Origin: Fluviicoccus sp.
GTDB lineage: Bacteria > Pseudomonadota > Gammaproteobacteria > Pseudomonadales > Moraxellaceae
DNA length: 60,327 bases
NCBI GenBank assembly: GCA_036279775.1
Contig: DASUIM010000508.1
Span: forward strand, 1 to 60,327
Direction: 5' to 3'
The notes beneath the pieces were generated by a model. That model was not told where the DNA came from and did not search any database. It saw only the letters and a list, made by a program, of their open reading frames with translations. Shown here one piece after another: positions 1 to 60,327 of this stretch. The number at the start of each line of letters is the position of its first letter. Position 1 is the first letter of the stretch. Both the position numbers and the translations under genes were made by a program.

Positions 1-141
1 CGGATTACGCTTTCCGTGTCGGTGCCGGCCAGCGCGGCCACGTCGTCCATCACCAGCTTACCATTCCGGTTCAGCGATACGAACAGAGCGTCTTGGGTAG
101 TCTTGATCTCCGGTTCGCGCGGAGCCTCGAGCACGCGGCCA
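1..141. repeat. Exact direct repeat of 60187-60327 (circular assembly overlap)
   Basis: cggattacgc...gcacgcggcca is identical at both ends, 141 nt, and lies inside a coding region. Confidence 0.97.
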
Positions 142-3100
142 TTGAGCACGGCGCCCTTGGCGATGGAGCCGTCCTCCTTGACGGTTTCCAGCGCGTAGGC
201 GAGCGCGCCCTCGGCGTCCATGCGCAGCAGCGGCTCATTCTTGTAGCGTTTGGTTTCGGTGACGGTGCCGTCCGGGGCGGTGCGCTCGATGGTGGTGTAA
301 TCCAGGATCGGGCCGTGCTCCTTCACGAAGGCATCGTAGACCTTGTTCAGCTCCTTCAGGCTCTTCTGCCAGTTGCCATCGTTGAGCTGGTCGTACTGCG
401 CCTGCTTCATGGCATCGCGCAGGCCCACGTAGCTGCGCAGCCACTTCTTCTGCTTCGGCGTCAGGGCGATCTGCTTGCCCTCGGTGTTGGTGCGGAACTC
501 CACCGGCACACCGCTGCCGTTCTCTACCTGCATCAGCTTGCCGTCGTCGGACAGGTAGAGGCCACCTTCCTTACGGCTCTTCGGGTTGAAGTCGCGCTCC
601 TGCACCATGGCGCGCTCGGCCTGCGAGCCGCGCTCAGGGCGGAAGACGTTCTCCGGCAGGCTCTGCACGGCCTTGGCGAACAGCTCGTCGATGTCGCCGT
701 CCGGCGGCAGCACGGTGTATTCGTTCGCCCGGTACATGCTGCCCTGCAGGGCGTGGCTGCCCAGCACCATCTCGGGATGGTCGGCGAAATACTCGTTGAT
801 GGCGGCCGGGCCTTGCGGGGTCGTAACCTCCTTGGTGCCGAGCCACTGCACGCCATTGTCGGCGATACCCGGGCCACGCTTCTGCAGGAAGATAACGTCG
901 GTCACTACCTCGGTGCCGGCGTTGTCCTTGAAAGCGGTCTGCGGCAGGCGGATCGCGCCCAGCAGGTTGGCGCGCTCGGCCAGGTACTTGCGGCTCTTGT
1001 CGCTGGCCTTGTCCATCGTGCCCTTGCTGGTCACGAACACCAGCACGCCGCCCGGCTTCACGCGGTCGATGGTCTTCATGAAGAAGTAATCATGCAGCAT
1101 CGGCCGGCGCGACTTGTATTCCGGGTCGGTCAGGATTTGCGTGGAGCTGAACGGCGGATTGCCGACAGCCGCGTCGAAGAAGTCCTTCGGCAGGTTGGTG
1201 CGGGTGTAGTCACCCACAATAATGTTGCTCTCCGGGTACAGCAGCTTGCCGATGGTCCCGGTGATGGTGTCGTACTCGATACCGGTATAGCGGCTGTTTG
1301 CTGCCATACCATCAGGCATCAAACCGTTGAAATGGCCGACGCCCATGCCCGGCTCGAGAATGGAGCCACCAGCCACGCCCAGGCGCTGCAGGCCGGTGTA
1401 GATGGAGCGGATCACGCCCTCGCTGGTGTAGTGGGCATACTGGGTGGTACGGCGGGCCTGCGCATATTCCTCTTCGGTCAGCGCGGCCTTCAGGCGTTCG
1501 CCCAGCTCGCGCCAAGAGGCGTCCTTGTACTGGCCGTACTGGTTCGGGAAGATGCCGTTGGCGATCTCGGAGGCGCCCCAGCCGGTGTATTTCACCAGCT
1601 GCGCGCGCTCTTCCGGGGTGGCCTGCCGGCCTTCTGCGGTGATCTTCTTGGCGAGTTCGACGATCTCGACGTTGCGCTGTGCGGTGGCCTTCCACGAACC
1701 TTCCCGCTTCAGCTCGCCCGGCTGGATGCGGTAGTTCCTTACGCCGCTGCTTGGCTCGTCACTTCCTCGACGGCCTGCTGCAGCGCCTGGTTCTCGGCTT
1801 CCTTGAACTGCAGGTTCAGCGTTTGCGTCCGCACCATCGGATCGGCCACGAACCCCGGCTTGCCCTGCGTCGTCGCCGCCTCGATTGCCTGCTGCCGGGC
1901 TTCCGCTATCGACTCCTCGGCTCGGCCGAGTATCGGGTTCAGCACCTCGTCCAGCCGGTTGCTGGCCTTCAGCTCGGCGTACAGCTCCGGCTGCCTGTCC
2001 TTCAGCGCCAGCACCAGCGCCTGCTTGAGTTCCTTGGGTGTCATTCTGGTTGTCCTCCTCCTTCATTTTAGCCTGTGCAGATTGCTCTGCAATATCTGCC
2101 ATCATGGCGTCATGCGCCTTTTTGGCAACCTGCTGCGAACTCATGCCATCAGTATCAAGCCCGGGATAGTTACGGGCGGCTTCATAGAAGGAGAGTAGAT
2201 AGGGGGTGATTGCCTCGCCGAAATCGGCGGTCATGGCCTTGGCGTAGTCAGAGAAGCGGCGAACACCAGATTCGATGTAGCCACCGGCAATGGTCATGCC
2301 GTCAATCAGCAGTTCCGGGTCTATACCAGCGTTCAGCTGGGTGCCGGACAGCTTCTGCTTCAGGCGCGCACGGGCGGCCTCCACCTTGTCGGCGGTGAAA
2401 ATCTTGTTGTTGGCGAACTGGCCATTCTTGCCGCCGGTCGGCGGGGTCGGCTCGGTCGGCTTGGCCTCTCCCTGCATCTTTGCGACCTGATCCATCTCGG
2501 ATTTTGTCAGCCCACCGATACGCTCTGCTACGGCAGTGATGTCGCCAGGACGTGCTTTCATGTCAGCGAAACGCTGGATAAGCCCAGCCCTGTCGATGTC
2601 GCCGTTCATGAAATCGACGACAGCGCGCTGGCCTTGCGTGATTACCTCTGGCTGGCCGTCAAACACATGAGGGTATTCGATGCGCTGCGGCTTTGCCTCT
2701 GCCTGCACCTCTTCCACGGTCGGCGGGGTCTGGTTGGCCGCAGCCCGCTCCTTCCGAGGAAGATCACGCGCCTGCTGCAGCATGGTGGCACGGTCGCTCG
2801 GCGATGCAGGCGCACGGCCGCGCACGGCGGCAGACAGCTTGGCATACATCGTGGCGTTCTGATCTGCGTCGGAAAGCGCCTGATACATGGCCTTGCGCCA
2901 TTCAGCCGGCGTCGATTCATCGGACTGCTGCGCGGTGGATTGCTCCTCCTCGCGCATCCGGTCCATGTGCCAGGACAGTTGCTTGGTGAGATCGTCCAGC
3001 GCCTCAATGTCGGCGCCGTCCTGCTGGCGCATGGCCTCGATGTCGGCCATGTCCTGCTCTGCCATGGCGAGCGTGTAGCCGGACTCGCCACGGGAGGCGC

Positions 3101-6100
3101 CGCGCTTCTTGCGCAGGCCCTGCGAGATGCGCTCGGTACGGGTCTGCACGTCGCCAGTGAATGCCGGCTTCTGTGCTGCAGGCTGCACCTGCTTGCCGTC
3201 CATGGCGGCGCGGATTTTCTTGGCGTAGATGGTGTTGCCGGTGTAGTCCCAGCCACCATTCACCACGCGCGACAGAATCTGCTCAGGCACGCCAGCAGCA
3301 GCGGCGAATGCCTCGCGCTGCACTTTGGTGGCCTGCATCCAGCGGTCTGCGTAGTCGTCCTGCTGCTCGGCTGCCGGTGCCAGATTTGGCACTTCCTCGG
3401 CAGCTTGAACTGTCGAGGATTCCTCGGCAGTTGCCTTCGGCTTGATCTCCCAGCGCGCCTTGCCGGTCTGCACGGCGTCATGGGTGGCGCCTGCCTTCTT
3501 CTTGGCGATGAAGGCTTCGGCCTTTTCCTTGCTGCCGAACCACTTGCCGGCGTGCTCGTTGGCTACTTCTTCGGCTTGGCTTTCTTGGCCTTGCTGCGTA
3601 GGGCCTGCGCTACCTTCTGCTGGCTTGCCGGCGGCAGGTTCTTGGCCTGCTGGATTGCTTTCTGCAGTCTGTTGCTGACGCTCATTAACGATTCCCTCGA
3701 GTGCTTGGAAGAATTGAGTTGCGGTGCCGCCATCAGTCATCACGGCGGCGCGTTCGATGAGTTCGGCGGCGACATCCTCGCCAAACTCGGCATTCATGGC
3801 GGCGGACAGCTCGGCGTAAGCCTTCGCCTCTGCGTCGTCCAGGTTGGCCGGCGCCTCATCGATGGCGGCCGTGAAGTCGGCGGTCACCAGCTTGTTGATC
3901 TGCGCCTCGATCTGGCGGCGCTGTTCCTTCAGCTCCGGCGTCATGCCGGTTTCCTTGGCCTGTGCGGCGACTTCCTTCAGCTGTGCGCGCAGCTCCGGCT
4001 CGGTCATGGCCTCGAGGTTGGCGGGCGCTGGCGCGGCCTGCGGTGCGGCGGCAGGCTGCTTGCCGTAAGTCCCAAGCCTGCGCTCGATGATACTGGCGTA
4101 GCGGCCAACGATCTCCGGGGACACACCAGCTACCTCGGCGAACTTCTCCGGCGTGGCGCGGAAATCTGCGGCGATCTGCGCTGCACGCTCGCTGTCATTG
4201 GCAGCGATGTTCTGCAGGTAGGTTTCAGCCGCCAGGATGCGATCCACTCGCGGGTCAACCGTAGCCGGGTGCTCGCGTCGTGCCATTTGACCGAGCGCGC
4301 CGGCAACATCTGTGGCGGTGCCTTGCTGCTGGCTCAGTGCAGGCTGGGTGTCGGCGGTTTGGTCTGCACCAGAAACACCAGCTCCAGCACCGAGTTCAGA
4401 TGCTCCGGCGTCACCTCGCACGACAGCAGGGCCTGCTTGATCTCCTGCGCCTGCTGCTGGCTGATTAGCCCCTGTTTGCGCAGCCGCTTGATCGCCTTGT
4501 TGGCCGACATTTCGAACTCCAAGATCACCATTGGCAGCTACTCCTGTGGTGGCGGTCTGATCCAGCTGGGGCGCCTTCGCGGCTACCTTTTCCAGCGCCT
4601 TGGCGAGCGGGCCGGTTTCCGGGGTGATCTGCACCGGGTCGTCGCTGGTGAAGGTGTAGACCTGCCCATCGTCACCCAGCACGCGGGTGACGGTGTTCCC
4701 CTGCTCGTCCTCGGTGTGGGACTGCACAAAGCCGGTGATCTCGCCTTCAGGGGCGGTCACGGTGACGCGCGCCGGCTGCTCGGCGGTGTTCTCCATCGCA
4801 CGGGTCAGCGGGCCGTCAGCCTGCGACGGTGCCGGCGGGGTAGTGGTCGCAACCGGTGCGGCTTCTGCCGGGGCAGCTTCTGCCGGGTTGGCCGCAGCGG
4901 CCGGGGCAGCTTCTGCTGCTGCCGGGGCGCCTGCCGGGGTAGTGGTGCTGGCCGGCGCGGCCGGAGTGGTCGGCGACGGCTGCGCGCTCGGCGTGGCGCC
5001 GGGCAGACCGCGCTTGGCGATGTCCATGGCGCTACCGATGGCCGGTTCAACAACAGACTGCCCGAAACCGTACACGCCTTCGCGCAGGGCATCGCCGGCA
5101 TCTACTTCGCCGCGTGCTACCTTCTGGCTCGCGGCCTCGCCCACGACTTCGCCGGTCGCATCCAGACCGACAGCAGCACCGCCAGCAGCGACACGCTTGC
5201 TGATGGTCGGGGCCACGCCGGTTTTCAGGGCCTGACGGGACGGCGCGGTAGCCACCTTGCCGCCGAGGCCCATGAACAGCTGATCCACCAGCGCGACGGT
5301 CAGGCCCTTCTTCAGACCGCGCTCGCGCGCTTCAGACTGGAAGGCTTTGTCGTCCAGCAGGGCCTTGATGTTGCCGGCGGTCGGCGCGGCCTTGTTGGCC
5401 TGCAGGCGCTCGAGGAGCATCTGCTCGACTTCTGCGCCCAGCTCGGTTGCGGTGGTGCCGGCTGCCATACCAGCACGGCCACCCCAGATCGCACCGCTCA
5501 CAGCACCCGGCGCGGCGCCGATACCACCGAACAGCGCACCAACACCAGCGCCAGCAGCAGCGCCAGTACCAGCACCAGCACCACCGCCGGCAATGGTCGG
5601 CAGCATGTTCGGTGCCTGCTCGACGATGCCGACAGCCAGGTCTTTCGGGTTGGTGATGGCGGTCCCGATAGCTTTCGCGCCGGCCTTCACGGTATCCCAT
5701 GCGCCTTGGGCGTTGGTCACGTCCTGGAAGGCGGCGTCGATCTCCTTCTCGCCGGTCGTCTTCGGGCGGTTGGCCTCGCGCTGGAACTTCGCGGCCAGCG
5801 CGTTCGCCAGCTCGCCACTGTCACCGCCGGCAACGGCAAAGCGGGCAGTGTTGAGCGACTGCACCATGTTGTCGTAGCCGGTGGAAACGGCATCGCCGGC
5901 ACGGTCGAAGAAGCCGCGATTGTCGATGGCCTTCTGCTGGTCGGCCGCACCAGCCTCCATGGGATCAGCGCCAGCCGGCTTGAAGTTGCGGTACTGCTCG
6001 GCGGTTTCGATCTCGGTGCGCTGGCGGTCGCGGCGGGCTACCTCTTCCGGGGAGTTCTCGAACGGGTACAGGGTTTCGCCGATGCGCGCGGCCTTGCCCA

Positions 6101-6641
6101 TCACCTCCTCGCCGTAGGCGGAAGTCTTCGCGCCCCACAGCTTGCGGTTAGGACCAGCGAAGTGCTCGCGCACGGCGTCGATCATCGAATAGCCCTTGTC
6201 CAGTCGCTCGCGCAGCTGGCGGGCGGCAGCCGGGATCGCCTGATTCGGGTCGAACGGGTTGATGCCCAGACCGCTGGCAGTGCTGTCCAGGTACTGCATC
6301 ATGCCCTTGGCGCGGCCCCACTCGGTCGGCAGGCCGATGGCTTTCGGGTTGAAGCCGCTCTCCTGGTGGCCGAGGGCCATCAGCACGTTGACCGGCACGT
6401 TGAACTCACGCGCGGCGGCCTCGAACAGTGGGCGGAATTCTGCGGGCGGGGTGTAGTCGCCGGACTTGCGGCCTTTGCTGGGGGCGCGGGTGTCTGCTTG
6501 TGCCGGCGCCTGCGCCGGAGGGGTGGCCGGTTGCGCCGCCGGCTCCTCGGTGGGTAGCGGCGGCAGCGCAAACCGTTCTTGCTGGATACGCTCAGTGACA
6601 GCTTCTAGCGGGGATTCGAGAAACGTGTTTTTGCTCGCCAC
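1..6641 (-). CDS. darB: 5' part of giant polyvalent DarB-like virion protein (SLT transglycosylase, Gly/Ala hydrophobic segment, linkers, N6-adenine methyltransferase); continues across the origin to 52926, total 4,633 aa
   Basis: Absent from the ORF track. Manual translation from GTG 6641 (MASKNTFLESP, RBS AAAAGGG) found no stop and joins 52926..60320 in frame (6641+7261=13,902 nt). SLT motifs LGHQESGFNP/GMMQY at ~6080-6440; MTase motifs LEPGMGVG (~1340-1360) and GNPPF (1149-1160). Confidence 0.93.
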   Translation of the reverse strand, partial: MASKNTFLESPLEAVTERIQQERFALPPLPTEEPAAQPATPPAQAPAQADTRAPSKGRKSGDYTPPAEFRPLFEAAAREFNVPVNVLMALGHQESGFNPKAIGLPTEWGRAKGMMQYLDSTASGLGINPFDPNQAIPAAARQLRERLDKGYSMIDAVREHFAGPNRKLWGAKTSAYGEEVMGKAARIGETLYPFENSPEEVARRDRQRTEIETAEQYRNFKPAGADPMEAGAADQQKAIDNRGFFDRAGDAVSTGYDNMVQSLNTARFAVAGGDSGELANALAAKFQREANRPKTTGEKEIDAAFQDVTNAQGAWDTVKAGAKAIGTAITNPKDLAVGIVEQAPNMLPTIAGGGAGAGTGAAAGAGVGALFGGIGAAPGAVSGAIWGGRAGMAAGTTATELGAEVEQMLLERLQANKAAPTAGNIKALLDDKAFQSEARERGLKKGLTVALVDQLFMGLGGKVATAPSRQALKTGVAPTISKRVAAGGAAVGLDATGEVVGEAASQKVARGEVDAGDALREGVYGFGQSVVEPAIGSAMDIAKRGLPGATPSAQPSPTTPAAPASTTTPAGAPAAAEAAPAAAANPAEAAPAEAAPVATTTPPAPSQADGPLTRAMENTAEQPARVTVTAPEGEITGFVQSHTEDEQGNTVTRVLGDDGQVYTFTSDDPVQITPETGPLAKALEKVAAKAPQLDQTATTGVAANGDLGVRNVGQQGDQAAAQTGANQPAAGAGDQAGPAVVRGDAGASELGAGAGVSGADQTADTQPALSQQQGTATDVAGALGQMARREHPATVDPRVDRILAAETYLQNIAANDSERAAQIAADFRATPEKFAEVAGVSPEIVGRYASIIERRLGTYGKQPAAAPQAAPAPANLEAMTEPELRAQLKEVAAQAKETGMTPELKEQRRQIEAQINKLVTADFTAAIDEAPANLDDAEAKAYAELSAAMNAEFGEDVAAELIERAAVMTDGGTATQFFQALEGIVNERQQQTAESNPAGQEPAAGKPAEGSAGPTQQGQESQAEEVANEHAGKWFGSKEKAEAFIAKKKAGATHDAVQTGKARWEIKPKATAEESSTVQAAEEVPNLAPAAEQQDDYADRWMQATKVQREAFAAAAGVPEQILSRVVNGGWDYTGNTIYAKKIRAAMDGKQVQPAAQKPAFTGDVQTRTERISQGLRKKRGASRGESGYTLAMAEQDMADIEAMRQQDGADIEALDDLTKQLSWHMDRMREEEQSTAQQSDESTPAEWRKAMYQALSDADQNATMYAKLSAAVRGRAPASPSDRATMLQQARDLPRKERAAANQTPPTVEEVQAEAKPQRIEYPHVFDGQPEVITQGQRAVVDFMNGDIDRAGLIQRFADMKARPGDITAVAERIGGLTKSEMDQVAKMQGEAKPTEPTPPTGGKNGQFANNKIFTADKVEAARARLKQKLSGTQLNAGIDPELLIDGMTIAGGYIESGVRRFSDYAKAMTADFGEAITPYLLSFYEAARNYPGLDTDGMSSQQVAKKAHDAMMADIAEQSAQAKMKEEDNQNDTQGTQAGAGAGAEGQAAGAVRRAEGQQPAGRGAEPDTRPSRGVDSGSPAAGNRGGDDAGQAGVRGRSDGADANAEPAVQGSREPGAAAGRRGSDEPSSGVRNYRIQPGELKREGSWKATAQRNVEIVELAKKITAEGRQATPEERAQLVKYTGWGASEIANGIFPNQYGQYKDASWRELGERLKAALTEEEYAQARRTTQYAHYTSEGVIRSIYTGLQRLGVAGGSILEPGMGVGHFNGLMPDGMAANSRYTGIEYDTITGTIGKLLYPESNIIVGDYTRTNLPKDFFDAAVGNPPFSSTQILTDPEYKSRRPMLHDYFFMKTIDRVKPGGVLVFVTSKGTMDKASDKSRKYLAERANLLGAIRLPQTAFKDNAGTEVVTDVIFLQKRGPGIADNGVQWLGTKEVTTPQGPAAINEYFADHPEMVLGSHALQGSMYRANEYTVLPPDGDIDELFAKAVQSLPENVFRPERGSQAERAMVQERDFNPKSRKEGGLYLSDDGKLMQVENGSGVPVEFRTNTEGKQIALTPKQKKWLRSYVGLRDAMKQAQYDQLNDGNWQKSLKELNKVYDAFVKEHGPILDYTTIERTAPDGTVTETKRYKNEPLLRMDAEGALAYALETVKEDGSIAKGAVLNGRVLEAPREPEIKTTQDALFVSLNRNGKLVMDDVAALAGTDTESVI
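1739..2044 (-). CDS. Nested +1-frame gene inside darB; TnpV-like helical protein (101 aa)
   Basis: SD AAGGAGGAGG 9 nt before ATG. 34 of the first 36 codons after ATG end in G/C. Motif LKxxxPxLYxxLxxSxxL...ADPM...N...AE resembles TnpV as I recall it. Confidence 0.78.
   Translation of the reverse strand: MTPKELKQALVLALKDRQPELYAELKASNRLDEVLNPILGRAEESIAEARQQAIEAATTQGKPGFVADPMVRTQTLNLQFKEAENQALQQAVEEVTSQAAA
3563..3685 (-). CDS. Nested +1-frame basic peptide inside darB (40 aa, MSVSNRLQKAIQQAKNLPPASQQKVAQALRSKAKKAKPKK)
   Basis: GAGGGA 7 nt before ATG 3685; TAG at 3563-3565; same alternative frame as the other nested ORFs. Confidence 0.55.
   Translation of the reverse strand: MSVSNRLQKAIQQAKNLPPASQQKVAQALRSKAKKAKPKK
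4334..4531 (-). CDS. Nested +1-frame gene inside darB (58-65 aa; alternative start ATG 4510)
   Basis: GGAG precedes both ATG 4531 and ATG 4510. Codons are G/C-ending and the product looks like an amphipathic helix, while the darB frame here is a low-complexity linker. Confidence 0.65.
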   Translation of the reverse strand: MVILEFEMSANKAIKRLRKQGLISQQQAQEIKQALLSCEVTPEHLNSVLELVFLVQTKPPTPSLH

Positions 6642-6668
6642 GGCGTGCCCTTTTTGGTCTGAAACGGA

Positions 6669-6707
6669 TGGTCAGATATTAGCACCACCGGTATCCGTTT
6701 CAAACCA
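6669..6707 (-). promoter_or_regulatory. Tandem 19-bp TGGT-N11-ACCA boxes over putative darB promoter
   Basis: TGGTCAGATATTAGCACCA 6669-6687 and CGGTATCCGTTTCAAACCA 6689-6707; minus strand reads TTGAAA-N16-TAATAT with TG extension. Confidence 0.6.
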
Positions 6708-6713
6708 ATAGGG

Positions 6714-8246
6714 TCAGCGATAGACGATAGTTCCTGTCGCTGGATCGTAGACCGGCGTGCCGCGTCGTGACGGGGCGGCCGGGGTAGAAGGCGCCTGCGT
6801 GCGGGGCGTCTGTGTCGCGGCTCCACCACCGAACACGATCTTCATGTCCTGGTCGATGATGCGGTTCTGCTCCTCGGCGGACTTGCGGCCAAACATCGGA
6901 TCGCTCTTCATCCGGTCGGAGAAGGCCAGGCGGCGGGCCTCCTCCGGCGAGGTGGCCTTCTTGTAGTCGCCCACACCCAAGATCGCCGGCAGCGCGCCGT
7001 TGATGAACTCGTCCGAGTAGCCAGCATTGCGCAGGGCCTGCACCTTGGCGCCAACCTCGCGCTGCACCTTGCTCGAGGCGTTCGCGTCCTGCAGCTGGGA
7101 CTCGATGGTCTTCAGCTCGATGGCGTTGTTCTGCTGGCGGACATCGCGCGCCTCCTGCGCCTGAACATCCATCTGCTTGAGGGTGCGCTGCTGGCCGAAG
7201 TTGCGATCCTGCTTGTAGATGTCCTGCTGGAAGTTGCGATTGTCCTTCGCGGCCTCTGCTGCAGCCTTCAGTGCGGCCTCGTCTGCAGCGGTCTGGCGCT
7301 TGAAGGTCTGCTCGAACATGGCTTGCGGCGAAAGCGCAGCCAGCCCCATCTCGGTCAGGTTCCGTTTGTCGATGAACTGGGTGTACTCCTCGCCGGTCTT
7401 GTCGTTCTTCAGCCGCACATTGAAGCCGGTCACGTTGCCCTGGTTGTCGGTCACCTTCTCCTTGGACAGCGGTGTGATCCCGTCATCGTATCGCTTGTAC
7501 AGCTCAAAAATGTGATCCGCTGCCTTGTCGAAGTTGCCGATCTGGGCGGCACGGTAGGCGCCGGCCCACTCGCGCATGGCGGCCTTGTTCTCGCGGTCCT
7601 CGGCCCACTTGCCCCAGGCGTCCGCCTTCTCGATGTCGCCTTGCTCCATGTACACCTGCTGCATGCGAGGTACGAGCGTCTTGCTCATGAAGCTCATCAC
7701 GTCCGGCGTGGCCTTCTCGGCGGCTGCGCGGGCCTCCTCGCGGGTGGCGTAACCCTTGCCCCCCACCATGAACGGCAAGCCAGCCTGCGGCCCTGCTACG
7801 GGCGCTGCAGTGCCGGGTGCCGGCGCGTCGGCAGTCATGCGGGCCGGCTCGGTCTTCGCCCGTTGGATCGTGATAGATCGATCCTCGTCCTGCAGCTTCG
7901 GCTGCACCGACGTGAACTTGGTCGGCGCGGCTGCCGGAGTCACGGTTGCACCGGGCGTGCGCTCCGGGTTCTCCACCATCGACTCGGTAGGTTGGCCGGA
8001 CGGCGCCGTAACCTGCTCGGCCGGCTTGCCGGTGATCCCACCGGTTGCGGCCGGGGTTTGCGCCTGGCTGTTGTCCTGAATCTGCGCATCCACTGCCGCG
8101 CTACGTGCTGCCTGAGCCTCGGCAATGCCCTGCTCGCGCACGTCGTTGATCTTCTTCTGCTTCATGGCGTCGCCGATAACCTTGCCCATCGACACACCAT
8201 TGGCGAAGCCTGCAGCCAGGCCGCCAGCGAATCCGCCCCAGTTCAT
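6714..8246 (-). CDS. Internal virion/ejection protein
   Basis: 510 aa; N-terminal GGFAGGLAAGFANG amphipathic motif; Gln/Ala-rich; lies just before the giant virion protein. Confidence 0.7.
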   Translation of the reverse strand: MNWGGFAGGLAAGFANGVSMGKVIGDAMKQKKINDVREQGIAEAQAARSAAVDAQIQDNSQAQTPAATGGITGKPAEQVTAPSGQPTESMVENPERTPGATVTPAAAPTKFTSVQPKLQDEDRSITIQRAKTEPARMTADAPAPGTAAPVAGPQAGLPFMVGGKGYATREEARAAAEKATPDVMSFMSKTLVPRMQQVYMEQGDIEKADAWGKWAEDRENKAAMREWAGAYRAAQIGNFDKAADHIFELYKRYDDGITPLSKEKVTDNQGNVTGFNVRLKNDKTGEEYTQFIDKRNLTEMGLAALSPQAMFEQTFKRQTAADEAALKAAAEAAKDNRNFQQDIYKQDRNFGQQRTLKQMDVQAQEARDVRQQNNAIELKTIESQLQDANASSKVQREVGAKVQALRNAGYSDEFINGALPAILGVGDYKKATSPEEARRLAFSDRMKSDPMFGRKSAEEQNRIIDQDMKIVFGGGAATQTPRTQAPSTPAAPSRRGTPVYDPATGTIVYR

Positions 8247-8965
8247 GCGCTCACCTCTTTGTTGAAGTTGGCAATGTGCTCGGACACTGCCGCGTTAATC
8301 ACGTCCAGGCGGCGCTGCACCTCCTGGTATTCCGGGTAGTGGTATCGCTTCAGGTAGCGGGCCTCGCCCTTCTCCCACCACGCCGAGCACGTCATGCAGT
8401 CCGGCGCCTCGTCCAGCACCTCATAGAAGCGTGGGATAGGCGCATCCTGCTCGCGCAGGTACTGCATTACCTGCTGCTGGCTCCAGTCCTCGAGCGGGAA
8501 CAGGTATTCGATACCGTTCTCGATGGTCCCCGAGCTGATCGGCGCCTTCAGCCTGTCGTCGCCACGCTGGCCGCGAATGATGAGGGTCACGCCGTCGGCG
8601 AGCATACGCTCATGCAGCGGCAGCATGATGCTGCGGAAACAGCAGGAGTAGCGATCCTGGATCAGCACGCCACGGCCGGAGCCGATGATGCCCATAGGTG
8701 TGCCGCTCACCGGCACGATGTCGGATGGCAGGCCATAGTCGGCAACCACCGCCGGCTGCCGGCCGGCGATCTCGACGAAGTGCGGGACCATCGCGCGCAC
8801 CTCCTCGGCGAGGCGCACGGTTTCCGGGTAGGCATCGCCCGTGTTGAGCCAGTAGACCGTGAGACGATCCCAGTACGGGCGCATCAGGTACAGGCAGGCC
8901 AGCGAGTCCTTCCCGCCGGAGAGCTGCAGCCCAATGCGCTGGTGTCGGTTGATGACCTCTTCCAT
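8243..8965 (-). CDS. PAPS/APS reductase-like PP-loop protein (240 aa)
   Basis: LSGGKDS PP-loop, RYSCC and CMTC cysteine motifs, RGQR and FPLEDWS. Start reassigned to ATG 8965. Confidence 0.85.
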   Translation of the reverse strand: MEEVINRHQRIGLQLSGGKDSLACLYLMRPYWDRLTVYWLNTGDAYPETVRLAEEVRAMVPHFVEIAGRQPAVVADYGLPSDIVPVSGTPMGIIGSGRGVLIQDRYSCCFRSIMLPLHERMLADGVTLIIRGQRGDDRLKAPISSGTIENGIEYLFPLEDWSQQQVMQYLREQDAPIPRFYEVLDEAPDCMTCSAWWEKGEARYLKRYHYPEYQEVQRRLDVINAAVSEHIANFNKEVSA

Positions 8966-8967
8966 CG

Positions 8968-9948
8968 TCAGAATGCCATGATGCCGGCGCCGCCCAGCGT
9001 GCCGATCATCTGCCCAATGCCGGCCGCGCTGGCGCCGTTCGCCTGCTGCTGCGCGCTCCATGCGTTCAGCTGGTTGCCGTACAGGTTGTTGAGCATGTTG
9101 CCCTGGTTGGCGTAGCCCTGCATCGCGCCTTGGAAGCCTTGGCCCATGATGCCGACGTTGCCACGCCAGCTGCTCATAGCCTGGTTGGAGTTGCCGGTAG
9201 CCGAGTTGCCGGCGTTCAGCCCGAGGCTGGCCGCTGCAGCCGACTGCGACGGCAAGCCGGCGCCGATGTTGATCGCGTCGGCCTTCAGGGCGAGGGCCTT
9301 GTCGCGCACGTTCTGGCGGGCGGTGTTCTGGGCGCCGGCAGAGGCAAGGGCGGTGTTCATGTTGTCAGCCCGCGCCTGCCCTTGGAAGCGGCCGGATGCC
9401 GGGTTGAGGCCCATGCTCGCCATTTGGCGCTGGTTGATCTGGCCTTGCACGCCGGCCGACTTCATCACATCGGCTTTGGCCTCGGCCGCTGCCTGCGCCT
9501 GCCTTTCCGGGCTGTCGTAGTTCTTCGCCGTCTCGACGAATTCATCCTGCAGCGGCTGGAACACATCCTTGTAGCGGGTGCGGTCCTCAAGCGCCCACTT
9601 GTTCTGCTGCTCTTGGGTAGCGAGCTGCTGGTCGATGACCGTCTCGGTCAGCGCGTCCATGTCCTGCTGACGCTCATTGCCGACTTCGAATTGCTCGCGG
9701 GCAAACTTCAGCCAGTCCTCGCCCACTTGGGCGTTTTTCAGGGCTGCTTGCCCGATCTGCGGGTCAGGTGCCGGCGCGCTGCCGCCTCCCTTGCCACCAC
9801 CAAAGCAGACGTTGCGACCAACCACGCGCAGGCCCAGCATCAGATCGTGCTTGTGCTCCGCGCGGTGGCGCCGGCTCATGTGGCCGGCAGCAATCTCATG
9901 CTCGGGATCGCCCGCATCGGTCCAGAAATCGAAATGGGTTTCCCGCAT
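8968..9948 (-). CDS. Internal virion/ejection protein (P22 gp7-like architecture)
   Basis: Leader followed by CFGGGKGGGSAP; Gln/Asn/Gly/Ala-rich; hydrophobic C-terminus. Confidence 0.7.
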   Translation of the reverse strand: MRETHFDFWTDAGDPEHEIAAGHMSRRHRAEHKHDLMLGLRVVGRNVCFGGGKGGGSAPAPDPQIGQAALKNAQVGEDWLKFAREQFEVGNERQQDMDALTETVIDQQLATQEQQNKWALEDRTRYKDVFQPLQDEFVETAKNYDSPERQAQAAAEAKADVMKSAGVQGQINQRQMASMGLNPASGRFQGQARADNMNTALASAGAQNTARQNVRDKALALKADAINIGAGLPSQSAAAASLGLNAGNSATGNSNQAMSSWRGNVGIMGQGFQGAMQGYANQGNMLNNLYGNQLNAWSAQQQANGASAAGIGQMIGTLGGAGIMAF

Positions 9949-10376
9949 TACCGGTACTCCTTTGGAATAAAACGGCAGTTCTCGCGCAGCAGCCCGAGAG
10001 AAACGATGTCGTCCCCAGGCATGGCATTGGGGTGGTAGCCCTCGCGCACGAAACCAAGGTGCTCATCGAAGGCCAGCGCCTGCTTGTTACTGGCCGGGAC
10101 CATGCCGGTGACACGGCGCATGCCCAGCTGAATGAACGGGTACGCGAAGGCGGCCACCAGCAGCTCTTTCGACATCCACTGGCGGGTGCCGTCGCTGGCG
10201 ATGTGCATGTTCACGTCCACATCGGAGAAGCCGTCATAGACGACTACCGCCACCAGCTCGCCGTGGCGCTCCAGGCCGATGGTGTAGGCATCGCGCCGGA
10301 AAGCATGGATGCCGATCCGCTCCCGCGCCCATGGCAGCAGTCGGTGCTCTTCGCCGTATATGAGTCTGGTGGTCAT
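9948..10376 (-). CDS. GNAT-family N-acyltransferase in virion cluster
   Basis: FAYPFIQLGMRRVTGMVPASNKQALAFDEHLGFVREG is a RimJ/RimL-like motif; start ATG 10376. Confidence 0.88.
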   Translation of the reverse strand: MTTRLIYGEEHRLLPWARERIGIHAFRRDAYTIGLERHGELVAVVVYDGFSDVDVNMHIASDGTRQWMSKELLVAAFAYPFIQLGMRRVTGMVPASNKQALAFDEHLGFVREGYHPNAMPGDDIVSLGLLRENCRFIPKEYR

Positions 10377-10388
10377 GGTTGATCGCAG

Positions 10389-10427
10389 TGGTTCGATTTT
10401 CCAACCATTGTACGCATGGCAAAACCA
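10389..10427 (-). promoter_or_regulatory. Tandem operator-like boxes and TACAAT -10 upstream of GNAT gene
   Basis: TGGTTCGATTTTCCAACCA 10389-10407; partial box 10409-10427. Confidence 0.6.
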
Positions 10428-10447
10428 CGCCGCCACTGAAAACGGCC

Positions 10448-10789
10448 TCAGTCCCTGTTTTTGCCGAACAGCCTGCGGTAGCCCCGCTTCTGGCTCGGGT
10501 ACAGGTTGGCGATCTTGTGGATAGCGTCGTACAGCCGCTGCACGTCGGCGCGCAGCTCCGCGATGGTGGCTCCAGAGGTAGGCGACTGCATGCCTACCTT
10601 GGCAAGCTCGGCCAAGTCTGATTGCGTCACGGCCCGGTTATCCCCGCGCGTGCCATCCAGTATCTCGACGGTTTCCTTGATCCGGGCAAGATCAGTCAAG
10701 GCAGCCTTCACCGCTTTCTCTGCCTGGCTCTGGCCGGCCTGCCGTCTGGCGGCGATGTCTCGCATCGCCTGGCTCTTGAATTCCGTCAT
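10448..10789 (-). CDS. Hypothetical tail-region protein
   Basis: ORF adjacent to the nozzle gene, with phage-like codon bias. Confidence 0.65.
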   Translation of the reverse strand: MTEFKSQAMRDIAARRQAGQSQAEKAVKAALTDLARIKETVEILDGTRGDNRAVTQSDLAELAKVGMQSPTSGATIAELRADVQRLYDAIHKIANLYPSQKRGYRRLFGKNRD

Positions 10790-10791
10790 CG

Positions 10792-12528
10792 TCAAATCCC
10801 GTTGAGTTCGCGCGCAGCCGTCGCCATGGAAATCTGCCCGATAGGTGTCGTGCCGTTGACCTGCACTTCCCAGTTACGGGCCTTCGCTGGGGGAATCCGC
10901 TTCACCTTGTTGATCTCGCTGATGGTCGCCAGCAGCTTGCCATCGGCGTACACGCGCACCGAGATGAAGGTTTCCTCCGGCATGGGTAGCAGCTGGTCGC
11001 CATTCACCGGGTAGACGTTCAGGGCGCCGCCGTTCAGCTCGCCGCCGATGGATGCCTGCGCGAAGATGGCCGCGTTCTCGGCCTCGATCTCCGCGATCTG
11101 GTCAGCGATTGCCTTCTGCTCTTCCGCCGTCAGCTCTTCCGCCCCTTCTATCAGGATCGCGCCGAAGGTGGACGGCGCCGGCAGCACGAACTGCTTGGAG
11201 TGCCAGGTCATGATTTCATTGACCTGCCCCAGCGCGTCGAACTCATAAATCTCTGTGCCGAACAGCATGTAGAGTGCACTGGCCGGAACGTCGTAGAAGC
11301 AGGCATCTGCCTTGAGGCTGGATCGCATCACAAACGGCGTGCCGCCTGCCAGATCGAAGATGAACGTCCCGGTGCTCGAGGTGCCGTCAGCCTCGAGGTA
11401 TTCGTAACTGGCGAAGTACCGGCCGCTGAACTGGCTGGCAACGAACGTGGCCGGGCTCGTCTTGAGCCAGTCATTGCGCGTCATCAGCTGGCCGGTTGCC
11501 ACGCTGGCGCCGCCGCTGTTCACCACAACGAGGCCATCATGCGACGGATAGGCCACAGAGTAGCCGAGGTCCACCACGCCACGGGCGTTGATGCACGGCA
11601 GGTTCAGCTCGAGCCGTTCCTGCTGCATGTTCTCCGGCGCGGTGCCGGTGACGATGTAGGGTTGGCCGGTAGTCATTACCACCAGCGTGGTGCCGAAGGC
11701 GCCAAGCGCCACAATCGGATAGTCCAGCGTCAGGACATAGTTCTCCGGCCAGGCGTGCGGGCGGTATGGCTCACAGAAGTACAGGTCTTTGCCGACAAAG
11801 GCGGCCATCATGCCGTTCTGCAGCGCGATCAGCCCTTGCAGGGTATCCGGTGGCGGGTTCCAGTCGCGCGACGGCAGGGCCTCGGCGAAGTCATCAACCC
11901 CGATGTTGTCCACGTAGTTGGCATTGCTGGCCGCGCGCTCGGCGATCAGGAACAGGTCAGTGCCAGACAGCACAGACGACTGCGAGCGGTAAATGCGCTG
12001 CTTGGTGATGTTCCGGCCGGCCGGCGGCGTGCGGAAGCCGGACAGCGTGACGGTATTGCCTGGCTGCCAATTCACCTCGTTGGAGATCGGGCAAGGCTCG
12101 GACTCCTCGCCGAAATCGGTCACCTCGGTATAGACGTACAGGCGGGTGATGATGTCGCCGGAGCCGGCGCCGCCGAGGGCGGCAGTCAGCGCCACGGTGG
12201 GAGGGTTCATTGCCAGTGGATAGATGGTCGTGCCAACACGCATCTTTGGCACGCCATCGCCCGTGTAGTACAGCCGATCCTGCGCCACCGGGCCGGGCGC
12301 GGCATGCACCACGGTATCCCACGCCAGCCACTCGCTGCCGTGCTTGTAGATCGTTTCGATTGGGGACACTCCAGCCACGACATGATCGAGGCGCGGCTTT
12401 CGGATAGGAGTCAGGCCGCCATCATCGAGGCGCACATTCTCGGCGCGCTGCGCTGCGGTGTCAGGCAGCAGCCTCGGGATAAGCCGAGGAATCTCGCCTG
12501 AAAACTGGATCAACTTGAGTGTCGCCAC
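10792..12528 (-). CDS. Tail nozzle/head-closure (stabilisation) protein
   Basis: 578-aa beta-rich protein (FSGEIPRL, YFCEPYRPHAWP); podophage synteny. Confidence 0.75.
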   Translation of the reverse strand: MATLKLIQFSGEIPRLIPRLLPDTAAQRAENVRLDDGGLTPIRKPRLDHVVAGVSPIETIYKHGSEWLAWDTVVHAAPGPVAQDRLYYTGDGVPKMRVGTTIYPLAMNPPTVALTAALGGAGSGDIITRLYVYTEVTDFGEESEPCPISNEVNWQPGNTVTLSGFRTPPAGRNITKQRIYRSQSSVLSGTDLFLIAERAASNANYVDNIGVDDFAEALPSRDWNPPPDTLQGLIALQNGMMAAFVGKDLYFCEPYRPHAWPENYVLTLDYPIVALGAFGTTLVVMTTGQPYIVTGTAPENMQQERLELNLPCINARGVVDLGYSVAYPSHDGLVVVNSGGASVATGQLMTRNDWLKTSPATFVASQFSGRYFASYEYLEADGTSSTGTFIFDLAGGTPFVMRSSLKADACFYDVPASALYMLFGTEIYEFDALGQVNEIMTWHSKQFVLPAPSTFGAILIEGAEELTAEEQKAIADQIAEIEAENAAIFAQASIGGELNGGALNVYPVNGDQLLPMPEETFISVRVYADGKLLATISEINKVKRIPPAKARNWEVQVNGTTPIGQISMATAARELNGI

Positions 12529-12550
12529 GCCTATACCCTATCCGTCTTTC

Positions 12551-13243
12551 TCATGTCCAACTGATGTACACGGCGCCATCGGTGCCGGCCGTGCCGTTCA
12601 CCTGCCCGGCACCGCCGTTGCCGCCATTACCAACCGTGATCGTGAGCGTGATGCCCTTGGCGACGTTGCCGTTCTCGCCATACGAGAATGTTCGCACAGC
12701 GCGCCCGCCCTTGCCACCGTTACCGCCCTTCGTGGCGCCGTAGGTGCCGCCAGTGCCGCCGTTCGATCCGCCGCCCGTGGTGTTGGTGTCGCCACCCGAT
12801 GCGGTGCCGTTTGCACCGGCCGCAGCCTGGTTGTAGTAGGAGCCGGCGCCGCCACCACCGCCGTTACCGTACATGATAGTCGTGCCGCCGTTCTTTACCG
12901 AGCTTTGCCCACCATTGCCGCCAGCCGTACCGGCATACCCTGCATCGTAGGTGGAGCCGCCACCGCCACCGCCAGCACCGCGCACGTCAATGGTGATGGT
13001 GGAGAAGGTCGGGACCACGAACGAGTACGTGCCGTTGCCCGTGCGGCTCCAGGAGCCGGCGACCGACTTCTCACCACCATAGAACTGCGACATGGAGATC
13101 GCGCCACCGGTCGGCACGGCCGCATTGTTGGCCGTCACCAGCCCGCCATTGCGGTAATACTCAGACAAGGAGTGTGGCGCGCCGCCACCGAACTCGGCCG
13201 CTATCTCGCTCATCGCCAGCTGGCCGGAAGACTTGATCGTCAT
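12551..13243 (-). CDS. Gly-rich distal tail-fibre adhesin-like protein
   Basis: SGQLAMSEIAAEFGG..LSEYY N-terminus and poly-Gly tracts; coupled to the S74-chaperone fibre gene. Confidence 0.72.
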   Translation of the reverse strand: MTIKSSGQLAMSEIAAEFGGGAPHSLSEYYRNGGLVTANNAAVPTGGAISMSQFYGGEKSVAGSWSRTGNGTYSFVVPTFSTITIDVRGAGGGGGGSTYDAGYAGTAGGNGGQSSVKNGGTTIMYGNGGGGGAGSYYNQAAAGANGTASGGDTNTTGGGSNGGTGGTYGATKGGNGGKGGRAVRTFSYGENGNVAKGITLTITVGNGGNGGAGQVNGTAGTDGAVYISWT

Positions 13244-14184
13244 GCCCGACCCTCCAATGCTTCCACGCGCTCGGCGAGTTCCTTCACGGCCTCCACCAGC
13301 AGGCCGGCCATGTTGCCGTAGGCCACCGACAGCACGCCGCCCTGGTTGACCTGCACCAGCTCGGGCAGCACAGCCTGCACCTCCTGCGCGATCACGCCCA
13401 CTTGGCGCTCGCCGGAGTCCTTGCGCCGGTACTTCACGCCACGGATCGCCTGCACCATGCCGAGCGCGCCGGCCAGCTGCTCGATGTCCTCCTTCAGCCG
13501 GATGTCGGAATAGGCCGACACGTTGCCAGTCGCCACCGTGTTGCCGGCGTTGTCGGTATAGAAGGCCCAGCCGCCGCCAGAGGTAAGGAAGCCCAGCAGT
13601 CCACCGTTGGCGTGGATGTATCGCGTTCCCCAGTCTGTATCCCCCATGTTGATGATCGGCGCCGTGGAGGAGATAGTCAGGGCCGGGGCAGCAATCGCGC
13701 CAGAAAACGTCGCGCCGGACAGATCGGCCTTGCCGCCGGGGGCGAAGTTTGCCGTCGTCCAGGGCGTGCCGCCGTTCAGCGTGGTGATACTGGCGCTAGG
13801 GGTGGACAGCGAACCGGCAGACAGCGCGCCAGTTACTGTCATATCACCAGCCAGCGTGCCGCCGGTCTTATCCAGCTTCTCGGCGAGAATGGCCGACAGC
13901 GCGCCGGCAGTCAGCCGCAAATCAACGCGGTCGCCAGGGTTAAAGGTTCTGGCCGGTGTGGAGTCCTGCGCTCGTTCTACCGTAAACACGTCGCCAGCCC
14001 GTGCCGTTACCTTGACGATCTCAAGATCGCCATTGCTCTTGACGATGGTTGCCGGGAACCAGTCGCCGGCAGACAGCGAAGGAAATAGCGCCCCAGTACC
14101 AGGCGCAACAGTGATGGAAGTGTCGGAAATGCCGATGGTAGCCGCCAGAATGGTGGCAGCATTGTTCGAGAGCTTAACGCCCAT
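13240..14184 (-). CDS. Tail fibre with C-terminal peptidase S74 intramolecular chaperone
   Basis: SDIRLKEDI...GVIAQEV...LLVEAVKEL; N-terminal anchor shared with 15238..16530. Confidence 0.88.
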   Translation of the reverse strand: MGVKLSNNAATILAATIGISDTSITVAPGTGALFPSLSAGDWFPATIVKSNGDLEIVKVTARAGDVFTVERAQDSTPARTFNPGDRVDLRLTAGALSAILAEKLDKTGGTLAGDMTVTGALSAGSLSTPSASITTLNGGTPWTTANFAPGGKADLSGATFSGAIAAPALTISSTAPIINMGDTDWGTRYIHANGGLLGFLTSGGGWAFYTDNAGNTVATGNVSAYSDIRLKEDIEQLAGALGMVQAIRGVKYRRKDSGERQVGVIAQEVQAVLPELVQVNQGGVLSVAYGNMAGLLVEAVKELAERVEALEGRA

Positions 14185-14188
14185 ATAA

Positions 14189-14255
14189 CCCCCTGAAAGA
14201 TGAACACACGAAAGCAGACCGCAAGCGGGCTGATCGTGAGTTCATCTTCAGGAGG
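14189..14255 (-). promoter_or_regulatory. Long 5'-UTR hairpin sequestering the SD of the fibre gene
   Basis: CCUCCUGAAGAUGAAC pairs with GUUCAUCUUUCAGGGGG, which ends 4 nt before ATG; inner stem CACGA/UCGUG. Confidence 0.6.
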
Positions 14256-14310
14256 TAGAGGGGCATAGCTTTGCGAAGTGAGGAGACACGGCAATCCTAG
14301 CACACTCCGG

Positions 14311-14823
14311 CTACATGGTGCCTTTCACGGGGTTGATGTGCGTGACCAGCATGGCGCGGTCGGTGTGAACCGGGTCGTCGATCTCACCACGCAGCTTCCA
14401 GCCGAGGTACACGCGCAGCCCGCGCTTGATACCGAACCGCCGGCCCCATGGCAGCCACACGAACAGCATCCACGCCTTGCCGCATGTGGCGAAGCACCAG
14501 CCATGCGGGGTTGGCTCCAGCCAGAATGCCTTACCGCCGTGAACGTAGATCGGCGCCATGGTCGCCACACCGCATACGTGGTAGCTAAAGTTGTAGCCGC
14601 GATTGCGCCATAGCCAGGCAATGCGACGCATCCATGCCGGGCGGCCAGCCCAGCGCCTGCGGTGTCCGGCATCGCCATCGATGGGGTTATCGTGCGTGAG
14701 CCACGGCCACGACCAGGCCGGCGCGATGCCGCCGGGGCTGGTACACAGCACGATGAACGGCGCCAGCGGGAAGGCCAGCAGCGACACCAGCATGTCGAGA
14801 GGGGCAAGCAGGAACCAGATCAT
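14311..14823 (-). CDS. Conserved fibre-associated membrane protein (Trp-rich)
   Basis: N-terminal TM segment, THDNPIDGD, WLWRN and LGWKL motifs seen in genes beside tail fibres. Confidence 0.65.
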   Translation of the reverse strand: MIWFLLAPLDMLVSLLAFPLAPFIVLCTSPGGIAPAWSWPWLTHDNPIDGDAGHRRRWAGRPAWMRRIAWLWRNRGYNFSYHVCGVATMAPIYVHGGKAFWLEPTPHGWCFATCGKAWMLFVWLPWGRRFGIKRGLRVYLGWKLRGEIDDPVHTDRAMLVTHINPVKGTM

Positions 14824-15212
14824 TCAATGGTACTCGCTGTGATAAAGAGGTCGTCAACCTGGCCATCAGTCCACCCAAGCGCCTGCGCCATGTTCAGCAC
14901 CATGGGGCTGTGTCGCTTGAAAACCAGCGCGTTCTTCCATGCCAGCACGGTAAGCTGGTCAGTTGCCGGGTCTTCCATCATGGCCTCGACAGCCGCCAGC
15001 TTGCCAGCCAGATGCAGTGCGGCAAGCGCCTGGTAGCGGGACACTTCCTGCGGTACATCTACAGGCACAGGCGACCATTCATTTCCTTGCCAAACCTGTC
15101 TGGCATCTTGTGGGGCAGTGGGAACCTCGATTGCTCCAGCAGGCGGTTCAGCACCAGCGAAGCCGCCGATGTATGCCCCTGATACATCAACGAAATACTT
15201 TGTTACTTGCAT
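14820..15212 (-). CDS. Tail fibre assembly-like protein
   Basis: GAYIGGFAGAEPPAGAIEVP...QVDDLFITA; follows a fibre gene. Confidence 0.7.
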   Translation of the reverse strand: MQVTKYFVDVSGAYIGGFAGAEPPAGAIEVPTAPQDARQVWQGNEWSPVPVDVPQEVSRYQALAALHLAGKLAAVEAMMEDPATDQLTVLAWKNALVFKRHSPMVLNMAQALGWTDGQVDDLFITASTIE

Positions 15213-15237
15213 GTGATACCTCGCTCATGGTTCGCCA

Positions 15238-16530
15238 TTACGCAAATGCGTAGAAAATAATTTTCCAGTTTGACAGGGAAATGTTCGTCGCTGCGCCAGT
15301 GGTTTTGTTCATCACGTAGAGCACTTGCGCAGAGGAGGCGAACCGGATCGTCAGGTTAGTGCTGTTGTAAGCCAGCGACATCCCATAGCCTGTTGGACTT
15401 CCAGGAGCCGGTGGCTGGTGTAGAACATCGCCGACTGAGTAACCGGCCTCTGCAACTGTGCAGACCAGTGCGGCAGTGACGAGCTTAGGGGCAACGCCAA
15501 GGCCGTGAGCGAGCGTCAATCCACCAGCTGAAGTAACCGTCTGTTGCGCACTAGCATACGATTTGGTGAAGACTGACGCACTAGGAGCGACCAATGCCGT
15601 GCCGTCTGCTCGGATGTACTGAAACACGTACACCGTCGTCCCGTCGTAGAACAGGAAGGCGCGGTCACCGGCTGCCGTAGTGATATTGGCTCCGCCCTGC
15701 AAGTTGTTGTTCGTGGCGTGGTGGGTGAGCGTCAGCACGCCATCGAAAATCACCTGCATGAACTGGCCAGCTGTCATCGTCCAGGCGCTGATGCCAGTGG
15801 TGCCGGTGATATGCACCGTGTTCCCAGTAGCAGTGGACAGGTTGACAGTTGCGGCTGAGGCGATGTTCGCGCCGGCTGCGAACTTGAGCAAGCCTGTCAT
15901 CGTGCCGCCTGCCGTGGCGAGGTAGTTGCCTGCGGCCTGATACAGCGTGTCGAAGTAGGTCTTGAGCGTGGCCTTTACGTTCGCCCATGTCAGTTTCTTG
16001 GTTGCGTTGCTAGCCGCGCTATCCATCAGCGGGATAGCATCAGCGTCAACCGGCGTGGCCTTGCTGGTTCCGCCGTTGATTAGCGCGCCGAGAGCAGACC
16101 AGATGCCGTCCTTCAGGTTGGCCCAGGTGAAGTATTTCAGGACGTTCGAAGCTGCCGAATCCATGATGCCGAAGCGGTCTGCATCAGCCAGCGTGGCCTT
16201 GTTGCTGGCGTCAGAAATCGCCGCCTCCGGAATATCCAGCGCAGCATCGGCAGTCAGCCGCAGCTCGATGCGGTCGCCGGACACGAACGCAATTGCTGCT
16301 GTGCTCTCCTGCGCTCGGGTGACAGTGAAAACGTCAGTTGCTCGCGCAGTGACGCGCACAACCTCGATGGCGCCGTCTGACGCACGGATCAGCGTCGCCG
16401 GGAAGTAGTCACCGGCTGACAATGACGGGAACTTTGCCCCGTCGCCAGGTGTAACTGAGATTGACGTGTCGCCTGCCGTGATGCCGGAGGCCAGTCGGCT
16501 TACCGCGTTGTTTGTTAGTTTCAGTCCCAT
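15238..16530 (-). CDS. Tail fibre protein 1
   Basis: N-terminal anchor MGLKLTNNA...RLTA; internal KAT.(V/L).DAD repeats; C-terminal AHGLGVAP beta domain. Confidence 0.85.
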   Translation of the reverse strand: MGLKLTNNAVSRLASGITAGDTSISVTPGDGAKFPSLSAGDYFPATLIRASDGAIEVVRVTARATDVFTVTRAQESTAAIAFVSGDRIELRLTADAALDIPEAAISDASNKATLADADRFGIMDSAASNVLKYFTWANLKDGIWSALGALINGGTSKATPVDADAIPLMDSAASNATKKLTWANVKATLKTYFDTLYQAAGNYLATAGGTMTGLLKFAAGANIASAATVNLSTATGNTVHITGTTGISAWTMTAGQFMQVIFDGVLTLTHHATNNNLQGGANITTAAGDRAFLFYDGTTVYVFQYIRADGTALVAPSASVFTKSYASAQQTVTSAGGLTLAHGLGVAPKLVTAALVCTVAEAGYSVGDVLHQPPAPGSPTGYGMSLAYNSTNLTIRFASSAQVLYVMNKTTGAATNISLSNWKIIFYAFA

Positions 16531-16809
16531 TTAGCAATCCCTCACGCGGATTTTGAACTCGTCGTCCTTCTCGCGGCCGTCATTCGTGGTGACGCTTACC
16601 GTCACCTTGTAGGTGACGCCATCCACGCCACCAGACAGCCACACCTTCACCACCGTGCCGATCACCTGCACGCTGTCTATGGTCAGTCCAGGATCGTCAA
16701 CGATGGCTGATGCCAGCGAAAGCGCATCGCCTGTCGGTAGCCATTTCTGGTACTCGACATCGTAGTCGAGCCTGTCTGCAGGCTGTTTTGTCATTGTGCC
16801 GAGAATCAT
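16531..16809 (-). CDS. Fibre-tail adaptor-like small protein
   Basis: KQPADRLDYD...VWLSGG..G.TYKVT pattern. Confidence 0.7.
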   Translation of the reverse strand: MILGTMTKQPADRLDYDVEYQKWLPTGDALSLASAIVDDPGLTIDSVQVIGTVVKVWLSGGVDGVTYKVTVSVTTNDGREKDDEFKIRVRDC

Positions 16810-17621
16810 CTCGCCTCCATATCAAGCACTGCAAATTTCCGGTTCTCTCGGCCAACCGTGCGCCGTGTGTCCTGCGCCTCGGACACGAACAGCCGCTTCT
16901 CGCTGGCAAGGGTGAATGTTCTGTCCTCGCGGCCAACCTGCATGGCGCGGTATGCTGCCGAGCTGAAAACGTCCTGCAGCAACTGGGCATCGATGCCGGC
17001 CAGCACCAGCTCACCCACCTGGCCGTGCGCCCTGTAGTCTCGGATGGAACCGGCGTCTGCGCCATCGGCTGTGTACGCTGCAGCGCCATCCGCTCCGAGG
17101 TAGTAGCCGACTGCTAGCAATGCGCTCTGGCCTGCAACAGCTGCGGCGCCAGCATCTGCGAACAGCGCCACGCCCTTCTGCATGATGGCGTCGGCGATGT
17201 CGGCCGTGTACGCCCCTATGCCTCCACCAAGATACCGCCCGTACAGGGTGGCCACATCGGCAGCGGCGATGCTGTAGGCTGTTGCTGCTCCGGTCATCCG
17301 TCGCGCGCTGACGAGCGATGCACTCACGCCCGCTGCAGTGTAGCTGCCGGTGTTCGCCAGCACCTTACGGACGTAGATTATACCGGCGGCGTTTCCTGTC
17401 AGCGCGTAGCTGCCTGCGCTCGATGGCAACCGCCTGGTGCAAACCATGCTGGCCGCGATGCCTGCCGCGCTGTAGCTTCCTGCGCTGCCGATAAGGCGGT
17501 ACGTCTTCCGCAGATTTGCTGCTTGGCCTACCAGCGCGAACACGCCTGCCTCGGCGATCAGCAGGTTGCTGTCTTCGCCGTTGAGCGCGGTAGCGTTGAG
17601 CGGGTAGGCGTTAAGCAGCAT
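16806..17621 (-). CDS. Ala/Gly-rich repetitive structural protein
   Basis: LLNAYPLNATALNG start; ~26-aa repeats GSY(S/A/T)(A/L)(A/T)G..A. Confidence 0.65.
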   Translation of the reverse strand: MLLNAYPLNATALNGEDSNLLIAEAGVFALVGQAANLRKTYRLIGSAGSYSAAGIAASMVCTRRLPSSAGSYALTGNAAGIIYVRKVLANTGSYTAAGVSASLVSARRMTGAATAYSIAAADVATLYGRYLGGGIGAYTADIADAIMQKGVALFADAGAAAVAGQSALLAVGYYLGADGAAAYTADGADAGSIRDYRAHGQVGELVLAGIDAQLLQDVFSSAAYRAMQVGREDRTFTLASEKRLFVSEAQDTRRTVGRENRKFAVLDMEAR

Positions 17622-17632
17622 GGTTCACGCCT

Positions 17633-18064
17633 TTAGGTAATGGTCAGCACACCGTTGGTCTGGTCGAGGTCAACAGTGAAGGTTTCGCCAACCTGCAGGG
17701 TGATGGACGAGCCATAGTCCCAGTAGCCGATGAGCGGATCGGCCGGGCTGGTTGGCGTGTCATTGTAGAGCACGGCATAACGGAACGGACCGATGGTGCC
17801 GCCGGATGCAGACCATGTGGCCGGGTCGCCGAGCGTGAGCTTGTACACGCCGCCAGTCTGGGCAGAACCGGTCACGGCAGCTGCATTGCCGCCGGAGGTG
17901 TAGCCGTTGCCTGCCGCGATCTCGCCGATGTCGGCGCGGACGGTATGGGCGGCCACGTCCGGCGCGGTGTTGGTCAGCGCGATCTTCAGGGTATCTGCGC
18001 CGAGGTTATGTACCTTCTCGGCCAGATTCTCCACAAAGCAGTTGTATTTGACGAAGGACGCCAT
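17633..18064 (-). CDS. Virion structural protein
   Basis: DTLKIALTN...GNGYTSGG...FRYAVLYNDT...LIGYWDYG motif set. Confidence 0.7.
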   Translation of the reverse strand: MASFVKYNCFVENLAEKVHNLGADTLKIALTNTAPDVAAHTVRADIGEIAAGNGYTSGGNAAAVTGSAQTGGVYKLTLGDPATWSASGGTIGPFRYAVLYNDTPTSPADPLIGYWDYGSSITLQVGETFTVDLDQTNGVLTIT

Positions 18065-18076
18065 AGTGCTCTCCGG

Positions 18077-18703
18077 TTAAAGAAACGATGCTCGGGTCCG
18101 CACGGGGGCGCGCTGCTGGCCGGTGATCCCTGCAGTCGATTTGCCATCCAGCTTCCCCTGGAAGGACTGGCCGAAGACGGCGCCCATCTCCGGGTTGGTG
18201 AATGACTGGTTCGGGATCAGCAGGATGCGCGCGAGAGCGCCCCATGCGATTGTTTCGCGGTGCTGGTCAGCCAGGAAATCCGGCAGCTGGTCGCAAGTCT
18301 GCGACGGCTTCAGGATCAGCGACACACGCACGGTTCCGGCGCCGTATGGCGCCAGCAGCATAGTGTTGGGTTCGGTCTGGGTGACATAGGCAGGCTGGCC
18401 GGTCGGCTTGTCATCGCTCGAGCGCCAGTTCGGCAGCAGCATGTCGAGCTGGCTGGCCGTTACCTTGCGCAGCTCATGCCCATCGAACCATACCTTTTCG
18501 ATCTCATGGATCACGGAGCCGGCCGGCGACAGCAGGCCCTCGCAGTCGTCGCTGTTGACAGCCCACTCGTCGGTGTACTGCCACATGCGCGTGCGCTCGC
18601 AGAACTCGATAGCAGCCTGCCGGATGGCAAAGTATGCGGTCGGGTCGGCCACGCCCGGTGCGTATGGGCGGATGCCAGGCAGGAAGTCGTCCAGCTCTTT
18701 CAT
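18077..18703 (-). CDS. Head-tail adaptor/virion protein
   Basis: AIRQAAIEFCERT motif; synteny. Confidence 0.7.
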   Translation of the reverse strand: MKELDDFLPGIRPYAPGVADPTAYFAIRQAAIEFCERTRMWQYTDEWAVNSDDCEGLLSPAGSVIHEIEKVWFDGHELRKVTASQLDMLLPNWRSSDDKPTGQPAYVTQTEPNTMLLAPYGAGTVRVSLILKPSQTCDQLPDFLADQHRETIAWGALARILLIPNQSFTNPEMGAVFGQSFQGKLDGKSTAGITGQQRAPVRTRASFL

Positions 18704-19353
18704 ACGCTAGTCTCCGGCCGGTTCGGCGAAATCACGATCTGGTTCTGGTTCTTGATGCCGAGCGCGGCCTCGAATGCCTGGTAGAAGGCAGTCGCCACAG
18801 CTGCGTTGCTGAACTCGCTGTCCTTGCTGTTGCAGCGGTAGCAAACGTAGTTGACCACGGCCTCGAGGTATTCGGAGCCGATGCCGAGAGTGTCGGTCAG
18901 GTCGTTGATCTCGTCCGGCAGTGCCGCGTCCAGGATTTCCACCTTGGTGCCGGCGATGGCGGGCGGGTACACATAGAAGACGGTCGGAACACGGTCGTCG
19001 TAGGTGTACTGCTTGATCTTCGAAACCGGCGTCATCTCATGCCAGTTCGGGTCGATGTCATCGATCTGCTGGCGGTCACTGCGCCGGATGGGGGCGCCAG
19101 GCGTTGCCCCATCGGCGCCCATGTTGCGCACCACGTCCAGCAGGGTCGAAGACTCGTCAGGGATGGTCTGATATGTGCCTTGGGCGAGCGAGTGAACCGT
19201 GCGACGAGCAAAGGCGGCGGGCCGGCGCGACAGGATTGCGCCCATGGCCTCATTGGCCCAGCGCACGCGCTCCTCTTCCGGCCAGCGATCCCGGTCGGGG
19301 TCGATCAGCAGATCGCTGACACGCTCGTCTACCGCCTGCATCGTCAGTTGCAT
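18700..19353 (-). CDS. Head-tail adaptor (N4-like)
   Basis: RWPEEERVRWANEA, LLDVVRN, FYVYPP, YVCYRCNSKDSE. Confidence 0.72.
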   Translation of the reverse strand: MQLTMQAVDERVSDLLIDPDRDRWPEEERVRWANEAMGAILSRRPAAFARRTVHSLAQGTYQTIPDESSTLLDVVRNMGADGATPGAPIRRSDRQQIDDIDPNWHEMTPVSKIKQYTYDDRVPTVFYVYPPAIAGTKVEILDAALPDEINDLTDTLGIGSEYLEAVVNYVCYRCNSKDSEFSNAAVATAFYQAFEAALGIKNQNQIVISPNRPETSV

Positions 19354-19356
19354 GGG

Positions 19357-19890
19357 TTACTCCGCCAGCTTGGCCTTGATGGAGGCGGCCTTCATGGACG
19401 GATGCGGCGCGCGGCCGAACTTCGCCTTGTACTCTTCGCGCAGGGCGGCCAGCTCTTCGGCGTTGTCCACGGTGCCATCGCCGTTGGTGTCGGCGGCCAG
19501 TTGGTCCAGCTGTTCATCGATCAGATCGTGGCGGCCGTCATCGGACAGCTCGTTCCACTCCTCGGCGGACATGCCGGAATTGGCCTGCGCCATGGCGACC
19601 ACATCGCCCAGCGCGTAAGTCTTGCCGTTGATCTCGTAGGAGGTCGAATGCACGCTGCTGCCCAGCAGGGTAACGGGCTTGTCCTGGCTGGTGTCTTCCT
19701 GCGGCGCGGGCTGTTCGGTGCCACGGTAGAGGCGATAGCCTTCCGAGATGGACAGGAAACGGTCCTGATGCGCATCTTTCAGCACGTCGGCAACGTGAGC
19801 ACCGTCCGGCTGCGGCGCGAAGTGGTACTTGATGCCTTCCAGCTCTACGTGAGTACCGCCTTGCCGGCGCAGTTTGCATTCGATCTTCAT
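19357..19890 (-). CDS. Virion-associated hypothetical protein with EF-hand-like loop
   Basis: Strong RBS AAGGAG; DTNGDGTVDNAE; C-terminal YKAKFGRAPH motif. Confidence 0.7.
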   Translation of the reverse strand: MKIECKLRRQGGTHVELEGIKYHFAPQPDGAHVADVLKDAHQDRFLSISEGYRLYRGTEQPAPQEDTSQDKPVTLLGSSVHSTSYEINGKTYALGDVVAMAQANSGMSAEEWNELSDDGRHDLIDEQLDQLAADTNGDGTVDNAEELAALREEYKAKFGRAPHPSMKAASIKAKLAE

Positions 19891-19910
19891 GTTTTCTCCT
19901 TGGGAATCGA

Positions 19911-19937
19911 CAAAGAGGGGCCGTTAAGCCCCTCTCC
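19911..19937 (-). terminator. Intrinsic terminator-like hairpin after capsid/decoration genes
   Basis: AGAGGGGC-TTAACG-GCCCCTCT followed by a short T run. Confidence 0.55.
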
Positions 19938-19952
19938 GGTTAGGTCAGTTGG

Positions 19953-20438
19953 TTAGAACTGAACCTGATGGTCTGCCGGTGCCATGAAGCACAGCAGACG
20001 GATGCGGCCGGCAGCGGCGGTTGCCGCGTCAGCTACAACCTTCACGCCGATGGAGCGGTCGCTCTCGGTCGGTTTGACCTTGAAGCCGCTCGCCAGCGAC
20101 ATGCGGGTCGCGGTGCCGCCTTGGGCTGCGGTGGATGCCGAGAAGAACTCGGCGCCGATGGTGCGGTCGCTGATGGCATCGCCCGGAGTACCGGACAGCA
20201 GGCCAACGTCCAGGGTGATCGCCGGGGTGCCGGTATCCAGATCGTCGGGGATCAGGATCATATCCACGACGGTGTGGTAGGCCGGCAGGATGCCCACGTC
20301 GAACATGTTGCCAGCGTCGATCTGGGCGGCGGTCACGTCGATGAAATACTCGTTGACGACAACATCGCCAGCGCAATCGCCGGTCACGTAGCCAAGAGTG
20401 CTGGCAGAGAACGGGGATACTTTGGTAACAGCAGTCAT
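19953..20438 (-). CDS. Capsid decoration/cement-like protein
   Basis: Directly after the capsid gene; DDLDTG..ITLDVG motif; RBS AAGGAG. Confidence 0.65.
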   Translation of the reverse strand: MTAVTKVSPFSASTLGYVTGDCAGDVVVNEYFIDVTAAQIDAGNMFDVGILPAYHTVVDMILIPDDLDTGTPAITLDVGLLSGTPGDAISDRTIGAEFFSASTAAQGGTATRMSLASGFKVKPTESDRSIGVKVVADAATAAAGRIRLLCFMAPADHQVQF

Positions 20439-20497
20439 GTCTTAACTCCTTGAAGGGTTGGCACGCGGTCAGCCGGCCGGAGCCGGCTTTCCAGCGA

Positions 20498-21598
20498 TTA
20501 AGCCGCGTTCGGGTCTTTGGCGTAGGTGTCGATGGAGATCACACCGAAGTCGCGGCCGTTGAAGCGCGTCTTCTTGATGCCACCGAGGAAACCAGAGGCC
20601 ACGGTCGGCTCGTTGCCGTAGTCCTTGGTGTTTTCTTCCCAGCTGTAGCGCAGGCCGCCGGAGGTGCCGTAGGCCACAACAGCAGCCTGACGGCCCATGA
20701 ACAGCGCGCGGGCTGCCGGCAGGTTGGCGCCTGCACCGTAGTCGCTGAAGCGGATCGCGCTGCGGTGCTTGTGCAGCACGGTGTTGTTAATCATACCCAG
20801 ACCACCCTTGAAGATCGGGTTGTTGCGACCTTCGGCGGCGGCGGCGGCCTTCTGGATGTCGATCCAGCCACCAGCGTCAGAGGTGCGCAGGCTGTATTCC
20901 TGGTCCGGGGACATCACGCACACATACTGCTCTTCGCTGCCGTTGCTCACCGGAACCATGTTGGCGGTTTCCGGGTTGCGGGCCTGCATCATCAGGGCCT
21001 TGTTCACGGCGCGCTCGATGACGTTGCGGGTCATGATGTCGGCCGCTTCCAGAGTGGCCTTGGACACGGCATCACCGCCGTACAGCAGGTGGTCGGAGTC
21101 CGGGGCCTGCAGCGGGTTGTTGGCGAAGCCAGTGAAAGCTGTGCTTTCGATGAAGTCCTCGTTGATGCCACGGGCGCCGGACAGGTAGATGAAGAAGAAC
21201 TCGTCCACCAGACGGGCGAAGTAGTCGCCCAGACGGCCCTTGGCGACCAGACGCATATCGTGCGAGGTGCGCTTGCGGCTCATCTTGCCACCGGCAGACA
21301 CGGCATGGCGCACCTGGTCGATGATTACTTCGTCGGTGTAGAACTTGAGGCTTTCTTCCTTGCCTTCCAGACGGGCGTCGCCGTAGGTCGGCTTGTTGCG
21401 CATCTGTACGCACAGGTCGAAGCTGATGCGGTCACCGGCATCCGATTCCAGCTCGGTCTTGCGCTGGATGATGCTGTTGTCGTCGGTGCCGATGAAGCGG
21501 TTTTCGAAGTAAGACTTCTTGCGGGTATCGACGGCCAGGTTCGCAGACCATTTCTTCTGCGCTTTCGGGTCGCCGAACGGTACGGAGGTAGTAGCCAT
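20498..21598 (-). CDS. Major capsid protein, N4-gp56 family
   Basis: GDRISFDL, LEGKEESL, IDQVRHAV, GIKKTRFN. Confidence 0.92.
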   Translation of the reverse strand: MATTSVPFGDPKAQKKWSANLAVDTRKKSYFENRFIGTDDNSIIQRKTELESDAGDRISFDLCVQMRNKPTYGDARLEGKEESLKFYTDEVIIDQVRHAVSAGGKMSRKRTSHDMRLVAKGRLGDYFARLVDEFFFIYLSGARGINEDFIESTAFTGFANNPLQAPDSDHLLYGGDAVSKATLEAADIMTRNVIERAVNKALMMQARNPETANMVPVSNGSEEQYVCVMSPDQEYSLRTSDAGGWIDIQKAAAAAEGRNNPIFKGGLGMINNTVLHKHRSAIRFSDYGAGANLPAARALFMGRQAAVVAYGTSGGLRYSWEENTKDYGNEPTVASGFLGGIKKTRFNGRDFGVISIDTYAKDPNAA

Positions 21599-21662
21599 AG
21601 GAGTGTGTCCTCTTTGTCAGGTTTGGTAACAAAGTCCGCCACACTCCTGCGTTAGCTGAACT

Positions 21663-21701
21663 TGGTCGGATTTTGGCAAAGGTGGTTAGGAATTACAACC
21701 A
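21663..21701 (-). promoter_or_regulatory. Operator-like box and putative capsid promoter
   Basis: TGGTTAGGAATTACAACCA 21683-21701; minus strand TTGTAA-N17-CAAAAT. Confidence 0.6.
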
Positions 21702-21717
21702 CCATCTGCCCGAAAAG

Positions 21718-21915
21718 CTACGATTTGCCAGTGATGCCCATGCTTGCGGCGAGCTGGGCAGTGTTTTGGCGGTTGGTGCGGCTGACTGGTACGCTCTTGT
21801 CGGCCTCAATGGTGATCCTGGCGATGTTCCCCAGTTTCTTCTCCATGGTGATGACCGCAACGTCCCCAATGCGGATGCTCTCACCCGGTTTGATGTCGAT
21901 GCGAAGAAGTGCCAA
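21718..21915 (-). CDS. csrA: CsrA/RsmA-like protein
   Basis: KPGESIRIGD...ARITIEADKSVPVSR matches the CsrA pattern; TTG start with GGAG. Confidence 0.75.
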   Translation of the reverse strand: MALLRIDIKPGESIRIGDVAVITMEKKLGNIARITIEADKSVPVSRTNRQNTAQLAASMGITGKS

Positions 21916-21933
21916 GTCAGCCGCTCCAGTTGG

Positions 21934-22449
21934 TTAGTTGAATGCCGCGATGCGCTCGCCGAGCACTTCGGAATAGGCTGACATGGCATTGGCCTGCCGG
22001 ACCATGCGCAGCTGTTCTTCCGGTGCCAGGCTGGTGAATACCGGATTGCCCTTGATGAAGGCGTCCAGCTTCTGCAGGCGGTCGTCCAGCTCGGTCTTCT
22101 CGTCCACCACGCGCTGCTGGTGCGGCTGCAGGCCGGTGGCCGGCGCAGTCTGCTCTGCTGGCTCATAGGTGGCCGCAAAGATGTCCAGCTTGCACGGGTA
22201 GATTTCACCCTTCACGCCAGTGATGAGCACGTCGTCCGGCGTCATGTGGTGGGAGCCTTCCAGCGTGGGGATGATGTAGCAGCGGTCATTCTCATGCGTG
22301 ATCGGATGGCCCTTGTAGGAAAAGCTCCAGGCCATGCCGTTGTGAATGCTGCTCTCGCGGCCTTCCTCACGGCAGACGTTGACGCCATGAGCTACCAGCT
22401 CATCCCAAGTGATCGCCTCGACGACGACAGGTTTCTTGCGAAATTTCAT
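21934..22449 (-). CDS. Two-domain fusion (KKPV/PGDYG-like + crAss001_48-like helical hairpin)
   Basis: KFRKKPVVVEA...PTLEG...GEIYPCK.DIF..TYE, then QQRVVDEKTELDDRLQKL...YSEVLGERI; RBS AAGGAG. Confidence 0.75.
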   Translation of the reverse strand: MKFRKKPVVVEAITWDELVAHGVNVCREEGRESSIHNGMAWSFSYKGHPITHENDRCYIIPTLEGSHHMTPDDVLITGVKGEIYPCKLDIFAATYEPAEQTAPATGLQPHQQRVVDEKTELDDRLQKLDAFIKGNPVFTSLAPEEQLRMVRQANAMSAYSEVLGERIAAFN

Positions 22450-22458
22450 CGTGACTCC

Positions 22459-23349
22459 TTACGAATTCAGGTAGGCGTCCCGCTCGGCCTCGGGCAGCTT
22501 CATCAGCGCCTCCTCGTAGGCAATCGGGTCGGAAGTGGAGAGGCGATCCAGCACGGCATACTTGCCGCCCTTGGTATCGTTCAGGTCGGCGGCCGGCACG
22601 TTATGCAGGCTCGGCGGCGCGTCAGACTTCGGCGCCGGGGTGGTCTTACCCTTCGGCTTGATCTGCATGCCGGTCGCCTTGGCGATGTTCTCATGCGCCT
22701 TCTGCAGGATCGCCTTGCCGGCGGCCATGTCCGTGCGGTTCTTGAACTCGTCGGTCAGGGCCACGCGACGCACCTCGAGGTCGAGCATCTGATACAGCAC
22801 CGGGTTAGCTTCCGGGTTGTACTGGGTGTTCTCGGCGATGAAGCCGTTAACGGTGGCGTTCCACTCGTTAGCCTGGCGCTGCTGCTCAATCTCGGCGGCC
22901 ATCTGGGCCTTGTGAACGGCCAGCTCGATCTCGCGTTCCTGCTTGTTTAGCGCATCGATCTGCTGCTGGTACTCCTTCACAGTGATGTCGCCGTCGTCGA
23001 ACTTCTCCATCAGATCAGCTTTCTGGGTGCTGATCTCCTGCAGCTTGGCCTCGGCATCTGCTGGCGGCTGCACTACCAGAATAGGCGCGTGCTCGGTCGG
23101 CGCCGGAGCCGGAGCCGGTTCAGGATCGGCAGGCGGGTCCTGCGGGTCAGCCGGCGGATCAACCGGCTCGGCGGGATCGGCCGGGTCTTCCGGGTCTTCA
23201 TCCGGGTCCGCTGGCGGGTCTTGCGGGTCGTCAGATTCGGCCGGGTCCTGCGGGTCATCTTGATTACCGTCGATGATGTCATCGTCGGACTCCAGTGCCG
23301 CGCGCTCTTCATCGGTCAGGCCGTCGTCGATCTCGGTGTTTGCACCCAT
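22459..23349 (-). CDS. Capsid scaffolding protein
   Basis: Acidic D/P-rich repeats and coiled coil; lies between portal and capsid. Confidence 0.75.
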   Translation of the reverse strand: MGANTEIDDGLTDEERAALESDDDIIDGNQDDPQDPAESDDPQDPPADPDEDPEDPADPAEPVDPPADPQDPPADPEPAPAPAPTEHAPILVVQPPADAEAKLQEISTQKADLMEKFDDGDITVKEYQQQIDALNKQEREIELAVHKAQMAAEIEQQRQANEWNATVNGFIAENTQYNPEANPVLYQMLDLEVRRVALTDEFKNRTDMAAGKAILQKAHENIAKATGMQIKPKGKTTPAPKSDAPPSLHNVPAADLNDTKGGKYAVLDRLSTSDPIAYEEALMKLPEAERDAYLNS

Positions 23350-23366
23350 TGTTCATTCTCCTTGGA

Positions 23367-25607
23367 TTAGGCGGGAATTGCTGTGGCGGCCCCGCCGGCT
23401 GCCGCTTCAGGTTGCACGGGCATCTGCCCGTTTGGCATCTGCATCATACCGTTTGGTGCGATAGGCTGCACTGGCGGAAGCCCTTGGGAGGCGGCGTTGT
23501 AGCCCTTCCACCCGGCTTCTGTCAGCAGGTTGTCGGCCACCGCTGCGATGGTCGGCATCTGGATCACCGCCGTGGCGGCCGTCATGGCCGTGCCGGTGGC
23601 GGTCATCTTCTCGTTGATGGTCTGTGCCTCGATGCGCTTCGTCTCGGCCTCCTTCTTGGCCGCTTCCGCGTTCTTGCCGCGAACGTCTGCCTCGAACATG
23701 GCCTTCTGTGCGGCGGCCTGCTCTGCCTGTGCCTGCTGGCTGGCAAGCTCTTCCGGCGTCAGCTCGGTAGCATCCGGGTCGCGCTGGCCGTTGATCGCAC
23801 GGATGCGCTTCACGATCTCGTCGCGGTTTGGGATGTCCATGCTGTCTACCACCAAGTCCAGCATCACCAGCGCCACCTGCGGCGGCATCTTGGTCAGCAG
23901 CTCGGCCAGCTCGGCCACGGCTGCCTCGCGCATGGTCGCGCGCCACTCGGCCTCGGAGATTACAAAGTCTGCCTTGGTGCGGGTGATGTCGTTTTCCGGC
24001 AGGCCATCGTTGATCTGCACGAATTCGGGCGTGCCGCGCTGGTTGGTGATACGGAATTGCTTTTCCTCGGTGGCGAACTGCTCCACCAGCGACAGCTCGA
24101 TCTCGCCGCGCAGCTGCTCGGCCAGACGCAGGTTATCGAAGAAGCGCGCGGTCGCCAGACTGCCCTGCTCCTGCCGCTTCTGCACGGCCACGCCCGACAC
24201 TGCATTGGTCGTCCGGCCCAGCAGCTCGTCAGTCACGCCGCCAACCTGCTGGATCATGGCGATGTTGCGGCTGGCAAAGTCGAGGTGTGCCGGCTCGAGG
24301 TCGCGGTCGGCGTTGAGTACCAGCTCCTTGCCTTGCCGCTTGATGATGATCGCGTCAGGGCGGGCCACCTCGGCGGCGAAGTCGTCGATGCTCACGCCGT
24401 CCGGCAGCGCGCCCTCGTCCATCACCACCTTGTTGGTCGAGATGATGTGCAGGGCCTTCGCCATGCGCTTATTCACGTCGTCCTGGATGTCGCGCAGGCC
24501 ACGGATCATGCCGTAAGGCAGGCCGTTGCGGCCGTAGCGATAGCCCCAGATCGGGATGAACTTGAACCGGTTGTGCCGGTACGGGCTGGGGCCTTCATAC
24601 AGCAGATCGCCGGAGGTCATGATGCAGAAGCGGGTTCGCATCATCACCTTCTCGGTCACAGCTGCGCCCAGCTCCACGGCTTCAGCGTGGCGCGGGTCGC
24701 TCTCGTCGTAAATCTGGCCGTTGAAGGCGCCGCCCCTGATCTTCTTCACCTTCTCGGGCATGCGATACCATGCCTCGATCAAGCGCACGCGGCGGCGGTT
24801 GTGGGTCACCACCACGGACAGGGCGCCTTGATTGTCGCCGCGATCCCATTCGGCCTGATCCATGGCGAGATCACCATCGCCCAGCTCGAAGGAACTGTAG
24901 AGCGCGGCATCCACCACAGCAGCCTCAATCTGCGCGGTGCGGGTCGGGAACAGGGCCTTTGCCACGTCCTCGTCCACCCACTTGCTGCGGAACTGGTAGC
25001 GCATGTCGCTGCCGTCCAGCTCGGTGCTGGCGCTGTCCCACAGCATGTTGCGCCAGGACTCATAGCGGTCGTAGATCGGTTCGCCGTCGTCCTCGTCCTG
25101 TACGCCCACCTCCATCCAGCCGATGCCCACCTTCACGGCGTCCTCGAAGGCGCGCGAACGGTGGAACGGGGTGCGGTTGGTGTCGGAGAGGTACTTCAGG
25201 TACTTGGTCTTGCCCTCGGCGGCCTTGGCATCTTCCTTGCCGCGCGGCAGAACCTTGAAGTCAGTGCGCCCGCGCTTCTCGGAGCCGGTCACCCAGTTAA
25301 CGGACTGCTGGATCACGTTGTAGACGGTCGGAGCCTGGCCGCGCTCCTTCAGCTCGGCGATCTCCTCCTCGGTGTACTGGATGCTGTCGAAGTAGTCCTC
25401 GTCCAGCGCCATCTGGTAGCGGTTCTCGCTCTGGCGATCCAGCTCCATGCGGTAGTAGTCCATCAGGCGCCCGTGAAGGGCCTGCATGGGTTCAGCGTCG
25501 AGCGGGTTAGCCGGAGGTGCACCCTCTTCTGGCTGGTCAAACTCGAGCCGGTCTTCCGGCGATCCGCGCTTTACGCGCGTCAGGCTGTCATCGTTTAGGT
25601 CGAACAC
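23367..25607 (-). CDS. Portal protein (P22/N4-like)
   Basis: 746 aa; RGQAPTVYNVI, GMIRGLRDIQDDVNKR, SGVAVQKRQEQG. Confidence 0.9.
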   Translation of the reverse strand: MFDLNDDSLTRVKRGSPEDRLEFDQPEEGAPPANPLDAEPMQALHGRLMDYYRMELDRQSENRYQMALDEDYFDSIQYTEEEIAELKERGQAPTVYNVIQQSVNWVTGSEKRGRTDFKVLPRGKEDAKAAEGKTKYLKYLSDTNRTPFHRSRAFEDAVKVGIGWMEVGVQDEDDGEPIYDRYESWRNMLWDSASTELDGSDMRYQFRSKWVDEDVAKALFPTRTAQIEAAVVDAALYSSFELGDGDLAMDQAEWDRGDNQGALSVVVTHNRRRVRLIEAWYRMPEKVKKIRGGAFNGQIYDESDPRHAEAVELGAAVTEKVMMRTRFCIMTSGDLLYEGPSPYRHNRFKFIPIWGYRYGRNGLPYGMIRGLRDIQDDVNKRMAKALHIISTNKVVMDEGALPDGVSIDDFAAEVARPDAIIIKRQGKELVLNADRDLEPAHLDFASRNIAMIQQVGGVTDELLGRTTNAVSGVAVQKRQEQGSLATARFFDNLRLAEQLRGEIELSLVEQFATEEKQFRITNQRGTPEFVQINDGLPENDITRTKADFVISEAEWRATMREAAVAELAELLTKMPPQVALVMLDLVVDSMDIPNRDEIVKRIRAINGQRDPDATELTPEELASQQAQAEQAAAQKAMFEADVRGKNAEAAKKEAETKRIEAQTINEKMTATGTAMTAATAVIQMPTIAAVADNLLTEAGWKGYNAASQGLPPVQPIAPNGMMQMPNGQMPVQPEAAAGGAATAIPA

Positions 25608-25764
25608 TTGGCTTTACCCCTTCAAGCGCCAAAGACGCGGCCCACTTCACCATGCAGGCCACTCCGTACACCACAGCCGACACGGCACCGATCACCGCCA
25701 TGGGGATCATCAGCGCCCAGTCTGCCGGGCTGTTTACGCTGCGCTCATCCGCGATCTTGCTCAT
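25588..25764 (-). CDS. Small single-TM protein (58 aa, MSKIADERSVNSPADWALMIPMAVIGAV...)
   Basis: Manual translation; GAGG upstream; fills the gap between two genes and overlaps both. Confidence 0.5.
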   Translation of the reverse strand: MSKIADERSVNSPADWALMIPMAVIGAVSAVVYGVACMVKWAASLALEGVKPSVRPKR

Positions 25765-26173
25765 AGTCCAGAACCTCGATCTTTCGCTTCTTGCCGTCGC
25801 CCATATCGATGTGCGCCTCGCCTACAACGTGCGCAACGGTTGGGTCAGGTGGCATTGTCACCAGATCACCGAGGTTATCAAGGATCATGTTGGCGATGTT
25901 GTGCGCGGCGGTCATGTCCTCGAAGCCGAGATTGTGAGCGAACGTCGCCGCTGCACGGGCCGTGTGTATCGGGTCATTATAGCGAAAGGCTGCAGACAGG
26001 GCGATGACGGCCGGCTTGAAGTTTCTGACGCGGTAGCGCGGCACGATCACAAGGCACGGCTCGGTGTCCTCTTGGTCGTCGTTCATCAGCCAGGTGCCGA
26101 ACAGGATCAGGTCGCCCAGCTCGCGCTTGAAGGCGTAGCGGGACAGGTCAATTGCTGGTTTAGCTTCGATCAT
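25745..26173 (-). CDS. Conserved hypothetical protein between terL and portal
   Basis: RBS GAGGA; strong codon bias. Confidence 0.75.
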   Translation of the reverse strand: MIEAKPAIDLSRYAFKRELGDLILFGTWLMNDDQEDTEPCLVIVPRYRVRNFKPAVIALSAAFRYNDPIHTARAAATFAHNLGFEDMTAAHNIANMILDNLGDLVTMPPDPTVAHVVGEAHIDMGDGKKRKIEVLDYEQDRG

Positions 26174-26189
26174 TGGTATGGTCCTCGGG

Positions 26190-27746
26190 TTATGCGGTGC
26201 GCCAGCTGCCGGACCGGCGGCGCGTCGTTGGTGCTGCTCCTGCGTAAATCATTCCACCGGCAAGGGCCTGCCCGTGCTGGCGTAGTGCGTCGGCCGCCTC
26301 GGAATGGCCACCAGCCTTGTCCGGCTCGTCGCTCCAGCAGCCTTGGCGCTCATTCCACTTCTTGCGGTAGCTCTCGATGTGGATAAGGCCATCTTTGCAG
26401 TGCTCTTCATCGAAATAGTAGGTCGGGAAAGCATCGCGCGTCTGGTTGATGCCCCAGTTCACGTCCTGGATTCGCGGCACTGTCTCGAAGCGATGGCCGG
26501 GCAGCAGTTCCTCGAGCATCTGCCGTGGCGACTTGTTCGTGCTCTGGCCTTGCCGAACGTGGTCGGCATCGTGCGGCAGGTAATGCTTGCTGAATACGAG
26601 CCCCAGCGAGTTGAGCCACTTCACGGCGGTGCTGTACGGCTCGCCCCACCACTCGCCAAAGCGTATCCACCGGTTCTCCATGCCGACACGCTGCAGCACC
26701 CACACGGCCATGCCATCGCTGTTGCCGATGTCCCAGAAGGTCATGCACGGCACGCTGTCCAGCAGCGGCAGGCGGCGGATGCGGCCATCCTTGCGCGCGG
26801 CAGTCAGCTGGGTAACGTAGTAGCAGCCCTCGGTGCTCTTCTGGAAAGCCTCTTCCGGCGTGCTCGGGTACTCCTGCCACATGCGCTCCTCGGCGCCGGA
26901 GAAGTCAGCGTCACGGGTCGCCACGTACCAGGCGCGCTGCTCGGCATCGATGGTGGTCGCAAGCTTTGCCTCGAGGCTGTCGAAATACTCATGGTCTTTG
27001 GCCGTGACGATCACGCCGTCCGGGTCCATGCGGTAGCCCGGCTCCTGGTGCCACGGGAAGAAGTGGAAGCGGTAGTCGCGCTCGGTGAGCGGCTTCTTCT
27101 GCTCATGCAGCGCCATGGCCCGCTGCGTCATATCGTAGAACTCGCCCTCTCGGCCTTCGGCGGTGGACTCGATCACCAGCACGCCAGACTTAGGCACGGC
27201 CGGGATGGAGCCGGTAACGACTTCCTTCGCCTTGTCAGGGTACTTGGCGCATATCTTGCCGAACTCGGAAATGTGCAGGCGGTGGATCGTGCCGGAGCGC
27301 ATGGACGTAGCCACGCGGATGGAGCTGTTGTTGTGGGCGAACAGCAGCTCGGTGGCGCTGTCACGCCGTAGGGGCATGGCCTCCCTCAAGGCCGGCGGCA
27401 GGTTCTCATAGGCGAACTTCACCTTGTCGCGGAAGATCACCTCGGCCGCCTCGCGGTCTTGGGCGATGATGCCGCAGCGCACGTTGGCATTGAACAGGGC
27501 GTGGTCGAGCCAGACGATAGCAATCAGGGTGGTGAAACCCAGCTGACGGGCCTTCAGGATCAGGTTGCGATGCCACAGGCGCTCGATGAAACGCCGCTGC
27601 GCACGGTTCGGCTTAAACTGGATAACCAGCCCTTCCTCGTCGTTGTCGCCCTTGATGATGATCTTGTAGAGGTTGGACAGGCGCCACATGGGATCAGCCA
27701 GGTTGCGCGCCAGCTCCTCTAGGGCCTTGTCGTCCACGGCTCCCAC
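26190..27746 (-). CDS. terL: Terminase large subunit
   Basis: ILKARQLGFTT Walker A, LHISE Walker B, ESTAEG, WDIG and ADALR nuclease motifs. Confidence 0.95.
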   Translation of the reverse strand: MGAVDDKALEELARNLADPMWRLSNLYKIIIKGDNDEEGLVIQFKPNRAQRRFIERLWHRNLILKARQLGFTTLIAIVWLDHALFNANVRCGIIAQDREAAEVIFRDKVKFAYENLPPALREAMPLRRDSATELLFAHNNSSIRVATSMRSGTIHRLHISEFGKICAKYPDKAKEVVTGSIPAVPKSGVLVIESTAEGREGEFYDMTQRAMALHEQKKPLTERDYRFHFFPWHQEPGYRMDPDGVIVTAKDHEYFDSLEAKLATTIDAEQRAWYVATRDADFSGAEERMWQEYPSTPEEAFQKSTEGCYYVTQLTAARKDGRIRRLPLLDSVPCMTFWDIGNSDGMAVWVLQRVGMENRWIRFGEWWGEPYSTAVKWLNSLGLVFSKHYLPHDADHVRQGQSTNKSPRQMLEELLPGHRFETVPRIQDVNWGINQTRDAFPTYYFDEEHCKDGLIHIESYRKKWNERQGCWSDEPDKAGGHSEAADALRQHGQALAGGMIYAGAAPTTRRRSGSWRTA

Positions 27747-28382
27747 TTATTCCGCGTCTTTCTTTACCGGCAGGCTTGTACCGCCAACCTGCGTCAGCAG
27801 CGCAACGAGCGGGTTCTCAGGGTCGCCCTGCAGCTTCACCTTGTCCTGGTTCCAGCCCATCATGCGGGCGATGCTGTCGAGTGCCGCCTTCTTGTCGTGC
27901 CACTTGATCTTTTGGGTCACGCCGATGGCCGGCGAGTCCTCGCCCATCTTGATCTCGTCCACCTCGAAGCCCTGCAGCGCGGCGGCCGTGTCAGCGTCCA
28001 TGTCCGGCACCTTCTTCAGCGTGCCGTCCTCGTTGTAGAACCTGCGCGGGTCCAGGAATGCCAGCTTGGCGTACTCCTCGAGCACGCGCTCACGGGTGAT
28101 TTCCAGCTTGTTCGCGGTCTTTTGGCGGGCCTCTTCGATGGCCTGCTGGATTTCAGGTTTTTTCAGGAGGTCGAATGCCTGCGATCCTGCCGTCTTTGGG
28201 CTGTAGCCGGCACGGATTGCCGCCTGAGTGGCGTTGAGGTCAACCAGGTATTCGTCAATGAAACGCTGTTGCTTGTGGTTAAGCGTTTCTTGATTCGCCG
28301 GCTTACGAGTCTTCGCTCTCGTACTTTTGGCTGAGGCGGCTTCCGGCTTCCCGCTGTCAGGTTGCGACTTCCGCGTCGTCAC
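27747..28382 (-). CDS. terS: Terminase small subunit
   Basis: FIDEYLVDLNATQAAIRAGYS; GTG 28382 with RBS AAGGA. Confidence 0.92.
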   Translation of the reverse strand: MTTRKSQPDSGKPEAASAKSTRAKTRKPANQETLNHKQQRFIDEYLVDLNATQAAIRAGYSPKTAGSQAFDLLKKPEIQQAIEEARQKTANKLEITRERVLEEYAKLAFLDPRRFYNEDGTLKKVPDMDADTAAALQGFEVDEIKMGEDSPAIGVTQKIKWHDKKAALDSIARMMGWNQDKVKLQGDPENPLVALLTQVGGTSLPVKKDAE

Positions 28383-28481
28383 GTCGTGTTTCCTTGTCAA
28401 TCTGCGGCTTTGCAGGGTCGTGCCGCAGTTTTGTGCATTGCGAAAAGACAAGCTTCGCGGTACAGCGAATCTTGTTGCATC

Positions 28482-28520
28482 TGGTTCTATCAACGAACCG
28501 ATGTTATCACTATCACACCA
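28482..28520. promoter_or_regulatory. Tandem operator-like boxes upstream of terS
   Basis: TGGTTCTATCAACGAACCG 28482-28500; TGTTATCACTATCACACCA 28502-28520. Confidence 0.5.
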
Positions 28521-28550
28521 TAGGCAACAGGAACAGGCGGGGGCTATTGA

Positions 28551-28946
28551 ATGTCATTCACCGAGAGAATCCGATCACATGGCCAGGGTGGGATGATCCC
28601 CGAGGATTCCATCTCCCTGACGCATGGGATCAGGTACGTCGTGCGCCACATGGGCAACGGCGTGCACCGCATTCTCTCCAGTGAGATGGTCCCCTTGGAA
28701 GAACTCAGGGCCGAGGCGAAAACCGGCGGTCGTTACCAGGTTCCCTTTCCGCCCCCCAGTTGGATGCGCGACATCGGAGTCGCTGCCCTCGAGGCCATCG
28801 GCATCGAGCCTTCCCCGATCCAACGTAACCGAGTCACGGTCGAGGCTTTCATCCGCCCCATAGACGACGCCACCATCGAGGTGATCGGGTGGCGCGTTGG
28901 TTTGATTGGCGGAAGCGGTGGGATTCGAACCCACGGAACTGGGTGA
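28551..28946 (+). CDS. Opposite-strand hypothetical protein overlapping the tRNA 3' end
   Basis: G/C-ending codon bias; fills an otherwise empty gap; start uncertain. Confidence 0.55.
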   Translation: MSFTERIRSHGQGGMIPEDSISLTHGIRYVVRHMGNGVHRILSSEMVPLEELRAEAKTGGRYQVPFPPPSWMRDIGVAALEAIGIEPSPIQRNRVTVEAFIRPIDDATIEVIGWRVGLIGGSGGIRTHGTG

Positions 28947-28997
28947 GAGTTCGCCGGATTTCAAATCCGATGCAATCGGCCACTCTGCCACGCTTCC
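28907..28997 (-). tRNA. trnS: tRNA-Ser (anticodon TGA)
   Basis: GGAAGCG acceptor, D-loop GAGTGG, TCGGA-TTTGAAA-TCCGG anticodon arm, long variable arm, GGTTCGAATCC, encoded CCA; TATAAT at 29006-29011. Confidence 0.96.
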
Positions 28998-29006
28998 ATA
29001 CCCAAA

Positions 29007-29198
29007 TTATAACCTAACCTCCTCATCCGCAAGGAACATTCGGCAACTTTCCACCGCGTTGCCGGGTTTGAATGTCGGGGCCATACTGTAATCGACCGGC
29101 AGCCAGCGTTCCGGCTGGCCGGTGTCTACGTGGCGCCCGCATTTCTCCTTGATCGGACAGAAGCGGCCTTCGCACCGCTGCTCCCTAGCCTGGTTCAT
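29007..29198 (-). CDS. Small Cys-rich hypothetical protein
   Basis: CEGRFCPIKEKCGR; coupled start/stop. Confidence 0.65.
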   Translation of the reverse strand: MNQAREQRCEGRFCPIKEKCGRHVDTGQPERWLPVDYSMAPTFKPGNAVESCRMFLADEEVRL

Positions 29199-29335
29199 AT
29201 CCCACTCCCCCATGGCCGCGCCCAGATGGGCAGTTTCATCAGCAGCGGCTTGCCGGCCTTGTAGCCGTAGTGGACGTAGCCGTTTGCCTGCGCCCAGGTC
29301 TGCCAGCAGATGATGCTGCGTGCGGTGTTGGTCAT
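29195..29335 (-). CDS. Hypothetical protein (46 aa)
   Basis: ATGA-coupled at both ends; RBS GGAGG. Confidence 0.55.
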   Translation of the reverse strand: MTNTARSIICWQTWAQANGYVHYGYKAGKPLLMKLPIWARPWGSGI

Positions 29336-29526
29336 GCCATCCTCCCCAGCGTGTAGCTGATCAGTCCCACGGCGAGGATTAATGCCAACACCTTGGCAAG
29401 AAAGATCAGCGCCTCTGCACCTATCTGCTCGTCGTGCCATGTGCTTCTGTTGTCCCCGCAGTAGTGGCAATGGGTTTCCCCCTTCCGCCAAGCATGGCCA
29501 CAGCCACGGCATGTCAGTATCTTCAT
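29332..29526 (-). CDS. Zn-ribbon plus TM small protein
   Basis: CRGC...CHYC and a C-terminal hydrophobic helix. Confidence 0.65.
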   Translation of the reverse strand: MKILTCRGCGHAWRKGETHCHYCGDNRSTWHDEQIGAEALIFLAKVLALILAVGLISYTLGRMA

Positions 29527-29753
29527 GCTCTCCCCTTGTATCCGTGTGTCCGGCGCCGGCTATCCCGTGCGTCCCTCCGGTGGCACGCGACACACGATCT
29601 GTTGCCAGTGTAGCGCAGCGTGCCGCCACAATGGCCGCATGCCGTGGCGCTGGTGAAAGTTGGCTGCCCCGCCTCCCTTGCGGCCAACCATGCCGCGTCT
29701 TTGCTGACGCGCTTCCCCCGTGGCTTGGGGGTGGTGCTGTTCACGTCCATCAT
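29523..29753 (-). CDS. Small Zn-finger protein
   Basis: ACGHCG..RYT.N.SCVAC; coupled start. Confidence 0.65.
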   Translation of the reverse strand: MMDVNSTTPKPRGKRVSKDAAWLAAREAGQPTFTSATACGHCGGTLRYTGNRSCVACHRRDARDSRRRTHGYKGRA

Positions 29754-30223
29754 GCGCCCCCTTCCAGCAGCAGGGCAGGAACCAGCACCACAGGGCCAAT
29801 CTTGTGGGCTACCAGGCAGCGCATTGCCGCAACCAGCGCCAGGGACTCGTGCCAGCCGAATGCACGCTTTCCGGTTACACCCGCCTCCCATGTGCAGGCA
29901 TGCCAGTAGCCGGCCTCGCTCCAGCCATGTAACGGGCCGCCGTTGCGGTGCACGCGCGCCTTCGGCGACTGGATGCTGATGCTGTACTTGTCCAGCAGCG
30001 GGCCGCCATCGTTCCAGCTGCGGGAAGGGCTGGGCGTCCAGCCAAGCACCGTCGTCTTACCGTTCTCGTCCTCGCGCTCCCAGCGCATCTCGATGCGGTA
30101 GTCGTGCCGATAGCCCAGCTGAGTGATGCCCGTGCACTGCCAGCCATCGGCAACCATTGCCGCCCAATCCAGCGCGTAGCCTTCCAGCTCGGCGGTCTTC
30201 ACTTCGATCATGTCGGCCATCAC
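29750..30223 (-). CDS. NinX/DUF2591-like protein
   Basis: EVKTAELEGYALDWA...PSRSWNDGGPLL...LVAAMRCLVA. Confidence 0.78.
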   Translation of the reverse strand: MMADMIEVKTAELEGYALDWAAMVADGWQCTGITQLGYRHDYRIEMRWEREDENGKTTVLGWTPSPSRSWNDGGPLLDKYSISIQSPKARVHRNGGPLHGWSEAGYWHACTWEAGVTGKRAFGWHESLALVAAMRCLVAHKIGPVVLVPALLLEGGA

Positions 30224-31017
30224 ACGCCCTCCGGCTTCGGCGCTGCGGACAGCAGGGAAATGATGCGATCTCGCAGTTCGTGGTCTTCTGGACCAAGCGC
30301 GGACTTTGCTTCAAGTAGCAGTGAGACCGCGCGCTTAAGAGCAGAGAAAACAACCTGGGCTTCCTGTATCGATGCAAGCGCAGTAGCCATGTCTTTATGC
30401 AAACCATCCGGCACGGCCACCGGCTGGGCGCTGGCGGGCTGCTGGGCGAATACGGGCTGCGTCGCGTAACGATCAAGGTGCGGGTACAGGAACGCGCACA
30501 CCCCATCTTTCATTGCTGGCAATTCTTCCGGCGCAACATACCCAATCGGCTCGGCCTGCCGCTCCACCGGCTGCGCTGCCTCGGCGGCGGCGATGGCGGC
30601 GCGGTACACGTCAGCGGCGCGGCGGAAATGAGCTGGCACTGCTGCCGTGCTGAAATGCAATGGCGCATTCCCGCCGTTCCACGTTTCATGTGCTTTGGCG
30701 AACGGTTCCAGCGCCGCCAGCAGCTGCTGGTTCACCGGCTCCGGCTGGGTGGCAGCGATGGCGGTACGCGGCACGAGCGGAACAAGCACCGCGCCCCCAA
30801 CCTCGCCCATCTCTGTCGGTTCAAACCTGCTGACGCGCCACACTTCTCCATCTCGCAACACAGCCCAAGCCACCGGCTGCTGTGTGTTCTGTTGCTTCAC
30901 CAGCTCAGTCAGCAGCGCGTCGGCCTGCTTGGCGATCTCCACGATGGGCTTGTCGGTCATCCCGTCCTGGGCGAAGAAACTCAGGCGGGTCAGTAGGTCC
31001 TTGATCCTGGCATCCAT
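30220..31017 (-). CDS. Hypothetical mosaic early protein
   Basis: QPVAW and LSAAPKPE modular motifs; RBS GGAGG. Confidence 0.7.
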   Translation of the reverse strand: MDARIKDLLTRLSFFAQDGMTDKPIVEIAKQADALLTELVKQQNTQQPVAWAVLRDGEVWRVSRFEPTEMGEVGGAVLVPLVPRTAIAATQPEPVNQQLLAALEPFAKAHETWNGGNAPLHFSTAAVPAHFRRAADVYRAAIAAAEAAQPVERQAEPIGYVAPEELPAMKDGVCAFLYPHLDRYATQPVFAQQPASAQPVAVPDGLHKDMATALASIQEAQVVFSALKRAVSLLLEAKSALGPEDHELRDRIISLLSAAPKPEGV

Positions 31018-31027
31018 ATGCCTCCCT

Positions 31028-31780
31028 TCATGCCGCGTCGGCGGCTTGTTGCTTCTTGTCCATGGCGGCCTTCACCTTCAGGATCGTGCGCAGGGTGCGC
31101 CCCAGCTCCTCACCGTGCTTGCGGATAAGCGCGATGGTGGTCGGGAATGGCTTCGTCATGTCGTTGATGAGCGTGTACACGATGGCCGCCACCGTCCGGG
31201 CGGATGTCGATACCTGCTCCTCGGTCAGGCCGGACCGTTCGGCGATCTCCGGGACCTTGCCGCCGTCCATCACCTCGAGCGCAACCTGGTAGCACTCCGG
31301 CTCGAGGCTATCGAACTGTTCGTGGATCTTCTCCACCAGGATTTCGCGGCTGCTGGAGTTGGCCGACTGGTACACACCGAGCGGGATTTCCGGCAGCACG
31401 GCGCGTAGCCCCTCCAGCATCGGCTCGATACGCACGGCCAGATGGTCCGGGATCGGGTCGCGGTCGTCGCTGTCGTAATACTCCTGCAGGGCGTTGCGGG
31501 CCTCGTCGCACATGGCTTCGAAGTTCGGCATGTGCATGCCGTAGGCGATGCCCTTGCTTACACGGTAGAAGTGGCCCAGCAGGTTGAAGGCGCCGGGCGA
31601 ATAGTCGCGGCGGGCCTCATCCCATGCGCTGTTCATGGATACCAGCACATGTATCTGCTCCATCTCGCTCAGGCGCCGGCTGTCGGAGTTCCACAGCACA
31701 TCTGCCAGCACGCTCATATGGCTGCCACCGGTCACGCGGCGCGGGGTGTACTTCTTGCGGGGCTTCTTGCTCTTGCTCAT
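31028..31780 (-). CDS. Hypothetical protein with C-terminal HTH-like segment
   Basis: KKPRKKYTPR start; VPEIAERSGLTEEQV. Confidence 0.7.
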   Translation of the reverse strand: MSKSKKPRKKYTPRRVTGGSHMSVLADVLWNSDSRRLSEMEQIHVLVSMNSAWDEARRDYSPGAFNLLGHFYRVSKGIAYGMHMPNFEAMCDEARNALQEYYDSDDRDPIPDHLAVRIEPMLEGLRAVLPEIPLGVYQSANSSSREILVEKIHEQFDSLEPECYQVALEVMDGGKVPEIAERSGLTEEQVSTSARTVAAIVYTLINDMTKPFPTTIALIRKHGEELGRTLRTILKVKAAMDKKQQAADAA

Positions 31781-31980
31781 TTCAGGCTTCCTTGCCAGCT
31801 CTGGCCGGTCTGCTCGCGGTACTCGCGGCGGGCTTGGGCTTCGCGGCGTTTCTGTCTCTGCTGTTCTGTCAGGGTGCTCTCGCGCTTGCTCACGGGCTTA
31901 TCCACCAGGCTGGAGATGTGGGCGCCGATAGCGTGCTGGATGTAGTCGTGGCGCATCTGGGTGTTCTCGCGGGCGCTCAT
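31777..31980 (-). CDS. Hypothetical protein (67 aa)
   Basis: ATGA-coupled at both ends. Confidence 0.6.
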   Translation of the reverse strand: MSARENTQMRHDYIQHAIGAHISSLVDKPVSKRESTLTEQQRQKRREAQARREYREQTGQSWQGSLK

Positions 31981-32468
31981 GCCTTGCCACCCTTCCGCTG
32001 CTGGCACACCTCGATGACACGCTCGCACTGGTCCTCGTCAAACCAGCCGATGTGGCACTCGCCCACCGGGATACCCAGCTTCCCGGCCAGCCAGGCATAC
32101 GCCTCGGATCGGGTCATCTGCCGGCTCTGCCAGATCGGGTTGAATTCCGCCTTGGCCTCCTTACGGGCCTCGCGCATCTCGAAGGTTGCCAGCGTGCCGA
32201 GCGGGATGTTGGTGAACGGGTGAACACCGACGTAAGAGTTGCAGTCATCGTCGGTGCAACGGTATGCCCACGGCCAGTCCCCATACTCGCGGCCGTAAAT
32301 CTTGGCATTGCTGCACAGCTCCACCTCGCTGCCGCAATGAGGGCAGGTGGTGGGAGCCGGCAGCGCGCCCTTCACGCGGGCGGTGGCCTTGCGCGACGGG
32401 TTCCATGGGGTTTTCTCAGGTTTCATCACGCCAACCTTGGCGAAGGCTTCTTGCATTGCGGTGCTCAT
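31977..32468 (-). CDS. DUF3268-like Zn-finger protein
   Basis: CPHCG...C..C.SYVGVH...PLGTLA...AYAWLA..LGI....CHIGWF. Confidence 0.82.
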   Translation of the reverse strand: MSTAMQEAFAKVGVMKPEKTPWNPSRKATARVKGALPAPTTCPHCGSEVELCSNAKIYGREYGDWPWAYRCTDDDCNSYVGVHPFTNIPLGTLATFEMREARKEAKAEFNPIWQSRQMTRSEAYAWLAGKLGIPVGECHIGWFDEDQCERVIEVCQQRKGGKA

Positions 32469-32824
32469 GCTTCACTCCCGAATTCGCTGCGGTGATTCTT
32501 CTCAGAGTTGACCATTGCGGCCGCCATTCGCCACGCTGCGTCTGCCACGTCGTAAAAGTTCATGTGGTGGATGTAATCAACACCGCCGGCCTGTATGGAT
32601 GCGTTGATGATTGCGTTCATGGCAGCCATGGCGAACAAGGCGGCCTGCGGCTGGCTTTCCGTCGTGGCATCTGCCTTTTCGGTTCGCTTGCAGCGATGCG
32701 GCGTGCCGTCTTTGTTGTACGGCTTGCGATTGCTGAACGTGATCGGCTGCTGACAGAACTTGCACACATAGCCACGCGAACCCGGCAGGTACCAAGAAAC
32801 GTCGTGATAGTCCTCTGCGCTCAT
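32465..32824 (-). CDS. Hypothetical protein
   Basis: CKFC...PYNKDGTPHRC; coupled. Confidence 0.7.
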   Translation of the reverse strand: MSAEDYHDVSWYLPGSRGYVCKFCQQPITFSNRKPYNKDGTPHRCKRTEKADATTESQPQAALFAMAAMNAIINASIQAGGVDYIHHMNFYDVADAAWRMAAAMVNSEKNHRSEFGSEA

Positions 32825-33141
32825 GCCTCCACCCCCATGCTATCCAGTCGTGCCTTCAGCTTGGCGATTGTTACCCGGCACTCTGCTGCCTTGCGGTCGC
32901 GCCATGCGTCGATCTCGGCCAGGCGGACGCCGTACTGCAGTTGTTCGCGGCGCCTGGCTCGGGTGGCGCGGTCTGCCAGACCTTCCAACAGGCGCTGCTC
33001 GCGCTCCAGGTCGCGCTGTACGACGCGAACGGCTCGGCGGTGCATCCACGCACGGAAGCGGTCAGAAATCGTCGCCTTGCCCGGTTCCTGCGCCTCCGGC
33101 GGGTATGCAGGCTTGTCCAGCTCATCAATGATTGCAGTCAT
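32821..33141 (-). CDS. Hypothetical coiled-coil protein
   Basis: RBS GAGGA 6 nt before ATG 33141; coupled stop. Confidence 0.6.
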   Translation of the reverse strand: MTAIIDELDKPAYPPEAQEPGKATISDRFRAWMHRRAVRVVQRDLEREQRLLEGLADRATRARRREQLQYGVRLAEIDAWRDRKAAECRVTIAKLKARLDSMGVEA

Positions 33142-33218
33142 GGTCATTCCTCGGTGATTTTTTGCGATACCGGGCTGATTGCCCACTGCAGCCGCCTGTC
33201 ACGCGGCTGGGGTGGTGG

Positions 33219-34118
33219 TCAGTTTCCGGTATCCAGCCCGCCCATGGTGGCGATCAGATCGGTAACCAGCTCGCCCAGCTCCTCGGCCATCAGCAGGAAG
33301 GTGGCCTCGAACAGGGTTGCCATGTCGTCGCCGGCCTGCGCGGCCTCCTCCTGCAGCACGTCCAGGAACTGCAGGCGCTTCAGCTGCAGCTGGTCGGTCA
33401 GCACAAAGCGGATGCGCTCGCGGTAGATCAGGCCCAGCTCGGTAACCTGCTTGCCAGTGGCGATGTGCTGGCGGATTTCCTCGGCGGTCAGGTCGGCGCG
33501 GCTTACCTTCACCTTGGCGCCGTTCTCGCTGCCGTCCTTCAGGGTGGCGTCGCTGTCCAGCTCGAAACCGTTGGCAGCTTCGCCTGCGGCCAACCAGTCA
33601 GTCATCAGCGCGTGCGGTGCGATCTTGGTGCGCGGGATAGCGCACGGGAACGGCGGCAGGGCCTCGCGCAGCTCGGATACCAGCCGTTCAGCCTTCGTCG
33701 CGGTGGCGCTGTCCACCAGCAGGAAGCCGCGCGCCTGGTCGAGATAGGCGTGAGTGTGTGCGGCACGGGTGAAGGCACGCGGAAGCAGGTCGTCGGTGAT
33801 CTGCTCTTTCAGCGACAGCCGCTCCTTGCGGCCAACCTTGCGCATTTCCTGCGCTTCGATCTGTGCGACCTTCTTGTCCGTCGCCTCGCGGATCACACCA
33901 GCCGGCAGCACCTTGTCGTCGCGGCGCTGGCACACAAGGGCATGGGCGCCCATGGTGAACACCGGCAGTTCCAGATGGGCAGCGGACTTAACCCAGCCCT
34001 GGCTGAACCAGTCCAGCCCGGCCGGCTCGTTGAACGGGCGCTTTTCCAGCTGTTCCGCCAGTGCAGCGGTATCCACTGGCTCGCCCAGCACGAAAATGGA
34101 GAGTTGCTTAAACCACAT
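33219..34118 (-). CDS. rdgC: Recombination-associated protein RdgC
   Basis: MWFKQL..., KVLPAGVI, LKEQITDDLLPRAFTR, LMTDWL. Confidence 0.95.
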   Translation of the reverse strand: MWFKQLSIFVLGEPVDTAALAEQLEKRPFNEPAGLDWFSQGWVKSAAHLELPVFTMGAHALVCQRRDDKVLPAGVIREATDKKVAQIEAQEMRKVGRKERLSLKEQITDDLLPRAFTRAAHTHAYLDQARGFLLVDSATATKAERLVSELREALPPFPCAIPRTKIAPHALMTDWLAAGEAANGFELDSDATLKDGSENGAKVKVSRADLTAEEIRQHIATGKQVTELGLIYRERIRFVLTDQLQLKRLQFLDVLQEEAAQAGDDMATLFEATFLLMAEELGELVTDLIATMGGLDTGN

Positions 34119-34165
34119 GGGACACTTCCCTTCTTATCGTTGGCCGGCGCGTGGCCGGCGGTCGG

Positions 34166-34390
34166 TTACTTTTCGCCGAAGGCTTCTGCGGCGGTGGCGA
34201 ATACGGAGGACTCAGGCCACCAGTTACTGTCGCCAACGTAATACTTAGCTTCCACGGGCTTATCGCTGTTTACCACCACTTCCCAGTGCTGGATTTTGGC
34301 CTTCTTCACACTGCCGTTGCCTTGGCGGACGTATACATCCTGTCCCTTGGCAAACTGCGGCTTGATGATTTCCTTGATGTTGATTTCCAT
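34166..34390 (-). CDS. Hypothetical protein (74 aa)
   Basis: RBS GAGGA; codon bias. Confidence 0.65.
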   Translation of the reverse strand: MEINIKEIIKPQFAKGQDVYVRQGNGSVKKAKIQHWEVVVNSDKPVEAKYYVGDSNWWPESSVFATAAEAFGEK

Positions 34391-34434
34391 GGTCGTTTCC
34401 TCTGGATTGCCCGGCCGGAGCCGGGTGGGGGTCA

Positions 34435-35361
34435 TCAGATGTGGCAGTCAACCACCGTAATCGGGGTGTCGTCCGGCAGGCTGTCCAGCAGCTCGTTCAC
34501 CTTGCGGTTCCAGTCGGATTGCGAATCCTTGTCGTCGCTCATGCCGAACCAGCCCATTTCACCCTTGGCGATCCACTCGCCATCTTTCACGACCGCATAC
34601 AGCACGGTGGCGCGGTCGCGGGCCTGTTGGATGTATTCGTCGCGGGGTGTCAGGTACTCGTCAACGCCATCCCACGGATTGTCGAATGCCTTGCTCACTG
34701 CATCCTTGACGGGCTGGGCGTGGTAGGTGGTTCTGGCCGCCTCGATGTCTCCCGGATGGAGAACGTCGCGTACATGCACCCAGGCGTCCCAACGGGAGTC
34801 TTCTGCGAAACCTGCGGCAACCTTCGCGTCTTTTGCCTTGTCCCAACGCTCTGCCGCCTTGACGCCGGCATCGTTGCGCATCCCGTCGAAGTCGATGTCC
34901 TTCTTCAGGGCCTGGTCTGCGCGATCCGGGCCACGCGCTGCGCACGAACCCAGCAGGCCCGGGCTGCCAACTTCACCTACCGAACCCGGCTTCAGCTTGA
35001 GGAAGCCAGACCAGCGGCCACCTACCTGCCACCAGTCCCATTTCTTGTTCGGGTTGGTGCGGCGTACTGCCTTGATAAGCTGGCCGTCCTGTACGATGGC
35101 GTAGCCCCACTTGTGCGGGCAGTCGTCGCCGTCCTTCTGCACCTCGCTCTCGTTAGCGACGATGGTTTTTTCCAGGCCGTAGTATTCCAGCGCCTCGACA
35201 AGTGTGTCCGGCTCGTCACCGGTCATCTGCTCGCGCACGTCATCGGTAATATCCACGTCCTGCACATACTGGTCGTTGCAACCAGTGCATTCGAATTCGT
35301 GGTATGGGGCCAGTTGTTGCTCGACGTTCTCGCCGATTACCAGCACTGCGAAATGGCTCAT
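34435..35361 (-). CDS. Conserved phage hypothetical protein
   Basis: MSHFAVLV...NPNKKWDWWQVGGRW...GEMGWFG...VVDCHI. Confidence 0.8.
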   Translation of the reverse strand: MSHFAVLVIGENVEQQLAPYHEFECTGCNDQYVQDVDITDDVREQMTGDEPDTLVEALEYYGLEKTIVANESEVQKDGDDCPHKWGYAIVQDGQLIKAVRRTNPNKKWDWWQVGGRWSGFLKLKPGSVGEVGSPGLLGSCAARGPDRADQALKKDIDFDGMRNDAGVKAAERWDKAKDAKVAAGFAEDSRWDAWVHVRDVLHPGDIEAARTTYHAQPVKDAVSKAFDNPWDGVDEYLTPRDEYIQQARDRATVLYAVVKDGEWIAKGEMGWFGMSDDKDSQSDWNRKVNELLDSLPDDTPITVVDCHI

Positions 35362-35451
35362 GGGATACTTCCCTTCTTGGTTATTGGCCGGACGTTGCCG
35401 GCGGTCCTCGGATGTCGTTATTGTGGCGCGCGTGGCGCCCGGGTAGGTTGG

Positions 35452-35766
35452 TTAGTGGGCAATGCCGTGCGGGTTCTGTTCGGCGATGGCCTTATTCAGC
35501 TGTTCGCGCTTTTCTGCGGCATTGATGACTGCCATTGCGAAGTCCGGGCCAAGGTGGCCGAGCTTGTCTACGGCAACGATGTGCGGAGCGAAGCCGTTTT
35601 TCTCGCTGTCGTGGTAGCAGGCGCCAAAGAGCTGGCTGTGTTCCTCGCCTTCTTCCTCCACGCAGGTGAGCGTTACGAAGTTGATGTTGCCTTCGTCGGC
35701 AAGCTCAACCAGCTTGTCGATCAACGGCTGCATGTGCTTCTCAAAAAACTCGGCCTTGGTGCTCAT
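35452..35766 (-). CDS. Hypothetical protein
   Basis: RBS GAGGA before ATG 35766. Confidence 0.65.
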   Translation of the reverse strand: MSTKAEFFEKHMQPLIDKLVELADEGNINFVTLTCVEEEGEEHSQLFGACYHDSEKNGFAPHIVAVDKLGHLGPDFAMAVINAAEKREQLNKAIAEQNPHGIAH

Positions 35767-35855
35767 TCTTGTTTCCTCGGGTTGTTGGCCGCGAATCCGC
35801 GCGGCGTCGGTGTAACCATCCACTGCAGCCCAGCACGCCGGGCTGCGATTGATGG

Positions 35856-36101
35856 TCAGTAGAACTGTGGATGCAACTTCTTCACGTTGCGAACAATCTT
35901 GCGCTGCAGCCTGCCGCTGGAAAGGACTTTACCCAGCTGCACGATGCTTATTCTGGCGTTGGTAGCGTCTTCATCCGTCGTTTGCTCCACGTTGCAGATC
36001 AATCCGATGCAGCTGCGCAGGTAGCGGCGCACTTTTCTGGCGTCCACTCGGCGGATATACGAATTGCGGTGCAGGTTCTTTGTCACTGTAGATTGCTTCA
36101 T
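35856..36101 (-). CDS. Basic hypothetical protein
   Basis: RBS AAGGA; 81 aa. Confidence 0.6.
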   Translation of the reverse strand: MKQSTVTKNLHRNSYIRRVDARKVRRYLRSCIGLICNVEQTTDEDATNARISIVQLGKVLSSGRLQRKIVRNVKKLHPQFY

Positions 36102-36125
36102 GGCTGGTGTCCTTTTGTGTTCTGG

Positions 36126-36212
36126 TTAGATGAAGTAGCCGATCAGCAGGCCCAGCAGCGCGCCGGCAATGCAGGCCTCGATTACGTCGCGGGTGGTGGT
36201 CTGGGCTTTCAT
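36126..36212 (-). CDS. 28-aa TM peptide (MKAQTTTRDVIEACIAGALLGLLIGYFI)
   Basis: GGAG 7 nt upstream; first ORF after a promoter. Confidence 0.55.
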   Translation of the reverse strand: MKAQTTTRDVIEACIAGALLGLLIGYFI

Positions 36213-36246
36213 GCTGTTGCTCCGTCATTGCGTTGTTGATGGTGCA

Positions 36247-36302
36247 ATTATGGGTATGCTTGTGCGCTTGGTGAAATTGTATTTCACAATCAATTATTGA
36301 TT
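36247..36302 (-). promoter_or_regulatory. Promoter with two adjacent AT-rich palindromes
   Basis: TTCACC-N17-CATAAT; GTGAAAT-TGT-ATTTCAC 36271-36287; AATCAAT-T-ATTGATT 36288-36302. Confidence 0.55.
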
Positions 36303-36326
36303 GTCTTTCAAATTATCTATCGCGCA

Positions 36327-37091
36327 TCACACGCCGGCTTTGCGGAAGTCCGGCCAGTCAAACGACACGACAAGCCCGTTCTCATGGAAGCGGCTCGATA
36401 CCCGGTCGCCGATATATTCCGCCAGCTGGTCGCGCAGCTTGTTGCTGATTACCAGCATGGGCCGCTCGTCGTTGTACCGGCGGTTGATTACCTCCATCAG
36501 CAACAGGCGATCGTTGTCGCTGCCGCGCATCTGGTCGATCTCATCCAGGATCAGCAGGTCGTACTCGGTGAACTTCTGGATTTCGCCAGCCTCTGTCTTT
36601 CCCTCCTGGCTGTAGGCTGCCTTGATCTCCCCCAGCATCTGCATGGCCGTGACGTACCGGACAGACATCAGCGCGCGCTCTATCAGGCGTTCGCCCAGCT
36701 CGCAGGCCATCAGTGTCTTGCCGGTGCCTGGCTCGCCTACCAGCATCAGCACGCGCCAGCCGCCACTATTGCCGGCTTCCACCACGGCATCGAAGAACGT
36801 CTTCGCCAAGCCGCGCGCCTGCCTGTGCTGTTCGTTGTGCGCCTTGAAGCTCTTGCCTTGGTACTTGTGCGGGATGCGGGCGATCTTGTGCAGCAGCTCG
36901 CGCCGGTCGTCCTCCCATTTCTTCCTGGCCTCGGCGCGGGATTTCTCCTCCATGCAGACCGGGCAGTACCAGTCGTGGCCCTTGCGCACCTTCACCGTCT
37001 GCGGGCCGTGCTGCTCGCAATCGCCGTCGATGTCCTCGAACAGGTGGCTGAAGTCCGGCAGGCTGCCGGCAATGTGTTTCAGGTCGCTCAT
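36327..37091 (-). CDS. dnaC: DnaC/IstB-like helicase-loader ATPase
   Basis: CEQHG/CPVC, GEPGTGKT, LLILDE, INRRY, ISN. Confidence 0.9.
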   Translation of the reverse strand: MSDLKHIAGSLPDFSHLFEDIDGDCEQHGPQTVKVRKGHDWYCPVCMEEKSRAEARKKWEDDRRELLHKIARIPHKYQGKSFKAHNEQHRQARGLAKTFFDAVVEAGNSGGWRVLMLVGEPGTGKTLMACELGERLIERALMSVRYVTAMQMLGEIKAAYSQEGKTEAGEIQKFTEYDLLILDEIDQMRGSDNDRLLLMEVINRRYNDERPMLVISNKLRDQLAEYIGDRVSSRFHENGLVVSFDWPDFRKAGV

Positions 37092-37093
37092 AG

Positions 37094-37912
37094 TCAGAAA
37101 GGCCCGTCGTGAGGTTTCACATCAAGCAGCGCGATCTGGCGCTGCATGGTCTGGTTGTCGGCAGTTCTGTCGTAGTGGGCGCGGTGGCGGTCATCGCGCG
37201 GCGCCTGGCTTCCACCAGCCTTCGGCTCGAACAGACCTTGCCAGCCGTTGCTGATACTCGTCCGGATGATGTCCGCAGCAGAGTGGCCGGCAGCCGCCCA
37301 TGCCTCCAGCTTGCCAACCTGGGCGAGCATGGTCTGCTCGGAAACGGTCACCTTCCGGTTACGGCGATAGGCGATCCACTCTGCCCATGCGTCTGCAGGA
37401 ATGCAGTCAGGCAGAGCGATCTTCAGCGGGTCAAACCGTGCCGGCTTGCCCGGCGCCTTATCTACTACGTCAGTAGTAGTATTGGTTTTGGTATTGGTAT
37501 TGGGAGCATTGCCATCGCATCCATTTTCGATGCGTTCGCATCCATTTTCCGATGCGTTCGCATTGCCATCGCTTTGCGTTCGCTCTGCATCGGCATTGCG
37601 CCAGCGTGCCTTTGCGGATTGCGATGCCTTCTCTCGCTTGGATGCGAGCGTATGGATCACGTCATCGCAGCGGGAGTTGCGCCAACCTTCTGGCGTCTCC
37701 TCGAAGAACTCATCGAGGATGGTATCGACTGCCTCACGCTGCTCCTGGGTAGCAGCACGGGCAAGTCGGTACACCTGCCGGCGCTCGAGCGGCAGCGGCT
37801 CCTCGCGGGTGTAATAGGCGTCGATGAGGCGACGGTAGGCCATGTCCTCGTCCCAGCTCAAATGCTGGGTGGCGCTGGCGTAGTCGCCAATATGGAATGG
37901 GTAGTAGTTCAT
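37094..37912 (-). CDS. Replication initiator, YdaU/DUF1376 family
   Basis: MNYYPFHIGDY...AYRRLID.YY; C-terminal SISNGWQGLF. Confidence 0.88.
   Translation of the reverse strand: MNYYPFHIGDYASATQHLSWDEDMAYRRLIDAYYTREEPLPLERRQVYRLARAATQEQREAVDTILDEFFEETPEGWRNSRCDDVIHTLASKREKASQSAKARWRNADAERTQSDGNANASENGCERIENGCDGNAPNTNTKTNTTTDVVDKAPGKPARFDPLKIALPDCIPADAWAEWIAYRRNRKVTVSEQTMLAQVGKLEAWAAAGHSAADIIRTSISNGWQGLFEPKAGGSQAPRDDRHRAHYDRTADNQTMQRQIALLDVKPHDGPF
37472..37590. repeat. Probable replication origin (iterons plus AT-rich tract) inside the initiator gene
   Basis: TGCGTTCGC x3, GCATTGCCATCGC x2, GCATCCATTTTC x2, next to a (GGTATT)n tract; lambda-like arrangement. Confidence 0.7.
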
Positions 37913-38160
37913 TTCGCCACCTGCCAGGTGGAAGTTGTTGAGAAATCCGTTCCATAATCTTGGAACAGGTCGAGCGTTTCCGGCTCGCGGCAGCGCTGGC
38001 CGGCGGGCTTCGGCGCGATGAAGCGCACGCTGCTGCCCTTCGGTAGCTTTCCCTTGAGGAGGCCAGCCCGGGCGGCGCACTTCGGGCCGACAGCCATGTT
38101 GCCGATCATGGCGTATGGCACGGTCGGCCGGCCGCATAACGCGCACTTGGCTTTAATCAC
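37909..38160 (-). CDS. Small Cys-motif protein upstream of initiator
   Basis: GTG with AAGGAG; CALCGRP...GPKCA. Confidence 0.65.
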   Translation of the reverse strand: MIKAKCALCGRPTVPYAMIGNMAVGPKCAARAGLLKGKLPKGSSVRFIAPKPAGQRCREPETLDLFQDYGTDFSTTSTWQVAK

Positions 38161-38179
38161 TTTCGCTCCTTCCGAACGC

Positions 38180-38349
38180 AAAAACGCCTTTGGGCTGCTG
38201 TGGTGAGAATGCCGGCCGCCCCGGAGAACGAAGGGCGACAAGCAACACAGCAGGCCAAAGGCGTCTGCTGTTCTCCTATCTCCTCGATGCCGCTGGTTCT
38301 CACGCCAGCGATACCGAGGCCCTGATTCGTCAGGGACAGGCGCATTGTA
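38180..38349 (-). ncRNA. c4/CI-like structured leader with internal complementary motifs
   Basis: TACAAT 38344-38349. Loop GUGAGAA and linker GGAGAAC are complementary to AUUCUCAC and GUUCUCC inside a long terminator-like hairpin. Confidence 0.65.
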
Positions 38350-38357
38350 CCTGATCC

Positions 38358-38828
38358 CTAACCGGCTGGTGTTGAAATCGAACCACTGCAGGCAAGCATA
38401 GTGCGGCCAGCCTGCAGGTAGGCCATGATCTCGTTGCGCGCGTCCGTCCAGGACCAGCAGTAGCAGACGAGCCAGCCCTCGTCGGCGATCAGATCACCGT
38501 ATTCCACCTGCTCCGGGGTCGGCTTGTTCCGGCCTGCCTTCATCTCGATGGACAGGCCGGCGTAGCCACCACGGGCCACCGGCAGGCGAACGTCGTGCTC
38601 TCCCTTCAGCATCCCGGCGGCCTTCGCCTTGCCGGCCTGTGCCTTGGACAGCTTCACGCCGTTCAGGCTGCAGGACAGCAGGCGCAGCTCGGGATACTTG
38701 CGCACCACGGCCGGGCAGCGCGCCCACGAAAACAGCGCGGCTTGCTCGTTGAACTCATGATCCACGCGCGGCTTGCGCTTGCCTGGTAGCGGTGCTGGCC
38801 GTGTGGTTTTCGGCATGTAAGCGGGCAT
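38358..38828 (-). CDS. VRR-NUC domain nuclease
   Basis: GMLKGEHD...GLSIEMKAG..K.TPEQ. Confidence 0.85.
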   Translation of the reverse strand: MPAYMPKTTRPAPLPGKRKPRVDHEFNEQAALFSWARCPAVVRKYPELRLLSCSLNGVKLSKAQAGKAKAAGMLKGEHDVRLPVARGGYAGLSIEMKAGRNKPTPEQVEYGDLIADEGWLVCYCWSWTDARNEIMAYLQAGRTMLACSGSISTPAG

Positions 38829-38837
38829 AGTGATCCT

Positions 38838-39194
38838 TCAAAGCAGTCCGACCTTGCCGGCACGCACCAGCGCGCGCAGGGTCAGGACGATGGCGCGATC
38901 CATGGCCGCGCGGCGCTCGTCGCGGGTCAGGTTCTTGCCGTTGTCGATTTCGTGGTGGCACTCCGGGCATAGGGCGGCCGTCAGGCAGTCGTCTACCTTC
39001 TGGCTCTTGGCCTTGTCCTCGTTCCGGTGCGCGACCTGCACACCATACCGGCCACACAGCACGCAGGTTTCCAGCTCGGCCACCGCCTTCATCCAGGCAG
39101 CAGAGCGGTACACGGTCGGCGGGCGCTTTCCCGTTCCGCCAGTGTCGCCAGCGCAGCGCGGCACGATCTTGCTCGGGCGGGCTGTCTTGCTCAT
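38838..39194 (-). CDS. DUF1364/DUF968-like Zn-binding nuclease-fold protein
   Basis: CVLCG..GVQVAH.N...LCPECHHEID. Confidence 0.78.
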   Translation of the reverse strand: MSKTARPSKIVPRCAGDTGGTGKRPPTVYRSAAWMKAVAELETCVLCGRYGVQVAHRNEDKAKSQKVDDCLTAALCPECHHEIDNGKNLTRDERRAAMDRAIVLTLRALVRAGKVGLL

Positions 39195-39619
39195 CGGTGA
39201 TACCTCGAGTCGATGAATCGCACGCCCAGCTCGGTCGCGGCGTAGGCTTCCACCTTCTGCAGGTAGTCGGAGAACTCGGCCACCTTCATCTCGGTAGTGG
39301 ACTTGCGCCGGATGTGGATCGTGCCATCCGGCAGCGGTATCTCGATCTTCTCAGCGTACAGGCCAGCAAAATACTCGTGCCAAACGTCCTTGCTGTACTG
39401 CCGGCCTTCTACCCAAGCCTGATCGGCGATCTGCTCCAGTAAAAATGCCCAGTAGTACGCATTCGCCTCGCTGCTGCGCTTCCTGTCCGAGCTGGTCAGG
39501 ATGATACGGAGCGGGTTGCCGTTGTCGTTGAATGCCTTTGCGTTCGCCCGAACGATGGTCTTGAAAGCCTGCCACGCGGCAGGCCCGTTCAGGACGAACT
39601 CTTTGTATAAGCTCGCCAT
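39191..39619 (-). CDS. ninB: NinB/YbcN-family recombination protein
   Basis: KRSSEANAYYW...WHEYF...STTEMKVAEFSDYL. Confidence 0.85.
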   Translation of the reverse strand: MASLYKEFVLNGPAAWQAFKTIVRANAKAFNDNGNPLRIILTSSDRKRSSEANAYYWAFLLEQIADQAWVEGRQYSKDVWHEYFAGLYAEKIEIPLPDGTIHIRRKSTTEMKVAEFSDYLQKVEAYAATELGVRFIDSRYHR

Positions 39620-39628
39620 GTTATGACA

Positions 39629-40105
39629 TCAGAATGGAATATCATCGTCGAGATCATCCATTCGCGGCTGCGGCTTCGGCTCCTGACGACGAGGCGGCGC
39701 CGGCTCGCGGCCAGTCTGGCGGGCATACTCGTTCGCGCCGTTGCCCTGGCGCTGCTGCTGCTGGCCTTGCTGCTGCTCACCGCTATTGTTGCCGCCAAGC
39801 AGCTCGATCTCGCTGATCCGCGCAACGATCTTGGTGCCGGTGGTCTGGTCCTGCCGGCGGAAAGTCTCGAGGTGCACATCGGACAGGATCACATAGACGG
39901 CATCGCCCTTGTGCAAGTACGGCTCCAGTGCCTCGGCACGCTTGCCCCACAGCGCGCAGTCATACCATTGCGTCGGGCGCCGGCCGTCGTCGCCTTTCTG
40001 GCCGTAGTTGCAGGCCAGCGACAGGCCGAGTACCGGCGTGCCGTCCTGGGTGTAACGAAGCGTCGGCTCATTGCCGATGCGGAAAACGCCTACCATTTGA
40101 GCCAT
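39629..40105 (-). CDS. ssb: Single-stranded DNA-binding protein
   Basis: OB-fold motifs; C-terminal DDDIPF. Confidence 0.95.
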   Translation of the reverse strand: MAQMVGVFRIGNEPTLRYTQDGTPVLGLSLACNYGQKGDDGRRPTQWYDCALWGKRAEALEPYLHKGDAVYVILSDVHLETFRRQDQTTGTKIVARISEIELLGGNNSGEQQQGQQQQRQGNGANEYARQTGREPAPPRRQEPKPQPRMDDLDDDIPF

Positions 40106-40140
40106 TGCTCATCTCCTTGGGTGAAATCCCGCCGTAGCGG

Positions 40141-40482
40141 TCAAATGTCTTTCAGCAGGTTGCTGGCCGCTTCCAGGTGGCGGGCTGCCTCTTGCAGTCT
40201 TTCCGCCTTTTGCTCCGCGCCGTTGCTGTGCTGCAGCGCGCCGAGCGTCTTCAGCTCGTCGGCGCCTTCAGGCGTGGATGCGTCGATGTCGATGCCGGCC
40301 ACGTAGATGGCGAACAGCAGGATGCGGACATACTTCGGGATCGGCGTGCCTTGCTCGTAGCGCCAGCCGCCGGACTGGGTGATACCAACCCGGCTCCAGA
40401 ACACGTCTTGCGATTCGTCGCGGCTCTCGCGTAGTGCCTTGGCGGCGGCGCCGTCGATGTCGGCTTCGGTGTGGATTTCCAT
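40141..40482 (-). CDS. Cro-like XRE HTH regulator
   Basis: SQDVFWSRVGITQSGGWRYEQG; RBS AGGAG; divergent from the repressor. Confidence 0.82.
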   Translation of the reverse strand: MEIHTEADIDGAAAKALRESRDESQDVFWSRVGITQSGGWRYEQGTPIPKYVRILLFAIYVAGIDIDASTPEGADELKTLGALQHSNGAEQKAERLQEAARHLEAASNLLKDI

Positions 40483-40498
40483 ACAGCTCCTGTTTCGT

Positions 40499-40591
40499 TG
40501 GTTCGATTTCAGCACCAATGGTAGGAATATTGCACTGCCGTTGTCAACATGATGGTTGCGTTATTTACCGAGTGGTGCGATGTTGCGACCG
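40499..40591. promoter_or_regulatory. Immunity region: divergent promoters and four operator-like boxes
   Basis: Minus strand TTGACA(40542-47)-N18-TACCAT; plus strand TTGCGT-N17-GATGTT; boxes at 40499, 40519, 40553 and 40573. Confidence 0.75.
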
Positions 40592-40608
40592 CGTAACAGG
40601 GTAAAAGC

Positions 40609-41196
40609 ATGGAACTCAACCGACGATTCTTTGACTCGCTGATGGCCGAAAAGAAGCTGTCGCTCAGGGCATTGGCGGCACGTATGGGAATGAACCACAG
40701 CCAATTGAGCCTGACATTCAGCGGTGGTCGGAAGCTCCAATTAGACGAGGCCGCACAGCTATCGCAGATATTTGGGTTACCTCTGCATGTGATAGTCGAG
40801 AATGCCGGCGTCACTGTGAAACCGCTCGGAGGCAGGCGCGTCAACGTCATCGGAGCCATGCGGGGGGATGGAACCGTCGAGCTGTATGATAAGGGGGTGG
40901 TCGAGCGGACTACGGCCCCGGAAGACCTGCCAGACGATGCTGTGGCAATCCAGTGCCGCACAGCTGGGACCGGCCTCGATTGGATGGACGGTTGGGTCCT
41001 GTTCTCCAAGCACCACAATGGGATGGAGCCTGCCTATCTTGGGCGGGTCTGCCTTTGCCAAGTAAAGGATGGTCCTGCGGCCGTGTCGATGGTGAAGCGC
41101 GGCTACAGGGATGGGACTTGGAATCTGTCAGGCCCCTACCAGCGGGAAAGCGTGGTGCTGGATTGGGCCACCCCAGTGCTGATTACCAGAAACTAG
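40609..41196 (+). CDS. CI-like repressor (HTH plus beta-rich C-terminal domain)
   Basis: LSLRALAARMGMNHSQLSLTFSGGRKLQLDEA; divergent from the cro-like gene. Confidence 0.82.
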   Translation: MELNRRFFDSLMAEKKLSLRALAARMGMNHSQLSLTFSGGRKLQLDEAAQLSQIFGLPLHVIVENAGVTVKPLGGRRVNVIGAMRGDGTVELYDKGVVERTTAPEDLPDDAVAIQCRTAGTGLDWMDGWVLFSKHHNGMEPAYLGRVCLCQVKDGPAAVSMVKRGYRDGTWNLSGPYQRESVVLDWATPVLITRN

Positions 41197-41669
41197 CCTC
41201 TCGCATATTCTCCGAAATTGCGCGTTGCCGCTTCCAGGTACGCAGCGTTGGCCTCTTCCGGCGTGTCGAAGCTGCCGATATAGCGCGTCTTGCCATTCAC
41301 CCCTATGCGAGCCATCCACTTCTTCTTGTCCGGTCGAACGCCTTTAAAGCCAGTCTCAGAGTAACCGTACTTGTTCGCATGGTTCTGTGTAATCGTGGCT
41401 GCGCGTAGGTTTTCCCATCGATTATCAGAAGGGTTTGTATTGCGGTGATCGACAAGATGATCCGGCCAGCTGCCGGTCATGATTGCCCAGGCAATGCGGT
41501 GAACGTAGTAGAACTTCCCGCTTATCCTCACCTGAACATAGCCGTCTTTTCTGACGCTACCTGCTTTGCTTCCCGCCCTAGCGCGCCCCTTGGATACGCG
41601 CCATGTAAGCGAACCCGTAATGGGATCATAGTGAAACAGCTCCTTGAGCCGTGTCGGCGTGATTTCCAT
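41193..41669 (-). CDS. HNH endonuclease with AP2-like C-terminus
   Basis: VHRIAW...VDHRNTNPSDNRWENLR...YIGSFDTPEEA. Confidence 0.92.
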   Translation of the reverse strand: MEITPTRLKELFHYDPITGSLTWRVSKGRARAGSKAGSVRKDGYVQVRISGKFYYVHRIAWAIMTGSWPDHLVDHRNTNPSDNRWENLRAATITQNHANKYGYSETGFKGVRPDKKKWMARIGVNGKTRYIGSFDTPEEANAAYLEAATRNFGEYARG

Positions 41670-41817
41670 GATGACCTTTCATGAAATGACCTGATGGGAG
41701 TGGCAGGCGGATGGTCTGTCCGCCGTTCGGTCTGCAGTTCCTAGCCACAGCAACATTGTAGCAGCTTGGTGTTGCCTCATCGCACAAGCTGCGCGCTGCA
41801 CTTATTTTCATATTTTC

Positions 41818-41856
41818 CGGTTGCCTTTTCATACCATTGGTGCGATCATCCAACCG
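41818..41856 (+). promoter_or_regulatory. Promoter/operator pair for the recombination operon
   Basis: Boxes 41818-41836 and 41838-41856; TTGCCT-N17-GATCAT with TG extension. Confidence 0.65.
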
Positions 41857-41895
41857 TGGCAGACAGATCGCCACGCACCCAATGGAGAGCAACCA

Positions 41896-42942
41896 ATGAA
41901 CCTGACACGCGAAGTCATCGAGTTTTCGTCCGAAGCCGAATGGCTGGCACTGCGCAAGAATGACATCACCAGCACCGAGGCCGCCGGCCTGTTCGACTCC
42001 GGCTCCTACGTGAACAGCCGCACCTTCTACGAGCTGTTCAACATCAAGTCCGGCCTGCTGGAGCCGAAGCCGTTCAAAGACAACGACCGCACGAAGTGGG
42101 GCAATCGCCTTGAAGCGGCTATCGCCTACGGCATCGCCGAAGACCTCGGCCTGATTGTCGAGCCGTTCAAGACCTACATGCGCATTGTCGAGCTGCGCAT
42201 GGGCTCGTCTTTCGACTTCAAGATCGTTGGCCTGGTGGATGGCTTCGAAGGCGACCAATCTGCACGCGATATGTTCAAGGAGCACGGGCCGGGCATCCTC
42301 GAGGTGAAGAACGTCGATGCGCTGCAGTTCCGCCGCAACTGGCTGGAAGACGGCGAGAACATCGAAGCTACCGCCCAGATCGAAATGCAGGTGCAGCACC
42401 AGCTCGAGGTGGCCGATATGAATTGGTCGCTGATCGCGCCGCTGGTTGGCGGCAACACCCCGAAGATTGTGATCCGACTGCGCGACCGTGAGGCCGGCCA
42501 GGCGATCCGCGAGAAGGCCGCCGAACTGTGGCAGCGCGTGGCTGCCGGCAACCCGCCGCCGCCGGACTACACCAAGGACGGCGACACCATCGCCCGCGTG
42601 TACGTGAACAATGACGGCACCGAGGTTGATCTGTCCGGTAACTCGCGCCTGATCGCAGTGTGCGCGGCCTACAGCGCGGCAGGCGTGGCCGAGAAGGATG
42701 CCAAAGCCCGCAAGGATGCGGCCAAAGCCGAAATCCTGGACATCATCAAGCATCACAAGACTGTCCACGCTGGCGCCTTCAAGATCGGCGCCGGCACCAA
42801 CAAGGAAGTCTTCAAGGCTTACATCCGCGAGACTGGCGAACGCTGGACCATCAGCAAGAGCGTGATACCGGGCGGACAGGTGGAAGCCACCACGCCGGCA
42901 TACCGCAACCTGCGTGTCACCGGGCTGAAGCCGGCGGCGTAA
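41896..42942 (+). CDS. YqaJ/lambda-exonuclease-like recombinase
   Basis: EWLALRK.DITSTEA, WGNRLE, SFDF, LEVK, QVQHQL; start ATG 41896. Confidence 0.88.
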   Translation: MNLTREVIEFSSEAEWLALRKNDITSTEAAGLFDSGSYVNSRTFYELFNIKSGLLEPKPFKDNDRTKWGNRLEAAIAYGIAEDLGLIVEPFKTYMRIVELRMGSSFDFKIVGLVDGFEGDQSARDMFKEHGPGILEVKNVDALQFRRNWLEDGENIEATAQIEMQVQHQLEVADMNWSLIAPLVGGNTPKIVIRLRDREAGQAIREKAAELWQRVAAGNPPPPDYTKDGDTIARVYVNNDGTEVDLSGNSRLIAVCAAYSAAGVAEKDAKARKDAAKAEILDIIKHHKTVHAGAFKIGAGTNKEVFKAYIRETGERWTISKSVIPGGQVEATTPAYRNLRVTGLKPAA

Positions 42943-42975
42943 TGGCACCAAACAACACCATACAGGAGCATCACG

Positions 42976-43842
42976 ATGCAAACCGAAGTTCTCACAGGTG
43001 AAGCCCTGGCGCCCGCTGCAGCGCCAGCCGGCGGCCAACTGCAACAGGTAGGGGCGCAAGCCCTTACCGCACCGGCCAGCACTACCCCCGGCGCCATGCT
43101 GATCTACGCCATGGAGCGCGGCGCGGACATGGCGCAGATCGACAAGCTGCTGGACCTGCAGATGAAGTGGGAGGCGAACGAGGCCCGCAAGGCTTACGTG
43201 GCCGACATGGCGCTGTTCAAGCAGAACCCGCCCACCATCATCAAGGACAAGGCCGTTGGCTATGAAGGCCGCAATGGCGAGTTCGTCGGCTACAAGCACG
43301 CCACGCTCGGCAACGTCACCAACGCCATCGTTGAGGGGCTGGCGAAGTATGGCTTCTCGCACCGCTGGGACGTGAAGCAGGACGGCCAGATCATCAACGT
43401 CACTTGCCGCATCACGCACCGCCTCGGCCACAGCGAGGAAGTGTCTATGTCCTCCTTCAAGGACGACAGCGGCAAGAAGAACGCCATCCAGCAAGTGGCC
43501 TCGGCTGTCACCTACCTGCAGCGTTACACCCTGCTGCTGGCAACCGGCCTCGCCACCCATGAGCAGATCGACGACGACGGCGCCCAGGCGGCAGAGGTTG
43601 AAGAGCCAAGCATCGACTGGTGCGCCAAGGCCAATGCCGCCATCGATCTGAAAGAGCTGGAAGCAATTTGGCACAACGGCTCTGCAGTCATCGAAGGCCA
43701 GGAGCAGTACCAGCAGTTCAAGAACGCCTGCAACGCTCGCAAGGCCAAACTGGAAGCGAATCCGGCGCAGCCTGGCCGATCCTCCCGTGTCGCCAACATC
43801 ATTGGCAAGCGCAGCCAGGGCGACGAGGCACCACAGGAGTGA
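42976..43842 (+). CDS. erf: ERF-family ssDNA annealing protein
   Basis: QQVASAVTYLQRYTL...DDDG. Confidence 0.9.
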   Translation: MQTEVLTGEALAPAAAPAGGQLQQVGAQALTAPASTTPGAMLIYAMERGADMAQIDKLLDLQMKWEANEARKAYVADMALFKQNPPTIIKDKAVGYEGRNGEFVGYKHATLGNVTNAIVEGLAKYGFSHRWDVKQDGQIINVTCRITHRLGHSEEVSMSSFKDDSGKKNAIQQVASAVTYLQRYTLLLATGLATHEQIDDDGAQAAEVEEPSIDWCAKANAAIDLKELEAIWHNGSAVIEGQEQYQQFKNACNARKAKLEANPAQPGRSSRVANIIGKRSQGDEAPQE

Positions 43843-43844
43843 AC

Positions 43845-44048
43845 ATGAGCGACAAGCCGCTTTCTGAGAAAGACCTGTCTATCCGCTGGGGGGTGTCCGT
43901 CCGCACGCTGAAGGCTTGGCGCGCGGAGGGCATCGGCCCGAAGTGGACTGTGCTGGGAAAGAACACCGTCCGGTATCGGATGGAAGACATCGCCGCTTAC
44001 GAAGCGGACAGGATCAAAACCAACCCCGAGGAAAAGACCAATGACTAA
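43845..44048 (+). CDS. Excisionase-like winged-HTH protein
   Basis: LSIRWGVSVRTLKAWR..G.GP...VRYR; RBS AGGAG. Confidence 0.82.
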   Translation: MSDKPLSEKDLSIRWGVSVRTLKAWRAEGIGPKWTVLGKNTVRYRMEDIAAYEADRIKTNPEEKTND

Positions 44049-45291
44049 GCGCACAACCAAGCAGGCAGACGCTGCCGCAGAAGCCACTGCAACTGAAACC
44101 ACCGCGACCGAGGCAACCACCACCGGCACCGAGATCGCCACTCTGCCGCCGGCCGAGCGCGCGGCCATCGTGCTGGACGCGACCAAGGCGGAAGAACAGC
44201 TACGCGCCATGGTGACCGAAACCGCCGACATCACGGAGGTGAAGGACAAGGACAGCCGCACCCTGGTGCACAACGCTGCCATGAAGCTGAAGAACGCCCG
44301 TGTCGCCATCGAGAAGACCGGCAAGGCCGCCCGCGATGATGCGAACGCCTTCAGCAAGGCAGTGATTGCCGAGGAGAACCGCCTCAAGGCCATCATCACC
44401 ACCGAGGAAGACCGCCTCTTCAAGCTGCGCGACGACTACGACCAGCAGATCGAGGCCGAGAAGCAGGAGCGCGAGAACCGTGAAAAGGCGCGTGTAGCTG
44501 CCATCACGTCCCGTATCACCGCGATCAAGGCCCTGCCGCTGGATTCCGCCAATGACACCGCCGAGCAGCTGCAGCAGACCCTGCAGGAGCTGACCGGCTT
44601 CGAGATCGGCGACGACTTCGCCGAGTTCAAGGCCGAAGCAGAAGCGGCCAAAGCCGGCGCCGTCACTGCCCTGCAGGTCCTGCACCAGGCTGCAGCCAAC
44701 CGCGAAGCCGAAACCGCCCGCCTGAAGGCAGAAGCCGACCGCCTGGCCGCCGAGCGCGCCGAGCTGGAGCAGATGCGCGCACAGCTGCAGGCCCAGCTGG
44801 CCGCCCAGCAGCCGGCGCCGACCGCCGAGCCGGAGGCAGTAGAACAGGCCCAGCAGGCCGAAGAGCCTGCAGGCGAGGATAACGCTCAGGAAGAAACCCA
44901 GCCGGAACCGTTCGAGACGCAGCACGACATGTTCGCGCAGGCCAGCGACGAGCCCGCCGAAGCCGAACAGATGGACGCCAACGCCTTTGTGATGGAGCTG
45001 GCGAAGCACACCGCCATGCAGTTCGAAGCCATGGCCGAGAAGGTGGGCATTGTCGCCGCTGCCGTGCGCGTAGACGAGCTGCGCAAGGGCTTCAACGACT
45101 TCGCCCTGCAGCTGCGCAATGTTGCGACCAACCTCGATGCAGGCCACTTCGACGACGCCCTGCTGAATGCCGACTGGTCCGCCATGGGAAATGCCGACAA
45201 GGCAATCGCCCTGGCCTCGCACGCTGGCGTGGCGCTGATCTTTGGCAACGAGGCAATGGGTGCTTCCGTCCTGCGCGAAGCCGCCGAGTAA
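44041..45291 (+). CDS. Long coiled-coil early protein
   Basis: ARVAIEKTGKAAR..A motif; Ala/Glu-rich. Confidence 0.75.
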   Translation: MTKRTTKQADAAAEATATETTATEATTTGTEIATLPPAERAAIVLDATKAEEQLRAMVTETADITEVKDKDSRTLVHNAAMKLKNARVAIEKTGKAARDDANAFSKAVIAEENRLKAIITTEEDRLFKLRDDYDQQIEAEKQERENREKARVAAITSRITAIKALPLDSANDTAEQLQQTLQELTGFEIGDDFAEFKAEAEAAKAGAVTALQVLHQAAANREAETARLKAEADRLAAERAELEQMRAQLQAQLAAQQPAPTAEPEAVEQAQQAEEPAGEDNAQEETQPEPFETQHDMFAQASDEPAEAEQMDANAFVMELAKHTAMQFEAMAEKVGIVAAAVRVDELRKGFNDFALQLRNVATNLDAGHFDDALLNADWSAMGNADKAIALASHAGVALIFGNEAMGASVLREAAE

Positions 45292-45416
45292 CTACGACAC
45301 CCGCGCCCGGCGGGCAAACCGGGCCGTTATTTTGAAGAAAGCAATTCCAGGACTACGCCGCCGTTTGTGGATATGGCAGGCGATTTTCAGACCAAAGCAT
45401 TTGAAGGAGAAGCAGT

Positions 45417-46328
45417 ATGGACGCAAGCAGCAAGCAAGCAACAGGTAGCCATACGCCTGGGCCGTGGCGCTGGGAGTTCAATGAGAAGCACAAGACAGTA
45501 AGCATCGTAGGCGGCGTGCCGAAGTTTGATCTTACCGTAATGGATTTTGAACGCTGGGGGATGGGTGGTGCTGTTCCGCGCTTTCGAGACACTGCTCACG
45601 ATGGCATGAATGTCATGCACCGCCTGTGCGACAGGCCAGACTGGATTGCGCCAGTAAAAGGCCGAGAGCATCACGCATCGTGGTTCGCAAATGTGATTCA
45701 TCCCGACGCCCGCCGCATCGTTGCATGCGTGAATGCGTGCGAGGGGATCAGCACTGAATACCTGGAAACCACAGGACTGCCAGAGTTCGCCGGAAAGACA
45801 TTGTGCGCAGACATGGTTCAAGCAGAACTTGATGCCATGACAAAGCAGCGCGACCAGCTGCAGCAGCTCGTTGACGCCCAGGTGCAGGACATCGGGAATG
45901 GCATGGCGCTGCTACATCGAATGAAGGTAGAGCGCGACAACCTGCTATATGCGCTGCAGATGATGCTGGAGCGCATCCCAGAGCCACCGGAAGCCAACTG
46001 CAGCTGCCACCTGTCGCCGCCGTGCAATGACTGCATCGAATACGGCGGTGAGCGCGAGGCTTTCGAGTCGGCCAAAGAGGCCATCGCAGCAGTGAAAGGC
46101 GGCCAGTGCCAGACCTGCAACGGAAACGGCATGATTGGTGGGCCGAGCTTCCGCGAGCCGGATGAGGGTGGCGTGCCTTGCCATGATTGCCAGCCGCCGG
46201 CCGTGGCCGTGCCAGTGGGCTGCATCCCGGTTCCGGCTGAGTGGATCAATGGCCTGCTGCTGGGCGACCGCCAGCACCACAACGAGCTGCGCGCTATGCT
46301 GGCTGCAGCACAGGAAGGCGGCGCATGA
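45417..46328 (+). CDS. Mosaic hypothetical protein
   Basis: HTPGPW, ARRIVACVNAC, CSCHLSPPC..C modules. Confidence 0.75.
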   Translation: MDASSKQATGSHTPGPWRWEFNEKHKTVSIVGGVPKFDLTVMDFERWGMGGAVPRFRDTAHDGMNVMHRLCDRPDWIAPVKGREHHASWFANVIHPDARRIVACVNACEGISTEYLETTGLPEFAGKTLCADMVQAELDAMTKQRDQLQQLVDAQVQDIGNGMALLHRMKVERDNLLYALQMMLERIPEPPEANCSCHLSPPCNDCIEYGGEREAFESAKEAIAAVKGGQCQTCNGNGMIGGPSFREPDEGGVPCHDCQPPAVAVPVGCIPVPAEWINGLLLGDRQHHNELRAMLAAAQEGGA

Positions 46329-46603
46329 TGCTGAACCGCGACGACATCATCCGCCTGGCGCGGGAGGCTGGCTTCGATAGCAAGCGCGACCTGGTGTTGG
46401 TCGATACCATTGAGATCACGCCGACACTTGAACGCTTCGCCGCAGCTGCCTACGCCGCCGGCCAGGCTGCAGAGCGCGAGGCGTGCGCTAGGATGTGCGA
46501 CGACATGGAAAAAGCAGCCAACGAACCAAAATGGGCAATTTGGACAGCAGAAGGCGAGGTATCTGCCGCCATCCGCGCCCGTGGCGAGAAGGGAGGAGTA
46601 TGA
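46325..46603 (+). CDS. Hypothetical protein
   Basis: RDDIIRLAREAG...EREACA...AAIRARG; coupled. Confidence 0.72.
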   Translation: MMLNRDDIIRLAREAGFDSKRDLVLVDTIEITPTLERFAAAAYAAGQAAEREACARMCDDMEKAANEPKWAIWTAEGEVSAAIRARGEKGGV

Positions 46604-46791
46604 ACCGAGCACACCCTGCAGACCTGCGCAAAGCAGCGGAAGCGGCCACCGCAATGCTGAAGGCCGGCATCCTGTTCGTGCCGATGCCGGTTGCTGACGC
46701 CGAAGAGCACGCGCGCCGAGTGGCCGAGGCAGATGCCAGGCTGGAACAAATGGCACAGGCCGCCGAGGCGGCAGAGAAGGGAGGAGTATGA
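46600..46791 (+). CDS. DUF1382-like protein
   Basis: MNRAHPADLRKA...AGILFVPMPV. Confidence 0.75.
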   Translation: MNRAHPADLRKAAEAATAMLKAGILFVPMPVADAEEHARRVAEADARLEQMAQAAEAAEKGGV

Positions 46792-47771
46792 CAATCGTTG
46801 AGCTGAAGCCGTACATGGCGATTACCTACGGCTTCACCCGCGCCATCGTTGCGCAGGCGCTTGCCAAGCAGGCCGGCACCAAGCAGGCCACGCCGGCCAT
46901 GTATTCGCGCGCCGGCAGACTGATCTTCCAAGGGAAGGCAGAAGGCTTAATCAAGCCGCACCGCCAGCGCGGCCACTACTACCATTTCACGGAGAACGCA
47001 GACACCACCCAAGCAGAAGCCGAGAAGCCGAAAGGCCCGGTGCTCCGAGTGGCGCGCAACACTCGTGGCCGCGATCTCATTGTTGGCGACATCCACGGCT
47101 GTTTCACCAAGCTGGAAGCTCGCCTAAAGGAGGTTGGCTTCGATCCTGAAGCCGGCGACCGCCTATTCTCCGTTGGCGATCTGGTAGACCGTGGCCCGGA
47201 GTGCGACCAGGCACTGATATGGCTGCAGAAGCCATGGTTCTTTGCCGTCGCTGGCAACCATGAGGACATGGCTATCCGGTGGCCGAAGGGAAACATGAAT
47301 TCGGGCAACTATGCTGCCAACGGCGGCGCCTGGAACATCATGAAGTCTATCGACGAGTCGCTCGAGTTCGCTGATGCGTTTGCGGATCTGCCTGTTGCCC
47401 TGGAGCTGGAAACGAAAGCTGGCTTGGTGGGCATCGTGCATGCTCACTGCCCTTTCGAAAGCTGGCAGGAATTCACGGCAGCTCTAGAAGACCCGAACCT
47501 ATCCAACAATCGACGCGACCGCATCATCAGTGCCGCGCAGTGGGATAGATCGCGCATCGCTTACCACCCTGACGGACCGATGCTTAACCCGGTTGAAGGC
47601 GTGCGCGCTGTCGTAGTCGGCCACACGCCACTGACTGAGCCGACATGGTGCGCCAACGTCCTGCACATCGACACCGCCGGATGGCACCCGAGCGGCGCCG
47701 GCTTCACGGTGATAGATGCGGATACCCTGTGCGTGGCCGAAACAAAGGAGGCGCATGAAAGTACCAGCTGA
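46788..47771 (+). CDS. Ser/Thr protein phosphatase (NinI-like metallophosphoesterase) with N-terminal extension
   Basis: GDIHG, GDLVDRG, GNHE, HA, GHTP, IDT. Confidence 0.92.
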   Translation: MTIVELKPYMAITYGFTRAIVAQALAKQAGTKQATPAMYSRAGRLIFQGKAEGLIKPHRQRGHYYHFTENADTTQAEAEKPKGPVLRVARNTRGRDLIVGDIHGCFTKLEARLKEVGFDPEAGDRLFSVGDLVDRGPECDQALIWLQKPWFFAVAGNHEDMAIRWPKGNMNSGNYAANGGAWNIMKSIDESLEFADAFADLPVALELETKAGLVGIVHAHCPFESWQEFTAALEDPNLSNNRRDRIISAAQWDRSRIAYHPDGPMLNPVEGVRAVVVGHTPLTEPTWCANVLHIDTAGWHPSGAGFTVIDADTLCVAETKEAHESTS

Positions 47772-47976
47772 CTACCGCTACCACTGCCACGACCGGAAGC
47801 CGCCAGCTCCCATCCTGATTTTGCAGGATGGCTGGTGGAGCAACGAAACGCGCCGCATGGTTGTCGCCGTTGATCCCATGACCAAGGATTGCCGGTATGC
47901 GGCCAACGGCTACGCGGCCAACGATCCCGGCTGCACGGGCTGCAAGTGGCTGGCCGGCACTGGTTGCCAAATCTAA
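47755..47976 (+). CDS. Small Cys-containing hypothetical protein
   Basis: RBS AAGGAGG; QDGW, DCRY, DPGCTGCKW. Confidence 0.7.
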   Translation: MKVPADYRYHCHDRKPPAPILILQDGWWSNETRRMVVAVDPMTKDCRYAANGYAANDPGCTGCKWLAGTGCQI

Positions 47977-48017
47977 CCACTGGTGCGATACCGGGGCGGT
48001 GATAGGAGCACCGCCCC

Positions 48018-48158
48018 ATGCACGTTTTCCCGTCAATGATCCTCGGTTTCGCTGTTTGGTTCGCCACCCTGGCCGCTGTGCCGTCCATCTGGACCGTGGC
48101 CGCCGGCCCGCTGATTGTCTCGGGCGTGACCCTCATCGCCTGTTTTTCTGACTTCTGA
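48018..48158 (+). CDS. 46-aa two-TM membrane peptide
   Basis: RBS AGGAG; MHVFPSMILGFAVWFATLAAVPSIWTVAAGPLIVSGVTLIACFSDF; preceded by a box at 47961. Confidence 0.6.
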   Translation: MHVFPSMILGFAVWFATLAAVPSIWTVAAGPLIVSGVTLIACFSDF

Positions 48159-48223
48159 ATGGTTGCCTTTTCGAACCACTGGTGCCCATATCGTCCCACT
48201 GAGTTTCTGATTCGGGGAGAGAT

Positions 48224-48400
48224 ATGGAGATCGATCGTTTGCTGAAGTTGCGGGACGTGGTGGAGCTTACCCGCATGGGCAAGTCCACCATCTACCGCAA
48301 GATCGCCGCCGGCCTGTTTCCCAAGCCTGTCGGGCTGGGCGGAAAGTCTGTTCGCTGGCGTGAGTCTGACATCACCCGTTGGATGGCCGCGCTGTCGTGA
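48224..48400 (+). CDS. alpA: AlpA-family excisionase/RDF (58 aa)
   Basis: Manual translation MEIDRLLKLRDVVELTRMGKSTIYRKIAAGLFPKPVGLGGKSVRWRESDI; converges on the integrase. Confidence 0.9.
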   Translation: MEIDRLLKLRDVVELTRMGKSTIYRKIAAGLFPKPVGLGGKSVRWRESDITRWMAALS

Positions 48401-49541
48401 GGTAATCAGACCACCACTTCATCATCTCCCGGCGGCCGGGCAGCCACTCGGCCGCATTGTAGGCGCCGCGCACCTCGTCATCTTCCGCATGGGCGAGCTG
48501 CCGCTCGATCCAGTCCCTGTTGAAGTGAGCCTCGTTCAGGATCGTCGAGGCCATGCTGCGGAAGCCATGCACCGTCAGTTTGGAGTGGTAGCCCATCCGG
48601 TACAGGGCAAAGATCATGGTGTTCTGGCTCATCACGCCACGGCCGCCAGCACCAGGGAACAGGTAGTGACCGCCATTCAGGGCGCGCAGCTCGCGCAGGA
48701 TGTCCACCACTTGCGGCGTGAGCGGTACAAGGTGCTCGCGGCCCATCTTCATCCTGCTGCCGGGGATGCGCCACAGCGGGGCAGGCCCGTCCAGGTCCTC
48801 GAACTCCGGCCATGCCGCGAAGCGTGCCTCGCTGGTCCGCACGAAGGTGTGCAGCGTCAGCAGCAGCGCAAGGCGTGTCTGGGCCTCGCCGTCATAGGCA
48901 TCGATGCGTGCCAGCAGGTCGGGTATCTCGCCGGCCTTCAGGCTGGCGAAGTGCTTCACCTTCGGCTTTGGCTTCAGCGCGTCGCCGACATCCGCCGCCG
49001 GGTTGTGCTTGGCCTTGCCCTCGGCGATAGCGAACCGGAACACCGCGCCGATGGACTGGCGCAGCCGCTTGGAGATGTCGAGCGCGCCCCGGTCCTCCAC
49101 CTTGCGCAGCAGGGCGAGGATGTCCGGCGCCTCGATGGCGGTGATCGCCTTGGCCCCGATCTCCGGGAACACGTCGCGCTCCATCCGGCTCAGGACGCGC
49201 TCGGCATGGGCCTGCACCCATCCGCCTTTCTCGTTGTCGTGCCAGCGGCGCGCGAAGGATTCGAAGGTATCGGACTGGGCCGGCTCGCTCTTGATGTTCG
49301 GGTCTTTGCCGGCGGCCAGCAGCTTCTTGGCCGCTTCGCGCTTCGCCCTGGCCTCGGCCAGTGACACGGCGGGATAAGGTCCCAGTGAGATCGCCTTTTG
49401 CTTGCCATCGAACCTGTAACCCAGGCGCCACGACTTCCCGCCAGTCGGCAGCACAAGCAGGTACATCCCCCCGCCATCACTCAGCTTTTTCTGTTTGCCG
49501 TCCGCCTTCGCATTCCGGCACGCGCTGTCACTCAGGGCCAT
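48372..49541 (-). CDS. int: P4-type tyrosine integrase
   Basis: LSDGGGMYL arm-binding domain; catalytic R (VRTSE), HGFR, LAH, AYN. Confidence 0.96.
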   Translation of the reverse strand: MALSDSACRNAKADGKQKKLSDGGGMYLLVLPTGGKSWRLGYRFDGKQKAISLGPYPAVSLAEARAKREAAKKLLAAGKDPNIKSEPAQSDTFESFARRWHDNEKGGWVQAHAERVLSRMERDVFPEIGAKAITAIEAPDILALLRKVEDRGALDISKRLRQSIGAVFRFAIAEGKAKHNPAADVGDALKPKPKVKHFASLKAGEIPDLLARIDAYDGEAQTRLALLLTLHTFVRTSEARFAAWPEFEDLDGPAPLWRIPGSRMKMGREHLVPLTPQVVDILRELRALNGGHYLFPGAGGRGVMSQNTMIFALYRMGYHSKLTVHGFRSMASTILNEAHFNRDWIERQLAHAEDDEVRGAYNAAEWLPGRREMMKWWSDYLTTARPSNG

Positions 49542-49812
49542 TGCTGGTCAATCTCCATGCTGGTCAATACCAGCGCAGCAATAACCAGCAGCTTGACCAG
49601 CAGCAAGGCGGGATGACTTGGGACGACCTGACACCAGCAGAAACGAAAAAGCCCCGCAGTCGCATGGACTTAGGGGCTTTTTGGGACTGTATGGGTCTGC
49701 TTGATATGACGTTATGGTAGCGGAGGAGGGAGCCAAATTATCCGTCCAACGTACTGTACTTACATCGTTTTTGACGTTGACCATCCACCAATAACCAGCA
49801 AATTGACCAACA
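49542..49812. other. attP region: tRNA 3'-end core (49715-49731) with arm-type repeats
   Basis: The core's reverse complement is TCCCTCCTCCGCTACCA. ATAACCAGCA at 49581 and 49791; TTGACCARCA at 49593 and 49803; inverted TGCTGGTCAA at 49542 and 49558. Confidence 0.82.
49646..49682. terminator. Bidirectional terminator-like hairpin within attP
   Basis: AAAAAGCCCC...GGGGCTTTTT. Confidence 0.7.
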
Positions 49813-49852
49813 GATAAGCGGGACTACATGGCACGAATTGGGAGTGGATAAC

Positions 49853-50329
49853 TCAGACAAGAGGCAGAAAATTTCGCGCGCCATGGCTCCCGTGATGCTG
49901 CAGACTCAGCATGTCATAGTGAAACGCGGCCTCAGCTTCTCGGCTGTACCTTACCGTTATTCGCTTACCATCGATGCGTATCTGCATACGCCACTTACCT
50001 GCTGTGCTATCGAACGATACACCCTTGAAGCGAGATGTCGAAGGCGCTTTATTGATCCTGTTGCGGCAGTTCTCTCGCCGACCAACCAAGCGAAGATTTA
50101 CGCGCCGGCAATCCAGTGTGTCGCCGTTGATGTGATCCACCGTCTGCCCGTTGCCAGCACCGGCAACCAGCCGATGTAGGTAGAACGTTACCTTCTTGCC
50201 ATCGACGGTTTTGTTAAGCTTGGCATACCGGCAGCGAGGTTTATCGACAACCCGCCACGCCCCCATGTCGAGCAGGTGCGCGTCGCAATCATCAATGAGA
50301 ACCTTCAGACCGGAAATAATGGCTTCCAT
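49853..50329 (-). CDS. HNH-AP2 endonuclease
   Basis: YLHRLV...VDHINGDTLDCRRVNLR...SRFKGVS; RBS GGAGG; start ATG 50329. Confidence 0.9.
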   Translation of the reverse strand: MEAIISGLKVLIDDCDAHLLDMGAWRVVDKPRCRYAKLNKTVDGKKVTFYLHRLVAGAGNGQTVDHINGDTLDCRRVNLRLVGRRENCRNRINKAPSTSRFKGVSFDSTAGKWRMQIRIDGKRITVRYSREAEAAFHYDMLSLQHHGSHGARNFLPLV

Positions 50330-50344
50330 ACGCCTCCCTGTCTT

Positions 50345-50780
50345 AGAAAAGACTACGCCCCGGGTTTCCCCAGGGCGGCGGCGCCTCACGGCGTTAGCTT
50401 ATGGACGTTGGCACGCCGGTTAGCATGCGGCAGCTTTTGTCCCTACGACAAACCAAGCAACTGGAGAAAGTGTGCGACGGCGCCCACCCGTCGCCCAGCG
50501 TGCCAACAAGGATGGCGGCTGCCGGATTCCTACCGGGGATGCCCTACTGAAGACCGCTAGAGCCTTTCGGGTCAGGTCTGGCTTTCAGCATCAACCGCCA
50601 TTCGTGTTGGTGCCGGGGTAAGCCGCCCCGGCTCGGTGTTGAGGAAGTGCTGCAAGGCTATCTCTGCCCTCCCGTTAGTACCGCGCACGGGAGCCACGCT
50701 GTGCCAGGCTCTACCCTGGCTTGATGGGGCGAGTCCCCACAGACTAAGCCTGTGAAAGTCCGGCTTACCCGACGACTTGA
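50345..50780 (-). ncRNA. Putative array of three structured small RNAs
   Basis: Extended -10 TGtTATAAT (50787-50795); three consecutive closed multibranch domains; no credible ORF. Confidence 0.6.
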
Positions 50781-50841
50781 GCTGTGATTATAACAACCGC
50801 ACGGTCATGTGTGGTTGATTGTTTCAATCCCTGATTGGCAG

Positions 50842-50868
50842 AAAAAAGCCCCAGTCTATGACCGGGGC
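50842..50868 (-). terminator. Intrinsic terminator after lysis cassette
   Basis: GCCCCGGTC-ATA-GACTGGGGC-TTTTTT. Confidence 0.85.
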
Positions 50869-50897
50869 AAGGGGTGAAACACCCGAGGAGAAACAAC

Positions 50898-51422
50898 CTA
50901 CTTGGTCAGCTGCGAAATGATCTCGTCCTTCTGCCGGCTGGAACGGCTCGAGCCGAACTCGAACGCGAAGTAGTCCTTCAGGCAGGCGCCGAAGATACCG
51001 GCGATGGTGGACAGGATGCCGACCACCTCGCCAGGCATCTGCGACTTGTACTGCATCAGCACCCAGAGGCAGGCGATCAGGCCAACGATCACGGCCAGCA
51101 CGGCCAGATCGGCGCGGATGTTCTGGCCGCCAGTCAGCTTGCGAACCTCGATGTCCCGGTTGCGGGCGTCTGCCACGTCGGCCAGATACGCCTTGGCGAG
51201 ATCGCCCTCTTGGTTCAGCACGGCCATGCGGAACTCGATAACCTTGTTCGGGTCCGCCTGGATCGCATTCAGTGCCTCCTCGCCGGTATCCGTGCCGGTC
51301 ACGGTCTTGGCGATGTCCACCACCTTGTCCGCGACTTCGGCCGCCTTGTCGCTGCCGGTGATGAGCTTGATGATTGACGGGGCGAACTGGCCCAGCGCCA
51401 TGGCGATAGTGATCGGGTCCAC
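50898..51422 (-). CDS. 3TM-holin-like membrane protein
   Basis: Two C-terminal TM helices, FEFGSSRSS; follows the endolysin. Confidence 0.72.
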   Translation of the reverse strand: MDPITIAMALGQFAPSIIKLITGSDKAAEVADKVVDIAKTVTGTDTGEEALNAIQADPNKVIEFRMAVLNQEGDLAKAYLADVADARNRDIEVRKLTGGQNIRADLAVLAVIVGLIACLWVLMQYKSQMPGEVVGILSTIAGIFGACLKDYFAFEFGSSRSSRQKDEIISQLTK

Positions 51423-52022
51423 TTATGCGGCCTCCTGTTTGCTATGGTGCTCGAATGCGGCGGCCATCTTGGTGTCGTACTTGTTCGCCGCGTAGCCGGG
51501 GCCGTTGTAGCCCTTGGCGAATGCTGCCCAGTCCTGCGCCTTGAGCGCCTTCAGCAGGTTCGGATTCGCCTTGATGAAGCGCACGAAGGCATCCAGCTGG
51601 CCGGCCTCGTTGCGATACATGGCGTTGATGAACTCCTGAACGGAGGCATAGCCGAGAGCCTTCCAGTGGAAGCCCATGATCTGAAACAGGCCCCAGCTGC
51701 AGGACTCGAGCGCACACTGCCGGTGGATGGTTGCGGCCAACCCGAGGCGATCATGCTCGGCCTTGCCGCCCTTGTAGCCGCCGGGCTTGGAATTCACGAT
51801 GGAGGGGAACTTGACTTGCAGATCGCCGACATCCTTGCGGCCAACCTGCAGCAGCCGGTGGCGCATGATGTGGCGCTCGAACAGGATCACGGGGCGGCCG
51901 TCTTCCAGGAAGCCGGAACCTTTGCTCTCCACGTCGGTAACGGCGCGGACGGCGGCCACCGGTACGCCAAGGGCGGCGGCAGCGGCTGAGTAGTCCTCGG
52001 CCTTGAGGCGTTTGTCTGTCAT
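51423..52022 (-). CDS. Endolysin, N-acetylmuramidase (DUF3380)
   Basis: VESKGSGF, ILFERH, SWGLFQIMGF, FAKGYNGPGY. Confidence 0.93.
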   Translation of the reverse strand: MTDKRLKAEDYSAAAAALGVPVAAVRAVTDVESKGSGFLEDGRPVILFERHIMRHRLLQVGRKDVGDLQVKFPSIVNSKPGGYKGGKAEHDRLGLAATIHRQCALESCSWGLFQIMGFHWKALGYASVQEFINAMYRNEAGQLDAFVRFIKANPNLLKALKAQDWAAFAKGYNGPGYAANKYDTKMAAAFEHHSKQEAA

Positions 52023-52372
52023 GCTTGGTCATCCTTCCGGCGAAGCTTGCCCTTGTGGATCTCTTCGAGCCAGGACAGCGCCCGGCCACCCATATAACCC
52101 GACATGGCGACCATCACCGCCGAGTACATCGGGTCAATCCCTTGTTTCTGACAAGCAAAGAACGTCACCAGCCCAGTAAAGCCGGAAGTCATCAGCTCCG
52201 CTACGAAGATGAAGACGATCTCTTTTCTTGTCTTACCGCCGAACTTTATTTCGCGCATGATCCTAACGATGCCTCCCCACATGGAAAGAATTATCACCCA
52301 GAGGTAGGTTGCATGTGAGACAGTCAGCGGGTCTTTGGCCAACTCGCTTGCCTGCTTGATCTCTTCGTTCAT
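52019..52372 (-). CDS. Holin (LydA-like)
   Basis: Three hydrophobic segments, WGGIV, ELMTSGFTG, basic C-terminus; coupled to the endolysin. Confidence 0.85.
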   Translation of the reverse strand: MNEEIKQASELAKDPLTVSHATYLWVIILSMWGGIVRIMREIKFGGKTRKEIVFIFVAELMTSGFTGLVTFFACQKQGIDPMYSAVMVAMSGYMGGRALSWLEEIHKGKLRRKDDQA

Positions 52373-52398
52373 GAGTGGCGCCAGCCCTAAGAAAAGTA

Positions 52399-52437
52399 TG
52401 GTCGAAGTTTACCCTCTGTGGTTCGATTTTCAAACCA
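52399..52437 (-). promoter_or_regulatory. Operator-like box over putative lysis promoter
   Basis: TGGTTCGATTTTCAAACCA 52419-52437; minus strand TTGAAA-N16-TAAACT. Confidence 0.6.
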
Positions 52438-52521
52438 CGAATACCAATGTCGTGCCTGTTCGTCATGTCTTTTCCATGCGAGTGTGATTGATCCTATTTG
52501 CTACCGGATGGTGCGATACGA

Positions 52522-52806
52522 ATGGTCAACACAACGCCGCGCCGGACGATGCCGCCCAGGCGCAAACCCACATCAGAAAGGCCATGGGAAAAGGGCGATC
52601 CCACCAGGCGCATCGGGCTGAATACCCCGATCCCCGAGCCGCTGATGCTGCAGCTCGATTGGCTCATCGAAAACAAGATCATCTTCTCCAAAGCCTCCTT
52701 TATCCGGGACGTGGTGGCGAAGGCGGCAGAGGCCGAAATCGAGCGGGCGCATAAGGTGCGGGAGGCTGTCCGTAGGCTAGAATCCGAGGAACGGAAAAAG
52801 AGGTAA
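52522..52806 (+). CDS. Ribbon-helix-helix-like DNA-binding protein
   Basis: PWE motif, then IGLNTPIPEPLMLQLDWL....SKASFIRDVV; start uncertain (52522 or 52549). Confidence 0.68.
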   Translation: MVNTTPRRTMPPRRKPTSERPWEKGDPTRRIGLNTPIPEPLMLQLDWLIENKIIFSKASFIRDVVAKAAEAEIERAHKVREAVRRLESEERKKR

Positions 52807-52811
52807 GCCCC

Positions 52812-52955
52812 ATGAGAGACATTGAACTCGCCAAGCACTTCCCCGAAAACATCTCCGACGCCAAGCGCAACAGGATGGCAAGGCTAGGCGCCCTGTACAT
52901 CCTGTTTGCCATGTTTGGCGTGCCGCTATTCGTCGTCCTCCTCGCCCGCCTGTAG
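52812..52955 (+). CDS. 47-aa peptide with C-terminal TM helix
   Basis: RBS GAGGT; MRDIELAKHFPENISDAKRNRMARLGALYILFAMFGVPLFVVLLARL; overlaps the darB 3' end by 30 nt. Confidence 0.6.
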   Translation: MRDIELAKHFPENISDAKRNRMARLGALYILFAMFGVPLFVVLLARL

Positions 52956-55900
52956 CCCGAACACCCCGCGCAGCTCCTCGGCCGCCTGCCGGCCTTGCTT
53001 ACGCTCGCGGCCCCATGTGCCTTTCACGCCATCGCGCTCGCGCATCATCTTGTTGCGCAGCGCCCGTGTGCCGATCTTGATGACTTCCTCCGGTGCTGCA
53101 GTGTCGTTGTGCTCGTTGATGTCGGCGTAGATGTCGTCGATCTCCTGCTCGATCTCCGGCGCCTCCTCCGGGCTGGCAGTTTCCAGCCGCACCATGGCTT
53201 TCGCCAGCTTGTTGGTGTAGCTGCGCTTCAGGCCATCCACGGCGGTTTCCTGCCGGCGTTGGGCATACTCGTAGTCGCGCACGTCGGTGACGATAGACGG
53301 CTGGAAGCCAATCGCCTTCATCGCAAGGTCACCGTTGCCAAGCTCGTCCGGAGCCAGGATCAGGTTACCCTGCTTGTCGCGCACGCCCTCGAGCGCCCAG
53401 CTCCCCGACACCAGCCAGTGCTTGATGAAGTTCGGGGACAGCTCGCCCAGCGCGCCCAGCTCGTCGCCGGCAGACATCTTCTCGAAGGCCCGCTTCGGGC
53501 GGCCGATCAGCATGTCGAACGGGATGCCGGCGGCAGCAAGCGGCGAATCCGGCACGATGGAGCCCATGCCCACCCGGGTCAGGTCCACACCGAGCGGGTA
53601 GCTCGCGCCCTTGGTCACCATCTGGGACAGCGCATTGCTGCCGGAGGTTCGGGCGATCCACGCGCGCAGCTCGGTCTTCAGGTCCATGTCTTTGCCGGTG
53701 ATCGTCTTGTATATGCTCTCCAGCAGCTCGCGCAGGTCGTCGGCGCCAGGCAGTCCCCACAGTCCGGATAGGGAATACAGCGCCAGCAGGGAGGCCGCAG
53801 CAGCGTACTTGCCTTCTTTGCCGTGCAGGGCGGCCATGCGATACCACGCTTCCATGGTCTGCAGCATGAAGCCCTTGAACTGCATGATCGTCGAGCCAAC
53901 ACCGCGCATCACGCTCGGACGGTTGGCCTTGCCCATGCGGTACTGCGACTCGTCCACCGCCCATTCCGCGAAGCTCTTCGGGTTCCAGTTGCGCAGCACT
54001 TCGGCACGGGCCAGCGCATCGCCGGCCAGCACCCGATTGGCGTTCTCCTGGACGGCGCGCTTCTGAGCCACGCGCGCTGCCGCGATGAAGGTAACAAGCC
54101 GGTTCATACGCTCGGCGAAGGTGAAGCCCAGCGCGATGATCTGCGTTGCCTTGTTGAAGGCTTTCACCCCCTTACGGGCGCCGACGTTGCGCTGCCGCGC
54201 GGTCATCATCAGGTCGAAGGACTCGAGCGGCACGAAGGAACCTTCCGCCCAAGCCTCTTTCAGGATGTCGCGCACGTCGGCCGGTGCCTTGTTCGGGTCG
54301 AACATCTCGAGGGTGGGCGAGATCATGCGGGCGGCGTCCTTGTAGGCGCGGCCAATCTCCTTGGTCAGCAGCGGCATCGGTGCAACCTGGCCCAGCGTCG
54401 GCAGGGTCATCAGTGGAACCTGCGTCAGGTTGGCGAAAGCCGAGGCCAGCACACCCGCGATGTAGCTGAAGAAGCCGATTTGCTTGACCATCGCCAGCTC
54501 TTCCTGCGGGTCGTTCACGTAGTTGCGGTACTTGCTGGCGTACTCGAACAGCTTCGGCTTCTCGTTGATCCCGCTGACGGCGTTTTCCCACCGCTTCATG
54601 TGCTGGCGACGGGACAGGTAGCCGGACATCCCGATCACGTAGTCGGCGATGGACCGCTCGAAGTCGCCGGTATAGCCAGGCACGTTGTCGGAGTGGAAGA
54701 AGTGCCGGCGGAAGCCCTTCGCCTTGATGGCGTCGGCCAGCTTGTCGCGGACAGCATCCCATGTGCCGTTGTCGATGTTCGCCACCTCGGCCAGCGCGTC
54801 CACGTCGGACAGCTTCACGGGCTGGTCTGTCTTCTTCTCGCGGGTCTTGAAGGCCACGATCCGGCGGTTCGGGTGGCCCTCCACCCATTCCGCGCGGGCC
54901 TTGTCGATGGCCTCCTTCACGGCCTTGATGTCGTCCACCTTGCCGGCGCGGCGCTCGTCCAGGATGTCACCCAGCCCGGTTTCCACCTTGGTCGAATAGA
55001 TGGTCTTCTCGGTCAGCCGCTCAACGTCCTGTTTCTGGGACTTCTTGATGCGCCAGCCCTCGGCGTTGCGCTCTGCGCCCATCTCCACCAGCTCGGGGGC
55101 GAAGGAATCCGGCAGGCCCTTGGCGATGTAGTGATCCTTGTCGTCCTCCACGAAGGACACGTCGGCAACCTTCTCCTTCACGGTCACCACGTAGTCACCG
55201 TAGCGGGCGAACGGCACGTAGCCGGCGCGCTTGGCCTGCTCGATCTCGGACACGAAGGCGGCAATGTTCTTGATGCGCTCGGCCTTCTCCGGCGGGGTCT
55301 TATCGTCGATGGTAGCGATGATCTTCTTGGCGGCATTCCCCTCCCCGGCGAACTCGCCGAAGCCCATCTCCTCGAGGGTCACGTCGCGCATCTTGTCCAG
55401 CGCGCGGTCGAACATCCGGCGCAGGTCCTGGTACGCCTTGATCTCCTGCTCGTTCAGCTTCACCACCTCGCCCACTTCGGTCAGCAGGGCATGGATCGGC
55501 TCCTTGGCGAGGAACGGCTTGCCGGCCACCATCACAACAGTGGTCTTCTCGCCAGTGTTGCCGATGCCGTCAGCCAGTACACGCGGCGTGTAAACGCTCG
55601 AGGTCAGGCGGCCCAGCTCCAGCGCCTTGTTGACCTTCTCCTTACCCTGCTGGTCGAGGTGGTCATATGCCTTCACGTCGGCGCCGAAGTCGGCGATGAA
55701 CTTGTCGCGGGTTTCCATCTGGCTGATGGCCGTCCGGTAAACCGGGGTGAACTCCTTGTGCACGGCGGCCACGGTACGCGGATGCACCAGCAGGCGGGCG
55801 CCAAGCGACATGTCGCCCAGCACGCGGCCGATGTAGTCGTCCTTCACCTTCGGCGCGTCGAGCGCGGCGGCGGCGGCGTCCAGCTCCTTGCTGTCCTCGG

Positions 55901-58900
55901 CCACGCTGAACTTGCCGGTAACACCGGACAGTTGGCCGCGCTCGGCCATCACGGCGGCGTTCATGATGACCAGCTTCGCCATGCCGGCCAGTTGGGCCGG
56001 GGTCACGTCACCCAGCTGCTTGCCGTAGCGTGCCAGCACGTAAGCCTTGATGTGGCCGATGAGGTCTTCCACCCACTTCCGGATCACCGCCGGCAGGCTG
56101 TCGCGGTTCTGCTCCCACTCCTCCACGGCGTAGGCGCCGAACTCTTCCACGGTCATGCCGGTGCTGACGGCGCCCTGCTGGCGGGCTGCGGCCACGCGGT
56201 CACGGGCGCGGTCGAAGAACTCGCGCGCCTTGCCGCTGGAAAGCTCGGCCTGCCGGTACAGGGAGCCGAGGCGGCCCATCAGGTTGCCCCATTCCTTCGA
56301 ACCAACCAGGGCCTCACCGCCCATGTGGAACATTTCGTGCAGCAGCACCGGGCGGGCGTTGTCGCGGGTCAGCCGGTTGGCAACCAGGTGAATCTGCCCG
56401 TTGGCGAGGGTAACGGCCTGCACGCCCTTCTTGCCACGGGCGGCCTTCGGCATGGTTTCGGCGTTCTGGTGCAGCACGATCTGGCCGTTGTCGATCATGC
56501 GGGCCACCACCGGGCCGATAACTCCCGTGGTGATCTCGCTGCGCAGGTCGTCAACATTCAGCTTGCCGGACCGCTGGCGCACCACCTCGGAACGGTTGGC
56601 CGGCTCCGGCTGGGTGGATTGCTTGGCATCGCCGTACTTCTCGTAAGCCGACACCAGCCATGCCTTCGCCTGGCCGTTCCAGTCGAGGCGGATAGTGGCC
56701 TCGTCGGACTCGTTGCCGAGGAACACGCGGCCGATCTGGTTGGACTTCTCGTAAACGTCGGTTTCCTGCAGGATCGCGGCGATGCGGGGCAGGAAGTCCT
56801 CGCCACGGCGGGCGGCGATGTGGGACAGGCCCATCTTGCCATCGCCCCAGATCAGGCTGATCTCGCCCAGCTTCGGGTGGTCGATGATGGCCTCGCCGGT
56901 ACGCTGCTGCTGCAGGTACTGGATGGCGCCGGCCGGGTCGTTGCGGAAGTCTTCGGTCACCGGGCCGAACTCGCCCACCGCCTGCCCTTCGGCATTGACG
57001 GAGTAGCGCGGCTCGGCATCAGCGGCAGCGTCTGCCTGCTCGGTGGTTCCCTCTACCGCCACCGTGGCAGCGGCGGCATCGGCGTTGTTCTCCTTGCTCT
57101 CGGCAGCCAGCTCGGCCTCGAGGCTGTTCAGCTCGGCCACCTTCTCCAGCAGCAATGCCTCTTCAGGGAACGGCGCCCCCAGTCGCTTGCTGGCCTGCTC
57201 TACCTTCGCCTTGGCGCTGTCGATGTAGCCCTGTGCGTCAGCACGCTGCTTGTCCAAGCCGTTGACCTGGTTGGCCGCACGGGTGGCGATGCCGGAAACG
57301 GCGGTATCCGGGTCGAGCGGGAACGTCAGCAGCGGGTCAGGATCGTCCGGCAGGTCCACATGCAGGGAGGCAGCATAGGTGCCGCCCTTCATCTCGAGGC
57401 CATAGAACTTGATCGGGAAGCCGCCGATCTCGCCAACCTCGCGCTCGTCCTGCAGGCCGGTGCCGGCGATGTCCTGGAACTCCTTGAACAGGGCTTGGCT
57501 GAATTCCTCGCGGCTGTCGTAGGTGGTCTTGCCAACCTTGCCCTCGAACTCACCGGCCTTGATCGGCTGGCGCTTGGCAATGGCCTTGTCCAGCTCCTGC
57601 ACGCGGGCGGTGTTGCGCTTGATCTGCTCTTCTGCCCAGTGCTTCTCGCGCATCAGGCGGTTCTGGTCGTCGTAGTGGGCATGGCGCAGGCGCTCGAGGC
57701 GATCCACGTCAGCCTTGAGGCCGGCCAGCTTCATGTAACGCTCGTCGCCGGAAGCCAGCGCGGCGGCCATCTCGAAGGCCGATGCCTCGGACACGTCCTC
57801 CATGGAGCGAACGCTGTCGTCGCCGTTCATGGCCTGCTCGATGAAGCGGGCCTTGCGGGCGTTCATGCCCCACATGGTCGAGTCGTAGCTGCCCTTGGTG
57901 GCGTATGCCTTCAGCACAACCTCGCGGTTCTGGTTGCCCTGACGCACGGCGCGGCCCTCGCGCTGCTCCACGGAGGCCGGGAACCATGGCGCGTCCAGGT
58001 GGAACAGGTGGGAGAGGCGCTTCTGCACGTTGGTGCCGGTTTCCATCTCCTTGCCGCCGATCAGGATGCGCTTCTTGCCCTCGCGCATGTCGGAGAACAT
58101 CCGCTCCTTCTTGGCGTGCTGCTTGTAGTCGCGCATGAAAGCGATGTGCTCGCGCGGGATGCCGGCATCGGTCAAGCGCTTCTCGATCCAGCCTCGCATG
58201 TCGAAGCCACGGGAGGCGGCCGACTGCTCGCCGAGGCCGATGTCGGTAAACACCATCAGGGTGGAACCCTTCAGCGGCTCCACCTTGCCGTCCTTGGCAG
58301 CGTATTCCCAAGTCGCAGTCTCCTTGTAGGCCGCGATCAGGTCGTCGATCATCTGGTTGAGCTTGCTGTCCGGGTCGCTCGGCAGGGTCGGGTCTACGAA
58401 ACGCATGTCGATTGCCGAGAAGCGGCCGTCGCCAATCACGTTCAGGATGATGTCCTCGCCCTTCTTCGGCGGTCCCTTGCGGCGCTTGATCGCCTCAATG
58501 CGCTTCTGCAGGCCCTGCTGGAACTCCTTGTAGCCGGCCGGCGACGGGGTGACTTCCACCTTGCGGCCACCGCCAACCACGTCCGGGCGCTTCACCAGCT
58601 CGCCAAGGTTGGAGCTGGTCAGGATGTCCATAAAGGAACGGACACGGCGCATCAGCTCCGGCACGTTCTGGAACTTGGCGAAGCGGGCCACCATCTCGTA
58701 GCCGCCGGCAGCGTTCTGTTCAAAGCCGGTCACGATGTCGCCGTACTGGTTCGCCCAGGCGTCGAAGCTCTCGAGGCCGTCTTCCTTCATCTGCTCCGGC
58801 TGGAAGAAGCGTTGCGCGGTGTACAGCTCGCCCATGGTGTTGGTCACCGGGGTGCCAGAGGCAGCAACCAGCGCGCGGCCGGGCTTCTTGCCGCGCAGGT

Positions 58901-60327
58901 ACTCCACCTTCATGAACAGGTCGAGCGCGCGCTGCGAGCCGTTCGGGTCTACGCCCTTCACGTTGCCCTGGTTGGTGGCGAAGTCCAGCTTCCGGAACTC
59001 GTGGAACTCGTCCACATACAGCTTATCGACGCCCAGCTCTTCGAAGGTCAGTACCTGATCCTTCTTGTCGCGGTTCTGGCGGCCTTCCATGCGCTGCTCG
59101 AGCTGCTCGATGCGGCGCTCGATCTGCTTCACGGTCACGCGGTCGCTGCTGTCGGCATCCTCGAGCGCAGCCTTCCAGTCGTCGATTTGGCGCTGCATGA
59201 AGTCGGTGTAGAACTCATCGCTCATGCCGATGCGGCCAAAAGCCGAGTGCGTGATGATGATGGCGTCCGGGTTGTTCAGCGCGGCCTGTGCCACAAACCG
59301 CTTGCGGTTGTGGGTGTGGAAGTTCTGCTCGTCGGCAACCATGATGTTGGCCGCCGGGTACAGCTCCAGGAACTCGCGGGAGAACTGGGCAAGCATGTGG
59401 TTCGGCACAACGTACATCGGCTTGTTCACCAGGCCGAGGCGGCGCTCCTCCATGCCGGCGCCGATCATCTCCATGGTCTTGCCGGCGCCTACCGCGTGGG
59501 CGAGGTAGCTGTCGCCCTGCTGGATCACGCGCCATATCGCGCGCTTCTGGTGCGGCCGGAGCTGGATCAGGGCCGACACGCCCGGCAGGGTCAGGTGCGA
59601 GCCATCGAACTTGCGGGGCGCGATGTTGTTGAAGTTCTCGTTGTAGTAGGACACCAGACGCTCGGCGCGCTTGGGGTCGGTCCATAGCCAGGTGCTGAAA
59701 CGCTCGCGCATCTTCTTGGCGATGTCGTTCGCCTTCTCGGTTGCCTCGAGGTCAACGTGGGTCTTGTTCTCCTGGTCGCGGAAGGTGATTTTCAGCTGAC
59801 GATTGTTGAGCACGCCCTCGAGGACCTGGCCGGCGCTCATCTTGTCGAAGCCCCACTCGGTGAGGCTGCGGCTCTTCTGGTCCACATCCCACTTGTTCAG
59901 TAGCGGGCTGTAGGTCACGTCCATGCGCTCGCCCAGCACTTCGCTGGCGAACTTCTCGATGTCGGAGGCCGGAACCCAGTTGGCGCCAAGACGCACGGTG
60001 ATGTCGGTCGGGCCGAGCGGGCGCGGCTGCACGGACAGTAGGGCCTCGACGTTACGCTTGTAGCGCTGGTCCAGCTCGGCGGCGGCGCGGGCTTCCTTCA
60101 GCTTGCGCACCACGTTGCCGGACAGGTACTCATCGGCCAGCTGCCAGCCGGCGCCCGGAGCGTCGTAAATGGCAGTGCCAAGATCGCGGATTACGCTTTC
60201 CGTGTCGGTGCCGGCCAGCGCGGCCACGTCGTCCATCACCAGCTTACCATTCCGGTTCAGCGATACGAACAGAGCGTCTTGGGTAGTCTTGATCTCCGGT
60301 TCGCGCGGAGCCTCGAGCACGCGGCCA
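52926..60327 (-). CDS. darB: 3' part of giant DarB-like protein (SWI2/SNF2 helicase, PBECR-like nuclease, HExxH peptidase, PLxRFG-like domain)
   Basis: AVGAGKT (~59475-59495), DEFH (59001-59012), SGTP, QREGR; ISLIWG..GLSHI...WLVSAY (~56630-56960); HEMFH 56325-56339; YVPFARYG (~55200). Confidence 0.93.
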   Translation of the reverse strand, partial: GRVLEAPREPEIKTTQDALFVSLNRNGKLVMDDVAALAGTDTESVIRDLGTAIYDAPGAGWQLADEYLSGNVVRKLKEARAAAELDQRYKRNVEALLSVQPRPLGPTDITVRLGANWVPASDIEKFASEVLGERMDVTYSPLLNKWDVDQKSRSLTEWGFDKMSAGQVLEGVLNNRQLKITFRDQENKTHVDLEATEKANDIAKKMRERFSTWLWTDPKRAERLVSYYNENFNNIAPRKFDGSHLTLPGVSALIQLRPHQKRAIWRVIQQGDSYLAHAVGAGKTMEMIGAGMEERRLGLVNKPMYVVPNHMLAQFSREFLELYPAANIMVADEQNFHTHNRKRFVAQAALNNPDAIIITHSAFGRIGMSDEFYTDFMQRQIDDWKAALEDADSSDRVTVKQIERRIEQLEQRMEGRQNRDKKDQVLTFEELGVDKLYVDEFHEFRKLDFATNQGNVKGVDPNGSQRALDLFMKVEYLRGKKPGRALVAASGTPVTNTMGELYTAQRFFQPEQMKEDGLESFDAWANQYGDIVTGFEQNAAGGYEMVARFAKFQNVPELMRRVRSFMDILTSSNLGELVKRPDVVGGGRKVEVTPSPAGYKEFQQGLQKRIEAIKRRKGPPKKGEDIILNVIGDGRFSAIDMRFVDPTLPSDPDSKLNQMIDDLIAAYKETATWEYAAKDGKVEPLKGSTLMVFTDIGLGEQSAASRGFDMRGWIEKRLTDAGIPREHIAFMRDYKQHAKKERMFSDMREGKKRILIGGKEMETGTNVQKRLSHLFHLDAPWFPASVEQREGRAVRQGNQNREVVLKAYATKGSYDSTMWGMNARKARFIEQAMNGDDSVRSMEDVSEASAFEMAAALASGDERYMKLAGLKADVDRLERLRHAHYDDQNRLMREKHWAEEQIKRNTARVQELDKAIAKRQPIKAGEFEGKVGKTTYDSREEFSQALFKEFQDIAGTGLQDEREVGEIGGFPIKFYGLEMKGGTYAASLHVDLPDDPDPLLTFPLDPDTAVSGIATRAANQVNGLDKQRADAQGYIDSAKAKVEQASKRLGAPFPEEALLLEKVAELNSLEAELAAESKENNADAAAATVAVEGTTEQADAAADAEPRYSVNAEGQAVGEFGPVTEDFRNDPAGAIQYLQQQRTGEAIIDHPKLGEISLIWGDGKMGLSHIAARRGEDFLPRIAAILQETDVYEKSNQIGRVFLGNESDEATIRLDWNGQAKAWLVSAYEKYGDAKQSTQPEPANRSEVVRQRSGKLNVDDLRSEITTGVIGPVVARMIDNGQIVLHQNAETMPKAARGKKGVQAVTLANGQIHLVANRLTRDNARPVLLHEMFHMGGEALVGSKEWGNLMGRLGSLYRQAELSSGKAREFFDRARDRVAAARQQGAVSTGMTVEEFGAYAVEEWEQNRDSLPAVIRKWVEDLIGHIKAYVLARYGKQLGDVTPAQLAGMAKLVIMNAAVMAERGQLSGVTGKFSVAEDSKELDAAAAALDAPKVKDDYIGRVLGDMSLGARLLVHPRTVAAVHKEFTPVYRTAISQMETRDKFIADFGADVKAYDHLDQQGKEKVNKALELGRLTSSVYTPRVLADGIGNTGEKTTVVMVAGKPFLAKEPIHALLTEVGEVVKLNEQEIKAYQDLRRMFDRALDKMRDVTLEEMGFGEFAGEGNAAKKIIATIDDKTPPEKAERIKNIAAFVSEIEQAKRAGYVPFARYGDYVVTVKEKVADVSFVEDDKDHYIAKGLPDSFAPELVEMGAERNAEGWRIKKSQKQDVERLTEKTIYSTKVETGLGDILDERRAGKVDDIKAVKEAIDKARAEWVEGHPNRRIVAFKTREKKTDQPVKLSDVDALAEVANIDNGTWDAVRDKLADAIKAKGFRRHFFHSDNVPGYTGDFERSIADYVIGMSGYLSRRQHMKRWENAVSGINEKPKLFEYASKYRNYVNDPQEELAMVKQIGFFSYIAGVLASAFANLTQVPLMTLPTLGQVAPMPLLTKEIGRAYKDAARMISPTLEMFDPNKAPADVRDILKEAWAEGSFVPLESFDLMMTARQRNVGARKGVKAFNKATQIIALGFTFAERMNRLVTFIAAARVAQKRAVQENANRVLAGDALARAEVLRNWNPKSFAEWAVDESQYRMGKANRPSVMRGVGSTIMQFKGFMLQTMEAWYRMAALHGKEGKYAAAASLLALYSLSGLWGLPGADDLRELLESIYKTITGKDMDLKTELRAWIARTSGSNALSQMVTKGASYPLGVDLTRVGMGSIVPDSPLAAAGIPFDMLIGRPKRAFEKMSAGDELGALGELSPNFIKHWLVSGSWALEGVRDKQGNLILAPDELGNGDLAMKAIGFQPSIVTDVRDYEYAQRRQETAVDGLKRSYTNKLAKAMVRLETASPEEAPEIEQEIDDIYADINEHNDTAAPEEVIKIGTRALRNKMMRERDGVKGTWGRERKQGRQAAEELRGVFGLQAGEEDDE

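Follow-up and report, generated by a model that had tools for sequence, protein, structure and literature searches.

In this study, a 60,327-nt stretch of Fluviicoccus sp. DNA (contig DASUIM010000508.1, hereafter the window) was found to contain a 101-codon reading frame nested in the +1 frame of a giant DarB-like gene. Judged by its conservation and by the selection acting on it, the nested ORF is almost certainly a real gene, and its product is, at the level of sequence profiles, a distant family-level relative of TnpV. The TnpV protein family is already known; nesting of a TnpV-like gene in a giant was not found in print, no description of it having turned up in the parts of the literature searched. 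The nested gene is probably the older frame, through which the giant now reads. Its product may be a separately expressed, dedicated brake or chaperone that binds the methylase-SNF2 helicase module, a reading to which we assign a probability of about 0.45. The main features are as follows.

3..6641, minus strand: DarB-like giant, 5' part, 2,213 codons (SLT transglycosylase, linkers, N6-methyltransferase), running on across the 141-bp terminal repeat
52926..60186, minus strand: DarB-like giant, 3' part (SNF2/Helicase_C and a weak PBECR1 match), from Pfam matches
537..1736, minus strand: methyltransferase region, directly after the nested stop and co-inherited with the nested gene, from Pfam and homologue comparison
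1739..2044, minus strand: TnpV-related nested gene in the +1 frame of the DarB-like gene, encoding an acidic 101-aa protein (pI 4.8) with four predicted helices, from ORF, conservation and selection
2054..2063, minus strand: Shine-Dalgarno (SD) sequence AAGGAGGAGG, 9 nt ahead of the nested ATG, from sequence

The host phage and the nested frame

The window is a complete circular Bcep22-like temperate phage. A 141-bp terminal repeat is present at its ends, and the two giant minus-strand ORFs located there join into a single DarB-like gene of 4,633 codons. Genes for the portal, major head protein, terminase, integrase, holin and endolysin were found, and the methylase is 73-76% identical to those of Bcep22-like Burkholderia and Ralstonia phages. 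The giant has the make-up of the Bcep22-like DarB type, a single ORF of ~4,500 aa that closes the virion module and combines SLT, N6-methylase and SNF2 helicase; in phage JC1, the DarB-like gp69 is virion-associated (PMC9144972, in part). The combination of SLT, N6-methylase and SNF2 in one virion-type giant is shared with P1 DarB and the methylase-SWI2/SNF2 dyad of polyvalent proteins (Iyer et al. 2017, PMC5512222, in part), in the searched parts of which neither "TnpV" nor "overlap" occurs. Unlike the window giant, P1 DarB starts ~90 codons before the matched region and carries no nested gene, no nested homologue being found within the locus searched. A sigma70-like site lies immediately upstream of the giant gene (window 6676..6703, minus strand), and a predicted sigma70 promoter also lies directly upstream of P1 darB. 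A contig from run X1 shows no difference from the window over 1500-4800 and may be the window's own source.

The nested ORF runs on the minus strand from an ATG at 2044 to a TAA that ends at 1739. Recomputation confirmed what the earlier note had described, namely a 101-aa +1-frame ORF with an SD and with 34 of the first 36 codons past the ATG ending in G or C, and supplied the strand. Across the nested ORF, GC3 is 0.87 in the nested frame vs 0.39 in the DarB frame over identical bases; among 24 shifted ATG-ORFs of at least 40 codons in the 11 other long coding stretches of the window, one shows a flip of this kind. As had also been stated, the DarB frame stays open across the nested ORF, where it encodes a G/A/R/E linker (aa 1533-1633). 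The nested stop was said to fall at the start of the methyltransferase domain. This holds in so far as the stop overlaps the V-R codons just 5' of NYRIQ, where homology to stand-alone methylase-helicases starts, but the Pfam N6_Mtase match begins later, at aa 1809 of the giant.

Homologues of the nested protein are numerous. A protein search returned 10 with 59-97% identity (9 of them exactly 101 aa), and a profile search returned 25. Sixteen of 17 close phage loci carry an SD-led +1 ORF of 95-112 aa that ends at the methylase start, the 17th being cut by a contig edge. A wider set of 183 loci, some of them duplicates, was picked solely by methylase and searched in six frames (22,556 segments); it holds 125 distinct nested proteins. 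The first profile matched 74 segments, all 74 in the +1 frame. The iterated profile gave 145 matches in 143 of the 183 loci, 143 of them in +1 and two in frame 0, with no match in +2 or antisense; one frame-0 match is a second downstream copy, and the other lies nested within the 5' half of a giant that carries a frameshift. The nested homologues begin with ATG at 137 of 140 starts, and an SD-like motif is present at 127 of the 140, compared with 754 of 7,705 +1 ATGs in the control (the choice of start favoured SD). The expected conservation of ORF and SD among homologues was thus borne out, essentially always in the +1 frame.

A full-length nested homologue is present in 95 of 97 viral loci, and one of the two lacking it is cut by a contig edge (L010/L109). 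Its stop lies at most 35 codons from the methylase start in 85 of the 95, and the upstream domain is variable; a fixed domain upstream of the nested gene in phages was considered and rejected on account of this variation. Three loci whose giants are nearly devoid of an N-terminus (L076, L077 and L102) still retain the nested gene. No nested homologue was found with alphaproteobacterial plasmid methylase-helicases within the loci searched. The gene had been called invisible to normal annotation, which is true of phages: an annotation for it is missing from all 40 phage records with a match to the nested protein, and none of the window's three nested ORFs has a PHROG family. It is not true of Firmicutes, where NCBI sources give the name "TnpV protein" to all four nested copies that were looked up.

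Some further features of these loci were observed. Bacteroides phage BKO1-TP3 has an acidic 87-codon +1 ORF (L207:4678-4941) that ends 20 codons before the methylase match; its profile similarity was not significant, and it was excluded from the count of family members. The methylase match is ~200 nt longer than the window's in L015, L139, L142, L144, L149, L151-L153, L156, L160, L167, L173 and L175, which suggests an inserted domain. A QL[SD]LF-like motif, which we take to be a sliding-clamp-binding motif, was seen in the giant frame near the nested gene in L076, L077, L102 and in 26 of 125 loci, counted without a control.

The two frames differ in their pattern of substitution. In four close groups, the same bases gave a pN/pS of 0.23-0.48 when read in the nested frame and 1.1-1.6 when read in the giant frame, so the per-frame comparison proposed in the earlier note points to purifying selection in the nested frame and not in the DarB frame. 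In two wider, partly saturated groups, the values were 0.72-0.82 for the nested frame and 1.15 for the giant. In contigs of close relatives, variable sites fall at the giant third codon position in 1 of 13 cases within the nested region vs 8 of 10 just downstream (p 7e-4); 7 of the 13 are silent in the nested frame, and 12 alter the giant. A third-position T that would create a stop in the giant frame occurs at 0 of 2,636 positions vs 893 of 6,139 elsewhere; this statistic is partly built into the definition of nesting, yet 142 of 143 loci passed without filtering. By chance, the giant frame would be expected to be open in ~15 of 125 loci, and none of the 14 free-standing tnpV loci keeps the equivalent frame intact. 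On this sequence evidence, both frames are kept open by selection, as in same-strand embedded gene pairs. Rz1 inside Rz is comparable: it, too, is an entire gene that has its own SD and lies out of frame within a second gene. The Rz and Rz1 frames both code for functional domains, whereas the host frame of the nested gene is an unconstrained linker and its host gene is 14 kb long. An embedded gene of the Rz/Rz1 type is also found in the lysis module of Bcep22-like phages (PMC9144972, in part).

Relationship to TnpV and DUF1896

The likeness to TnpV (PF14198) proposed in the earlier note was upheld for the family but not for the single protein. Taken alone, the window protein scores 14 bits (E 0.049), below the gathering cut-off of 27 bits. 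Alignment of the window clade with Firmicutes TnpV by hhalign gave P 93.3% and E 2.7e-7 over residues 11-94, with a profile score of 43.9 vs a decoy maximum of 20.6. TnpV was matched by 38 of 79 phage-type members and the next family by three. When 41 of the 140 nested proteins were tested against Pfam TnpV, the cut-off was passed by 20 of 21 Firmicutes-type and 1 of 20 phage-type proteins; 7 of these 20 phage-type proteins reach E<1e-3. The AlphaFold model of the nested protein has four helices (pLDDT 89.6) in the same order as in the TnpV model, which adds an N-terminal beta-hairpin (a comparison of helix order). Foldseek against PDB and BFVD gave no match at E<=0.001, wide VIA-align fold searches gave nothing at Z>=8, and a profile search of PDB sequences gave no significant match.

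As regards TnpV of the Tn4451/Tn4453 type (tnpV), the Firmicutes protein is, like the window gene, encoded in the +1 frame of a giant of equivalent type. In Firmicutes, ~130-1,340 codons separate the nested copy from the methylase downstream, and the constant domain that precedes the copy is a different one. Unlike TnpV of the Tn4451-type mobilisable transposon, the window gene lies directly before the methylase within a gene of the phage structural module, and its product is without the N-terminal beta-hairpin and under the 27-bit cut-off. In three Firmicutes genomes (20 of 35 matches fetched), 14 of 19 distinct TnpV loci are free-standing, so TnpV needs no giant gene in cis.

DUF1896 is treated as a lead because its profile similarity is weak. 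Against the wide alignment, it gave P 35%, E 4e-4 and a score of 25.6 vs a decoy maximum of 16.6; against the window's own clade, P was 2.5%, and DUF1896 is not among the 25 most-matched Pfam families for phage-type members. Like the nested gene, it is a small gene immediately before a methylase-helicase, whose start it adjoins with an 11-nt overlap in 4 of 7 Bacteroidota plasmid records. In one of the seven it lies two genes from the methylase-helicase, and in two it is absent within 2.5 kb. Unlike the nested gene, DUF1896 is free-standing, ~145 aa long and overlaps by just those 11 nt, and the sequence similarity is weak. The DUF1896 homologue 2apl (PG0816; PF08989) ranked 4th and 3rd in the wide fold searches with the nested-protein and TnpV models, at rmsd 2.0 and 2.2; the match at rmsd 2.0 covers 64 residues with Z 6.8, a value in the noise range for helical proteins. 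DUF1896 has been reported in 98 proteins around AcrIIA9 homologues (PMC6739104, in part).

Internal promoter candidates and the origin of the nesting

The nested gene is likely transcribed from an internal sigma70-type promoter of its own, as predicted from sequence, and translated from its own ribosome-binding site. Two candidate sites precede it.

2065..2092, minus strand: sigma70-like promoter candidate, TTGCAG, 16 nt, TAAAAT, with position and spacer start as in Bcep22-like sites, predicted from sequence
2101..2128, minus strand: second sigma70-like candidate, TTGCCA, 16 nt, CATGAT, one of 2 sites in 5.3 kb (shuffle mean 0.4)

Of 85 phage-type loci, 38 have a sigma70-like hexamer pair ahead of the nested start, whereas shuffles gave 8.5 +/- 2.7 (maximum 16) and the reverse strand 9; among 44 cluster representatives the count is 20, with 4.9 +/- 1.9 in shuffles. 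The enrichment was not significant in Firmicutes (14 of 41 vs 8.0 +/- 2.4, maximum 16) or before other nested ORFs (6 of 48). A promoter matrix gave a similar picture. Contigs from four runs in four studies agree with the window between 1600 and 2045-2048 and then continue as different DNA upstream of the nested ATG; four runs labelled RNA are probably DNA and were covered as contigs alone. The swapped upstream DNA comes in two distinct versions, each with its own SD and one also with a -10-like hexamer.

The nested ORF had been described as overprinted, a word that implies a young frame arisen de novo. This view is not supported and probably has the order of events backwards, as it is the nested frame whose GC3 resembles that of the genome, which is under purifying selection, and which has homologues in several phyla as well as free-standing forms. 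We infer engulfment by read-through because the nested frame has codon bias, selection and free-standing relatives, and because the Bacteroidota layout looks unfused. An upstream gene would read through a small gene into the methylase-helicase, so that the small gene would be engulfed and its -1 frame would be turned into a floppy linker. A further 55 SD-led +1 ORF candidates with a GC3 flip were found at 47 loci, and these are consistent with engulfment as a general process. Two additional nested ORFs lie in the window.

4334..4531, minus strand: second nested +1 ORF, 65 aa, SD AGGAG, GC3 0.89 vs 0.31, with nested homologues in 4 related loci
3563..3685, minus strand: third nested +1 ORF candidate, 40 aa, basic, SD GAGG, GC3 0.82 vs 0.40, unproven

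The nested homologues of the 65-aa ORF (4531..4334; E 6e-11) end in LH-stop in L003, L005, L108 and L113, and an ORF family at a comparable place in six Bcep22-like loci has pN/pS of 0.47 vs 1.37. The 40-aa ORF has no homologue at E<1e-3 among the 55 candidates.

Other nested frames were noted in related giants. Nested +1 ORFs lie directly after the giant's zeta-toxin domains (Pfam) at L150:4486-4704, L151:4453-4707 and L115:4234-4404 and are candidate hidden antitoxins. Ten small basic nested ORFs, ~640-900 codons before the methylase, form one family (L139, L142, L145, L146, L149, L151, L153, L167, L173 and L175); nine of them follow one shared upstream helical domain, and a ddrB-ParB domain is present in all four such giants scanned. 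Two nested +1 ORFs of 164-184 aa, at L113:3400-3954 and L132:3577-4071, presumably resemble HNH homing endonucleases, going by motif; neither has a Pfam match at E<=1e-3, and the giant frame is open across both. A broader scheme, which we put forward as doubtful, is that TnpV and DUF1896 form one unrecognised regulator family of the delivered methylase-SNF2 enzyme. Polyvalent giants would, in the same scheme, grow by reading through neighbour genes, which would survive separately promoted in linkers, several per giant, each as the partner or antidote of the adjacent domain, the ORFs after zeta-toxin domains being one example.

Possible roles of the nested protein

The role of brake or chaperone is proposed because of genetic linkage; the many free-standing TnpV loci, the distance from the methylase in Firmicutes and the lack of a nested homologue at the P1 and alphaproteobacterial plasmid loci searched speak against a strictly cis-acting partner. 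Expressed separately from the late 14-kb message, the nested protein could keep the enzyme inactive or soluble in the producing cell or lysogen; alternatively, it could switch off the injected enzyme after entry. A complex prediction that paired the nested protein with the methylase region's first 400 aa scored 0.00 and has no bearing either way. The nested protein might instead act early and independently, in anti-defence or host modulation, on a host target and not on DarB, and simply accompany the anti-restriction gene. We consider this rather unlikely. A promoter-like site of its own, a small acidic product (family median pI 5.2), the free-standing state of 14 of 19 TnpV loci and the report of DUF1896 around AcrIIA9 homologues would all suit such a protein, but its position is fixed at the methylase boundary across very distant phages, the module switch falls exactly at the nested start, and the nested protein is without a PHROG family. 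An adaptor role in packaging or ejection, in which the nested protein would load the virion with the giant much as P1 Ulx may do, is improbable. The virion association of JC1 gp69 (PMC9144972, in part) and the listing of P1 Ulx as aiding DarB localisation (PMC9024508, in part) agree with such a role, which nevertheless fits less well because of the promoter-like site, as a late message needs no host-type promoter inside, and because no likeness to Ulx was found (P 0.4%, 8 columns). The nested family also occurs in conjugative elements, which are capsid-less.

Ribosomal frameshifting into the +1 frame, giving a truncated giant with a TnpV-like end, or re-initiation of a shorter methylase-helicase would be a very unlikely explanation. 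In GenBank, the giant of phage PBC5 (L023, AF448724.1) is split near 3090-3140 into orf33 and orf23, and orf33 joins the N-terminal half and the TnpV-like sequence, which ends it, in a single frame. The split is probably a one-base sequencing error, or else a natural frameshift; a sequencing indel is the likelier cause because this is one of 183 loci and its own SD and ATG are kept. Against frameshifting stands also the ATG at 137 of 140 starts, and against re-initiation the presence of a DarB-frame start codon near the nested stop in just 2 of 81 loci; on the latter count (control 0.48), we rejected coupled translation of a shorter methylase-helicase. Also very unlikely is a role in excision or regulation through DNA binding, as was once postulated for Tn4451 TnpV. 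Homology with lambda Xis had led to the proposal that TnpV takes part in excision (PMC3158075, in part), and the window phage is temperate with an integrase; the models, however, are acidic bundles of helices, for which none of the fold searches gave an Xis-like match. On the map, 46 kb separate the nested gene from the integrase, and the gene is tied to the methylase. That the ORF is unexpressed, a by-product of linker composition or a relic, is scarcely credible in view of its purifying selection, kept length and SD, predicted folding and family-wide homology.

With the nested protein read as a brake or chaperone of the methylase-SNF2 helicase module, TnpV, a common protein of unknown function, gains a testable client. 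The nested gene adds an unannotated conserved gene to the well-studied cultured phages Bcep22, BcepIL02, DC1, BcepMigl and PEp14, and low-complexity DarB linkers may be explained as the shifted reading of real genes. Engulfment by read-through is proposed as a concrete route by which giant multi-domain proteins may originate.

What the first reader, a model, noticed from the sequence alone, without database searches (positions are those of the whole stretch)
1739..4531. Recurrent dual coding: three nested genes all in the same +1 frame form the disordered linkers of the giant protein
Seen: ORFs 4334-4531, 3563-3685 and 1739-2044 share one alternative frame. Each starts inside a darB AAT-G junction (AAT GGT/GTC, AAT GAG, AAT GAC) after a purine-rich SD, and each coincides with a low-complexity darB linker. 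Inference: the polyvalent gene may have grown by reading through former small intervening genes while keeping them translatable, giving an operon within a gene. This could be a general and overlooked design of giant phage and conjugative polyvalent proteins.
Basis: partly seen in the sequence, partly recalled or inferred. Interest (0 to 1): 0.8.

Follow-up and report, generated by a model that had tools for sequence, protein, structure and literature searches.

The report
Three hidden genes inside giant gene
Three small open reading frames, each behind its own ribosome-binding motif, lie one base out of step inside a phage's 4,633-codon DNA methylase-helicase gene; relatives keep both readings intact, so all three are likely real genes that annotation misses, and the largest would likely act as a separately expressed partner or brake of the giant enzyme.

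Summary
Confirmed. The window is a circular Bcep22-like phage; the host is a 4,633-codon darB-like gene. Of 43 alternative-frame ORFs, only A (4334-4531), B (3563-3685) and C (1739-2044) have a Shine-Dalgarno motif and clearly better phage codon usage than the host frame; 0 of 900 shuffles gave three. C is a distant TnpV-like helical protein; a +1 ORF sits at this site in 30 of 30 related viral loci, and bona fide TnpV is nested the same way in Bacillota element genes (14 of 80 loci). A is a conserved family; B shows 8 of 13 variants synonymous in its own frame. C has a conserved internal sigma70-like promoter. Two claims shrink: the shared +1 frame and the AAT-G junction follow from the genetic code, and only 3 of 11 linkers are dual-coding. 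Growth by read-through is unproven; HNH genes nested in Gamede/GP4 show frame-preserving gain as another route. Functions are untested. This scan found the same layout before on other DNA; my paper searches found no description of it.

The parts
3..6641 (-). 5' part of the giant darB-like (SLT + N6-methylase + SNF2 helicase) gene; codons 1-2213 of 4,633
   Evidence: ORF list; Pfam SLT, N6_Mtase; PHROG 10089 DarB-like; continues across the 141-nt terminal repeat
52926..60186 (-). 3' part of the same giant gene (helicase, PBECR1-like region); no codon-adapted nested ORF
6676..6703 (-). sigma70-like promoter match (TTGAAA-16-TAATAT, TG extension) upstream of the giant gene
   Evidence: consensus scan only
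6171..6428 (-). soluble lytic transglycosylase domain of the giant (aa 72-157)
   Evidence: Pfam PF01464 E 3e-11
4334..4531 (-). nested ORF A, 65 aa, +1 frame; predicted three-helix protein of a family ending ...FL.Q..PP..SLH
   Evidence: codon score; leave-out HMM of 6 homologues hits it at E 1e-15, best of 1052 window ORFs; 50% identical homologue P0136; AF2 pLDDT 86
4541..4545 (-). SD motif AGGAG of ORF A
   Evidence: sequence; SD kept in most homologues
3563..3685 (-). nested ORF B, 40 aa, basic, +1 frame; no distant homologue found
   Evidence: codon score; 8 of 13 variant sites in close relatives synonymous in this frame, p 0.002
3694..3698 (-). SD motif GAGGG of ORF B
   Evidence: sequence; no variant listed in the four runs laid
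2065..2092 (-). likely internal sigma70-type promoter of ORF C (TTGCAG-16-TAAAAT)
   Evidence: sequence; a 5/6 or better -10 box 12-45 nt upstream in 12 of 43 family loci versus 1.6 expected
2054..2061 (-). SD motif GGAGGAGG of ORF C
   Evidence: sequence
1739..2044 (-). nested ORF C, 101 aa, +1 frame, TnpV-like four-helix protein, ending at the start of the methylase core
873..1217 (-). N6-adenine methylase domain of the giant (aa 1809-1923; conserved core starts near 1733)
   Evidence: Pfam PF02384 E 7e-6, PF07669 E 3e-6; 70-83% identity to close relatives

Best explanation
Three +1-frame ORFs with Shine-Dalgarno motifs lie inside spacer regions of a 4,633-codon darB-like phage gene and are likely real, separately translated genes, of which the TnpV-like ORF C, likely driven by its own internal promoter, would act as a partner or brake of the virion-delivered methylase-helicase. 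Shown: the nesting, the codon signal, conservation of C and A in relatives, the substitution pattern favouring the nested frames, and avoidance of host-frame stops. Inferred: the giant is made whole, packaged and injected; over the nested genes it carries only a disordered spacer whose sequence is dictated by the small gene; A and B are made from the late mRNA by internal initiation (no promoter seen), C also from a host sigma70 promoter, so it can be present before or without late expression (after entry, or in a lysogen) to keep the DNA-modifying motor from acting at the wrong time. The +1 frame is used because there a small gene can remove every host stop by silent changes. Embedding ties the small gene to the giant through recombination and hides it from annotation.
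For: Codon switch and shuffles. C: tblastn hits in 40 phage records, all under the darB-like CDS; 125 clusters at 50% identity; codon-adapted +1 ORF just before the methylase in 16 of 16 loci and a +1 ORF of 65 aa or more there in 30 of 30 viral loci, one doubtful (9 loci shared); pN/pS lower in the nested than the host frame in 13 of 13 pairs; AF2 pLDDT 89. TnpV link: weak Pfam PF14198 hits for 5 of 11 C-family proteins (best E 4e-4), profile-profile probability 83%, E 9e-6 over 87 columns; true TnpV (E 4e-39, 1e-24) nested +1 in methylase/SNF2 ORFs; all 12 of 80 GTDB TnpV loci that have a DarB-like hit nearby are nested. Host frame actively kept open: 0 T at 334 stop-risk sites in 14 nested TnpV (zero by definition; about 78 expected from 23% T at other sites) versus 33% in 66 free copies; 0 of 197 versus 33 expected in 10 lower-GC phage loci. 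No conserved in-frame restart after C (SD-linked start in 4 of 32), so the methylase half needs the read-through. JC1 gp69 is in virions, 51 peptides (PMC9144972, passages). TnpV-carrying mobilizable elements insert specifically into ICE snf2 genes (PMC9815147, passages).
Against: No expression data for any nested ORF. 66 of 80 TnpV loci stand alone with no DarB-like gene in the DNA held (flanks often short), beside relaxases, coupling proteins and varied cargo, so TnpV is not an obligate cis partner. C does not reach the Pfam TnpV cut-off (14 bits versus 27). 13 of the 30 viral +1 ORFs do not hit the C profile, so their homology is inferred from position only. The promoter is seen in only 12 of 43 loci, which are related, and some starts were estimated, one wrongly. 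P1, PHB04, Lalka27a and a Streptococcus snf2 gene lack a nested ORF. For A, 2 of 9 pairs do not favour the nested frame. B rests on 13 sites from four related assemblies.
Confidence: 0.5

Rival explanations
1. The nested genes are real but functionally unrelated to the giant; C/TnpV acts elsewhere, for example as the Xis-like excision factor postulated for Tn4451, and the giant's spacers are only a safe place to sit.
For: Published postulate for TnpV (PMC3158075, passages); 66 of 80 TnpV stand alone, one fetched copy directly after a recombinase gene; these phages are temperate with recombinases (PMC9144972); HNH genes also colonise the giant in +1.
Against: C sits at one fixed place, abutting the methylase core, across Proteobacterial phages; in Bacillota every DarB-like gene found near a TnpV contains it (12 of 12); the C model is all-helical, unlike the winged-helix lambda Xis (fold recalled, not tested).
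Confidence: 0.3
2. The +1 ORFs are reached by programmed +1 frameshifting, giving shorter giant isoforms that end in A, B or C, rather than by separate initiation.
For: In the deposited PBC5 genome the TnpV-like sequence is the in-frame C-terminus of the N-terminal half (orf33) and the methylase half is a separate ORF.
Against: SD + start codon conserved at the 5' end of C and A in most homologues, and a -10 box before C; alignment of close relatives breaks exactly one base upstream of C's ATG; PBC5 is 1 case among the loci examined and may be a sequence error.
Confidence: 0.08
3. The giant is not translated through: A, B, C are ordinary genes between separate genes, and the long ORF is a GC-rich shadow frame.
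For: That frame is open by chance in 11 of 60 windows of 101 codons in ordinary genes of this phage; host-frame pN/pS is about 1 or more over C.
Against: The upstream gene has no stop in any of 16 of 16 loci; stop-risk sites are avoided in lower-GC relatives (0 of 197 vs 33 expected); no conserved restart after C.
Confidence: 0.05
4. A and C are real but B is a by-product of a Gln/Glu/Ala-rich spacer.
For: +1 openness of B is certain given the host residues (P 1.0); no distant homologue; local shuffles produce one such ORF in 4 of 300 runs.
Against: Host GC3 0.40 vs 0.80 in other linkers (p 2e-7); 8 of 13 variants silent in B versus 3 of 13 in the host frame, ATG, SD and stop unchanged in the assemblies that cover them; region 3432-4028 is kept while neighbouring spacers are deleted or replaced.
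Confidence: 0.15

Closest known systems
Hidden out-of-frame HNH endonuclease insertions in phage DNA methylase genes (ShiLan domain, Pacc40 gp60; PMC11855218, part 1 of 6 and passages read)
   Same: A complete gene out of frame inside a phage methylase(-helicase) gene; the host frame stays open and reads as a disordered loop; missed by annotation. HNH genes nested in Gamede, GP4 and locus L129 are directly of this kind.
   Different: There the guest is a selfish, patchily distributed nuclease in the third frame with no detectable RBS; here A, B, C are non-nuclease proteins in +1 with SD motifs, C is deeply conserved at one site, and several guests share one host gene.
Embedded spanin genes Rz1 within Rz (described for JC1 in PMC9144972, passages)
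   Same: Same-strand gene wholly inside another, both kept by selection, in this same phage group.
   Different: Rz/Rz1 are two small subunits of one known complex; here the host is a 4,633-aa multidomain protein with three guests, and the host frame over them is only a spacer.
TnpV of Tn4451/Tn4453-type mobilizable elements (Pfam PF14198)
   Same: About 100-aa helical protein; profile-profile match to the C family (probability 83%); true TnpV is nested +1 in ICE methylase/SNF2 genes.
   Different: C is below the Pfam cut-off; the classic TnpV is a free gene beside a recombinase; its function is only postulated.
DarB-like polyvalent proteins of Bcep22-like phages and phage P1 DarB (PMC5512222 term search; PMC9144972 passages)
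   Same: SLT + N6-methylase + SNF2 helicase giant, in the virion gene block; 73-76% identity of the methylase core to Bcep22/Ralstonia phages.
   Different: GenBank records of Bcep22, DC1, JC1, Y7, LASTA, PEp14, POI1126, VvAW1 list no gene inside it; P1 darB has no codon-adapted nested ORF, and P1 ulx lies downstream and did not match the C profile.

Membership tests
DarB-like polyvalent protein of Bcep22-like phages (host gene) | N-terminal SLT, N6-methylase and SNF2/helicase-C domains in one ORF of about 4,500 aa | tested here: met
   Pfam and PHROG 10089; 4,633 aa
DarB-like polyvalent protein of Bcep22-like phages (host gene) | Packaged in the virion and protective against restriction | not testable with these tools
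   Virion association reported for JC1 gp69 (PMC9144972); antirestriction is by analogy to P1
Same-strand nested overlapping genes | Guest wholly inside host, with own start signals and coding-type codon bias | tested here: met
Same-strand nested overlapping genes | Both frames maintained by selection in relatives | tested here: met
   nested frame; host frame kept open: (residues of the host frame show little constraint)
Same-strand nested overlapping genes | Both products expressed | not testable with these tools
   no RNA holder on record, contigs only
TnpV (PF14198), for ORF C | Score above the Pfam gathering cut-off of 27 bits | tested here: not met
   14 bits for C; best homologue 20.7 bits
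TnpV (PF14198), for ORF C | Remote homology over the domain | tested here: inconclusive
   hhalign probability 83%, E 9e-6, 87 columns, shallow profiles; C profile finds two true TnpV at E 0.0015 and 0.029 among locus ORFs: TnpV-like, not filed as member
ShiLan-type hidden HNH insertion, for A/B/C | Guest encodes an HNH nuclease | tested here: not met
   no HNH hit for A, B, C; met only for the L008 guest (PHROG 3377 E 2e-56)
P1 Ulx, for ORF C | Sequence similarity and position relative to darB | tested here: not met
   ulx lies downstream of darB; C profile gave no hit in the P1 locus at E 1
DUF1896 / PG0816 (PDB 2APL), for ORF C | Structural match standing above unrelated helical hits | tested here: inconclusive
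   rank 23, Z 6.0, rmsd 2.5 over 64 residues, tied with many helical bundles; no sequence hit in PDB

The most novel reading that the evidence does not exclude
The giant injected methylase-helicase genes of Bcep22-like phages and many conjugative elements are multi-gene carriers: their spacers are +1-frame landing pads holding an ancient, independently promoted TnpV-like regulator of the enzyme, a second conserved family (A), lineage-specific peptides (B) and newly arriving HNH genes; free TnpV on mobilizable elements would be a captured copy of that regulator, used to control the helper element's enzyme.
Probability: 0.3. Interest if true: 0.85.

Novelty: new variant of a known kind. Interest (0 to 1): 0.68.

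Why it matters
Long, conserved same-strand dual coding is rare in prokaryotic genomes, and here it recurs several times in one gene and across phages of many Proteobacteria and Bacillota conjugative elements. Annotation either drops the small genes or cuts the giant short, so proteomics of these much-studied phages has been searched against incomplete databases. It supplies candidates for the missing DarB accessory factors (the JC1 paper notes that no DdrA/DdrB/Hdf/Ulx homologues are known in these phages) and gives the orphan family TnpV a testable role. It also offers a simple route, read-through or insertion in the cheap +1 frame, by which polyvalent proteins gain disordered spacers.

Tried and rejected
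Complex prediction of C with the first 400 residues of the methylase core: no verdict, score 0.00; the helicase half was not tested. Fold searches: no clear match for C in PDB (best Z 7.0, generic helices) or BFVD (no E under 0.001), nor for A (best Z 3.8). ESM Atlas gave no answer. C = P1 Ulx: rejected. Single-sequence search with A found nothing, nor did tblastn with the L115 homologue; the profile search did. No free-standing A or B found; the protein hits carry no context. Tree of 14 nested, 26 free TnpV and 11 phage sequences (51 of 95 rows after removing near-copies): basal forks open, direction of nesting not resolved. No RNA holder listed. Close C relatives not found in viral contigs; host-family search found 2 of 300 genomes, both with the host frame open over the whole 3.2-kb locus. 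Re-initiation of the methylase half after C: not supported. No terminator-like site on the coding strand in 1500-7000. The founding Bcep22 paper (PMC3187461) is not held, so a remark there on embedded genes cannot be excluded; no supplements were read.
Full report
Setting. The window is a whole contig (G000:C508) with a 141-nt terminal repeat, i.e. a circular 60.2-kb phage. The ORFs 3-6641 and 52926-60326 are one gene of 4,633 codons with SLT, N6-methylase and SNF2/helicase domains, PHROG 10089 'DarB-like antirestriction'. Its methylase core is 73-76% identical to Bcep22-like Burkholderia and Ralstonia phages, with the same upstream gene order.

Observation. ORFs A (4334-4531, 65 aa), B (3563-3685, 40 aa) and C (1739-2044, 101 aa) are +1 to the giant, with host codons AAT GGT, AAT GAG, AAT GAC at the starts. 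Host GC3 drops there and nowhere else as sharply. Of 43 alternative-frame ORFs of 25 aa or more, these three score +69, +26 and +104 bits over the host frame and have SD motifs; one 28-aa Gly/Ala stretch scores +11 without SD; the other 39 are negative. Shuffles gave at least one such ORF in 0 of 300, 0 of 300 and 4 of 300 runs, and three in none. Eleven linker-like segments lie in the first 2,200 aa; three hold these ORFs, the other eight have host GC3 0.80.

What is trivial. A +1 frame under a spacer poor in Leu/Ile/Val/Met is open almost by default (P 0.54-1.0). Conversely, a host stop needs a nested codon ending in T before AA, AG or GA, which a silent change removes; with the nested proteins fixed and codons drawn from phage usage, the host frame is open with P 0.26, 0.43, 0.11 in this arrangement but 0.004, 0.38, 0.000 in the other. 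So the shared frame is expected. AAT-G is A before ATG, seen in 22 of 43 family loci.

ORF C. Ten homologues at 59-97%, 125 clusters in the representative library, and 40 phage records, all under the darB-like CDS. None of eight annotated genomes fetched lists a gene there. A codon-adapted +1 ORF precedes the methylase in 16 of 16 loci including Pseudoalteromonas, Klebsiella, Erwinia and Ochrobactrum phages. Among 30 viral loci with a methylase hit (9 shared with the 16; 32 of 38 loci had a hit, two were duplicates), all have a +1 ORF of 65 aa or more there, one doubtful; 17 hit the C profile, most being in it, and 13 do not. Of 10 more distant loci, five have the nested ORF, PBC5 has it fused to the N-terminal half, and four (P1, PHB04, Lalka27a, a Streptococcus snf2 gene) lack it. 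pN/pS is lower in the nested than the host frame in 13 of 13 pairs (0.16-0.94 versus 0.87-2.9). AF2 gives four helices, pLDDT 89, with no telling fold match. Upstream lie GGAGGAGG and TTGCAG-16-TAAAAT; a -10 box of 5/6 or better occurs in 12 of 43 loci against 1.6 expected, often TACAAT 20-23 nt before the ATG in Bcep22, JC1 and close metagenomic relatives (related loci, some starts estimated).

TnpV link. C and 4 of 10 homologues hit PF14198 weakly; profile-profile probability 83%. True TnpV is nested +1 in methylase/SNF2 ORFs of two gut contigs, an Enterococcus plasmid and a Monoglobus record where annotation keeps TnpV and starts the SNF2 gene 1.9 kb later although the frame is open from upstream. 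In the best 80 of 141 GTDB loci (query was a nested copy, so biased): 14 nested in +1, 0 in +2, 66 free; all 12 loci with a DarB-like hit are nested. Stop-risk sites carry T in 0 of 334 nested cases (about 78 expected) and 513 of 1,571 free cases, so the host frame is actively kept open. Neighbours of free copies (42 of 77 proteins scanned) are varied, with relaxase, coupling-protein and NikA genes among them. Papers: TnpV is only postulated to be Xis-like (PMC3158075, passages); TnpV-carrying mobilizable elements integrate specifically into ICE snf2 genes (PMC9815147, passages).

ORF A. Related +1 ORFs ending in ...LH lie mid-gene in Ralstonia phages, JC1, PEp14, VvAW1 and three viral contigs; shorter ORFs at the like place in Bcep22, DC1 and three contigs are more doubtful homologues. 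A profile without the window sequence finds A at E 1e-15, best of 1,052 window ORFs; P0136 is 50% identical over the full length. Nested pN/pS is lower in 7 of 9 pairs. AF2: three helices, pLDDT 86; no fold match. It was not found in LASTA, POI1126, Y7 and others. No promoter signal.

ORF B. No distant homologue. Assemblies from four other studies keep the region at about 94-96% identity while adjacent spacers are deleted or replaced. Of 13 variant sites, 8 are silent in B and 3 in the host frame (22% expected; p 0.002 and 0.57); no change is listed in ATG, SD or stop. The assemblies are related, so this is modest evidence.

Origin. Read-through of a former intervening gene fits C (guest has genome-like codons and probable free relatives; host frame is the unconstrained, disordered one) but is not shown: the tree leaves nested and free TnpV unordered. 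A second route exists: a 184-aa HNH gene is nested +1 in Gamede and GP4 only, while its relatives elsewhere are ordinary genes, and another HNH-like ORF sits at a different site in L129. This matches the published ShiLan/Pacc40 hidden HNH insertions (PMC11855218, part 1 of 6 and passages).

Mechanism. Shown: nesting, signals, conservation, selection pattern. Inferred: the giant is made whole (no conserved restart after C; JC1 gp69 in virions, PMC9144972 passages) and the guests are initiated internally; C, with a host-type promoter and a fixed place against the methylase, most likely partners or restrains the enzyme (about 0.5; the 'brake' wording came from an earlier scan note). Confidence that the ORFs are real genes: C 0.97, A 0.9, B 0.8.

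Literature. Term search of the polyvalent-protein paper found no TnpV or overlap (PMC5512222); the Parlo note mentions only embedded spanins (PMC6606913). Nine library searches (listings only unless named above) showed no paper describing genes nested in darB-like genes; the Bcep22 founding paper was unavailable. Earlier notes of this scan report the same layout in other genomes, none in this one; they are unchecked AI notes and were used only as leads.

Verdict. A real, widespread, apparently unpublished multi-gene nesting; a new variant of known nested-gene arrangements; functions open. Interest 0.68.

Noticed in passing
window 1-141 and 60187-60327: 141-nt terminal direct repeat: the contig is a circular phage genome and the two long ORFs at its ends are one 4,633-codon gene.
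   Followed up: yes
L008:6394-6948 (Ralstonia phage Gamede; also GP4) and L129:6408-7037: HNH endonuclease genes nested in the +1 frame of the giant gene at two different sites, host frame open; unannotated in Gamede/GP4.
   Followed up: partly
window 2045-2215, contigs of runs X2 and X4: Close relatives match up to one base before C's ATG and then carry a replacement with a net gain of 561 nt (187 codons, frame kept), the size of the Gamede HNH gene; its sequence could not be read.
   Followed up: no
L020:2389-8946 (Sinorhizobium phage PBC5): The giant is split in the deposited sequence; the TnpV-like protein is the in-frame C-terminus of orf33. Sequence error or true variant not decided.
   Followed up: partly
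L029:8160-15836 (Monoglobus record) and L027 (Enterococcus plasmid): Annotation handles the overlap in opposite ways: TnpV called and SNF2 gene shortened, or SNF2 called and TnpV dropped.
   Followed up: yes
L020:15196-15399, L015:15103-15312, L126:13698-13826, L132:5052-5312, L115:3712-3831 and 3985-4161, L009:5578-5736, L024:6754-6864: Further short +1 ORFs with positive codon score inside relatives' giant genes, some with SD; possible extra guests.
   Followed up: no
L114-L116, L118, L119, L130 and L120, L124, L126, L131, L135, L024: Two other sequence types of about 90-135 aa occupy C's site (one with an ANRW motif, one with a QQRMW motif); they do not hit the C profile.
   Followed up: partly
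window 2101-2128 (-): A second weak sigma70-like match (TTGCCA-16-CATGAT) upstream of C.
   Followed up: no
window 5498-5584 (-): Gly/Ala repeat with low host GC3 that mimics a nested ORF (+11 bits, no SD); taken as a false positive.
   Followed up: yes
L091:10730-12913: A free TnpV lies next to an Eco57I/TaqI-type methylase gene, not DarB-like.
   Followed up: no
window 8243-9061 (-): PAPS-reductase-like gene among virion genes, as in Bcep22-like phages; the listed start overlaps the upstream gene and the true start is probably the later Met near 8971.
   Followed up: no
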